From Balanoglossus misakiensis (taxonomy: Eukaryota; Animalia; Hemichordata): DNA of 64,000 nucleotides. Position numbers and translations under genes: made by a program. Shown one piece after another: positions 1 through 64,000 of this stretch (position 1 is its first letter; each line of letters opens with the position of its first letter). The notes beneath the pieces were generated by a model that saw only the letters and a list, made by a program, of their open reading frames with translations, was not told where the DNA came from and searched no databases. The stretch lies in NCBI GenBank assembly GCA_040954595.2, contig CM082598.2:1302001-1366000 (forward strand), written 5' to 3'.

Positions 1-1304
1 AGGATCTGGAAAAAGGGAACGAGAAAGACGAGAAATCTGTTGTATCCAATGCAGGGGAAAATAGTGCAGATGAGGAAGAAGACCAGAATACTAAAAATGA
101 AAGCGATATCTCAGAAGATCAGAAACCTCAAATGGATAAACTTGTCTTGGAAGATGTCAGAAATGTTGATGGAGAAGAGCAGAACAGTTTAGACAGCAGC
201 GATAGTGATTTAGAAGTCAATGACCTAGTAAAGGAAAGTCGTTTCCAACCGACAGCAAAACCATTTATACCCCAGAATAGTAATTTGAAATCTAAGAATA
301 AGATGGCTTCTACCACTGCCTCTTTGTCATCGAAGCCCTTGCCTCAGATGTCTAGTGTATGGTCGACCATGAATAGTCTGCCGCACTATTCTCGTGGGCC
401 GTGGGAGAGCACGTTCAAGAGTCCAAACGTGCGCGTGCAGTCGGGAGCAGCACCCCATAACACGAACCAGCTTCTTGGCACGGTCACTGCACGCCCTCAT
501 CCGCGTTTTCACAACCCCCTTCAAGGCCATACCTTGCAGGGTGCCGATTTCTTGGCGCTCGGGTATTTCCCAAACGGACCACCGTGGGCCGGATACCGTC
601 AAGCAACTCCTCCGCCCGGTCTCCAATCACCGCAACACCTTCAACACGGCATCCACGGAGATCAGAGCCCTCTCGGTTGGCCCGACTTCACTCAAAGAAA
701 CCAGCAAAGACAGCAGCCATACCCCCAACAACAGTTGCCATATCAACCTCATCCTCAGCCCCTTCCTACTCAACAAAGCTGTTATCAACATCCGGGCAAC
801 TTTCAACAGCAGTATCATGCGAAATTTCCATCCAACCAGAAGCCTCAGCAACCGTCGTTTCCAGAGAATCGCACAGCTGCATTATTAGAAGATCCCAGTA
901 TTTTATCATTTGTTCCACGGGAAAAGACAACTGGGTAGGCCTCTGTCCGTCCGTCCGTCCGTCTGTCTGTCTGTCTGTCTGTATGTATGTCTTCTTCCTT
1001 TCCCGTCCCCCTCCCACGTTACCATAAATGAAGGTAATAGATGTCTTCTTCATTTTTTGTGTCATTTTACACAGGAGCACAAATGGTGTGTTCGACAGAT
1101 TTGCCGCCGAAGTTCTCCAGAACACGCGAAATCAAGTTGGTGTAGCCAACCTGCCTCCACACCACAACCAAAGTTTCGCACAGAATTCGACCAGACTCAA
1201 ACCACCGAACCAATGCCAGTTTGAGGCCTCACACTTGACGCCCCCACATGGACCATCGGTTCCTTCAAATAAAGTGAAAACACAGCACCTGGTGCCTGGC
1301 TTTC

Positions 1305-1338
<34 letters not shown>

Positions 1339-1618
1339 GCGCGTTCCCGGCATGCATCATGATAGTTCACACATGCAGCAAGGCTTTCCCGGCATGCAAC
1401 GGAATTTACAAACGACACAAAACAACGGGCAGCTGCAGCAGACGACTTCCTTCAACTTCAACTACCACCAAAATAACCCAAACGCCCGCCATGTTGTCGT
1501 CCCTTCACAGGGACAAGCCACTTTTCAAACGGAGACCGGAAGCACTCTCGGAAACGATGCCAATTTTCGGCATTTGAATGCAAGTAATGGCTATAAACCT
1601 CAATTTACACACCAATAA
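1..1618 (+). CDS. 3' part of an unidentified gene: acidic region, PAM2-like motif, Pro/Gln-rich low-complexity C-terminus (5' end outside window)
   Basis: Frame is open from base 3 (DLEKGNEKDEK...) to a donor at 934|GTAGGC. Intron 935-1074 ends in TTTTACACAG. The phase-2 junction GG|G joins the frame of the 1028-1618 ORF; stop TAA 1616-1618; AATAAA 1725-1730. Contains SRFQPTAKPFIP and a Q12 tract. Confidence 0.75.
944..990. repeat. (CCGT)n/(CTGT)n/(ATGT)n compound microsatellite in intron
   Basis: Directly visible tetranucleotide runs. Confidence 0.9.
1304..1339 (+). repeat. (CAA)n coding trinucleotide repeat, polyQ (Q12)
   Basis: CAA run in frame within the last exon. Confidence 0.9.
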
Positions 1619-2758
1619 TGAACACACAAAACAATCTGACTTAGCATCTTGTTTTAGCATCATGAAGAGAGGTCATGTGACTCTCAAGTCGAAGCAATGT
1701 TTTGTTATAAAAAGAAATTATTACAATAAAGCACTTGATATTCTCTGTCTGCCTTACATCCATCTTTGAACAAGTGTTGCAATTAATTTTATGTTACAAA
1801 TAATTTTACTAGTGTTTCGAATTAACTTCGTAGATCCCACAGTGCTTTGCGCACGCTTTCTTAAATCAGCGTGGCGGCGACTGAGAAGGGCTCTCCTCGT
1901 ATTAAGTTCAAAAAGGGGCCGTTGTACAAGTTGTGAGACGTTTTAGGGTTGTTCGTCGTCCAATATAAATGAAGTGTGGTCGATAACGGTGATCGGTGCA
2001 CGAGTTTTGGTCCACAGAATGGCAGACACCATGGATGAGTTTGGAAGACATCTATCCACGTCGCGTCGTAAGTGCGTTTGAGTTGAGTGTCGAATGATGG
2101 ATGAGGTTACGACCGGGTTAGGATGACGTAACCTCATGGGTGAACTCTCTTACCTATTAGGGTCGTCAGTTCGAACTTTGAACTTCAGCTAGTCTCTCTT
2201 GCCTGTATTTTGTACAGATCATCAAAGTTCCTTGCCCTACCTCATACATGTATTGTGTCTTTTAATCCGCATATCTACACAACCTGTGTACGCCTAATGA
2301 TTATTTGTCAAGATATGGTTTAACATGTTTAGACAATCGGTCACTGACCTAAAAGGCTAAACGTATCTGAACACTCATTTGAATATCGGTGTAGTGTATG
2401 AACGACAGGTGCATCCATGCTATTTGCATATTGTAGGTATTTATAGTTTCGTGTAATCGACTTTGAAAACGAAGACGCGACAACAGTACGTTATTGCATT
2501 TTAATCGAAGTAATTGATTTACTAATATAAATAAAGCTAAAATCATGAAATAAAAAACAACCTAGGACAAAATTAAAATAACAGCAAAATAATGACTAAT
2601 GAAGAAAGTATATACAGGAAAAATCGTATGATTGTTGCAGTCAGTGTTTGTGCGTTTGGCCACGACGGACGCTTATATCAACTTCAGACCAGTCTGTTCT
2701 GCACACGACGCCGATTTAAGTCTCTTTGGGGTCGAATTGACGCTGTGATATCTGTTAC

Positions 2759-3911
2759 CTATTTGAGGGCAATTGCGATAGCTTTTCCACTGTACTCGCC
2801 AGTAGAGGAGATGTTCAGCATGAATTTCGCCACGTCTGCTCGCGGCATAGCCGCCACAGCACCGTCGACGAACATTCTTTCTTCGACGAGAACTTCTTTC
2901 CCTGAAAACAACGTTAACACAAACGATTGTAACTAGTATCTGTCATTCGGAATATAATCTCTTTTGGTGAATTCTGAATCATTTTTAGTAGTTCTGTTTG
3001 GCTTTCCAAAGTATAATGAAACGTCCTGTATAACAGATGTCAAAACTGAAAAGTTTGAAAAGTTTTTGTTCTTACCCTTCAGTGGATGTTTGGTGAGCCC
3101 CGGTGGTCTGACCACAGTGAAGTCAATATCAGAACATTTTTCGTTGAGAAAATCTTCCATTACGGCCATATTGGCCAGAATTCTTCCAAGAAGAAGTGGT
3201 TTCACTAGCCATTCGATCACCCAAGGGCCGGGATCCTTGGAATCGTCTGTGAGAGAGCGAACGCAAATCATGGGGTTATTGTAAAAAATCGTCTTGACCA
3301 AATTGATTTTAAATAAGTGACCAAGCCTACTTACATCTCGTGCACCATGACGTCATGCATATAAGTCTCTTCACTCCCGCCCTACGCATCGCCTTCACAA
3401 TAATCTCCATAGTGTCTGTGTATAGGGTAACTTTTGCAAAAAACGACTGCGAGAAAGACGAAGACTTTGTACTTCTACCAAGGCACGACAACACGGCGTC
3501 TTGGCCTTCGAAAACTTTCTTCAGATCGGTATCTTGGGCCAGGATATCGCCTTTAACGATCTAAACATTGGAGGAAGAAATACAAATTTCTCGTGTTTCC
3601 GAAAACCGTCCTTAAAGCATAAACAAGTTTTGTCGTTTTGCTGCGTTCCAGTATTGGCCAGCCAAATTCCCATAGTTCCAGTCATCAGGGTTCTATTCCG
3701 GGAAAGGGAAAAAAGTGATCGCATTCAAGCAAGAGTTTTGTCTTGCACTCGTATAACGTATAAGTTTGTGTCTCACCTTTAGATTTTTGTGTTGCATGGT
3801 TAGATTGCCGGGAGTTCTCACAAGAGCCACGACATGATGTCCTTGATCGAGGGCTTGCTGAACGACCTCTCGTCCGGTACCGCCAGTGGCGCCAAGTACT
3901 ACAAGCTTCAT
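2759..3911 (-). CDS. BLVRB: Flavin reductase (NADPH)/biliverdin reductase B-like, atypical SDR
   Basis: Exons 3911-3777, 3560-3335, 3246-3076, 2901-2759, all GT-AG and in phase. Motifs: MKLVVLGATGGTG (Rossmann GxxGxxG), GQDAVLSCLG, TVVRPPGL, PRADVAKFML. Orthology to BLVRB is by family resemblance. Confidence 0.85.
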
Positions 3912-5312
3912 GTCGGTCACTGGCCAAGTCTCAGTGCAACTTGTTGTCGCAGTCGTTGGTTAGACCGTCTCCGCCCAAATACACTGAGCTCAAAGTTTCA
4001 GGTAATTATAAAGGGTAAAAAGAAGAGGCTGTGATTGGTTGGCTATTATTATAATCCTAATCAGTAATTTGTTATGATGGAGATCAACATTGTATTTACT
4101 TTGAAACCAGCTAGGGCGGGCGGGGAGAGGGGGGGGGTCATATATTGCTTAGTCACCCACGGTAAAATGCACTGGGGTCACGGAAACCACTGCGTCACTT
4201 AGCAACCGTAGTGTTTGTAAAATCGTGAAAATAAGACATGACACAAAATAATTTGCATATTTAACGTATATATTAGTTTTATTAATTACAAATCTTGATA
4301 TTATTTTCATTTTGTACAGAAAATTTTCTATCAGTATTGTAAATGGTGCGTTTCTGTAAACAGTATCTACAAAAGTTTACAATGAAAAACGTTTGGTCTA
4401 GGCCTATAAAAATATTCAATGTTATAGACTTCAAGATGTTTAGTTCGGCTTGCATATCAGTCAAAACAATCGGACAATTATTTTAACCATGCTCGTTCGG
4501 ATATTCCAGTCATTCACTTGGGGGGGGGGGGGCAGATTCCTTTCACTTTTGTGAGGAACGTAACTGCAACTTACAGAGAATTCGTGTAAAACCGATAAAT
4601 GAATAATAATTTAAAACCTACACGACACTGAACATGCAGGGTGTTTGCCAGACAAGATGAGCAGCAAGCAGACACTCGCTGGGATCTAGACGTACAGTTC
4701 AAAGTTCAGCTGCGTCTTACTGAGATGTCCTTGCATAAAGTCACATATTTCCTAGAAGTCTTATATCAAGATCACTTGTAGCCCGCGTGAAGTTTTTAAT
4801 CAAATCAAGACTGTCGCCAAAGATAGTTTCAGGGCCATCGTGATAGAGTATAACAAACCCCCAGAACTTTCTGAGGTTCCTTTCATTGCTAGTGGTTCCA
4901 TAGTGAATACTAACTTTTACAGGGAAGTCATAAAAATAGGAAATTCGGGCAAATGAAAAATCGTTAACATCCCAGAAACGTCTTTAAATTAAATGAAACA
5001 CCGTCTTATTGTTTTCACATTGTCTCGTCCTTACAAAAGGCGATTGAAATCGGCGACTGGTTTGACATAATCCGGAATACTGACACCGGCTTCTTGAATC
5101 TTGGACCGAACGCGTCGAAAGGCCTTACATCCGAAGCTCTATCCTCTAATCGAGAAAACTAACTTCCAAGCAAGCCACATAGTCCGTTCGACCGTCCTTG
5201 CCAAAGCGAAGCGTCGATCCAAAGGTGGGTGACCTCTGAAATTTAGAGCGCTAGGGTGTTGCCATGGTCACAGGCGCGTCATCATAGAGTCATCCAGGGA
5301 AGCTGATACACT

Positions 5313-7287
5313 TCACATGACTTGGGTTTGTGAGTTGTGTTGCTTTTGCAATATAAGCGAGTTCCTTTGCCTTTGAGTGACAGTCTTTTTAAGTTGTTCG
5401 TAGAAGATGAACATGAAGACATTCCACGAGCCAAGACGCATAAACGAAGGCACGAACCTAGAAAAAAAACAGAGCCACCAATAATCATTAGAGAGGGTTC
5501 CATTTTGTTTATATTAAACTCATGCGTGCTGAAATTATTAAAAACTGCGTACTTCAGTCAACAAAAGTTTCCAGGTACAAACTACATATTACAGGTCGAC
5601 GCCCTCTAATCTATGATGTAAGTCTCTTACGTCAGTGTGTATTTTATTTGCACGTGACCTAATCCAGTGATAACAATGGCATGATCTGTTTGTCTGTGAT
5701 TGTTTTGAAGACAACAGCGATTTCTATCGACACGAAAAAAACTCACCCTTTATAGAAAGACTTTGCTCCGCCTTCTCTGAACATCGTGATGGCACAATCG
5801 ATTGCGCCCTTGTACTGGCCCGGGCTCGAGTTCATGAACCTCGTCTTCACGACGTCGATAGGAGACGCTATACATGTCGCCACGAAGCCAGCAAGGAACG
5901 CGGAAACGAAGTGACAAGGAAGGCTGTCAGACAACAACTTGAGGGAAAGAATCTTCTCTTTTGTGACGTCATAGACAACCAGTTCGGCAGAATTGATCAC
6001 AGCGTTGCGAGTTATGTTCGGTAAAAGGCCTTTGGGAGAAAAAAACGATATTTATTTAACATTTGTATAATATATGAAAACGAACGGATTCTTTTTATAA
6101 CTTTGCCCGTCTGTTTCTCTCGATCTTTCACGTTCTCTATTTGCATATCTGTCTGTATGTCTGCCTGTCTGTCTCTCTTCGGCCGAAAAAATACACCTTT
6201 TCAATATAACTCACCTCTCCAAAGCCCTTTAACTCCGTCAGCTTTGACGATTTTCTTGTAAGCATCAAGAGCGCCGTTGTATCGCTTTGGTCCACCACTG
6301 CCGCTGCGCTGAGCTTGGAGGCGCACTTTAACAACATCTGTTGGCTGGGCAACGGAGATTGCTAGAGCACCGGTTGTCATGCCAGCAAGGATACGAGTGA
6401 AAATTGCACTACCTGGAATATCTGTTGAAATTCAGACGAAAATACACTTTCGTTAGACAAGTTGTACTGGAAGGGGCTTTCGTTAAAGGATGACTAAAAT
6501 CGGTTTCAGTTCCATAGGAAATGGAAACGTCTTGTAATATAACAGAATTTCGAGTACAGCTAATATTATGCATAAAATTCGATACTCACTTTGAGAAATT
6601 GCACTTTGGTAGGTCTGTTTGACGGAGTCGTAGAGGCCTATACGAACAGATGCAAAGGTCATCTGGCGTTGAAGACCTGCATTCAAACCATTATAGAGGG
6701 CGCGCGGTCCTTCTGTTCTAACGATGGTGGTGATAGTTCCAAAAAGACCGCTGTAACGCACAGATGTCTTTACAGTACTCTTTGTAATGGCCCCTCTAGG
6801 AGTTGGGCCCTGAATCTGTGTAGAAACATAGATCAGAACCCAGCTTATTAACATGTACAAGATAACATCCTTACTGGCAAAATCATTGCCATCGATAGTT
6901 AAGCAACCATGATTTGGCAAGCAAGGAAAAAGTCATTTAAAAAACGTTGTTTGGCTACAACCAAATGTTGTTGGAAATACATGTACTAGTAAATTCTACG
7001 TACCCTAATTACATATGCAAATAAGCCACTGTTGTGAATGAATAATACAATTTTCACCCAATGAGCATCGAGCATTCAGGTAAAACGTTTTGACATGCAA
7101 ATAATTACGCGTCACGTGAGGAGTATCGCCCAATCGGGAAAGAGTTGCATCATACCTGCAATCGCACTTTGGCAGTGTCCAACGGGAACGTGATGACATC
7201 GGCCATACAGGCAGCCGTCCCGGCGCAAGCGAATTTCACGCCAATCGATGGCTGAGCTTCAGCGGGTTTGTAAATAGTCTTGGGCAT
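5313..7287 (-). CDS. Mitochondrial uncoupling protein, UCP2/3-like paralog A (SLC25)
   Basis: Coding exons 7287-7156, 6815-6590, 6421-6215, 6029-5747, 5457-5313, intact. Three carrier signatures ([31 protein letters not shown]) plus UCP-type [17 protein letters not shown] and [14 protein letters not shown]. Putative leader exons ~9360-9280 and 7706-7476; the first coding exon starts at acceptor 7338. Confidence 0.95.
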
Positions 7288-7536
7288 TTTTATAACAATG
7301 TAAATCGTCGAAATGTAAAAGATATTCTTATCAAAACACTGGTAAAAGGAAAGAGAAGATTTATCGGCATTAGTAAATAAGAAACCTCGGTCTCATTTTG
7401 CAAAATGTCGATTGTAATGAACGAAGTTGAAACTGGCATTTCATTAAATAACATACAAAAGAGAAAAACACTCACCTCTTAAAGAACAATATGATCCCTG
7501 GCAGTTATTAAATGACTACAGTCAACAGAATCTTCG

Positions 7537-7698
7537 TTAGAGTTCTGAGGATAATGTGTTACTGTAACAGACCCGAAAATCGTCTTCGCTGTAGTAATTA
7601 CTATGATATCGTAGAAAACTGATTTCTTGTATATTTTTTGAAGTCTTTAGTCTCATAGGAATTAACGATGTCAATATTCGGGTGGGGTTTGTAGCCAT
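7537..7698 (-). CDS. 53-aa upstream ORF (candidate micropeptide) in leader exon 2 of UCP paralog A
   Basis: ATG 7698 to TAA 7537: MATNPTRILTSLIPMRLKTSKNIQEISFLRYHSNYYSEDDFRVCYSNTLSSEL*. Lies in an exon bounded by polypyrimidine-CAG|7706 and 7476|GTGAG. Aligns without gaps to 17022-17183. Confidence 0.8.
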   Translation of the reverse strand: MATNPTRILTSLIPMRLKTSKNIQEISFLRYHSNYYSEDDFRVCYSNTLSSEL

Positions 7699-8278
7699 TA
7701 AATTATCTGTAATGCAAAAAAGGAAAAAAGGTTGTCTTTAGTTTTGCGTGAAGATATCGATGGAGTCCGCTTTTGATGTTTTAAAAGAAACATTCAGTGA
7801 TGTGAATAACATTCTATTATACACCTTGTTTTTAGCGACTCCGGGTTTATTGTCGCGTTTTTTGGCTCTCGCCAAGTTCGCGAAAATTTTCCCCGTATGC
7901 TGTTTTACGGAAACTTCTACCGAAGAATGATATTATTGCATCACTTTCGCGTATGTAAATTAGTTCAGCCGGGTCTGTGTTTTACTTCATGCTAATAGTT
8001 ATTTGCGTTAAAGTTAAGACTGATGCTCGCATTCAGTATAGCAAGTCACGGTGGTGTTATGTTTTACATCCCGTCGGAGGCAGTTTGCCTTCGATAAAAG
8101 TGATTCGCCGTGAATTTCACAATGAAAGTTCACCGAAAGGTTTCCGAGTACGCATCAGCTGGGCGCTGAGTCTCTGGAACGCACGTAGCACACGTCGCTG
8201 GATGATTGCCAGCACTTTCATTAGTACAGTTCAATGACTGACTCTCAGCGAGTTTGCGCAAACAGACCCGGCGATTTC

Positions 8279-8340
8279 GACGTCACGGTGTGTTAACCAA
8301 TGAGCGGCCGTCAATCCGACACACCTCCACGGACGCCCAC
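8279..8340 (-). promoter_or_regulatory. Intron-1 module conserved with paralog B (GGAGGTGTG / ATTGG / GTGACGTC)
   Basis: Reverse complement aligns to 16187-16250 with the same 10-nt gap between ATTGG and GTGACGTC. Confidence 0.55.
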
Positions 8341-9383
8341 GATTGAAAACAACATCATCGCTCCGCTGATCATCTCCGGCAAGCTAACGTGAATTTCTTT
8401 CTTTCCATTTTTCCGTTTTTCCGTAGTTGTCTATCCATAAGCCTCCTTAAATAGCCAGACATGGTGTTTTCATGTTGATGAGCGTTACCAAACGTCCGAC
8501 ATCGAGCATAAACCTAACACGGGCAATTTTACACGGCAAAAACAGTAAGCTTACGGGTTCGTAATTTCCTTGCCATGGTCCAAGCTTCCGGGTGACATAG
8601 AGTCCGTTTTCGAATTTTTCCTCTGCCTCCTGATGTACGCGTTTCTAATCTCACGTCGTTTTTGTTGAAATTCCGGCATTTCAACCGTCATGCCTTTCAA
8701 CCGGTCGTGTTACTGGCTTCCATACGTATACAGGCAGGCAGACTGGTCCAAAACGCCCGTTTGCGGGACGTCGATCCACATCGCACGGCTTGCGAACATT
8801 TTTCATTCATTCCGTTTAAACACCAACATCATGTCCGTGCGAAGAACCGAACGTCAGGCTAATCAAATTCGAAGATTTTAAGACAGCGTTGATAACCTTC
8901 ACCCGGTCCCAAGTCATAATTGAAAACCATCAGAAGGCGATATGTCGACGGAGTGCCCGATGTCTCACCGAGGAATTTCATGACAACAGCCCGGTACGAT
9001 GGAATAATTGCAAAGACAAAATTCCGCTCAACTGGTCCTAAACGGGGAAAAACATCATATTAGTAAATAATATTTCGGAGCAATGTAAGCGCGAATATTT
9101 TCAACGATTTTCATGGTTTTTTTCATTCATATAAATTCGATCATAGTCATTAGATTTGACGTTTCTCTTGGCTGTAAGAAACAATGTTACGCTTATCCGT
9201 AAATCTAAAGTGCATATATTAAAAAGAAAAAGTTGAATATCAATATAAATATTTTTTTGAGTCGTGCTCAGATATTTACCTTAGATCTCCTGAATGTTGA
9301 AGGAGTTCCCAGGCTTGTAATGTCCATACATAAGAGTGTCCGTCGCCGTTGTAGTCGTCGTGCGGAATACTGGAGCATGTCGC

Positions 9384-9450
9384 TTTTTTATGTATTCATA
9401 CGCCGGCCTACGATAAACATGCCTCTGACACTCCCCCAGTTTCAACCAAT
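9384..9450 (-). promoter_or_regulatory. Core promoter of UCP paralog A (inverted CCAAT, TGTCA, TGTTT, CATAAAA TATA-like box)
   Basis: Same motif order and offsets (0/+20/+31/+58) as 15173-15237. A downstream donor at 9280|GTAAAT matches paralog B's 15337|GTAAAT. Confidence 0.65.
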
Positions 9451-11289
9451 GGGCTGAGTCTGCGCATGTCTCCATCTATGGCGCTGGCCAATCACACGCC
9501 GGAGCCAACGTCCTTAAAGTGACGTCAGCTTAGCTAATCACAGTTGGGAGCCTGCGATTTCTTGGAGACAAACACATTCTTTCTTACGGTGGTTCAACGC
9601 GGTCACTCCACACAAGTCAATGCAGCGTTACAATGCACGCTGACGTAGTATACAAGAAGGAAGAATGTGTAACTGTCTTATTTGCGTACGTGTCGTCAGC
9701 TGATCGCTGTTTCACCGGTTTGAAGCGGACGGACGCACGACTTCACACGGTCGACTTGACCGGCCGGCGAACTCCAATTTTTAACTGATCACTCAGCTAC
9801 AGTGATTATTTGTTACTTAATTATTAATGATTATAAATAATGCCAGGAGTTTCTGTAAAATCATGAAAGTGTATCCACTTCAACAAATCTCGCACCTGCT
9901 TTGACCAGCCTGTAAACAATCTTGCGCGATGTTAAAGAAGTCAAAAACAGCGATGTTTTTTTTCTGTCAAATCCAGTCTTAATTTTGATTTGATTATGTC
10001 CCAAATTCTCCTAAAGAGGTTGCATATTCAAATATACCCGAACAATGATACATCACCCAGCACTAAAGTGCCGAATTTCGCTGTTAAAGACTTTGAGAGA
10101 ATTATCACTTTCTCCTTTTTCTCATTTGTCACCCTAACATGTCGGTCATGGTCACACCTTGACCGGTTTACCTCAACTAAACAAAGCCGCCATTTTGAGA
10201 ATTTGAACACGTGGGTGGGATAAATGTTTTTTGGAAAACAGTTCGTTTTCACCTTCAGACCGCTGCAAGACTTTTACCTGTGTGTCAGTGTCCTATAGGC
10301 CTAAGGGAACCCATATGACGTCATCAGCAGTACCGACGATTAACTTTCTATTATATGTTTCATTGTTCGTTGCAATAAAAGAAAATCCCCCTTTTTGTCA
10401 ACACGACACTCTGAATGCCTTCAGACGTCGGGATTGCGACAAACACCTGCATATGCCGTTCACCTATTCAGAAACGCTGTATAGTGTACTATTCACGCTG
10501 AATCATACCTCAACAAGGGCGACGCGACCTCTCACCGAACTTGCGCAGTAGAAGTAGGGAATTCCTTTTCGATTCGACGAGGTCTGACGTCAACACTGTC
10601 TACAGCAACGGAGATCGCTATGCGACGTAAACATAGATTACGCGTGCGGTGTGTCAACCGGTTGAATCTGGACTCTAATCCAATGTCTTCAAGATATTTT
10701 CAAAAACTTCAAAATAAATAGGACCTCCTTTACCTTCTTTGGTACGGTGACTGTCGTGAGAAAAAATATGCGAACACGCCAAAGCCGGTTGGGTCACTGA
10801 CATACTTTATGGGAGTCGTTTTTTGAGGAAAAAGTACATTTGTAAATCAGCACACAATAATTTGTGCAGTTAATTGTGTAATTCAGTGTCGATTTCTGAG
10901 CCGAGATGCATTTCAAGTTTTATTTTTCTAGTGGGCGGAATTATACCTGCCAGGAAAAACAATAGTCAATATTTCAAAGTTAAGGTAAAACAATGTAGAT
11001 CCTGTCAACTGTAATACAAAATCCGTGGACATTCATAGTCCTACGAGTGTCCGACCATAGCGGACTTGCCCCATGGTCCGGGTTCGGGAGTATGGAGGCA
11101 CAGCCAAAGCCGGACACTCTCGCCATACATTTAATAACCCTTCTGGGTAGTTGTGTTGTTGTATACATATACTGAACTGGATTAATTGTCAAAACAGTGT
11201 AGGCAGCTAATAACCTCGTTTAATGTCGTCTGCTGTTTAAACAAACAACTAAATATATCACTCTGTCTTACGCAAATTTGGAGGCTCGC

Positions 11290-12060
11290 CATATTGGCAC
11301 AATCTGATTGGCTGACAGGGACATCGCCCCCTGAAATCAATCGTGAACTATGGACTCTGTGTGTTTTTTTCTTTGTCAGCTATGCGAATGGTCTGAAGTT
11401 GCTACTATGGTATTGCCGGTTATGACCACTTAGCATATCACGTCGCCTATCGACGTCAGTAAAAATGTGCATGAAATAGTGTACTCTGATATGGCAGATC
11501 GTATTTCTGTTCGGACAATTTTATCTCCAGCTCGGATTGCATGTAATGCGATCTGATCGGATCGGTTGCTGTTTGTGTCAGCTGATGTTTTTGTCTGGTA
11601 AATATTCGGGGGCTTGGCACGGATTTCTTCGTGTGATTGGTTCAGATCGGACAACGCCCCCAAAAGTAGCACTCGGATTGGTGGAGCGTCCTAATCTCTT
11701 TGTCGGCTGTCACGGGGATCTAAAATCAATGTTTTCGTGTCCTTCACGCGCTGCCTTCAAAGTCATATTTTACTGACAGTGTATTTGATGTCGCGTGACT
11801 CAGCAGATATTCTCAGTTTGGATCAGCTGACCCTGGAACGCTTCCAAAGACCTCACGAAGATTCGCTTCACTGATTGTGGCCTTTAAACCGTATTGCTTA
11901 TGCAAATACGGGGGCTCGCCACGCTGGCTTGTCCTGATTGGCTGACGCGGCCAGCGCCCACTAATCCTGTGCTCACATTGGCTGTTAACGACCACGTGGT
12001 AACATAGTGGAACAATATCTTCTCTAGCAGCGCACTGGCATAGTTTTTGATGCGTCAGCA
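11290..12060. promoter_or_regulatory. Candidate shared enhancer between the divergent UCP genes (CCAAT cluster, ARE, Maf/CRE-like sites)
   Basis: About six ATTGG boxes; GATTGGCTGAC at 11306 and 11936; perfect ARE GTGACTCAGCA 11795-11805; TGATGCGTCAGCA near 12048; locally CpG-rich. Confidence 0.45.
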
Positions 12061-12354
12061 AATTTACAGGTACGTTATGCGTTGCGTTGTTTCCCTTTAT
12101 TAACCGAATGATACATTTAACAATGTATTCAACTCAAAATGGGACGAAATTAAAAGTTGTGTTTGGTCTATAAATGGTAGATTCATACCAATCCATAATG
12201 TTAGTAATTCAGGTTTATATACAACATGAAATAATAAGCATATTGATGGAAAAAAAACATCTGCTACGCAGAAGAACAACTACATCCGGTAACACATTTT
12301 CTCCAGATTAAAATGTTGGAATACCGCTTGCCAATCCATCATGGAAAATGCTTA

Positions 12355-12398
12355 GTCAGTACATAGACCCTAGTAGAGAAAGAGGTCTATGGTCAGTA
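12355..12398. mobile_element. 30-bp micro-MITE or DNA-transposon remnant with 8-bp TIRs and 7-bp flanking direct repeat
   Basis: GTCAGTA-[CATAGACC...GGTCTATG]-GTCAGTA. Confidence 0.5.
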
Positions 12399-15172
12399 CG
12401 TATTGGTGTTGCGTTGAACCTGATATATTTCCTATGTGTACAAAATCGTCATCTTTGGCCAATTTCGGATTCCAGACATTTTTCCCCGCAAAAGTAAACT
12501 ATTCCACTTCTATTGTCGCATGAATTCACCCAGGTCTTGCTGAGTAGAGTTTTGAATTCTTAGTAGACTCTGAACTGATGGATTCTTCAGTGGTCCGCGT
12601 TCGCACTAATCTGACAAACAAAAGGACGACCTTAGTCACAAAAGATCCCGTCCTTTTAATTTTCTTCAAAGCAGATAGTCTTGTTTCCTGAACGGTTCTG
12701 TTGCCTTATTTGTAGCAAACTATTTTCAGATATACTTATTTTCTAAATATATCCGACGAGTAACACATTGCGTATCTGGAATTGATTTTCTACAAAATGG
12801 CAACGGAAGGATCTAAAAAAAGTCAAAGCGGAACTGATCAGGGACCTTGCATCAGCCGCTATCGCCTCGAAGAAAACATCTGACGCCCAGATACAATGCA
12901 CATCACATGACATAGCTCCTCCCATCAAGGTTATTAATTATAATCGGTGAATTATGACGGGCCCCTGGATATGTTAGGGATGGCTGAAGGACCAGGCACT
13001 GGATCCTGCTGGTACCGATTTTTTGTTTGCTGAGCGAGCGGTTTACTACCTTGGCCACCATGATTTTTTTAATACCTGATATATATAACTTCTTCAGCAA
13101 TATTATGAAGTAACTCTATGCCTTCTGTCTTCACGTTCATTTTACAATTCCATGATTCATATAACAAGCTAATATCATCTCCGTCGCACTCTTCGTCCTA
13201 AAAAATACGCGCCTCTCAAATTTTCACAGAATCTCTTCCTCACTCGTTTTCCCCGTTTCGCATCTTGTCTCTCTTCCCAATCTGTCTCACATACATGTAA
13301 TTTGTAGAATGTACTCTAAGTGAAAATTGTCAGATCCATACATCTCCCCAAATGTTTCATAAGTTCAGGTTCATATGTGTTTCTTTTATCTGTGAACCGA
13401 GCTAACACATTTAGGCTATATATGCACCTCGACGAGAAACTTCCTCATTCGGAAATTATTCGAAATGGAATTGTGGGCAGACCACACAGAAAAATCACGG
13501 TTCACATCCTCTTTATTGAAATTGTGACTTTGTTAGTGATTTAGTAATCGGATATAAACGGATCATGGGCCGATCAAAACTTGCTGTCACGTCGGAAATC
13601 TTCGCGCATTTAAGATGTCAAAACCGTTGAAAAAGTCTTCGCGCGTTTGAGATGATATACAAGTGCTGACCGCGACATATCCGGCCATTCTTCTCCAAAT
13701 TTTATCATCCTTTTTAGGTCTTACTAATCGTTAGGTGCAAATCGGCTACAGGGAGGGTCATTATTTTTTTTTAAACTGTTAGTCACAACTGAACAATGGA
13801 ATGGGTGCGACAGGTATGTCATATGGGGGAGAAAGAGCGGTTTTGGTTGTAGCTTGCGGTGCTGTCCGAGAATGGATAAGGTGGATATAGAAAATCTAAT
13901 ATATTTATTGATATTGTTTTATACGTGAGCTAAATTTTGTCGTGCTTTTGCACTTTTTTGTTAAAGTTAAAAAAAAACAGGTCAAAGAACAATCCATACC
14001 CGATTCTATGATCGTCAATCATTTGATGTTTGTTTAGTCAAGGTGTGTGCGGGGGCGCGGTCAGAGAGATTGGCAAATAACAGAAGACTATAGAGATCAC
14101 CTGACCAGTTACCATGGCGTCGTCATCGTAAAATATTTACATACAATGGTACATGTACCCGGCTCCAAATAAATAGATAATCAAGCAAGGTTTGTCAAAT
14201 ATGCGACTGAGTAAACTCTGGGTTTGGCGAAAACAAGTCTTTCTGCCAACGCAATGATGCAACGGGTGGGAATACCAAAAAACATCTCGTCAAATCTAAC
14301 GCATGCGTCGACCGTGCGAAATTAGGCCATTGTCGTCAAAACAGATTAACCCCAGCTCTTAGCGAGAAACGGAATACAGCGATCGACTAGGTCAGCGTGA
14401 TCTTTAGTGACAAGTCACGCGAGGGCAGATTTTCAGATTTTGAAAGGGACAGAATGGGCGAACGGTCGCTCTTTTTGAATAAAAACAGTCGACAGAGTCT
14501 TTGCACTTTTTACAGCCAGGTTGGATGCTCACTGTACAATTTCGCAATCTCTCAGTGTCACGCCGACCTCGAGAGTGGTACTGACAAGAATGAGTGAAAA
14601 CAACAACCTTGATTCGGTCACAGACCCCCAAAAAACTTCCCCAAGGGTCAAGGCTTCTGACAAGACTATTACTTCTACAAAACGCGTACAGTTCTGACAG
14701 AGTTAAAAGTGATAGAGCTCAACTCCCGTTTCAAATTCACCGAATACACTCCACAGTCGCCTACGTCCACCATCTTTAAAGGTTCATTTGTTTTAAGACA
14801 CGATTACTCATGAAAATATGTTGCTAGCTGTTTGTCAAGCAAACAAGTGTTGAAGGGCGCTTCGGTTTGATCTCCATGCTAACCAGTGTCATATTCAAGG
14901 TATCGTGAATGACAATGGCAGTGCAGGGCAACTTGTGAAAAATAATGTCGGTCACTGCCCTCAGTTTGACTTATGCAAATAATCTAAATTCGGTTCACTC
15001 CTCCCAATATTAGTCAGTATAGGTGCCGCAGTCCAAGATATAGATATCTCAAGGTAACAAACAACTCGTGTCGATTACGACGATTCTAATATTCTGTATC
15101 AAGGGGAAAGAGAGTGGGCTCGTCTGTGTGTGACTGGCTGGTTTCAGTTTATGAATATTAATCTGCCTTGTG

Positions 15173-15237
15173 ATTGGTCGATTTCGTGGGTGTGTCAGGG
15201 GCTTGTTTGTTCCACGCTAAGGCTCGTCGGTATAAAA
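15173..15237 (+). promoter_or_regulatory. Core promoter of UCP paralog B (inverted CCAAT, TGTCA, TGTTT, TATAAAA)
   Basis: ATTGG 15173, TGTCA 15193, TGTTT 15204, TATAAAA 15231. Leader exon 1 runs from ~15261 to 15337|GTAAAT. Confidence 0.7.
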
Positions 15238-16186
15238 GCACCGTTTTTTCGCATGACGCAATTGCGACCAAGACCACGGCGACTGACAAGAGCTCTATAT
15301 TTTACCCTGAAAATTTCCCACCAACCAACGAACAAAGGTAAATCCATTTAATTGATTTTATTTTCTCTCTCGCTGATCTGGGCTCAATATCTTGACAGAT
15401 TGATAGTACGCTGATCATTTGAGTTTTCTATGAAACGGGATGAAGAATATTTGTCGTGTTGCAATCGTTCAAATTGGCCCTGGTTCCGTTTTTGATGAAA
15501 TTTCATATTTTTTCCACATTATTTTTTTACGGGATTGTATTATATTTTTGCCATGATAGGCCTACGTGTACAGAGAAATTCACGTTTCTGCAAACGCTTT
15601 CTTGCTTTTGAATCAAGAGGGTTAGGTTGGTTTTATCCACACTGTCATTTCCGGCTATTGTGAAATTTCTTTTTCGTGATGTCGAAACACCAGATGATGC
15701 AACAGTTTTGACTTCCTAAAATCCGAATCGGAATTTGAATGTACCAGGTATTACGGAACTTAAGTGATGAGTTTAGTTCATTTCATATACGTTGATGTTT
15801 TCCTGAATTCGTATGTTAACCTTGATCATACCGCACATCAGTATTTGTGAGCATTGAGAACTGCTCACTCTTTTAGCCGTCCCTCTGTGAGCCAATTAGC
15901 ATATTGGAATTGTTCAGAGTCGTGCACAGTACAAGCGAGAGAGAGAGGAACCCGGATCTTGGTCGAGCCCAAGCTTTTGAGATATTAAAAAAGAATAGAC
16001 AATACCCATCTTTTCATAAATAAAATGTATAAAATATGAGATTTCTTGATCCGCTGTGAAAGAAAAACAAACGACTATTGTTGCTCTATGTTCGCCGATA
16101 CCTTTTGCCATGACAAGGCTTTTCAGCAAGCGAGGACAAACGCTTCGTTTCTCAGCTGATCGACCTCGAATTTTCCCCGAGTACGA

Positions 16187-16250
16187 GTAGGCGTTTTTGG
16201 AGGTGTGGTGATATTCGAGAGCGCCGATTGGCTGACAGGGTGTGACGTCA
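16187..16250 (+). promoter_or_regulatory. Intron-1 module of paralog B with CCAAT and full CRE (TGACGTCA 16243-16250)
   Basis: Homologous to 8279-8340 (minus). GATTGGCTGACAGGG is also found at 11306-11320. Confidence 0.55.
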
Positions 16251-17021
16251 GCGTCGCACCATGATGACGTATGACCTTGTTTGCGCAGGGGAACTGAATA
16301 GCGCAAAATATCGCGGCGGTGAAAACCGGTATAGATACAGAATGTGTGGTCTACGTGCGTCGATGTAAACTGATTATGTCGCCGGTGATAATTTGGGTTT
16401 GCAAACCATGCTAAATTCGTTTATTTCTGTGGGGAGAATAAACCAGAACGAAATGAATCGCCTTGACGCAAAAGACGCGATCTGTTAATACATAACCAAT
16501 GTTTGTGTGTCAATCAGGTTGATTGGTTGCCTAGTAACGCGGATCAAAAATGCTGATGTGGCACTTTTTGTCGAGAATTCAACCGCCTAGAAATATTTTT
16601 TACAGTCTTCCTGATTCTTCATCGCTTAATTATGAGAATACAAGAGGCCATAGTCCGAGTATCCGCTTTGGTACGGTCAAAATTTTTTTTTTTAGAACAA
16701 TAGAAATATTTATTGAACATTAACTCGCTCATTAGCCGTTGGCCACACCCATTCCCGTCCGGTACCCAGTGTTTCGCAATGATGCGTCAGCACATCGTCT
16801 GATGTTGGGTGGATTTCGCAACTAAATTAGCTATCCAGGTTTTCATTTCCGCCAATTGTATTGCAAGAGCAGTTACTATAAAACCACTTTTCACCGGAAA
16901 GCAGACACCCTCACAACCGATAAACAGTCTGAGAAACGTCGGTCTGCATGCAGAGCCGTACTGAATTCCGAACACCGCAACTATATACGTTCTTTGTGTC
17001 TTTTTCATTCCAGATAATTTA

Positions 17022-17183
17022 ATGGCTACAATTCACACTCAAATTTTGACATCGTTAATACCTATGAGACTTCGGTTTTCCAACAATATACAACAACTTA
17101 GTCTTTTACGTTACCATCGTAACTACTACAGTGAAGACGATTTTCGGGACTCTTGCGGCATCACGTTATCCCTAGAACTCTAA
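17022..17183 (+). CDS. 53-aa upstream ORF (candidate micropeptide) in leader exon 2 of UCP paralog B
   Basis: ATG 17022 to TAA 17183: MATIHTQILTSLIPMRLRFSNNIQQLSLLRYHRNYYSEDDFRDSCGITLSLEL*. Exon 17014-17228 is bounded by CAG| and |GTAGGT. 37/53 identical to 7537-7698. Confidence 0.8.
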   Translation: MATIHTQILTSLIPMRLRFSNNIQQLSLLRYHRNYYSEDDFRDSCGITLSLEL

Positions 17184-17500
17184 CTAATCGCAGACGTTTT
17201 TATTACCGAAGAGTCTATTTTTCCGAAGGTAGGTCCATGTTTATCCAATTTGGAAGTTTGATAAATGCCTGCTTTTAATTAATCGGAAGAGTGGCCAGTT
17301 TTGCATTCTGTTGTTTCAGAAGTTCATCTTGCATGATTCTACAACATAATCCAGTGTTCAACATTTCTTATTCTTACTGTGTTGTCACCAATGACGTTCG
17401 ATCAAGATTTCTTTTTTCTTATTTTTTCAGTATTTATCTTTTTAAAAACCAAGTCTCATTCCGATTTCGAGTGTGAATTTTTCGACAATCAAGCATCAAA

Positions 17501-19314
17501 ATGGTTTACAAGCCCGTTGATGTTCAGCCATCGGTTGGTGTGAAATTTCTCAGTGCTGGGACGGCTGCCTGCATGGCCGATATGATCACATTCCCATTGG
17601 ACACTGCCAAAGTACGATTACAGGTAAGATAAAACTCCTCTTTTGATTGGTTGATACTGTGGCCTGATTTGCATATCGGCAAGACAACATAACATTTTCC
17701 CCTGTTGATTAGAAAATTTACTTTACATTATACAGGTAAGTAGGTTTCGAGAGCGTTTCTCATGAAGACGAAATCTTATTTTTTTTTCTTCAATTTTGCT
17801 TTCTTCCATAGGTACAAATGATGGCTAAACAAAAACGCACACGTGACCGTGTGACGTAATCCACACTTGATCCAATCACTGGAAATTATGACGTCATCAC
17901 TTGAGAAGTCCAACTTTTCCGATCGTGCCTCTTCGGAGCTGGCAAATTTTACCTTTCTATGAATTTTTCACCACACAGATCCAGGGTGAGGGCGCTACCT
18001 CTGCCAAGACAGTGGGGGCCATCACTAAGAGCGTTGTTAAGCAACCCGTGGTGCGTTACAACGGTATGGTCGGAACTATTTCGACCATCATCAGAACAGA
18101 AGGACCACGCGCCCTCTATAATGGTTTGAATGCTGGTTTGCAACGCCAGATGAGCTTCGCCTCTGTTCGGATTGGTCTTTACGATTCTGTGAAACAAACC
18201 TATCAGAATGGAGTAGCTCACAGTAAGTGTGCAAATTTGGTCTTCTTATTTATCATTGTGTGTGGTCCAAGGAGAGTGTTCTGTTGACTTCTGACAAAAA
18301 CACAATAGTCTTGTCACTAAACTGTTCAATGTTTTACAGGCCTGCCTGGTGGTGGTGTGATAACGCGCATCCTCGCTGGCATGACAACCGGTGCCATGGC
18401 AATCCTTGTTGCCCAGCCAACGGATGTCGTGAAAGTGCGCTTGCAAGCCCAGACCAATAACAGTGGCCCCAAGCGTTACCATGGCGCCCTCCATGCTTAC
18501 AAAACTATCTTTAAGAATGATGGAATGAAAGGGCTCTGGAGAGGTGAGTTATCCTTGGATTGTTTTGAATCATTGACAGGCCAAGACAGACAGTCAGACA
18601 GACAGAATGGAAGCTGAACTTTTTCATGTGCGCAGAAAAGGACGTTCCATTGGTGGGTTCATATCCATCTCAATTAACAAAACGACCACATTTTTTTGTT
18701 TCTAAACATCGTCTCGTTTACCTTCCAGGAACATTGCCAAACATAACCCGCAATGCTGTCATCAATTCTGCTGAATTGGTCGTCTACGACGTCACCAAAG
18801 AGAAGCTCCTCTCCATGAAGTTGTTGTCAGACAGCCTGCCTTGTCACTTCGTCTCTGCATTCCTCGCTGGCTTCATCGCCACATGCGTCGCTTCACCCGT
18901 CGATGTAGTGAAGACCCGCTTCATGAACTCCAGTCCAGGCCAGTACAAGGGCGCCATTGATTGCGCCGTCCAAATGTTCAGGGAAGGTGGAGGCAAGTCT
19001 TTCTACAAAGGGTGAGTTTTCCCACAATAACGCTGATAACTTTACCTACTGAAAGGAGTTGGCGATCACCAGTGATGACCAGTAGAGAGTAATAACCATT
19101 GAGATTCGATGTAACTGAAACTAAAAGAAATCTTAGTATTCGTCGTTTTACATTCTGAATAACCCCCCCCCCCCTCTCTCTCTCTTCAAATTCCAGGTTC
19201 ATGCCATCCTTCATGCGTCTTGGTTCATGGAACGTGTTCATGTTCATCTTTTATGAACAACTGAAGAAGTCGATCACTCAACGACAAAGACAAAGCCAAG
19301 TCCAAACCATGTAA
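17501..19314 (+). CDS. Mitochondrial uncoupling protein, UCP2/3-like paralog B (SLC25)
   Basis: Coding exons 17501-17623, 17979-18222, 18340-18543, 18729-19011, 19197-19314. Intron positions and phases are identical to paralog A. Motifs: [52 protein letters not shown]. Confidence 0.95.
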
Positions 19315-22300
19315 AGAAGAGCATGTCATGAAAGAAAAATGACGCAAACTACATCTTCGTTGGTACTACAATTCTCTGAGAGTGAGCTGTCCATGTATTG
19401 CACTGCAGTGGATAACCTCTGACCTTTCACTGCATCTATCGCATCTTGTAGCTTCTTCCTTTTACAGTACTTGTCCGGTTGACGCATCTACAATAGCAGC
19501 AAGTGAACGCGAACACTGAGACTTTTTTGGAGTTATTTTCCTCCATTTGAGGATAGAACTTCATGAAAGAAAAGTCCTTCTGCTCGTCGTCGTCTTGTTG
19601 AAGAGAGAATTTCCTAATAATCTTTTTTTTGGAGAATATTTGGTCTTTTGAGAGAGGGATTTTTGTCCCGGAAGTAGAGTCGCCGATTTGAACAGAGTTT
19701 TGGTCCGTTTTTGTTTGTTTTTATATAGGAAATGACACAGAACACCATAAGTCATTCACTGGCGTGTTTTATTTGTAACAGAATGTACTGACATTTAACA
19801 CGATGTAGATTTTTCATTACAACATTGACGTGATTTCCAGACTCCGCGCATGACTTTGCACAGACAAGAGAAAAAAAGACTTGTCTATGGTTTTCGAAAC
19901 AGTAAGGCTTACATTGGGTGACTACTGAGGCAATTGCTTTTATCATAACAGTTGGTCTCTTGTCAGATTATTCAGATTATACTTGCATTGAGTTGGAATT
20001 CATGTCAAGTTGTATTTATTTGTGCATATTTTCTAATGTTGTTAGAATAGAAGAAATTCGTGCAGAAGGAAAGATTTTACCGGGGACGAGGATAGAATTT
20101 TTCTTACTGACGAGAAGGAACGTGATCTTATGGACGATCTCCCCATGAGTGATTCCAGTCACACGCATGCGTAAATATTGTTTCACTGGAGGTCATTCCG
20201 ACCCGGGAAGATCTTCTCTTCTGTTACCATGGTTACTTTAATAGTTAGCGTGTGATGTTAGTACTATTTGGCTTCGGGTCACATTTGTTTCAAAACCTAG
20301 ATAGCCTAACAAATACTACACCCATTCACAACTCTTGATAGATTTACGCGGCACTTGTATCAGGAGATTAGGAAGAGTGGGAAAAGAGATCACAAAAATG
20401 CTTCGTCCGGTGAACTATTATGTTCACTTGTACTAAGAGCATTCGTAGCCGTGGTTTTGGAGTCGTTAGCCAAAAAATGTGTGTTTCCGGTAACCCGACC
20501 TACCTAGTTCAAACCCTGACCTTAAACTTTCTTTGTCTCTACTTTAGAGAAAATCAGATAAGATTTGATAACAGTTGAAAATAAAACGTGTTTTTATAAT
20601 ATTTTGGAAGGGTGTGTTACATGAGACAAACATTTTTTGGCTAACAAGGGGTATACTGGGATGGGATGGGGTGGGGTTGGGAGTAGAACCAACTGGGGTT
20701 ATTATTATTTTAGGAGTTGTGTTATTTTGGCCAGAATAAATGATTTCTCCTTTTCGGGGATCACCCCCATCACATGGATGGATCCAGGGAGAATGGTTTA
20801 TTCGTTCTTTCGGTTAACAGGGACGGATTATTTTTGTTAAAAAAAAATTATTTGATTCTAACATGATTATATTACACTCAATACCTTCTCATATCAATAT
20901 AACAATTTCTAGTTAAATCGTTGATGTAATTTCTGTGTGATATTTGACTCGAATCAATCGTTATAATTGTCTTGTTGAAATAATCTTTACATTGTACGCA
21001 GGAGCAGTGACGTCATAGACGTCTTATTTTTATTTTTACTCGTTTGTATACGACACTATTTGTTTCAAAGTCATTTATTATCATTAATTGACACGTGTTC
21101 TCACTGATGATAGATGTGAACTATGTATGTGTTAAAAAGAATACATTAAGAAATATAAATGTAATGTAATAAAACGTTCATATAAGATCGTTTACATAAA
21201 TGATGTGCAGTTTTATCACTTGAGACAACTGAGTGGTTGTGTGTGTGATTGCCAATTGTTTACATATCCACATTTACCCGCATATTTCTTGTAAAAATAT
21301 AAAAACAGTCAGATTGGAATCTCAAGGTGAGCAAATATGAGACACAACCTTTGGTTGGAAATTAACTCCTGAAAATATTATGAAAAGACACTGCTACATC
21401 TGATGATTCTGTCGACGAAGGTGCATTTGTATATAGGAGTAGCTCGCCAAACGTGTTTCGTACTCCTGAATTAATGGCCGTGTTTGACACTGGTGAGAAA
21501 TATTGGTAAGATTAACAGATGTAACATATCCGAATCCAATCGAAATCTCCAGCAAATTAGGAATGGACTAACACTACAAAGTCGAATCGATACTTTTGCA
21601 TTATGTTTTACAACGACTCTTGTAAACATGAGGACTCTTCTGTAATGGCAACCCTGGATGCTGCCATGGAAACGTTGTAACGTGGAGGAATTGTGGTCCA
21701 TTGCTCAGGGTACTGAACTGATAGGAACGCTACTACACGGTGCAACCTCTGCTAACAGAGAAATTTGTCATCATCCGTAACCCAGAACTTTCCACACTCA
21801 ATAAAAGAAACGAACTTGTGTCCTCACGTCGACACAGACACAAATCATTGTTACGCAACAATTAAGTCTAGAAACTCCTCATATCACTAGCTACACATTG
21901 TTATGCAAAACTGCCCACTCTAACCTACATTCCACCACCTGTGTACCTGCATATAACCATATACATTAGAGGGGGGAGACGGATCTTCCCCTTCTACTGT
22001 CTATGGTTTTGATGGATGGATCTATGCATCTGATGCTCCCATTTGATAGCCGCAATAATCCGCGTTAATGTGGCTGCAATGGACCTCTTTGTCGTTTGGA
22101 TATACACTACATTAATGGCCACCTGCCGCCTTAAGTAAATTTTCTTAATAGCTAAGTTAAAACGTCAATTTTATGACATTGGACATAGGCGATACAGGTA
22201 TTTATATTGTCTGCGAGGCACTAAGTACAGTCATTTGTTTGCGAAAAGATATAAAATTTTCCTCGTTTGTGTGTTCGGCTCACTGTTGCTGGTTGATCTG

Positions 22301-22761
22301 TCATCGTTCTCTTCAGTCGTCATCTACGTCATGCTTCTACTTGGGGACAAGTCTGGTGGGAACAGTTGATTTATAAGGATCCCGGATGTCTGGTACGCCT
22401 ACACGTCTTTTCCAGACGAATCAATGGCAAGTATCTTGAAGGTTTTATTTGGCGTTTCACTGAGCGACGTTTAGGTTTAGACTTGGCTGTGTTGAAGTTA
22501 GGCTTCAGCTACACACACCTGACGATCGGAAGCTTAGAAGATCTTTATCGCCACTGGTTTGAGACATTTGGGATTCGGACGTGGCGATGCTTGGTCAGTC
22601 TTCGTTCCCTGCACGTGGACAATCTGTTTAGTGTCACGGTGGGTGATACATGTAGTGTTATTGAGAGGCTGGCCTTTGCACCCTCTCTTCCGAGAACCAG
22701 ACGCGTATTTTAGCGTTGCCCACCGCTCGCTCCGTTCTGACAACCGAAGTAAGAGGCGAAT

Positions 22762-23946
22762 ATGAACGGGAGCCACGATCACAGTTATCTGGACAACAAC
22801 GAGTGCATCGCCGACCTTCGAGCTCGCAACGTCAGCCCGATAACCGGGATCTTCGGCACCGAAGAACTTCTCATCGACTCGAGGGAAGTCTTGCTGACGC
22901 GCATTATCCCAGCAACCATAACATGTCCGTTTGGTATTCTCCTAAACTGCCTGTTCCTCTATGTAGTTATAAGGGTGCGGGCCATGCATACCTTGACAAC
23001 CATGTATCTCTCCAACCTGGCTGTCGCAGATTGTATGTTCTTGGTCATCTACTACCTCCAAGCAGTTGGTGAACCCGCATCATCTGATATCATTCACGAC
23101 AAAACGTACCTAGGACCGGTCGGGTGCCTTCTTGTGAACATTTTACTTGACATCACACTGTTCGTCTCAGAATTCAGCATCACCCTCGTCACCTTTGAGC
23201 GATACATGGCGATTTGTAAGCCGTATAAAACCCACCGCATCAGTTCGAAGTCGAGGACAGTAAAACTGATCATCTTAACGTGGGTGGTCGGACTTATTTT
23301 TTCCACGCCGATAATCTATTTCTATACCAATTGGTCCAAAGTGTGCGTCGTGTGGGCGGGCCCTGTCAATGAGACTTCTCACTTGCCTACATCGTACTCG
23401 AACTGTTGGAGACACATCACGACCCCTCTGGAAGGAGCCTTGTTCACTTTTCCGCCTCTGATCGCCTTCTTTACCGTTCTCGCCGCCATTATCGTTTTCA
23501 ACACGCTCACCGTTGGAGAGCTACGCCGCGGAGTCAAACAGTACAGGATTAACGCTCCTGATTTGAAAGCAAGACTTTATCAGCAGAGACAGATTGTCGT
23601 CATGTTAGCCGTCACTGCCGGGGTATTTTTTGTCTGCCTGTTTCCGTACCACCTGGAATTGATAATCATTTTTGTGAACTCGGTACGCGGTAAGGAAATT
23701 ATAGTTTGGCCGAGAAGTTGGAAAGAATTGGTTCGTTGGCTGCCGTTGGTCAGTTCGACAGTGAACCCTATCATATACGGAATTCTGAACAAAAATTGTC
23801 GGTTGGCTTTTCAAAAGACCCTTCTCTGTTGGAAGCGTCCCCATCGGAGTGAAAAATACAGAATGTACAAACTAGCCTCAAGTTCGACCATGACCACAAC
23901 TCTCAGAAAAGAATCGGCAATATCTCATTCTGAAAGAATTGATTGA
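22762..23946 (+). CDS. Intronless class A (rhodopsin-like) GPCR, peptide-receptor-like (TRHR/GHSR/NMUR-like group)
   Basis: 394 aa with seven hydrophobic segments; NLAVAD (TM2), ERY (TM3), W in TM4, FFVCLFP (TM6), NPIIY (TM7); N-glycosylation sequons in the N-terminus. Confidence 0.9.
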   Translation: MNGSHDHSYLDNNECIADLRARNVSPITGIFGTEELLIDSREVLLTRIIPATITCPFGILLNCLFLYVVIRVRAMHTLTTMYLSNLAVADCMFLVIYYLQAVGEPASSDIIHDKTYLGPVGCLLVNILLDITLFVSEFSITLVTFERYMAICKPYKTHRISSKSRTVKLIILTWVVGLIFSTPIIYFYTNWSKVCVVWAGPVNETSHLPTSYSNCWRHITTPLEGALFTFPPLIAFFTVLAAIIVFNTLTVGELRRGVKQYRINAPDLKARLYQQRQIVVMLAVTAGVFFVCLFPYHLELIIIFVNSVRGKEIIVWPRSWKELVRWLPLVSSTVNPIIYGILNKNCRLAFQKTLLCWKRPHRSEKYRMYKLASSSTMTTTLRKESAISHSERID

Positions 23947-26177
23947 GAGCAACGACACGCAAGAATCGGCAAAACTCGGAAGTGGTAGAACGGTAGCAAT
24001 GTGAACCTCGGCGCGGCGATGGATTCAACAACCGGACAAAGATGATGACTTTCGCGGGGAATGTGACCAGCTTACCGGTGTCGCCGTATTGTCCCAGTTC
24101 GGGTCTCCGTTGACATGGTGTAGTGCGGGCATAGATTGGCATTCTAGTTATTTGCCAAGCGGTTGACAAATACAACGCGTGCACTCTAGATGTTTTTCAT
24201 CGCACACAGGTGACGTCAACATAGCTTGGTAACTAGACGCAGACAAGTTGTCGTGACCAAAACCACGATACGATAATATTTCGCCGTTCAATATCACGTC
24301 TTTGTCGCAAAACCAACAGAAATAATAGTCATCAAAAAGTCACCAAAACTTCACGAAGCAATTTGAAAACTAGTGAAACAATTTTTATTTCTTTGAGAAC
24401 TGGATTATTATGGTGGCGTAGAACTATCCCAACCAGAGGCAGAATGTGTATATAACTTTAATATTTATCACCACAACACAAAATATGAATAACAGTGAAG
24501 TCTACTACATAAGACAATTTCTCTGTTTCAAAAGACTTGTCTTGATTTTATTTATTATAGTTAGCTTACCAATGGAGTGTTTTGAGTAACGCCAAGTTTC
24601 TTGAGATTCGAATATAATCATGGGCTGAGCGTCGGGTTCGGTTTTTAAGTCTTAGTCGTGGTGAACTTAATCCACTGTCCCAATCCCTGCTTCCTGCATG
24701 AGTACTTATTGGCATTTTATATTTAATGGCGTTAGTCCTTTGGTTTTTACTGAAATATTTATTGATATCTTTGTTTCTGTTTGCCTGTAGATAAACATGA
24801 TTAATAACCCGTTTCTGTAATATTAAAGTCAAATATACATTGGCATATATTTGCAGTGCTTGCTAAGTTTTATCAGATTTAAGGGTCATTAATTCTGTGG
24901 CATAAACACACAAAGACACAGAGAGAAAATGGTAGAGTAGGCCTATAAAGTGCGCATGCGTTATGTGACAGATTGAAATAACACAATGGCAAAAAATAGA
25001 TTCTTAATTAACGCTCCAGCATTATGGTATTAATGATATACGTGCTATTGTTTGCTTTCGGATTGTTTTCTCCAATGGAGACAATTTGTGAAAGGGGATA
25101 GATAACTAGCACCACCACATCGTGTGCAGAAATAGGGTATGTATTATTTGTTCGATTTCTGCTTTGTGTATAATTGTGACTTACAAGTGGTGCAGTGGCA
25201 GACGACAATGGTGGTTGAAAACTTTTATGGTAAAAACATCAGCGAAACTGCTGTCCCTCAGGGACGACATGAATTATTATATGGCTTATATAATTACCGC
25301 ATGTTGATGTTCTAACGGTTATTATAATTACGCTATCTACGCTATTAAGGCACAAGTTATCGCTAGAAGATGAATTAGATGTGTAATAGTTTAGGCGACG
25401 AACAATAAATATCGGTGGCGTTTTCGATGCACGACTGTGCCATACAAAATATTCAGCTACAGTATATACGTAACATTATAAAACAAAAATCTACCCTCAC
25501 ATTGTAAAAAATAACCCACTACCACGGAAAGAGTAAACACAACGTATGTTTATCTATGTGAATATATAATATCATGGTTGAATATTTGATCATCTTGACA
25601 AACGGCGCCAAACAAGCAGAACGAACAACAGCTGTTTATGACAATTATGAAAAGAGCTATTCATGGTCTGTGTTTACAGCTCATATGATAAATTCACGAC
25701 AAAAGTTATATAACTAAGCGAGTGTTTATATATGTAGCTTCAATGCTGACATCTCCACAAGTTTCCTGGTATGCCCAAATGGATATAGAGCCCTGCAGCA
25801 TTTCGAAATGATGTCGTTTGTCAACTAAATATAAGGAGAATATTGTAGTACTTTACTGATAAAAAATATTTTGATAGTGGCAGATATTGGTGCTTTAAAT
25901 TTAGGTTTGCTTCAAGCCGGTACGGTGTTCGCGCATTTCAGTTGGGGCATCATCGACACATGTGAACTTGCAAAAATAAATGTTCCTTGCGGACGACCCT
26001 CACTGGTGAACTTATGGTCATTTTCATTGCAATTTACGATAATATAGCATGCAATGGCGACTAAATGTGCAAGTGCCGTCCCCGGACTTGCAAAACACAT
26101 TTATCACCATGGTTTTTATCACAGCGCCCCAGGGCAGAATGATTCCAAGATCGTTAGCGGCAAACTGAAACGAAACC

Positions 26178-27282
26178 ATGAACCGTCTCACTGTGCTATG
26201 TGTTGGTAAGTGCATGATAGCAATAAAGTATAGTAGCGATAATTTATGGCCATTTTCAAAACGATTAAAGAAGAAGAATCATAATGAAACCTCAGCCTTT
26301 TCTGCTCGAGGACATCAAGGTATAACCCTGATACATAGTACGCATGTTTGGACTATTTAAGCTTAAAATTGATTGATAATGGCTGTCAAAGTTTGTCTGT
26401 TCAAAGTTTCCTATTCCTTTTCAATCGCCGCAATTTTTTCCCGGTTCTTCATAATTTATCTGACACCTTGCATTGGTTGGTGTGATTTTCCCCTCTCTAC
26501 CATCATTTCAACCGAACTTCTCCCTTCTCTGTTCACAATATAGTTGCAATGGTGGTCCATGTTAGTTCTTTGAGCTGTTACGTGTGCGTCGATCCAGACG
26601 GTAGTTCGACAAACTGTCAGTATGGTTTCCAGAACGGATCTGTCTACCAGTTCGAGTGCGAAAGTACCCCTCTCCTGACTTTCGCTAATCCTGTGTGTTA
26701 TGTAAGTAAACGTTCGTCGTAGGCCTACAGTCAACAACCAATTTCCTGTCAAATATGACCACTATCAGAAAATGGAAGTTCGGCTAAATAGGCTAGCTGG
26801 CAAAATCTCCAATTCCTCAGCTGAAAATAACACTGTTGCTAGTAGGCCTATCCTTTCGTTGTTTGTTCGAAGTCTATCTACATGAATTGCACATTTCCAC
26901 GATTTTCCCTATCGACAGGTGAGTCGAAGCATGTACTACATGTTTGTTGACCAGTTTGCACGAGGATGCATCGACAAAACATTCTGCTGGGAAGGTTGTA
27001 GGAGGCAATATCCCGGTGAGAACTCTACCTTATTACATATTTCAGCTTCTTTTCGATTACATAGGAAATCATTATCAAGTTTGGACACGATATATTTTCA
27101 TTGTTTTTTGTAAAAAATATACCCATCGTTCTTCTGCAGGGATTGTGTGCATGGACTGCTGTGACTCGGATTTTTGCAATACAAGTAACCATGGAGACAG
27201 GTCAAGACCCAGCCAGGTCATGATCACCGCTGCTTTGGTTGTCACGCTGTTCACAATTTGGTTGTCACGGTGGTGGGAGTAG
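26178..27282 (+). CDS. Ly6/uPAR (three-finger) domain protein, secreted and probably GPI-anchored
   Basis: Exons 26178-26205, 26544-26701, 26919-27015, 27140-27282 in phase. Signal peptide MNRLTVLCVVAMVVHVSS, then LSCYVC...CCDSDFCN and a hydrophobic C-terminal tail. Confidence 0.85.
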
Positions 27283-28552
27283 GGCAAAGTCTTGTCTGCC
27301 TCCCAGTGATAACAACAACGTACATCTTGCTGGTATGGTAGTAAATACAAATTGAAAGTGTTTTGAATGATCAATCGTCCGGAAGGCGCGCGCGCTGTTT
27401 ACCTGGTACCTCAGGTGACCTGCCTTCTCATTCAAATATACCTCCGCCATGAACATGAAGTCCTTTACAAAATCACGGATCTTACGCACTAAAAGACCTA
27501 AATTTGTGATAGAAAAACATTAGTATTATGTGACTAGTTAAAATGTGCAATATAAGATGATATAGTTTCCATATGATAAATAATATACTCAAATGAATTC
27601 GCGGACCGATATATGTTGTCTCTGTTACAAGTCGTATATGACCAGAGGCTGTGAATGGAAGCAGGGCGTCTGTACTCTGGGCACCGTACTCCTCACGGGA
27701 TCTGATATCATCAGATCAGTCCAGACCCCTGTTTTCCAAATTCGGGTTTTTTCCTGGTCATTAGACATAGCTCTCTCATTTTGCTCAACAAATTTAAGTT
27801 TTCCGATGCTGGATGTTGGGTTTAGACTTCTTTGATTTTCCTCGTCTAAAAATAGAATCTGTGTGGGCACCTGCACCGTATGCGTGACCTGACGTCGTCA
27901 GCGGATCAGCACAGACCGCTGTTGTGGTTTTCAGTGTGAAAAAAAATGAAGCTCCATTGACTACATTGGCTAGGAGAAATTGTTTATTATTTTGGCTTTA
28001 GGTCAAATGGGCTACAAAACTTCCTAGTAGGGGGGGGGGGGGGTGAATATCAGGTGTACCAGTGGATACTGTACGTAGCTGTCAATGACCTTTCACACAG
28101 CAGGTACAGCTGGGGGTAACTTTTCGTGGTATTCTCTGGGGATTACACCTGACTACATGAAAAGATTTCAACACTTGCTGCCATGGCATTTATTGCACAA
28201 ACACATCTGCTATTCCAAAGCTACATTTATAACTGGAACCACTTAAAGCAAATGAAAATATGTAAATATCGAACGTAAAATGCTGAATTGAAATAATACA
28301 ATGCAGAAAAAAAGATGGTTACATTTTTACATTATAGGCTCCACTTGAATAATCCCCTAAAGCATTGTAGAAATATCAAGGTGCATATTGTTTTAGACAA
28401 AAGGCTTGAACTGTTAAAAATAATCATTTTGTGATAGTTTGGACTTGCATTCTCTTGTGGGATACTGCAGCATTTGTAAGAAACTGGAATAACAAGGTGC
28501 AGAGAGAGAGAGGTTCTGTGAAATTCCCACAAGAAATTGCAGTCTTTCCCTG

Positions 28553-28732
28553 TTAAGGTATACAGTCACCTCCAATTTACATCTCCCATATATGTCTGAA
28601 ATGGCGTATTTGTGCGTTCTATGGTGGCGCTCTTTTTCGCATGTGCCATCCACTGAAAATCTATGATTGGCTAGATCTCATTTTGCCATGGTAACTATAG
28701 CTAATTTTGCACAGGTGACCGTATACCTTTAA
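28553..28732. mobile_element. TTAA-flanked MITE (Kolobok-like ends), family 1
   Basis: TTAA-GGTATACAGTCACCT ... AGGTGACCGTATACC-T-TTAA. A diverged partial copy lies at ~37834-37960. Confidence 0.65.
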
Positions 28733-29720
28733 CCTGGCTTGAAAGGAAATTGGGGGAAAATATCAAAAAATATGTTTGAAAAAAAATGCAAGCAGTGCAT
28801 TAACATGAAAAAAATATTTTTAAAGGCAGTAATGAGCTGTAATAAGTAGCAAGTTTTTAAGCAGCATTTTCACCAATGTTGAAAAAAACATTTTGATCAT
28901 CAAGCTATATTACACACACAAATTTCATAGTTGCCATATTTATGATTTCAGTAATTGACTATTTTTTTTAAATTTTGACAAAAGAGGAAGTTGTTTGTTT
29001 TGAATTCGAATACTGGACATTTCAATGTGACTTTGAAAGTGGATAAAGAAACTGGAATAAAAAGATACTGAAAATAGGTTAATTGAAGTGTGTCTCTAAG
29101 TTCGCCATTTTCAAACTAATATTGAAATTACAGCTATTTATGTTTAAAATGCCCTCTACTTTTCAATAATTTTCCATACAATTACGGATACACATTGCAT
29201 CACTAGAATTCAAAATCTTTTCAGCTCCAAACTAAAATTCTTGTACAATTTAAAATTGATGAAAGACTTGTTTGCTAAAAGTTGCACAAAAAGTTGAAGC
29301 ATATATGTACACAATTTTTCATGAAAAACTAGAAATAAAACATGCTTTTAAAAAAAGATGCACCATCAAAAATCAGATGATTGAGCACAAAATGTTTAAA
29401 TTTTACAGCAGCTTTCAAAGGTTCTATATTCAGTCTCTTCTACATATCCTCAAATTTTCCAATTTAAAACAACATATATTTACACCAAAAATTATTTTTA
29501 ATAAGAAAAGACCTAAAAATAATCTATAATTCTATATAATCAACAAGGCATTAAAAGTCAATTTACATGCTCCTTGAAGAGAACGTAGTACTGAAAGATA
29601 TCTGGAAGAAGAAAAGAAAAAATATCTTGATTTAAAAAAATGTGTGCTACGTATGAGGCATCCTACCTTAAAGACAAATATTTTGTTTTATGAAAATGTG
29701 CATCACGAACTAAAGTGTAT

Positions 29721-29963
29721 TTAAAGGGAAGGGGTCGTCGCGCCGCGTGGGTGTCCCCCTCAATGAGAATATGTCCTCCCATACCAGCACAAACCCCACT
29801 GCAGTCGCCACGACTTACTGGGATCTTCAGTTGCTGTCATGCCCAGTCTACGCTACGGTTCGCTTCTTCGTTCTTTCTAAGAATTATCTAATTTCAGGGA
29901 TTTGTGGATGAATTGTAATGTTTATAAACAAACAAACGTGGCGCGACGACCCCTTCACTTTAA
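29721..29963. mobile_element. TTAA-flanked MITE (Kolobok-like ends), family 2, 235 bp
   Basis: TTAA + AGGGAAGGGGTCGTCGCGCCGCGT ... ACGTGGCGCGACGACCCCTTCACT + TTAA; 24-bp TIRs with 2 mismatches. Confidence 0.8.
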
Positions 29964-30831
29964 AGGTCATCAGCATTTGTGCCTCCATCATATACATACA
30001 AACTGCATTGACAATCCGAATGAAGGGCAAAGCAGCATAGCTCAGGGTATAGAAGGAGATGGAAAAAACTAACATCAAAATTTACACCTACTGTCCCTTT
30101 GAAAGTTTGGAGAAAACCAATTCATTGGTCGATTTTCCACAAATACAAGTAACGCACTGGAATTTTGTATAAAAAAGTTGCTAGTTCTCGAAATTCATGA
30201 AACAAGACGGGAACAATGCATATTCACAATACACCAAATATTATATCTACTCATGGTCACTCCATTTGTGGAGAACCGGTGATCTACTACATGTATATTG
30301 GTTGGACTTCAATCTATTTTAGATTGGATCTATCTAAGTTATATTTACATGTACGTTTGCATCATCACAGTTTTACTGTACATGATGACCTTGAGAAACT
30401 GCTGTTCTTTTTTAGTTGGGAAGTAGGGTGTGGGAAGCAGTGACTTTTTCTAGAAAGTGGAAAACCTTAAAACTAGTTTTGTTTCTGTGATAGGCTTTCA
30501 GAGAAGTAAGACAAGATAAAGATGGACAAAATTGTCTTTGTGATTGATATAAGTACCCTATCTGCTACACTGTGGCAACCTGGCCAACTTACGCTTCGGC
30601 CTGTGAAAGACGTTTTTTGATGTATGCCCTCAATGTTCAAAATAATATAGTCCTTTGTTCTTGGGATGGTTGATGATATCAAGTTCAAATGCTTTGCACT
30701 GCAATATAACTTTGTCTCTGCCTGAGAATGATTTAATAAAAAAACTTTGATAAGGTTTTTGCTTTGGGAGACTGTTCGAGCTAACAACCCATGTGATGGT
30801 GTGACTGTCAGTTCTGACTTTCTGTTTTTAA

Positions 30832-33800
30832 TCAGCATTTTGTTTCTTTTAATGTGTCGTACTCTTCAAGTTCTAAGTGACATTTTACATTTGGCGTCGA
30901 TGTCATGAACGTCCTGCCATGATCATCGTAATCAGACGTCAAGCGATCCGTCTCTTTTGGTTCATTCTCTTTGCTGATGGGGCTGAAGACTCCGTCATCA
31001 AAGTCGACATCCATCGCCAACGGAAGGTATTCTGTGTATCCTCTTCCGAGTGTCGGAGCTGGGGAAATTGGGAGTGAGGAAGTTGATGTCATATCTGTGG
31101 AGAAACAAATGAAAATCAATGAGAAAGCTATCCATGAAAATCAATGAGATATCAGTAAAACCTGTCCTTACAGACAACGTACTCTCCAGTCAGACCACCT
31201 CTCTGTTTAAGGACAGATTTTTCAAGACAAAAGTCTTAGTTTGAATTGAATATTACCTGTCTATTTAAGGACACCTCTCTATTTAGAACACATTTTCTGG
31301 TCCCACAGGTGTCCTTACAAGTCATTTTTAACCTGTCTATGCAGAGAAAGTGGCACTCAATATTATAAAATCAATGATGAACACTCATCTCTTTGTATAG
31401 AGGTGCTAACATGGCTCAGTCATACTTAACACGATTCCTTCTATAAGATGATTTTGTGTCATAGATTGGTCTTTACACCTTCCTATATGTCATGCACTAC
31501 AACATACATGCTATTTAATTATTTAAAGACCCATTGGTGCCAGTTTCTTCCTTCAACAGGATATTAAATTCTACTCACAATGCTTCAAAATTACACCTTG
31601 GTAATATCAGAAATGTTTTACCAAAATCCCATTCATTAAAATAGTTAGCCTGGTCTCCATACCCAGTGTGTTTTAGATAGACTCACACACATGGTCTATC
31701 TACCGGTAAAACACACTGGATATTTTAGGCTATAAAATAGTATATATTCTGTCGCTACTATAAGGGAGTTTACAAAAGGTGTTTCTTTCATATGGGTGTG
31801 TCTACTACTGACACAAGAAGGCAGTATCTATTCATGTCACATGGAGGTGCACATCACTTCATGCATGGGATAGGTAGACTAGTAACTTTAACCAGGACAG
31901 AGCTACAACCATGTACGATATGAGTGACAGAATGTTTCTATAATACCATCGATTTGAGAGGAAATATTCTACACTAGCTCACAAAGAGATAAAACAACCT
32001 ACCAAGTTGAGGTGTTTGTGGCTTGTATAAATCCTCTATAAACTGAACAACTGGTGGGTTTAGATGGCAAATAAGGCAGCGATAAAAAAAAGTGGCAAAA
32101 TGGAAAAATTTGAACGAAAGTTATATTAGTGCCATATTAAGCTTAACATGAAACCAAAGCACAGCAAAGTGTAGGTCTTGTGAATAAGCAAAGAGTTTCT
32201 TCGTCATCTCAACAAAGACAGATCTGGGAGATTCAAATTCAAAGGTTATACTACAGTAAGCTTCTTGTTCAAGACAGCATTAAAGAATATACCAGTATTG
32301 CGATTCCTACTTGTGTAACTTTTTAAGAGAATTCAAATCAACTTGTTTTGGGAGATGACAAACAAAGGACAACTCTCTGCTTGCACACAGTCGACCATGA
32401 CAATGAAGAATGCTAAAAACTCAGGAAAATATCCATGGCGATGAATGAAACATAAGTCGGCCATTTTTATTAGTAATAAGTAGCAACAATGTGCTTGTTG
32501 TACATAGAAAGTAATCATAGACTTCAAAAACCCACAAACAGCACACCTGTGAATTGCGTTAAGCAAAGATAAGCAAAACAGCTCTCAGCTCAGTGTGAAA
32601 AAATTAAAGTGGCCGGAAGATTTTAATATTCGGCCAAGAATTAAAAAAAAATGAAGCTTCAACAATATTGAAACACAAACATGCAGCAGCCTGTTTCGAC
32701 CCGTTGTTTGATCTCATCACGAAATGACGAATAAAAATAGTGGTTTCATCTCATAGAAAGAAAAGCAACCAATCCCATTAGGTGTCTCATGGCATTTACA
32801 GAATACCCAACCACAATGCAGTCCTACCTTGTGGAATAAAACACTTCCGTAATTATGCTTTTTCTAGTGAGAATGGAAAATGATTTCAAACAGAATGTTT
32901 AACTTGTGTCACAAATTATGTGCAGTTTACTGTGTTAGCCCCCAAAAAACCTTCAATTAGAGATCTAAAAGTGTGTGTACATAATCACAGAAATAGTATA
33001 AATTGCTCAATTTTAATCACATGATAAGATATCCTCTGGGCTTGTTCTTTGGAACTTGGTTGTGCTGACCAAACCCTAAACCCTAGCACTGACAATAACA
33101 TGATTGCCCAATCTTATCACTGAAAACACTCAGTGAAAATAAAGTCAAAGCAGACTTTTAAGCACACCAAAATATTACCACAGACTCCTGTATCGTACTT
33201 CAAACATTATCAGTTTTTTTTAATAGAAAAGATGATTCCTTCAAGAAACAAATTCTGCGATTTTTTTGTAAAAAAATCCTACCTGATCTGAGTGTGGTAA
33301 ACCCTTTTCAAATTGGTCAAAGAACCTGTGTATTTGTAAACTGCACAAAAATGACATCATGACTCTTATTTGTATAGATGACCATACATTGTGGTATCCT
33401 TACCTTTTTGAGGATTTTCTTGGCCTAGTTTCGCTTGGTTCAGCCGTGGTGGTTTGGGTGGCGGTGACCCGACAGGCAACGGCAAACTGAGGACTTTCAT
33501 TGGGATGTCGTCTCCCGCGGTGACCACTCCGGAATCGGAGCTCTGTATCGTCTGCCGACCATCCTCCACGTACTCCATCCTTGACGGCAAACTCTTGTGC
33601 TCTTTGTGAGATGGACTGGTGTGAGACGAGAAATGAGTTGGTGTGCCCTCGATCGTGGCCAGGGTGGTGATTTGATTTCGTCCGTACGGCCCGGCCGAAA
33701 AAACTTTCCCATACGCCTCTTCTGGAGACTCAACCGGATCAACGTAATAACAGTAGCCTTCATGGCGGTATGATTTTGAATTTTTGGCATTAACGGACGA

Positions 33801-36800
33801 TTTCCGGGATTCGGAAACTACAGAGTACATGGAACTAGATGCGGATAAGCTTTCCGGTCTGGCCAGTGGCGCTCTCGTGACCCATTCACTGTTGGAGCTG
33901 CTTTCCATGTCGTTGCTGATTTCCGAGCTGTGCTTTCCCGAGTGTCTATCAGGAAAGTATTCCGGTCGCCGGTGCATGGGATGTTCGCATCCTTCCTTGT
34001 CATCATGGTTCGGAAATTCCCAACTTAGAGTTGATACAGTCCTCCTGTCTGGGTCATGATAGCCATTCCGGAGAATGTCATCACCTCTCTGGTAGTTCGA
34101 TTCAAGATTGGTCTGTGCCTGTATGGACAATTCGCTGCTGGAGGATTCTGAAGAGGTGTATTGGATGTCAAGGGCTCGTTTACCTTGTTCTGCGTGAAGT
34201 AAACACTGAAAAAAGACAAAACACACAGCAACAAAACAGAGAATTATTAAAATCGCACTATGCATGCACATCTTCCCCTTGGATTCAACCTGACCAATTA
34301 CTACAGAGACATATAGCTGAAAAAGTGAATTTTGCAGGAACTTTGCATTTTAGAATCTGCGTATTAAACCGCTTACCATATGGGTCCCATACAACACAAT
34401 TGCTTGCAAGTCAAAATAGGTGCAAAGTGTAACTGCTACAATGTACATCATGTCAAACAATGCATTGTTACTTTGTTATAAAATATATACAATGTATCAG
34501 TTGGCAGGGTCTCCCTGAACAAAATAGGAACAATTCTGATGATGTGTTTATGAACAGAAAAGTCGCACATGGGCAGTACAGATGACATTCCCCCTTTAAA
34601 TGAAATCTCAACTCACTTTCTCCAGTGCCTCCAAGACATTATGTGGCAGGTGATCATTAACCATGACAGGCGACACTAACACTTCATCAAAGCCCATGTT
34701 GTCTGCCCACAGAGCATGATATACCACAGACTTTTTCCTTTCACATCTGGGACAAGAAAGAATAGACATTAAAGTGCCATTAACTACCACTTCTAGCATG
34801 TTTTAATCAACAAACAAATTGACAAAAATCAGACAAGACCGATTTTCCACATACCCTCTTCGTACTGGGTGATTCCGGACCACATGGATGATTTTTCCGG
34901 GTGGATACAGTGGGACATGCGTGGAGAGTAATATGGATAAATCGCTGGGATGAGCGGCCACATCTACTCGAGTTGGCGACGGAGAAAAGTCGTCGTTCCC
35001 TGATGATGGCTGCATATTGACGTCCCGAATTTTGCAGCAACAGAATAACCCTCCACCGATGATGAGCCACTGAAAGAGAAAAAGAAATTGTCACTTTCTG
35101 TCTCTCTCCAGTATTCTGGTCTGAAAATAAAACTCGGCATCCTTTGAGCTTGAAATTCAATTTCTTCACAAACTAGAAAGTTAATTGAAGGCAGTGAAAA
35201 CTCAACACCTTCAATGATTCCACTCACCTTAGGATCCTGACTTCTTTTAATACACGAAATGAGATCAGATCTCATGTACTCCATCTGTGCCAGTCCGATT
35301 CTCATCACAATATCTTTGCCAACAACGACAGAGGTGATGAAATCTTTGGTGTGCTCCACAGCTGACATACTGTTAAAAAAAGATCAAACTTTTACACCGA
35401 GGACCAGGACTCTCTGTACGTCATGTTTGGATTAACATTTCATAATTAAGTCTTTTGCTTTGTTTTATTTCACCATGGCTCGATCTTAAGATCAATACCA
35501 TATACGCCTTTTTCATAAAGAGAGCGCCGTTCCAAGATGATGCGAAAACGAGGCCAGAAGGTCACAGAATAAAAACTCTATCGTCTCGTGTATTGTTGTT
35601 AAAGTTTGGACCAATGTTCGATTGGACATGTACCATCGTAGACTTATACAGTCATGTTGAGGGCAATTTTGATGATAGCAAACAAAGACTCCTATCAGAA
35701 CATATGGGAACAGAAACAGAAACCGAGGACTCTCTCTACCTCACTCACCTGAGTAAACCACCAGGGGGTGAGTAAGCGTAACAGTAAAGGGATGGAAACT
35801 CGGGTCTCAGTAAGATGGCGAGTATGGCCGCTGTGCCAGCACCAAGGGAGTGACCTACCAATACTAAGTCATAGTTGTGCGTTCCCCTGTCCTGTACATA
35901 ACAATAAGCAAGAATCAGTCAGTCACAGTATGTGATGAAAAGTTCTTTAAGACAAAACTGCACCTCAAAGAAAAACACACTATGCACCTATTCTAGTTCT
36001 TTTGGATTTCATTGTCTTACCTTATCATGTCCAAATGCTTGTGCCAGAAGAAATTCATTTTTGAGTTTTCTTTTTATGTACACGGCAGCTTCCACTATTC
36101 CCTGGAAACAAACATTTTCATAATGATGGTCATCCACCTGTTCACCTCAAAGTTTTGATAAACACCACTAGAAAATACAAGTGGCCAGACTGTAGTTCTA
36201 CTTCTAAAACCCGCAACACTAAACATCTTACCTTGTGCCCAAGCCAATCATCAGGTATACCATCTACAGGTAGAGGTGAGATATCGGCACTCAGGTCAGT
36301 CAGACAGTCTTGTAAGGACAAAGTCCCTCTGACTGAAATTACAACCTTTTTGTGTTTGTGATCTACGGCTATAAAAAAAGGTGTCTCAGAGACCTGTCAA
36401 TGAGAAAATATAACAAAATATGAATAACATTGATGATGTTTTTGTTAACAGTTTTTAACACATAGACAATTAAGGTGGTGAGAAACTTTGATAGCATGAT
36501 GAATTACTATATCTTGACTGATGAAAATTTCCACTTTGATTGCATAAAGTCTACATTTGTGAATACAGTATAGCAATTATAGTACTTATAAATTCTGGTA
36601 TTGTACTTTATATTATGCAGTGCAAATGCAAGCAATAATATGGAAGTATGTGAGCAAATGTTGTGCAGAGATAAAGTGTAGCAAAATTTTAAAAATATAA
36701 ACTTGAATTTTTATGACATTATAATATACAAGGTGTTGCAGCATTAGTAACATTATCTCGTATTTCAAGTGAAGGAAAAAGATAGTGTTAGTAGGTGTAT

Positions 36801-39800
36801 GTGGACTGTAAAGAAAAGTGTTGTATGTCTTTGGAATTTTAAAGAGACTTGTCGCTTAAATACCGCACTTCTGGACATACAGTGAACATAGTATTCACAA
36901 GATTCACAATGGGTATGTTGGGGTTACTGTTGTGTATGTGAACAGAAGAAATATAGAGCAATTAGATTACTTGTTACAAGTATTACTGCTGTATGGTGTG
37001 GCAATGTACATGTAAGGAGCAATATGGTTGGCTGACGGCCAACTAGAAGTCAATGTATGTTGGAGAGAGTATTCAATGACAAGAAAAGAAGAAGTGATTG
37101 TTAGTTTAGGTGAACAATTTTATGTTTTGCTGCAAAGAGATGTGTTACTGTTTAGCTGTCTTGCGTTTTTGGCTTGACAAGTATGTATTCAGTTTACCAT
37201 ACTCTCTGTCTCCAAACTTGTTGTGCTGTTACTCTGGAATGATCCTGGGACATTATCCTGGTCATCTCTGTCATTTTCCACGGAATTCTGTTCAGAATGG
37301 TCAAACTCCTGAAAATCTGAAGCAAACTTGTCAAAAGATTTCTCCTCAAACTCCTCAGGAGACCAATCTTGATCTGAAAAAGTGTGACCGTTATTGTCGT
37401 CATGCTCCATTGGGCAGCTATCTATCCCATCCTCGGTTCTGACTTTCCCGACTAATTCCGTTCCGTCTTTCCTCTCCATGGTTAAATCCCTATTCGTTTC
37501 TGAAATACAATCCCCCTCAACTGATTCCCAGGATTTGGATGTACTGACCGCGGAATGGAAAGTTGCATAGGTGATGTCGGATTCTGGAAGTCCAAGTTGT
37601 TTTCTCAACGCAGTAAAGTTACACTGGCAACAATTGTCTTGGTCCACAACTGTCGTTGAATGCTTCAAATTACAACAACAACATCTGAAACAGAGAAGAA
37701 AGAAGGAACAATTAACTTTACAAATCTTCAGAAAAGAAACTTTGGATCTTAAAAATATACTTCACAGTTACAGCCAATTAATGAGATAATTATGGAATTC
37801 ATATACTATGAAATTAACTCCAGACAAAGTATGCAGTCACCTCAAATTTACATGCCTATATATGATTGAAAGGGCATGTCTAAGGCTTTGAATGACCATG
37901 TGGTTGCACTTTTTTTCATGTGTGCCACCCACTGAAATTCTGTGGTATCATTGGCTAAATATACTTACCGACATGACTGTGCTAATCTGCATAAACCTGT
38001 AGCTTTGTTCATAATCATATACAATGGCCAGCCATATGCCGCTAATGCATACTTAAAGTAATACATAACATCTTTAAATTCAGCTTTTGTCTCCTGGAAA
38101 TCGGAAAGACAGAAAGAGAGAATTTATGAGAGAAGAAAGATGCTGATTGCTACAAAATGGCTGTGTTGAAAAACTGTTGCCCAGCATTGTATGTTGATAA
38201 CCAAAGGCTGAACAAAAAAATATATCCCCCCAGAACAGCAAAAAACAAGACAAAAATGTCAACATTTTTATGACAAACTTACTGGATCATTTAGATTCAA
38301 GTGTTTAGTTTGAGGTGTGATTGGAACTCCTGATAAAAACTGGTAAATATTATTCGACTGGTTTTCTACGATCATTCTCCGTCGTCTCTTCTGCTCTTTT
38401 CTGAGAAGCATGAAGCCAGCGATGATATCCGAAGGAACCACGTCCAACTCGTGAAAAAACTCTGAAAATAACTTTGCTATCTCTGCAAATGAATTCTGTG
38501 AAATAAAATGATGAGAAAATACATAAAACAAGATGTCTTCAAATGTACATAGTGTTTCCATGGTAATCACGATATACACGCAATACAACAAGATGTCTAC
38601 GGATGTATGTAGTGTTTCCATGGTATTCACGACATAGCCCACACAATACAATGTCTTAATATGTACTGTATGTAGGATTTCCAATGTTGATAAAGCGAAA
38701 CTTTCTTGCCGCAAACATTTTCCATTTTACAGTCGTACTCACCTGTTTGGCTTCTCCAACTCCGGCACAGCAGCACAAGAAACGAAACCTTCGATCCCAG
38801 TCAGCTTCATACATTTCTTGTGTTACTCTAAATTAGAAAATACAGAACAATTACTGCGCTGTTCTTTACAATGACATTACGAGATAAACACTTAACCCTT
38901 TCACCCCCATTTCCATCTATTAAGGTCCAAATTTACTACAGCAAACTATGGGTATGGACCAAACCATGATGGTGAAAGGGGTAAAACAGAAACTCCAGAC
39001 CCACCGTGGCAGATAAAAAGACAGACATACGGTGTGTAGACAGTAAGCGACATTGGGGCTCCATAATATGCCTTTCAGTCACAAAAATATATTAGAAAGG
39101 ATATCTTCTGACAAAATGAACATCTTTGATGGATGGGATGAAAGTATGAGGCACACACTTTGATCCTGGTTGCCTTATAATATATTGATCATGTGTGCAA
39201 ATGTAGTACACACCAGTTTACATAGAATAGCAATGAAATAATATGCAGCCGAAGATGAATGTGTTTGACAAGGATTTAGGTGAAGGCTTGACCGTGGACC
39301 ACAGAAATGTAATCTCCAAAATGTGACGTGACACACGTATATTTTTGTGAGTTGCTATTCTTTGGGGGGAAGTGACTATGACAGTTTTAGTAGTCCCACA
39401 GGGATAGGCTATTATTCCCACTTGTGCAAGGGAATGGCTTGCATTGGGAAAGGGAATAAATCACCGGGCAGTGGAATGCTCATCAGATTTTCCATGAATA
39501 ATGCTTCCCACGACGCCTGTGTGATACATAAGTAATAAATTGTCTAATGCGACATGACAGGCTTGCTTTCTGAGATATAATCAGGACTACATGTAATGAT
39601 GTATGCATAAAAATGATTGCCTTGTGCTGCAGCAGAACAGAATTGCTAAGAATCTGGAGTCTAGCCCTCAAGCAACATTGTCATACTGCTGTTTTTAGCT
39701 TGTGTGTTCTCCCGCGTGAGTTTATGTTATACTGATGTCTGTATGTCTGTCGATCTGCCTGTCGTTGACCATAATTACCATATACAGTTAAACCTGTCTA

Positions 39801-40310
39801 AACTGAACACCAAAGGGTCTGAAGAAATTGTTTGGTTAGCAGAGGTGTTCGGTTTATGGAGGTTCTGTTATCATGTGGTTCAATGTCCAACCTTACCACA
39901 GAAAACAACGGGTTTGGACTGAACCTCAGTGGTGAAAGGGTTAAGACAGTTTCAATATGCGAGTCTTACTTTGCCCTGCTTTGACGCCGCTCCACCCTAC
40001 TTTTTGATCTTTTCATGGCTTCTTGTTTCTTGGAGGCTTTTAGCTTGACCCAACTCCTGCCCGCTCTGTCAAACGTGCACCAGACAATGGCCAATAAAGC
40101 AATCATTACAACCCAGTTACACACAACAACACCTGCAGAAAGACAAGGAGATAGAGATCGCTTTATGACCAGCTTACAGAATTGCTAAAGACATTTTATA
40201 GTTCTTAGAGGGGAACACAATCTGTTTGTATCTCAATATGTTTTCTGATATATGCGCAAAATTTCAGCTCGACCCAAATTAAATATCAGCACTTTCAATC
40301 AATTAATCAG

Positions 40311-40341
<31 letters not shown>

Positions 40342-43300
40342 GAAGGACTTATAGAGCGCCAAACTCCACTGCAATAGTGTTCAATAATCACCTCCATTTC
40401 ATCAAGCAGGGACTACATCTGTCATCTTGAAATTCAAGTTGATTTTGCTTGCTTTGATCCAAACCCATGGATATTAATGATGACTCACCTAATACAGTTC
40501 CCTTTGCCATACCTGCTGGACAAAGGTTATAGTGATTGGCCACCCAGACAACCCCTAGGATTAACCATACGAGTTCTACCAGTAACACGGCTGAAATAGG
40601 AATATTTGGGGGAAAAAGCAGCTTAAGTTAATATGTATCATCTGTCGATCAGTATATTTGACATAACAGTTACTTTAAGCATTGGTTCACTTGTAGTTAT
40701 ATTACTGTATTTTATACAATCATGTACAGGCATATTGACTCACTCAGTCACTCACTCACTCACTCACTCTATATATCTGTCTGTGTCTGACTTCACCAAA
40801 TATTGCTATTTCAACATGTGAACTTTTACAGCGATACTGCTAGTTATGAAATTCTCACACAGAATACAAAATGAATACCGACCAATTTTTTTCTGGATGA
40901 ATTTTAGATAAAACAGAATCACTGCAACTTACCAAGCCTGACATATAAAATATACTCCATGTATTCTCTGGGTCTTGTGTAAAGTATGGTTCCTCGAAGA
41001 CTGAACCAGCAAATCAACGCTTCCAGGATAATGCAAGCACACAGAATGACAATGTAGCCCAGCACATGGTCATGGAGGTCTTGAGTACACACATACGTCA
41101 TGTCATAGTCCACCACATTCATTACAATGGACAAGATAATCAGCCTGAAAAATCAAGAGTAATATTTGTCAATCAATCAATCAATCAATCAATCAAATCT
41201 CAACATTTTATATCAATAGTAGTATGATGTAAGCAAGAAAACTCAAATTAAACCACAGTTTTCTTGGTTCTTTTTTGTGTCCGGTTTAGAGTCAAGACTT
41301 TTTTCTGTCCTACGGTCTGAAATCAAAACGATTGCATTATTACCCAGACCAGATATGTTTTGTTATCGCAATATTATATCTAATATGGCCTTTTGTATCT
41401 ACAGTCAGATCAATTTTCCAAGTTTGCATTTCTTATGTTTCTCTCTTATTTTGATCAAGCGATAAGAACTGAAATGGCTTTGCAGAAAAAAGCTTTTAAA
41501 AACCATGATTTGGCCTTGTGGTTACCATGAGTTATTTGAACAAATAGACAGAATTTTGAGACTTTGTGACAAATGACATTTTTAGAAGAGAAAACGAGCA
41601 TTTGACGAAATCCTCAGAAAAAAATATTCAATGCCTTCAGTAGATGTTCCACAGTTTTGTCTTTGTATCAAACGCAACTTCTTGTTTAATGTTTGATCTT
41701 CAGAAAATAAATTGAGGTTGGCCCAAAAAGTCAAAAGCAGCTTGCAGACTGCTTTTAGCAATTTCCTCTGACAATGAACACATGTTCTTCAAGAAGGACT
41801 GCAGTGTGGGAATAAATTAATTTCCAGGGTACACTTGTACCATCTATAGTTCCTGCAAATTGAAAGCTGCACCTGGCTGTGTGACTGTGTCGTGTTCACA
41901 CAGGAAGTCATCACGTTTGCATTCTTATAATTTCCCTGGGGATTGCACTGACCTCCTCCTACATTCAGCCACACAGAATAAAATATGTTTCTCAAACAGA
42001 ACATTTCCAAAGACACCTATCATGTTTCGGAGCGATAAACAACTGATTTCATACCACGTACTTTCAACGTTTACAATTACAATTATGAGCATAAATTTTC
42101 CAAATGCAATAACTGTCTGAATCAAGAGAGAGTGACTCAGCCATTGTTTCAATAAATCTGAGTCCCCTGGACAATAAAATGTCCCTCTGCCCGCATCAGA
42201 AATGTAAATCATCTGTGAGTAACTCAACCATCAGAGTATATTAGATTATTCAGATGGAGCTTTTGAATAATCCATGATGGTGCTTATTTCAGAGGTCTGA
42301 GATCATGACTGGTGTACTGGGGCTGTTATTCAGAGATGTTGATTGAGTTGAACAGCAAATGGTACAATTTGTGGATTTTAAACTTTTGGTTCACTGTACA
42401 GTTTGTGAGAGTTCTCGTAAAAAGCCTGCTGAAATGCCCATTTGGTCACTTCCCAACAGTCTCTGTGTGCTAATTAATGTGCCTTGCTCTTCAAATGATG
42501 ATTAAAATACTACAGATGCTTAATTACATGTCTTGTAAGTCATTAAAATTTAAATTACAGTTAGTGTCTCAGTACCTCCGCTATTAAAAAATTGATGGGG
42601 GAAGGAAACATGAATTATTACTCATTATTTCTGTTCTCAGACTTCAGACATTTTTTTTGGCTGATACGGATCTTTAATCATTTTACTGGAATTCCCTCTA
42701 GCTCTTCTGAACAACAGACTATCCCATTCATCATACCATATCACTAAATAAACTCATCATTATCTCAGTTTCTATTCACATTCATTAACTTGCCAATTAC
42801 ACAGTGGTTGAGATAAGACCCAAAAATCGCTGGACAATTTAATTTTTTTTGACTGATTTTCCCCTAAATATATACACACTGATATTCCTAATTGAATCAT
42901 TTCAAAGATTCTGATGGCTGATAATTTTACTAATTTCATCTTTCAAGTTTTGTAGCCCAGAGCTGACCCAGATCTGTAGTGTACATACAGCTGCATTTAC
43001 TGGTGTCTACACATTCACAGTGTTACATGTACAGTTACAGAAACCATATGGTGTTTCCATCATAAACAACATAGACATCATTAGGAATCACAAATATCGC
43101 TGATTAAAGACGAGTGCCTTTCACCACCATGGTTCAGTCCAAATTCATTGTTTCATATGTTAAGGTTGGACCTCTAAAGAGGGAACTAGGGGTGAAAGGG
43201 TCAAATCACATCACTCATCTCTGCATTGACAATTGCAGTTTACGAGTCACATCTCAGTAATGTACAGCATGCCAATTTAACAGTCACATCTGCCTCACAG

Positions 43301-46300
43301 CAATCAGCATAACCAGTGGCCATGTCAGTGACATCTAACAACTTTCCCCGCACAACTTGTTATCTTTCGCCTGAGAGCACTGCAAGACCTCTGCATGCAT
43401 TCCAGTCACATATTCCTTCAGCATATTCCGGCGTTTCCTTACCAGAAATATCCCATTTACACTTTGTGATTTGGGAATTCTACAGGAATAAATTACTAAC
43501 AGCCCCCACTGCCTGACAAAGTGACTTCTCCCTGACTATTACCTTGCGACCCCAAAACACTAATAAATGTTAACAAGTCTAGGAAGTATCATGAGAACCT
43601 GGACTTCTTTCATGAATGTGAAAATTAGATGTTATTGACAACGACAAAACATTTTACAAATGAGCCAGTGGCACTAGTCACATGACAAGACCAAATCGCC
43701 ATGGATACAATATAATCAGAAAGAAAGATTCTCTCCATCACAATTAATATTGTCAGCCAACATAGTATATAGTACTTCATAAAAACCTGACCTTCCCATC
43801 ATGCATTTCAAGGTCTCTCGCGCCCACGCACGGTGCGATAATGTAGCACATCAGGAACGTGACTGGCGTTTTGAACGACTGGATGTGAGAATTGAGTCTA
43901 CTGATAAAATTCATATTACAAGACACAATGAAATGGTTGATCGAATTCGACCTTGCTGATAATGTCTTCCTCACACTGGCAAATTGCTCAACTGCTGAAG
44001 GGCTTAATAGAGGACTGAACAGCAAATGCAAAACCTGTGATGCACATCTTTGTGCCACAAAATAGACAAGTGTACTTTCCACTCATAAAATTACCAGGCA
44101 GAACTCCTGATTTCTACACAGACTGCATCTCATGAGTAAACAGAAAAATATAGCAGAAACTGGAAAAACATTAAATTAAAAAGACGTCAAGTCCCAAATT
44201 AACCCTCTGATCTGGGCTCAGTAGAAAACATCTGGATTGCATCATACATAAGTCACCTGGGAGTGGGGGAGAGTTGTCAGGATTTATTTAAATCTGAGTT
44301 CCCCTGTGTTTATTCTATATTGATTGATTGATTGATTGATTGATTTAATTAATTATTTATTATTATTTTCTCATCTGTATACTTGTGCAGAATTCTGCTT
44401 GGCCGTTCTCGAGTAGAAGTGTAGTAGAACACACCATTCTCAACAAGGCCTTCATTTCACTTTCCATTCTGTTGGAATCTATCTTTATTTCAGTCATGAC
44501 TTCTGATTGATCCAAGCGCTCTCGTTTTATCTTCATGCATTCAATTAACACTTGTTATCCCGACTGACGCCACCAGCCAAGTGTTCTTCCTATTAGCATG
44601 TCTGAGCGGCTTGTGTGAATTCCTTTGCTAGTATCTGTATCAATGTGAGTTGTGTAACACTAACAGTGAGCTAGTGTAATTGTGTATTCTATGGGTATTC
44701 CCTCGCTCATATATCTGCAGGGCAATATGTACTTTACAAATGGTGGATTGTGCAAATTTCGCCGCCATTATGTACGACAAGATGGCCACACACAAAAAAG
44801 CATAACGTATCCATTCACTAAATGTTTCACCAAAGTTGACGTCACCGTGATCGACACACAGTGAACTTTGCTATACAATTCTTCTAAACTGACATATTTC
44901 TGCAGTATAGAACTTCCCAATATAGTTGTCTATTTTTGCCAAATTCCAGCTTGTGAGGTTTTAGGCACTGCAGGGTTTCAAGTGTCTGTCATCATATTTA
45001 GCAATAGAACTAACACATATTTTGTTGTTCTTTAGCTCCCATTTGATATACAAGAGGAAGCTTATACTGGATCAGCGCCTGTCCATCAATGTGTCTTATC
45101 TGTCTGTCTGTTTTTGCATGCATGCCTGCTTGTTGTAGTTTTTTTAAATTTAATCAATGCACTTCATGTTCAAGGCATGCCAAGCTTTTGCTTCCTTGCA
45201 CAGAGTATATGCAAATGTCTATGATGTTTATCTACAGTACAGATCAAGTATTCTTTTCCAATTAACTAATACTGGGTTAACAATAGGTTTGCCCAGTGTT
45301 AGCTAATTGCCCCTATTATTTGTGCAGCCTGTCTCATATAGTATAGAATGATTCTCCTGATAGTACACTCTACCAGCATTGTACAGACCCTTGCAAAGTC
45401 ACATTTCAATGATGAGTCACAGTTTTGGCCAAGTTGCAGGTAACCATGCACTATAATTGAGTCGACGATAGCTCTAGGTCACCAAGTTGTGCCATCGATA
45501 ATTCAGTCTGTAGTAAGTGTCTTCTGTATTCGATTACGAGTCTCTCTTCTACAGAAAGACAAATTTAACTGCACATTCAAGTGAAGCAAATCCTTGGAGA
45601 ACAGCACAAACAAGATGTCCATTAGCTCACACTCCACCTGTTCAGTCAGTAGTCATGGTTACTGCATAATTAAAGAGACAGTAGCTGTAAATGTTAGCAG
45701 ATTTTTTACTGTTTTCAATTTGTCCGTAATCAAGTACTTTTTCTCGTTCTACTCTGTACACCATAAATATGTCCAGGATAATCAGCTTGTAAGCACTGTA
45801 CTGTACGTATGGTATACTAGGTACCTGTATGTGGCATGACCATATTACTGTACGCTGATAAATGAATTCAACTCTGGATGGCATAATACAGCCACATGTT
45901 CACCCCTGTCAAATAGTTGTCTGACCCTTACGACAACAGAAAACAGACAACTGCCATCATTATTCGTGCATCACGTGGGGTGAGAGAGGTTAAAGTTATT
46001 AAACAGTGGGGTGGATATATGCCTTTCTGGTTGAAACCATGATTACAATTTCTTAACTGCCTGAGTTCAAAGATCATTCCATTTTGCTTTTCATGCACAG
46101 TAGCTGGTTAATTCCGGTGACATTTACACTGCATTCCAGTTGCATGATTTGGTGCAGGCACTTAAAATTCCACTTCACTTTTCCCAGGACTTTTCCAGCC
46201 ATGGAAAGTTGAATCAGTAAACACCATATTTTTTTAACCAATAAAATCTGTATATTTTCATCAGTATATTTCTCATGTAGTCAGCCTGGTTTGTAAGTAG

Positions 46301-49300
46301 AGCATTCATTGAATTAAACGCAGTCAATTAAGTTTTAATTGAGTTTAAACAATGATATACCTACTTAATTGCTATCAAGGCAACTGACAGTGATGCACAC
46401 ATAAACACATTACATTCATTAACTGTCTTATTAGACTGGTTAAAATTTAACGAGTTGCTCATATAATCCTGGGATAATTATCTTGATTACAACACTTTTA
46501 ATTGCAATCTAATATTCATTGTTTTAAACAATTTAGCAGAAATCACATTCATACTTCCCTTGACCTTGTCAAACTCGAGTACCCATCTATGGTATGTCAG
46601 GCTTTTCATTATGAGTTTGTAAATTCATAGATTTTTCTCAAACTTGTTTCAGGTTTGACACAGGTCTCTCTGGGTGAGATGAGGCTAGCCTAAACAGGTG
46701 ATCATTATTAACCAATGGGAACTTAGCTCATTAACACTAAATTATGAATATATGTGTATAAATTTTGTGGCCACGACAACTCTCCCACACAAAAGCTGAG
46801 TGTCCTGTGTATAGTTGCAGACTAGAAGTGATCCTCATATTTCAGTTATATGGAATTTGATAACATGTACTTTCACTTGAAGGGAGACTAAAAATCCACA
46901 AAATAAAGAAATGACAAAACTTCCAACTTTAATTCACCAATTGCAGAGCCTTGCAACAGATATCACGACTATACATGTGCAGAATCAAGAACCACTTTTC
47001 ACAGATATCACGACCGAGTCCGTCATGAACCAAAGCATAGTACGAAAATAGCAGACGTGGTCTTTTCTACGAGCAGCATGAGAAATCCCGCACACAAAAT
47101 GAAAACTCATGTCTTCAGAGAAGAGGAACTAAATAGATCCCTTCAAGGCTCTCTTCATATTACAATTCATATTTCTCACTTTATCATGCGATGGTGATTT
47201 ATAATAATCATTGCAAGCTCTCTCGGAATGTCTAGACGCCGTCTTTTCAGTCAAACACGCACAACTATAGTTCCATCCCAAAAAGCCGCAGAAACTGAAT
47301 CTTCAAAGCAAATGCAAGAATGTAAAGTCACTCATTTCAGTATCTTGTTAGAAAATCTGCAGCAAATAGCAAACTCGTAATGATTTGCATCATTCAAGCA
47401 AATACCAAACACTCTCACTATTCATTAGACGACAGCAGTGTTTATTAGTACAGAAAATTGCCCATTTAGTGCAAATACAAAATTCTAAAAACCTATGAAT
47501 AGTTACAATCAAAGGAAGCCATTCACTTTAATGCATTTTACCGGTTGACAGTTTGTCATTAAAGATTCCTGCATAAAAGCACAATCGTGTTTCATTTGAC
47601 TAAATTGTTTTGCTGAGTTACTTCAAACGACTGTAATTTACACTGATGATACTTTCACAGAAAAAGGTTACAATCACGCTGACGGAATGGGAAAATAAAG
47701 ACAACCAAAGTAGCTCAACTATATCAAGTCAAGATTTTACAGGCAACAATCGATATATTTACACGTTAAGTTTCTGAAATTCTGCACCTTAATGCAGGAT
47801 TTCAGAAAATATATCAACTTGAAAGGTTTACCATCACTGATTTACACCCAGCGGAGATAGCCTACATTGGACAATGCAATTACAGTCTATAAAATATGAA
47901 TACTGTCAGTTGCAGTTAGCATGGTTAGAGAGATTTTCATGCAGGACCATTACTGGTTGACTTTTGACCTGCAAATAAATCTATTTCAATGTATTTTCAA
48001 TCATAATGCGCTACATTGACAATTGAAAATGTTTTGAATATCACAGGACACAAAATACACAAATTATTTATCCATCTTTACTGTAACTGCTGTGGAGTCA
48101 CTCATATTCTGGCTGGCCTCCGGGATTTGAGAATAAAGTATGTGGTATTTTCTATGGTATGTATGAATATCATTGATCTGGGGTATTGAAAATATCCTCA
48201 CAGCTGCAACAGATCTAGCCCGGCTCGTACTTTTCCTGATATTTTCTGATTTTGTTAATAACGAATAAATTATGGTCTTTGATGAAATATAAATCAGATT
48301 AAGTGAGTCCCTATTGATTTAGAAGTAGGCCAATATCGATTTTTAAGAGATAGAAATTTTAGTGTCTTGGGCACTGTCAATATCATTGTGTCTCGAATCT
48401 CAGTGAGTCTCACATTATCTTGACCTGGGATTTTTTCAACATAATGTAGAAAATATTATATTCTCTCCCCCCCCCCCCCCCCCCCCCCCAGGTTCTCCAG
48501 ACAAAACACAGCAATGGTCTAACAGTGCCCTGTTAAATATAACACTGGCCGAACATGACACACTATGAACATCATGATACTTATTCTATTTATAAACTGA
48601 CGTAAAAATATCTAATGACACTGACATAAGGCTCACATTTAGCTTCAACTCTGCGTAACTAGCGGTTACCGTTCATAGTACACAGATGGTTGACAATTTA
48701 TCTTTTCCACAAATCAATCAAAATAATTCCCAGATGTGTTCATCATCGGTTAAAATTAGAGTCTTTTGCTACCCACGATAGAAATCATTTAATGCAGTAT
48801 ATCCAACATTGACACAAATAATTTTATCTTTCTGGGTAGGAAATGTTAGATAGCTGCAAAACCCTTAAAATTCCATTAGCCACTCAAATATTGAATCATG
48901 TCAACAAACATATGGGTATATCGACCATCACTGATATCACCACCAGCCTTGGAAAGTAATAACATCTTCGGGTCAATAATATGTAAGCATGCACACTCCA
49001 TGAAGTTGTCATACACTTTCATTTAACATATATCACACTTAATATTCAAGAAGGGGGTAACAGTTCACTGACCCCAGGTAATTCATGACCTTGATAAATA
49101 ATTTAATATCTCCTCAACCACAAGCTCACTCGCTCTCCATTACATCAACTTTTCAGTTGAGATGTCATAGCTTCCGTAGATATCTTCCTTGCCTTATAGA
49201 ATTACAATATCCCGTTCCATCAAATAAATATAGTGATTAGATGGGAGGAGCTTGTGCAGTATATAAGTATGCCATACACAGTTCCTTATTTTTTATTTTT

Positions 49301-52300
49301 CTGGAATCTTTCCTGTTTATGTCTGATTTGTAAGAAATAAAGGGTAGGGAAAATTCATATTCATTTACTGTTAATATAAGTACAGTGAAAAACATGTACT
49401 GTACATTGCAAAATAATTTCTTCCCTGGCTGATGTACATTGCACATTAAAGCCCCAGTATTTCTCGTGTGCATCCATTTTTCATCATCGAAAAAAGCCCG
49501 TTTTTCCAGTACATCCATCATGGAATACTATATAATGAAGATGTAAGAAAGGTTTGGGCAATTGTAGCTACATGCAAGCCGAAAATATCGCCCGTAACAC
49601 TTGAAATGATGCGCGGGTTTGTTTACAACGGAAATGTTGTACATGTCGATCAGCAAACGTGCCACTTTGACATTTTGATGGTCAGACCATTTTCGGATTT
49701 GATCTGGTTCCATCGACTGATTTCTCCCATAAAGTTATCTTCCCAAAATTTCGCCGAATTAGTGCGCATTTCTTCGCTGAGTCGCTTGATTTGGGGCGAC
49801 CAAACCTCTTCCGCATAGATTCACATTTGAGTGCGCATGCGCACTAGTCACGTGTGTCAACATTAGCCTGACTCACGTGACTTTCTGTCCGGACAGAAAG
49901 TCATTCTTCACTCGTTATATTGTAAATTGTATGAGTTTATGAGCAGAGCTGGGGATGATGACTGTTCGATTCAGTATCAATTATCATCTACTTTTAGAAA
50001 TTATAGATGCCGTTTCAAACAAAATTTTGCCCCTACGAGAAATACTGTGGCTTTAACATTTTCACTTGATTACTTAGTCTGGTCTCATGCAACAATAAAG
50101 ATACACACAATAAAAATCTTTCTGTGGTTAGTGGTTGGTGACAGTATTGCCAACGACTGGAATTGTGGATGGCACTTTTTGTGTTTTAGAAAATAATCCA
50201 GCAATTAACTGACTTTAAAACCCTCAATGATTGATTATAAACATATGATAAAAATATTTTTGCAGAAATCTATCTTTCCATATCAGCAACTAGTCCTAAA
50301 ATTTACCAGAAATACAAATAAATTAGGTTGCATCATGGTACCAATATTATGCAAATGTCACGCATAAATTGTGATGTCATTCTACACATGTTGATGATGC
50401 AATGGAGTCCATGTTTATTTCTTTTGACATGCAAAATGTAAACAAACTTTCTGCTGCAGAAAATATGTGGATGTAACACCAGAGTATTCTATTTTGGAAC
50501 CATACATGTAAGTAAACTACAAGTCTTTGCATTTTTTGTAATTTTTACTACATGCTGTAGTAATTATGGCTGATTATCTTGACTTTGGAGTTGACCATAG
50601 ATGTCAAGCCTTCACTGCATGTCTTTACATAGTAACACTACAGTTATGATTTGGGTAGGCCCTTGACCAAGCATGGGCTCAAACCAGACAAAATAGGTAC
50701 ATATTTACAAAAGCTGAGCTGCAATGTTTGTGCATGTTGACCCCTGGTATTAACTTGGTGACCTTTGTGACCTTGAGCACTATGCAGGAAAACTATCCTT
50801 CATTAGGGACAAGTTAATATACACACGCAAGAAAATTGATTCACATATACATTAGCAGAGGCGCGAACCACCCACTATTTTTCTATCCATGACCTTTGAC
50901 CTTGACACCTTAGTGTGAGAGACCCAGCAGATGATATTAAAGAAAAAATCGGAAATAATTACGAATGACAAATGATTTATAAATGCATCTACATTAATAT
51001 GTTATCATGGCCATTTATCATCGATATGAAATTGATATTCATTTGTTTATATCACTGGTGAATTAATAGTGAATATTACTGGGGGCCGTTATATTGCAGT
51101 GGTATTACTAATAGTAATACCAGCTGCCTGGAAATATACAGTGTAGTGGTTTTCTGAGCGATGATGTCATATTGCTGGTGTTTATATGACTGCTCATTAT
51201 GATGCCTACTCTATTTTCTTTGCCTATCGCATGATTAGATCCGTCATTAAACATTCCATCCATCATTCCCTAGTGAATAGACCAGGATTCTACTTTAGTT
51301 AATAAGTAACATTATCAAATCGTGCCCGCCAATTTTCAAACAAAATACTTGCCAATCACCCAGATATTCATCCGAGACATGCAAAATAATACATATTCAG
51401 GTCAATTTGTATTTTTAATCTTTTCCCACTCAGTAATTCCGCAAATTTATGAATAAATAATGTTCTGTAATAGATGGCAGGTGTACTACAAAGCTGAGAG
51501 ATTTTCTCAATGAGACCTGTTTTGGTTTTAGAGTTCAGTTCCACATTTCAAAATCTGTCTCTCCCCTCTTTCAAAACATTATTGGAATATTCTCATTTTA
51601 GATCAGCATATTCCACTGTAAAATAGGGGAGTTTCCGCAGCATACTGTAACAAGACACATAAATCAATAATTTGACTTAAAATAACAAAACAAAAAGATT
51701 TAAAGCATTTCTGTATATCAAAATCTATTATTGCTATTACTATTATAATTTGAAAAAAGTAAAATTTAACAACTTCCCACTGTCTATATATCAACCTTTT
51801 AATTTCACATAAATAACTAGCCTTTACAGAGATAGCTCAGGCTGCATACATACACAATATTCATTACAGCAGTTATCCAGTAGAAGATAGAATGCCTTTC
51901 CAGGAATACCTTAAATTAAGCTAATTATCACAGATATATAAAGACTAATCATTATTGGTTTGTTAAACTGATGAGGTTCGAAAACGTACTTGCAAAGTAA
52001 TTTTACATCAACAGATCTGAGATGTTCTAATGAATTGTTCATCATTTATATGTGATGTCGCTAAGTGGAATGAAATTGAAAGGTATAAACTGATATTAAG
52101 TAAGTGGGCTGGAGCTTTGCTATTTTTAACAAGAGTGATAATTGATCTTCCCGTTTTTTAACTGTCAGTAAGTTTACATATCACTTTTGATAATGTCCTG
52201 TTAATGTATTCATTAATAGGATTGATTGAATGCAATTGTATGAGACAACTGTCCTTTGCGAGGCCCTTCGGGGGTGTATCTAGCGCCACTGAAACCGACA

Positions 52301-52921
52301 ACCAGCAGTTTTCTTTTGCCATCAAAAATAGGAGTAACATTGAGCAGTTATCAAATGACAACAACGTCCTGCCAGTCGGCATCCCTCAGAGCAATTAGCC
52401 GATGGTGATGTAATGTAATGGTGAAGGCCTAGGGCACGGTGCGCCTCGTCGGGCGATCGTGAATATTTCATGAAATTCATTTTATTTATATAAAAAATAC
52501 AATAACAACGGATATATTTGTGAAAATAAGCTCCTCTTTCATCGAATAACCAGAATAGTTCATCAAAGAATTCGAAGTGAGTCATGTTATTATTTTGCTC
52601 TTTGGAATTGGAGATGCGGTGAATTAATTCATCTGACATCAAAAGCAGGTAGAAATCGTGAGCTGAATTATTAAGGGAAGCGTTTGAAAGAAGCAGTCAA
52701 CATGTGTTGATCGTACTGAAAGGGGTATTGTCGAATAAGCCAGATTTTTACCTGTTAACCGATCGCCGGTCAATAAAAACGATTGCCGGTAACGTGCATA
52801 TCATTACTGGGAGGAGGACGACTTACCATGCTATGTGGATGAAAAGAGCGAACGCCGCCGATACAATCAGATCGTCGCTCCCTACTGCCCATCGACGGCG
52901 GAACGCCACTAACCCCGGCAT
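30832..52921 (-). CDS. DAGLA: Diacylglycerol lipase alpha (2-AG synthesising lipase)
   Basis: Exons 52921-52827 ([18 protein letters not shown]), 41144-40933, 40590-40489, 40132-39970, 38827-38743, 38495-38283, 38093-37969, 37684-37549 (or to 37198), 36393-36232, 36101-36021, 35891-35749 (GHSLG nucleophile), 35369-35228 (GKDIV), 35069-34855 (LYPPGKIIH), 34746-34617 (MVNDHLP), 34205-33404, 31094-30832. Four N-terminal TMs, a lipase-3 core and a long C-tail typical of alpha. Confidence 0.93.
31152..31325. mobile_element. Tc1/pogo-like MITE fragment (CAGT(T/A)AAACCTGTC terminus)
   Basis: Shares its terminal motif with 39781-39865 and 56123-56200 (TACAGTTAAACCTGTC), and GGACA/CACCT internal sub-repeats mainly with the latter. 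Confidence 0.5.
31646..31732. mobile_element. Palindromic (hairpin) element with TAGCCT...AGGCTA ends, probable MITE
   Basis: Nested inverted repeats CCAGTGTGTTTTA/TAAAACACACTGG and GATAGAC/GTCTATC. Confidence 0.5.
38521..38690. repeat. 60-bp-period minisatellite, about 2.7 diverged copies, DAGLA intron
   Basis: AACAAGATGTCT...TAGTGTTTCCATGGTA recurs at 60-nt spacing. Confidence 0.75.
38892..38984. mobile_element. 85-bp piggyBac-like MITE (TTAA-CCCTTTCACC...GGTGAAAGGG-GTAA)
   Basis: Second 85-bp copy in the opposite orientation at 43116-43200; partial copies at ~39885-39944, ~58053-58090 and ~59850-59895. Confidence 0.7.
39781..39944. mobile_element. Adjacent or nested MITE fragments (pogo-like terminus abutting a truncated piggyBac-like MITE)
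   Basis: TACAGTTAAACCTGTC at 39783; GGTGAAAGGG-TTAA at 39931-39944. Confidence 0.5.
40296..40340. repeat. (TCAA)n microsatellite (similar tracts at 41168-41195 and 44320-44345; (CACT)n at 40736-40769)
   Basis: Directly visible. Confidence 0.9.
43116..43204. mobile_element. 85-bp piggyBac-like MITE, second copy
   Basis: CCTTTCACC...GGTGAAAGGG-TCAA; reverse-orientation homolog of 38896-38980. Confidence 0.65.
48466..48489. repeat. poly-C tract (about 24 nt)
   Basis: Directly visible. Confidence 0.9.
49830..49903. promoter_or_regulatory. Promoter-like palindrome cluster inside DAGLA intron 1 (NRF-1, two E-boxes, AP-1, 26-bp perfect palindrome)
   Basis: AGTGCGCATGCGCACT 49830-49845; GTCACGTG 49847-49854; TGACTCA 49869-49875; TCACGTGA 49873-49880; TGACTTTCTGTCCGGACAGAAAGTCA 49878-49903. 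Confidence 0.55.
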
Positions 52922-53667
52922 TTTGTTGTTTTCCCCCTAAACTCCACAAGATCGGCAGAACAAAACTACGATCTGAGGCCGTCACAAGTCCCGCATATCC
53001 ATCTGTGGTGCCTGCATAGCCGTGACCGATCGCGAAGCACCAGATAATCCACTTACATCAGTAAGCAATGCGCGTACGTACGATCGCTCAATCCATTTCA
53101 TCGACTGGATGTATATTTCACATACAGCCAATGAAACTAACAAACAGAAGTCATTTACAGACCATATTTTCGCCAGGTACTTGCAATCAGTATCGTATAA
53201 ACCATGATTAAACGGGAAAATATATCTGTAAAATGACAGGGGCGGCTTTAAGATTAGCGGCCAACTCTAAGAAGGGGGTGACTTAATTAACTTTTAACTC
53301 ATTAACGTACTCTGTCACTTGTGTGATGAAATGTTGTACTTAAAATGCACAGCTACTTTAATATTAATCTTTGCGGCGTTATTTGGAAAACTGAGTGGAT
53401 TTTTTAATAAGGGCGTCCATAGCAACCCGATATTTAACGTAACGCTTTTGTTTTACGTTCCTATGTGGCTATTGTTATGTAAAACATAGTTAAAACTTCA
53501 CCTCAAGATTTAGGTGAGCGCATGCGTATTACCTCATATGTCCCTTTCGCCATGTTTTGATCTGTTCTGTGTACAGTAGATTGATTATGAGTTAGTGGTG
53601 TCTTTGCAGGAATTGACGGTAAACAATTGTGCAGAAGATCGCCGGTGTGGAGAATACATTAAAGCTG
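52922..53667. promoter_or_regulatory. Head-to-head DAGLA/EXT2 promoter region
   Basis: NRF-1-type GCGCATGCG ~53518-53526, YY1-type CGCCATGTT ~53548, GC box GGGGCGG ~53239. A probable EXT2 non-coding exon ends at 53667|GTATGT. Confidence 0.5.
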
Positions 53668-54253
53668 GTATGTTGTAGTTACGTGTTTACAGTTTATAGT
53701 CGTCGATGAAACCCTGCATCACTGTTTGTTTATGACGAAGTGTCGAGATGTTGTTGTGTTTATGATTCTCTCCCTGATGCCGGACAGTTTTAAAGTGGGA
53801 TAGCGCAGAGGTCTGGCCAAGACTTAAGGATCTTACAATGTAGATACTAGTAAAGCCCCTGCCAGTGTAACTGCCTGTTTCATGATATGCTTAAGTTGTC
53901 ATAGAAATACGACCACACTATCAGCATAAGTTACAGACCCATGATCAAAATAGTCATCGTTTCATGATCCATAAAGGCATTTCCGGAAATGGTTACATCA
54001 GGGAACGGTTGGAACCGGAAGTTTTAACTTATGTGCACATTTCGTGTCTTGTCAGTAGTACAAAAGAAAGGAACAAACAAGAGGGGACAGAAAGGGTCTT
54101 GACATCTATGGTCTTGAAAAAATACACACCCAAAGTTGACCACAAGAATCTTATCCAAAGCATCTCTCTCCTTCTTGTTACAGATATGTTGCCAATGTAG
54201 ACTGTATGTGGGTTTTTTTCATATCTGTGTTTGAAGATATAAAGTCTCTCAGT

Positions 54254-57200
54254 ATGTATTCCAATGGAGGCAAGAAGTCACTACGTGGACCACGCATGAA
54301 GCACAAGTATCAGACTTATTACATTGCTTTGTTTACGATGATTTTACTGGGACTTGTTGCCACGGGACTTTTCCAGTTTTGGCCACATTCCATCGAGAGT
54401 GAACAAGAAGGCCGCAGGTTTATGCTCCGGAATATTGAACAGCTTTCCGACGTCACCATCAGCACACGCCTTCCGATTCCGGAAAAGGGGGATCTCAGCT
54501 GTAGATTCCATACCTGTTTTGACGTTTACCACTGCAACTATAACATTGGACGTATCGGTGTGTATATCTACCCACTGAGGAAATATTTGGATGAGAATGG
54601 AATTGCCATTACGAATCCACTGTCCAAGGAATTCCATGAAGTCTTGACGGCCATAGCTGAGAGTCCGTTTCACACAACCGACCCGAGCAGAGCCTGTTTG
54701 TTTGTACCCTCTATTGATCTTCTGAATCAGAACTCGCTGAGGTTGCATGAAACTGCCCAGGTCTTGGCGCAACTTTCCAAGTAAGTTTACCTCTAATGCT
54801 ACTAGGTGTCATACCTGTTAGCCAGGTGGCCTGTATAGCTGGGTCAATTAAAACGCATATAAATTGCACAGGGACTTTACAAAGTGACTACTACCGGTAT
54901 AGACAAGTTTACAATAATAGCCAAAAGTTAGAGTTACTGATTGACTTTTTGTCACACCTTTGACAGATGGAATGACGGCACCAATCATCTCCTGTTCAAC
55001 ATGTTACCTGGCAGTGTTCCCGATTACAACACCGCGTTAGATGTACACCGTGGCAAAGCTGTCGTCGCGGGCGGTGGTTTCTCCAGTTGGACGTACAGAC
55101 AAGGCTATGATGTCAGTATTCCTGTCTTCAACCCACTTGTTTCACATGTGGACCTGTCAATCAAACCAGACAGGTGAGGCCTGAGAATGTGTATATTAAT
55201 CAGTACCCTTGGCAAAAGAGACCTTGAGAAATGCATGGCTGATAATATTATATGCTTAATTCATTTCACTGTAGGTCCTAATTGAGGATTTCTTCAGAAT
55301 GTGAACCACATGTGTGTAGGCATATTCAACATATAAATGTCATTATCAAAAAGTAAACATCTTCCCTGTTTCTGAATTATATTTACAGCTATGTCAGGAA
55401 ATTCATGGCTATATCGTCACAGATCGGTATACATTCTGATTTCCGAAACATCCTGAACAACATGGCATCCACAAGTGAAAATATCCTTGTTTTGGACAAA
55501 TGTCAGATTGGAAACGAAGAGTTGCCACCCATGCAGAAGATGTGTTATGGGCTTAGACAGTATGATTATCCCCATGTTTTACAGGTGAAACATGTACTGC
55601 CTGGCTGGCTGTCTTTCAGTTCTGTCTGTCTGTCTGTCTTATGTATACATGCAATGTATGTACGGATGTATATATGTGTGCATGCAAGTCTAAAAACTCA
55701 TTCAGAAACTTTCTTTTACTTTGTCAAACTTCTGGCTGTCTCTTGATGTATGTCCAGATGTGTTTATGTATGTATATATGTGCATACATACATCTGTTCA
55801 TGTGAGCAAGTCCAAAATTTCATTCAGAAACTTTCTTTTACTTTGTCGAACTTCTTTTGCTCCATCAATATCAGAAGACAAATTGATGACAAATGCCAAT
55901 TTGACTTTTTTATAGGAAGCCACATTCTGTATTGTGTTACGTGGTGCTCGGCTTGGACAGACAGCTCTCAGTGATGCTTTGAAGGCTGGCTGTATTCCGG
56001 TGGTGCTCAGTGATACTTATATTATGCCCTTCTCTGAAGTCTTAGATTGGAAGAGGTAACTGTTACGAGTGTTAAGTTCAGTTTCATTGAAAACTGGTGC
56101 ACACCACAGTGAAAGCATACAAATACAGTTAAACCTGTCATTATGGACACCTTCTAATCAGGACAATCTTGAGGACAGATTTTCTGGTCGCAGAGTCACT
56201 TATCACACTTAAGAAGAAATCTGGAGAGAATAAATCATCAATTCTTGTCTGTTTCAACACAGAGCTGCTCTTATGTTGAATGAAGAAGACTTGGAGTTGC
56301 TGCCATCAATTCTGAGAAACATTTCACCCGCTAGAATTAGCAGTATGAGAAAACAAGTCAACTTCTTCTGGAACTCCTACTTTAAATCCATGACAACCAT
56401 CACCTTGACAACCCTGAAGATCATCAACGATAGGGTGTTTCCTTACGCCTCCACTCCCTATGAAGAATGGAACGTTCCGCCACCACGTGTAAGAGTCACT
56501 GTTATATTGCTGATTTCTGTTTTGAGTAGAACTTAATTGGATATTGCAGAGAATGTTATTATGCTAGTGGTATCAGTGTGAAATTCTGAAACAGACATAA
56601 TAAGAGTGTTTGTTTTGTTTCAGAACGGAGCTACAAGTCCACTGTTTCTACCACTGATTTCTCCAAAGACACAGGGTTTCACAGCGGTCATCTTGACCTA
56701 CGACCGGGTTGAAAGTTTATTCAAAGTCATCATGGAAATCAGTAAAACGCCGAGTTTGTCCAAAGTGTTGGTGGTGTGGAACAACCAACTGAAGTCCCCA
56801 CCTCCAGGTAAATGGAATCTTCCTTGAAGAACATGAGTCTTTATTTTGTCGAATGTTTAACCAGTATGGGCTGCTTGAAACAACTGTTGAAGTTTCCTTA
56901 TAACAACCAGAAACATAATGTAGCATGTTTTTGTGTTCAGCTCCAGAATGGCCCAAAATCAACAAACCACTCAAGGTTGTGCAGACCAAAGAGAACAAAC
57001 TCAGCAATCGATTTTATCCGTACGATGAAATAGAAACCGAAGCAGTCTTAGCAATCGATGATGACATTGTCATGTTGACGCCAGATGAACTGGAGTTTGG
57101 ATTTGAGGTACGGAAAATCTTGCTTCTTTTTATAATGGAAGCAGTGTGTAATAAGAACATTGTAATTCGAATATGGAACTATGAGCACTTGTGGCTGGAT

Positions 57201-58055
57201 GCAGTTTTGCTCTTCTGTGTCAGCAAAAGATAATGAGCACACATACTCATAGTTCTATGTAAAATAGAGTAAGAGAAACCATAGGTCTAGCCCAATGTTA
57301 ACTCTTGAATAGCTCTTTGCTGGCACAGAAATTGCATTGGGGTAAAACACTTGCTCTGGTGCTAGTACATTTCCTGGTGTCTTCTCCCACTGATAAGTGT
57401 TTTTCCGTGTTTAGGTGTGGAGAGAATTCCCGGATCGACTGGTTGGATATCCGGGAAGATTGCATCTGTGGGACGAAGCAGTGGGAAAGTGGCGGTACGA
57501 GTCGGAATGGACAAGTGATATCTCCATGGTTCTCACAGGAGCTTCCTTCTACCATAAGGTGAAGATCTACGCTGTCTTAGGTTTTGTGTAGTCGTGGTTT
57601 GTGTTGCAGCTCTCGTTCAGTCAAACATGGCTTCTCTGCTGTTACATCATGTATTATGATTTTCATTTTGTTTACTCTCTCTCTCTCTCTCTCTCTGTCT
57701 GCAGTATTTCAGTCATGTGTACACCAATGAAATGCCAGGTAACATCAAATCATGGGTTGACGAACACATGAACTGCGAGGACATCGCTATGAACTTCATC
57801 ATTTCCAACTACACCGGCAAACCCCCGATAAAAGTCACACCCCGGAAGAAATTCAAATGCCCCGAATGTACTGGCGATCAGGTGATCTCAGCTGACCAAT
57901 CACACATGGTGGAGAGATCGGACTGTATCACCAGGTTTGCGGAAATTTACGGCACCATGTCGCTGAAAACGGTGGAATTCCGGGCTGATCCGGTGCTCTA
58001 CAAAGACCCATTCCCGGAAGAACTGAAAAGATTTAAAGACATTGGAAGCCTCTAA
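54254..58055 (+). CDS. EXT2: Exostosin-2, heparan sulfate co-polymerase (GT47 + GT64)
   Basis: Exons 54254-54780, 54967-55173, 55389-55584, 55916-56055, 56263-56488, 56624-56807, 56941-57107, 57415-57558, 57705-58055. EXT2-specific N-terminus [19 protein letters not shown]; [15 protein letters not shown]; AIDDD; NCEDIAMNF; RADPVLYKD. Confidence 0.96.
55640..55855. repeat. Tandem duplication (about 122-nt period) in EXT2 intron
   Basis: TCATTCAGAAACTTTCTTTTACTTTGTC occurs at ~55698 and ~55820 with similar flanks. Confidence 0.7.
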
Positions 58056-58731
58056 CCATATCACAACCATGGTTTAGTCCAAACTCTGTTGACCACGTCT
58101 GGTTTCTGATGTTTCACTAGAGACAAATCCAGCAATACATAGATCGCAGTCTAGAGTTAGAAATTTCTCACTCGACATCATGGTTTGAAATTTTACATGT
58201 GCTGCAATATTGAAATACAGCTTTCCTATTGTATAACAAATCATGGACATGTTAGATTCCAGCTCTGCAGGTTTTTTTTTACAACATATAGAAAGATTAT
58301 TTTCAGTATTAATGATAATGTGAATTTATTATACTTTGATATTATTTTGTACACCTCAAAATCTTCGAGAAATTAATGATGGTTTAATGATATTAAACGT
58401 CTCATTGGTACAAATATACCATTCATGAGAAGTCAACTCAAATATATACATGTATACAACTTCATATTTATTCTCAAACTTTTTATATATTGTCTGTTTA
58501 GTTTCGTTTCTCAATTAATCTTTTTCTAGTTTTCACTCTGTGTGATTGTAACCAATCTTCAATGATAATTCTTTCGATACAGTCAATAAAACAATTTTTA
58601 TAAGTTAAAACTTCTACGTGTTTTGTTATTACATTGCTGTGGGTGTGAAATCTGTTTCTGATTGGCGATGTCTAGAGTTCTATAAAGTTCCCGGATCATG
58701 TGAAATTACTCCTGGTGCCAAACACATTTTA

Positions 58732-61504
58732 TCATCTTCTGATTCCTATGATGGCATGGCAACGAGGTGATATTACAGGATCAAAGATTTGGACAAGATG
58801 AGCAGATTCTACATCCTCCTGTGAAGAAAAAAAAATTGAAAACCATGCGTAAAGAACCTTAGTGATGACAAACCATATGTCTAAGTGCCCCTGGAAAGAA
58901 TTTGAGACAAGTGTGCATGCCATGAGTACATAATTTATCATGAGTTCCTTTGCACAATCTCTTTGATTGCTTGAATGGTGTATGAATATCAGCCTACCTG
59001 TTCAAGTAAGTAGCAGAGTCTATCCAGGAGAATCAAGTCTTCAATCACTGGTGCTAAGACCGACCTGAATTGAACAAAACACTGCAGGGATCTCTCACGT
59101 TTGGAATACTTCTCATCATATTTGTTGATTTCTTCATCTGAAAGCTTAATTGAAGAACAGAAATGAAAACACTGGTTAAGATGGAAAAGAGATTTTCACA
59201 ATAACATGTGGGAAAATCTAGTGATGATTTGATCCCTGTTTGTAATAGGTTCAACCCCGCCATTCAAAAACAAAGTCAAGGAAACAAGACATGATTTCCA
59301 ATGCAATGTAGTTACCTTTGTCTCGTCCAGTTTTAGTTTCTTTAGTGCTTTTCTGACATATTCAAGGAAAGTTTTACTTTTTGCTGCAACTTTTCCAACA
59401 CGCTGATCACTGAAAAAAAAATAAAAAAAATTTAATCACAGTAAAAGTAAGCACAAAGAACATACTGATGTGTGTCACTGTCAATTCAATTTCCTTCAGT
59501 CAAATTATCAGAGCTGCGTAGATATTCAAAATAATTCTTGTACTCACCTGTTGAGTTGTTGATAATGGTCTTCAATGATGACTTGTAATACAGCTCTGTA
59601 GTACAGTGACTTCGATGGTAGCCTTTCTTCGGATGCTGATCTCTCAACTGACTGTAAGGAATTATGGGTAATAGCCACAGTTACATGTGTGCTTTTCATG
59701 CCAATATAAAACTGTAGTCCTACACAATCACACACTCTGTTGAATCAGTTGAGTTTATCTATTAAAAAGTCATGAATGTACATTTTGAAAGTACATGTAC
59801 TACTGCACACTGGTAGCACCTAGTGTACATTTTATTGGCTTTGTTATGGACTCTATACCAGTACATGTACAGGGACATTGGGTAGAAAGGGTTAAAATCT
59901 TACTGAGCAAGCAAGCATTCTTCCTCCTCTTCCAATCTTTGCTTCTCTTCGTCTGAGAGCACCACTCATCGGGAATTCACACTCGATATCTGAGACTTGC
60001 GAGTCGAACTTCTCCGTCAGCAGATTGTAGCAACACCCAACATTGCAGAGGACCTTTGCTGATTGGTTGCTGGTGAAAAGACGAAGGATAGAAGGTGCCA
60101 AGTCACCACAGGTGTGAAGGCCAGTCAACAGGAAAGGCTCGGCCTACAAGAAATGGAAAGAAACAATGATCAGTGAATTCAAGTAGAGGTTATATATCAT
60201 TCACCATTGAAATCTCGAAAAGCAGATCAAGTCGGAATTATGAAACGTGTTAAATTTCAAGTTGTGACAAGTTAGCATAACTTACATCCTTGTGTGTGTA
60301 GATGTCCTTATCATCATCATCACCACCGTCATCAGCATCATCATCAGGATCTTCAACACATAGCCTTGACAGTTCGGTACTAGTATCAACAAAGGCAGTC
60401 ACTGGTTTGAAAGACTTGACAGCTTCTTTACACGAGCCGTCTGTTGCACTCGAATGAGAAGTCTTCTCCTTCCTAGCTACAGCCAGTACTGGTGTAGGTT
60501 CACTGGTGGTTTGATCAGAATTTCTCTCTCCAGAATCTGTGCAAACTTCATCACCAGCAACAACTGGCATCACTTCACCACTCTGACACACACCTTCATT
60601 TCTTGAGCTCTCTCTCCTTTTCACCAACCCGGGCCAGAACTTTTGAAGCTTCCGGTTTCTTTCCAGGGCTCCGGCAGTGTTGGTTTCTGATGCATCAATG
60701 CCAAGGACATTTAATCCCTGGTGTAATGACAAATGCTGGCTGAGGTAACCTTTCCCACTTCCAATATCAATCACCTGAAAGAGAAATTCTCTGACAATGT
60801 TAATTAACTCCTTTCAACTTCTCCAGAAGAAAATAAAATGCAACATACAAATGTAATTATATTAAGATGATTTTTTGATGTATAATGTGTGCTTATCATA
60901 CCTGTTTTATTTCGTATGATATTGAAAGTTGGTTTATTGTATCTGACATCAAAACCACTTCATGAAATTTCTTTGTCTTCATCCCAAAGTCCACTGGACA
61001 ATTGTTTTCTGTAACTATGGAAACAGATCTATATACCACATCTTCAATATCGCTGATGAGTTGTTTCAGTGGAGAATGTCTTAGACAATGTCTTTGAGCT
61101 TCAGAAATAAATGTATTTAAGTCAATGGGACCGGTTTTGTTCATTTCTGCATCAGATGAAAACGTTGTAGTTGATGATGATGAAAACTTTGGTTGGTCAT
61201 TCGTTTGGTGGCGCACTTCATTGTCAACAACAACAACAGCTGTTTGCGTGTCACATTTCTGTCGATCACAACGATCGCTTTGAGGCACGCACACTTCTTT
61301 TATGGCGAGCTGGCAAAGATCCTCATCGCTCATGGAAAGCAACTCTTTCTGAATGTTATTCGGAATCAAAGACCATTGGTTTTCAGTGAAGAAACCGACC
61401 GTGTTTACATTTGCTAATGCCAGATGCGATTGTAAAAACGAATAAATGGCTTCCAGATGATTTTCTACTTCCAGCGATCGTCTCTCACATGCGATTTTTG
61501 CCAT
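58732..61504 (-). CDS. METTL25: Methyltransferase-like 25 (Methyltransf_32-type SAM-dependent MTase)
   Basis: Exons 61504-60902, 60774-60286, 60143-59904, 59651-59548, 59409-59316, 59144-58998, 58818-58732. Motifs: MKTKKFHEV, VIDIGSGKGYLS, GLHTCGDLA, NVGCCY, LYYRAVLQ, IEDLILLDRLCYL, FDPVISPRC. Confidence 0.9.
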
Positions 61505-61873
61505 TTCAGCTGCTATCAGTATATATTCTATCTGCAACTCGTCACTAAGTTTACCTGATCCTGAGAATGAGTAGAAATCAATAAAATCCTACGATACAAT
61601 CCTGACTTAAGATTCGTGACATGACCTGTAAACCTTTGACTATTTACACAATCGCAGCCTGTGTGTTCGTCAATATGTTAACATTTCACACAACTACTTA
61701 TAGTTCACAAACTTGACTAATAACGTTTTCTTAATGTTTAAATAGTTCTCTTGTCATATAACATTTCCAATGACAGTTCCCTAAAACATGCCAGAGTCGC
61801 ATTTTGGGCTGGAAGTTGAAATCTTCTCCGGGATTCTCAGCGAAAGAGCGCGAGGCTGCGTACGCGTCCGATA

Positions 61874-63991
61874 ATGGGGAAATCACGCAAAACTGTTAAA
61901 ATATCTATAGGTTGGTACTATTTTATATTACTTAAGTGCTGGAACTGGCACTGTATCCATCCAAAAAGGTGTTTTCTTTCAGTAGTTGGTTGAAAAAATA
62001 CTGGAATTTAGCGGACTTGGCGTTGACGCGGAGCTGGGACGCATTCCCAGGATCTGTACATTGGCCCAGCGTCCGTACACTTTACTGATTGATTCCATTG
62101 CTAATTTGAGTGTTTATAGATATAGTTACATATAATATTCTGTAAATGAATATAGGTGAACGGCTTTCATATAATTTCGAGTGTTTTGGGTCAAGGACAA
62201 GGAGAAATGACTACAGCCCTCTAGTGGCCGACTTTCAGTACAGTTACAGCCTATTTCCGTCCAGTATTTTAAATGAGCTTGTTAGACGCACACAGTACAA
62301 AGGTCGTCCGTAGAACATGAATAATTGATCGCTTCTTATCTTTACTCTTGCTGAGATATTTTTTATTAAAAATAAATTAATCCATTGAGGTTTATAAATG
62401 TTTAATTTTTTTCTAGCCTACAGTGACTGTAAAGAAAGAATAGGGCCTACTTGAAAATATTAAGTGCAAAGAAATTTATAAAGTTCTTCGTTATGGATGA
62501 AGGGAAAATGTTTTTGTGTTTTCTTGTTATGCTTTCCCAGCTAAAAGGAAGAAAGCGGATACCACATCTAAAAGCAGGGAAGAATGTCTTGAAGGAGCAG
62601 TCAGAGATGTCCGGGAAAAGAAACTTTCCTTGAGGAAAGCAGCATTAAAATGGGGAGTGAAGAAAACAACAATCGGCGACCGAGTGAGCGGAAGGGTGGC
62701 TATGGGTCGGAGAAGTGGACCTGCACCGATATTAAATTCTCAGGAGGAACAGAAATTAACCAGTTGGTTGATCAATATGGCTGGTAGGGGGCTGGTTGTC
62801 AGCAAGGTGCAATTGTTACGCTGTGTGAAAAAGATTCTTGACAAGGATGGTCGAGAGAACCCCCTGATGTACAAAGACACTCCTAATTTGCCAGGAGACA
62901 AGTGGTATCGACAGTTTATCGCCAGAAATCCTGACGCGAAAGCTGTAATGCCGGGAAGAATAAGTTCCAAAGTTACCCAAGTTTCTACAGCTGAGATTAA
63001 TTTGCTTCTTCAAGACTTTGAAAAGAAGCTGCTTAAAGACGTCATAATTAATAAGCCCATCATGCCACAGATAATACTTGTGAATTCTGTTATTAAATGG
63101 TAGGTTATAATCAAATCCTGGAAAACCAATTTATCTTAATGAAGCGATCACAGTCTACTCATATGAAAATGTTCAATCATTGACATTGATATGTGTGTGT
63201 TCAGTTTGCCTTGTTTGCATCAGCTAGAATCGTTTGTGAACGTGCCAGATGTTCTCTGCTTTTCCTGAAGGTATCGGAGATGTCCAATCAGACCGCCAGA
63301 TACATTTCCTCTGCCAGTAAACAAGGAGTTCGGGAATCGACACGACAAGTACGGCTTGGTGGTGTGTTTGCCAGAGTTGAAAGACATTCCGGAAGACCAA
63401 CACAACTTGATACTTGACGGCAAGAGGCAGCTCAAGTTGTTCCAAGTCGCCGGAATCTCGATTGGAGAGGTGCCATTCAACTTGAATGAAGTCTTGTACA
63501 AGTGCATGTTTGAATTGTCTGCTCAGGTCACGTGGTAAGACACTGTTAGTTCTTGATCTTACACACCTTGAATTTGATTTTGTACATACACTGTAGGCCA
63601 GTGTGACTTGAAAACAGTTCTCTTGTTATACAAGAGGGATTTTTTTTTTTTGGGGGGGGGGGGCATTTTGGGTATGATTGAAACTATTTCAGCACCTTAT
63701 CCATTTGTGTGTTCGTAATCATTTATGCATTGTTGAAAATGTGAGAGTTTTACATGGTCCAGCATGCTTTCTAATGTCGCTGTGACCTGGTTATTTTCCA
63801 GTTGTGTGACGGGAAATCCCAAACCAGATTTTCCACCATGGAAAGCACCTGATGAAGAAGATGGTGGAATTGTCCTTCCGGCTGACTACCAAATCTTTGT
63901 TTGTGAAGAGAATTACAATGCTGCTAAGAATCTTGTGGCAGAGGTCATTGAAAAAGTTCAGTCTCCATCACTGGAAATTGTATTTCAGTGA
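61874..63991 (+). CDS. HTH-psq + CENP-B/Tc5-type HTH protein with C-terminal HIRAN-like domain (no DDE domain)
   Basis: Exons 61874-61910 (MGKSRKTVKISI, phase 1; least certain), 62541-63099, 63271-63534, 63802-63991 in phase. Motifs: LSLRKAALKWGVKKTTIGDRVSGR; LNSQEEQKLTSWL...PGDKWYRQFIARNP; EFGNRHDKYGLVV...IGEVP...GGIVLPADY. Confidence 0.75.
62216..62228 (-). promoter_or_regulatory. CTCF-consensus-like site
   Basis: Minus strand reads GCCACTAGAGGGC, matching the CTCF core CCASYAGRKGGC. Confidence 0.4.
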
Positions 63992-64000
63992 AAGTCCCGC

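Follow-up and report, generated by a model that had tools for sequence, protein, structure and literature searches.

UCP paralogs and their leader exons

The window, by which we mean the whole 64,000-nt stretch of DNA from the hemichordate Balanoglossus misakiensis that was analysed, contains two UCP genes of the SLC25 UCP1/2/3 type, each with five coding exons: paralog A on the reverse strand (coding region 5313..7287, −) and paralog B on the forward strand (17501..19314, +). The best database matches are hemichordate UCP2-like proteins (83 to 89%) and also vertebrate UCP1-3, which places both in the UCP1/2/3 lineage; for coding exon 4, the best relatives are from Ptychodera flava (83 to 88%) and Glandiceps talaboti (87 to 89%), together with a JGI protein (92%). 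The tree used throughout was a quick tree; among its 94 rows, A and B are sisters (SH-aLRT 93) within an eight-row hemichordate clade with support of 100, and we read the pair as a lineage-specific duplication in the acorn worm. Elsewhere in the window, Pfam matches mark a single-exon rhodopsin-family GPCR (22753-23946, +), an exostosin glycosyltransferase (54140-58055, +), a Psq/Tc5-type transposase remnant (62501-63103, +), and, weakly, an NAD(P)H-binding protein (2760-3926, −).

Each UCP gene has a leader exon that carries a 53-codon upstream open reading frame (uORF) with a second in-frame AUG at codon 15. The uORF of B occupies 17022..17183 (+) within the exon 17014..17228 (+), and that of A occupies 7537..7698 (−) within the exon 7476..7706 (−); both exons are bounded by AG/GT. 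A first-pass annotation, made from the letters of the window, had proposed these two uORFs, and both peptides translate exactly as it claimed, from 17022-17183 (+) and 7698-7537 (−). Its description of the surroundings proved equally accurate. The spacer between the uORF and the main AUG is 112 nt in A and 115 nt in B with no AUG inside, and the context of the upstream AUG (uAUG) is suboptimal, with T at −3 (and G at +4), while the main AUGs have A at −3. In both genes, the spacer is out of frame and closed by stops, so the uORF lies upstream of the main open reading frame and is separate from it.

That the leader exons are spliced into UCP mRNA, as had also been proposed, is borne out on one side of each exon. 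RNA contigs join the donor of the B exon to the first coding exon (17228-17431) and the acceptor of the A exon to upstream exons (9280 and 8969 to 7706), while the donor joint of A and the acceptor joint of B, both with canonical splice dinucleotides, are absent among the joints listed (15 of the 17 in run X3). The RNA evidence comes from one sample with three runs, and the spliced contigs are from X3 alone, which we read as RNA because its contigs skip GT-AG introns. Run X3 has no coverage over the 5′ part of uORF B, which counts neither way.

The upstream exons of gene A hold additional AUGs that were absent from the first-pass annotation. An alternative leader exon (8969..9037, −) adds an in-frame AUG at 8981 that extends the uORF to 60 codons and has a better context (G at −3) than the uAUG (T at −3). 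The mapped 3′ part of exon 1 (9280..9331, −; donor at 9280) contains AUGs at 9331 and 9327. If transcription begins 5′ of 9327, the stop codon of the 9327 frame overlaps the uORF start in both isoforms (TAATG and ATGA), in an arrangement resembling termination-reinitiation overlaps.

Selection on the uORF peptide

The two uORFs align without indels and are identical at 37 of 53 residues and 129 of 162 nucleotides, as reported at first pass. Codon changes comprise 11 that are synonymous only, which is the number originally counted, and 16 that change the residue. Calculation of dN/dS, the check that had been suggested, gave 0.29 by NG86 (dN 0.17, dS 0.58; bootstrap 95% CI, 0.12 to 0.66; Fisher p = 0.0016) for the paralog pair only, with 0.24, 0.31, and 0.54 from an NG86 library, maximum likelihood, and LWL85, respectively. 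The corresponding values for the UCP coding regions of A and B are dN 0.13, dS 1.01, and dN/dS 0.13, and the lower dS of the uORF differs from that of the coding region at p = 0.06. By segment, dN/dS is 0.31 for codons 2-21 (not significant alone), 0.12 for codons 22-42, and 0.88 for codons 43-53; the last six codons before the stop are likewise well conserved between A and B. When 33 substitutions were placed at random, at least 37 identities without a stop were retained in 0.6% of 20,000 trials, and no alternative frame of the block is free of stops in both paralogs.

The similarity is sharply bounded. It begins at the splice acceptor and continues for four bases beyond the stop codon, and the introns are unalignable. 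In ungapped steps of 20 nt, 14 to 18 positions are identical from the 20 nt before the AUG to the stop, after which the counts fall to 6, 2, 4, 4, and 5 of 20, in agreement with the divergence after the stop described earlier. A blastn comparison of the two gene regions matched only the uORF block, the coding exons, one 14-nt chance match, and a 37-nt block in the 3′ UTR. Judged between the two paralogs, we consider the uORF pair a real conserved-peptide uORF (CPuORF). The 3′ UTR block (5133-5169, −, and 19527-19562, +; 84% identical, E 2e-4) is a possible shared regulatory site.

Relatives in other UCP leaders

Searches with the window peptides themselves yielded no relative. A word-indexed search with the uORF B peptide gave no candidate, none of the 184 stretches that an alignment of the two peptides matched in metagenomes was confirmed, and neither peptide is present in a collection of 15 billion proteins. 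Leaders of other hemichordates were recovered by none of the peptide, metagenome, or UCP-alignment searches, and only a five-residue core recurs elsewhere.

We therefore describe that core from a set of leaders obtained by scanning metagenome contigs with a 24-sequence UCP alignment, from which the best 80 of 243 confirmed loci were taken; uORFs were listed for the first 51 of the 80, and the 43 with an assignable main start were tested. A hidden Markov model (HMM) of the two window peptides was run on 7,836 segments from the 80 loci and gave no significant match, with a best E of 0.38. One locus, L002, encodes a protein identical to mouse Ucp2 and carries the known 36-codon uORF (L002:110-220), which ends in DTFREA. 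LFDDFRE is found in the uORFs of two others, L009 and L010, which fall among arthropod UCPs in the tree. At the same core, the window peptides read EDDFR followed by D or V: codons 39-43 encode D-D-F-R-D in uORF B (17136..17150, +), in common with the cladoceran (DDFRE) and mouse Ucp2 (DTFRE) uORFs, and D-D-F-R-V in uORF A (7570..7584, −), where position 5 is Val instead of Asp or Glu.

A profile search produced 10 matches, namely six further L009-type and four mammalian-type peptides. The full HMMER search with a five-peptide profile gave seven matches, none from a new lineage: four mammalian-type Ucp2 uORF translations, one cladoceran-type peptide, and two tandem-repeat proteins that we judged spurious. 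The L009-type family (L009, L010, and P0186-P0191) keeps LFDDFRE invariant in all six aligned peptides through frame-preserving indels. Because one of its clusters includes the Daphnia sinensis hypothetical protein GHT06_014393 (P0194, 141 amino acids), whose C-terminal end is this peptide and whose gene model probably derives from a UCP leader, we call the family cladoceran. Its uORFs resemble those of the window in encoding DDFR with identical GAC GAT TTT CG codons and in lying on a UCP transcript (L009 and L010; for the protein-only members, we infer the link to UCP), but they differ in having their own upstream motif (L.WR...RQ.L..LF), a length of 31 to 50 codons from the conserved start, and a strong uAUG context. 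We found no published description of this cladoceran family.

Statistics of the shared core

The core, D-[D/T]-F-R, is present in 3 of the 43 other UCP-like leaders (mouse Ucp2 and the two cladoceran leaders), each time inside an AUG-initiated uORF. This corresponds to three occurrences in 10,644 leader-frame residues of the 43 leaders, compared with three in the rest of the six-frame translation of the 80 loci (~486,000 residues). It is absent from 40 of the 43 leaders, many of which are short and some of which come from distant or non-animal carriers. One nemertean-like UCP transcript has a 53-codon uORF (L006:25-186) with the same start context as in the window (TTTAATGGC) and with its end 131 nt ahead of the main AUG; it looks intact yet lacks the core, and its peptide cannot be aligned with the window uORFs.

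The motif was noticed first and tested afterwards. For the three-way test, the window pair and mouse were fixed in advance and the third member was the best of 56 other uORFs; the top-scoring alignment was DDFRD/DTFRE/DDFRE. None of 600 shuffles reached the observed score at widths of 4, 5, or 6, whereas 48 of 600 did at width 8 (p 0.08), and none of 1,915 real control ORFs reached 55, compared with the observed 60. Pairwise comparisons were weaker. Mouse against the window pair was not significant in either of two tests (p = 0.15 and p = 0.084), and the cladocerans against the window pair gave uncorrected p values of 0.012, 0.12, and 0.034. In an unbiased ranking of 57 uORFs by local alignment, the cladocerans placed 3rd and 4th and mouse 11th, with two unrelated uORFs above them. 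The bulk of the core signal is the hemichordate-cladoceran match (p = 0.0005 at width 5, versus 0.084 for mouse). Weighing these results, we lean toward homology of the core across the hemichordate, cladoceran, and mouse uORFs, and we regard the window uORF as a probable deep relative of the mammalian UCP2 uORF.

Peptide, codons, or length

The codons of the core are themselves conserved. It is encoded by GAC-GAT-TTT-CGG in A, B, and L009, by GAC-GAT-TTT-CGA in L010, and by GAC-ACC-TTT-AGA in mouse, such that the first Asp is GAC and the Phe is TTT in all five uORFs and the second Asp is GAT in all four that have it; the UCP coding regions of all five use TTC more than TTT. Synonymous variation is confined to Arg (AGA, CGA, or CGG) and Glu (GAA or GAG), and this variation is in line with selection on the amino acids. 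The earlier claim of selection on the peptide itself is upheld insofar as dN/dS is significantly below 1, but invariance of the core Asp and Phe codons across three lineages suggests that the peptide may not be the sole target. Since both residues and codons of the core appear constrained, the pattern fits a pause linked to decoding. The stop is 3, 4, 6, or 12 codons beyond the core Arg, and this variation fits a pause in elongation better than one at termination; given that the last six codons are kept between A and B, an effect at the termination site may also contribute.

A structured cis-regulatory RNA was rejected, as there is no conserved stable fold and no Rfam match (0 within 4,000-21,500 of the window). 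Folding z scores were −0.2 and −2.0 for the two exons and −0.7, −1.2, +0.2, +0.1, and +0.1 for the five uORF stretches, and the consensus fold was weak (−11.9 kcal/mol). An 8-bp hairpin over the core in L009 is absent in L010 and was ruled out as a conserved feature. We also discarded fusion of the uORF to UCP by programmed frameshifting or readthrough: although a shift to +1 would lead into the UCP frame in A and B alike, that frame is interrupted by stops in both genes. The UUU-CGN in the core resembles +1 frameshift sites. A weak uAUG context does not hold as a cross-phylum feature, because the mouse and cladoceran uAUGs have A at −3.

These observations bear on what the working element would be. 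If it were an mRNA or codon string, GAC-NNN-UUU-(C/A)GR, acting within a translated uORF through slow codons, tRNA-dependent pausing, or a protein-binding site, the peptide would largely follow from it. Such a string would account for the fixed Asp and Phe codons in genes that otherwise prefer TTC, for a 14-nt exact match between uORF B and L009 (as long in 2 of 300 shuffled leader sets), for the lower dS of the uORF relative to the coding region, and for the comparison of L009 with L010, which use the same codon at 4 of 14 identical residues and whose sole conserved run of identical codons, TTT GAC GAT TTT, adjoins the core. Work by Hurtaud in 2006 reportedly found the 3′ part of the mammalian uORF to be decisive, with a synonymous change there altering repression and some amino acid changes leaving it unaffected; the core sits in that 3′ part, and the result agrees with a codon string and counts partly against a pure peptide model. 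Nevertheless, we consider it unlikely that the codon string is the working element: dN/dS is well below 1 across the entire uORF, with its 11 synonymous-only codons, the mouse difference is codon shaped (ACC for GAT), Arg changes codon family, neither a stable fold nor an Rfam match was found, and AT-rich leaders favor TTT regardless.

Somewhat less probable again is a generic long repressive uORF, for which translation and length alone would matter, the similarity of A and B would reflect lineage-specific duplication or old gene conversion, and the mouse and cladoceran match would be convergence or chance. The sister position of A and B, the weak cross-phylum pairwise similarity, the order in which the motif was noticed and tested, the unrelated conserved uORF peptides found in other UCP leaders, and the altered reporter behavior upon shortening of the UCP2 uORF (in the available part of PMC8789081) all agree with it, but it sits poorly with a dN/dS significantly below 1, with a block that stops at the stop codon while introns and UTRs are unalignable, and with the family-wise result of the three-way test. 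We think it improbable that the product is a stable micropeptide acting in trans, for example after import into mitochondria. The basic N-terminal part is presequence-like, with a net charge of +4 ahead of the core in both paralogs, and fly mitochondrial mRNAs are enriched for conserved uORFs (available part of PMC2276209); against this, mouse has −1 and cladocerans have 0 to +3 in that region, the part common across phyla is five residues, and lengths range from 31 to 53. A bicistronic micropeptide, offered as an option at first pass, gained no positive support: Pfam assigned 0 of 6 peptides to a family, Atlas returned no usable match for uORF B (and cladoceran peptide matches all under 0.8), and the window peptide has no database relative.

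Proposed mechanism

We put at about one in two the probability that both uORFs are, as seems likely from the analysis, translated repressors from a bilaterian ancestor, predicted to slow or stall their own ribosome at the core and thereby to limit scanning to the UCP start. Ribosomes would initiate either at the uAUG, expected to be leaky with its T at −3, or at the AUG of Met15. Elongation would then slow over the core as codons ~8-42 occupy the exit tunnel, and the invariance of the codons points to a contribution from decoding speed. The paused ribosome would obstruct scanning ribosomes that had bypassed the uAUG and keep UCP synthesis low until the block was relieved by a stress or nutrient signal, the role that glutamine and eIF2 phosphorylation play for mammalian UCP2. 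Of this scheme, the reading frame itself, its selection, its splicing, and the common core rest on direct observation, and the steps just outlined are drawn from how the uORF is conserved and by analogy with mammalian UCP2.

Comparison with known systems

Cis-acting arrest-peptide uORFs are known from the fungal arginine attenuator peptide, AMD1/SAMDC, and plant CPuORFs. The window uORFs are like these in showing peptide-level selection ahead of a metabolic gene and in having a conserved stretch of about the length of the ribosome tunnel; they differ in having no known sequence relation to them, and here stalling is suggested by the conservation pattern. The CPuORF concept is set out in parts of PMC2276209 and PMC7530721.

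The closest system is mammalian UCP2 (SLC25A8), and the parallel with it, drawn in the first-pass annotation, stands for the architecture of a spliced leader exon with a uORF and now extends to the five-residue core, although mouse and window uORFs compared as a pair fall short of significance (p about 0.08 to 0.15). In both cases, a single long uORF lies ahead of a UCP1/2/3-type carrier and contains several in-frame AUGs (two in the window uORFs, three in mouse Ucp2), the uORF stop lies 112 to 137 nt before the main AUG, and the D-[D/T]-F-R core has GAC and TTT codons. The window uORFs differ from that of mouse Ucp2 in length (53 versus 36 codons), in the number of residues after the core Arg (11 versus 2), and in the −3 position of the uAUG (T versus A), and outside the core there is no detectable similarity.

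The mammalian uORF itself is long known. According to the available portions of the sources, its 36 codons are described in PMC4383229, PMC6071544, PMC7619398, and PMC8789081; ribosomes translate it and it withstands repression through eIF2 (PMC4383229), its inhibitory effect exceeds 10-fold and little reinitiation follows (PMC7619398), and it involves leaky scanning past translating ribosomes (PMC8789081). It is needed for glutamine induction in the accessible parts of PMC6071544, PMC11156755, PMC9144266, and PMC6524716; the review PMC6071544 terms the inhibitory peptide hypothetical, and the human uORF was suggested to be a CPuORF as early as 2008 (PMC2276209). Three further sources, as far as their accessible text goes, offer translation evidence or nothing on conservation of the UCP2 uORF (bioRxiv 2022.03.12.484025, PMC3483550, and PMC9735768). 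The animal CPuORF survey with ESUCA leaves UCP unmentioned in the main text, and its supplement may list a human UCP2 CPuORF with taxonomic range (PMC7530721). In literature whose coverage is thin for subscription journals, we found no description of an invertebrate UCP uORF or of the D-[D/T]-F-R core, and what is new here is the core common to hemichordate, cladoceran, and mouse UCP uORFs.

The UCP2 protein level is largely governed by the uORF, and the route of glutamine sensing is unsettled in the literature consulted. Comparison among mammals fails to localize the working part because mammalian uORF peptides are nearly identical. The acorn worm and water flea uORFs narrow the common sequence to five codons, which provides a precise mutational target for mouse and human reporters in which peptide and codon effects are separable; this core is the main value of the finding, as it makes the mammalian mechanism directly testable. 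If the uORFs are homologous, the element predates the protostome-deuterostome split, more than about 550 million years ago. A stronger proposal, which we hold only tentatively, is that the mammalian UCP2 uORF belongs to a pan-bilaterian, metabolite-sensing arrest element whose core, D-[D/T]-F-R-[D/E] with fixed Asp and Phe codons, has been kept since that split while the rest was rewritten in each lineage; the five codons behind glutamine control would thereby be identified. If homology fails, the window uORF is still a sound, ordinary new CPuORF.

Other uORF families and upstream elements

The leader set contains other conserved uORF peptides. One, M-x(5-8)-W-x(2-4)-[SPE]-P-D with synonymous codon variation, occurs in six UCP transcripts (L025:1074-1139, L026:165-281, L027:108-188, L028:49-174, L033:549-674, and L034:36-254) of a single arthropod-like clade (12 rows, support 100) that we would guess to be copepod-like. 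A third uORF family (R.F.VP...YRE.GQEP) is found in UCP leaders of the same clade (L031:124-282, L040:103-255, and the L035 leader), and L031 and L040 have 19 identical residues, 7 of them with the same codon. The Y-R-E of this family may be an echo of F-R-E in the core, but its three-way score was only 39.

Around the two genes of the window, a CCAAT box, a CRE-like TGACGT, and a TTTGCGCA element lie in the same order in both paralogs, at 8253-8297 (−) and 16227-16287 (+), 550 to 790 nt 5′ of the uORF exon. A short interspersed repeat at ~7845-7890, in intron 1 of gene A, stands out in both DNA runs by roughly tenfold coverage and numerous loose contig ends. Each paralog also has one TGATGCAA site, at 7936 and 15695, among 12 such sites in the window; we take these to resemble the ATF4/C-EBP amino acid response element.
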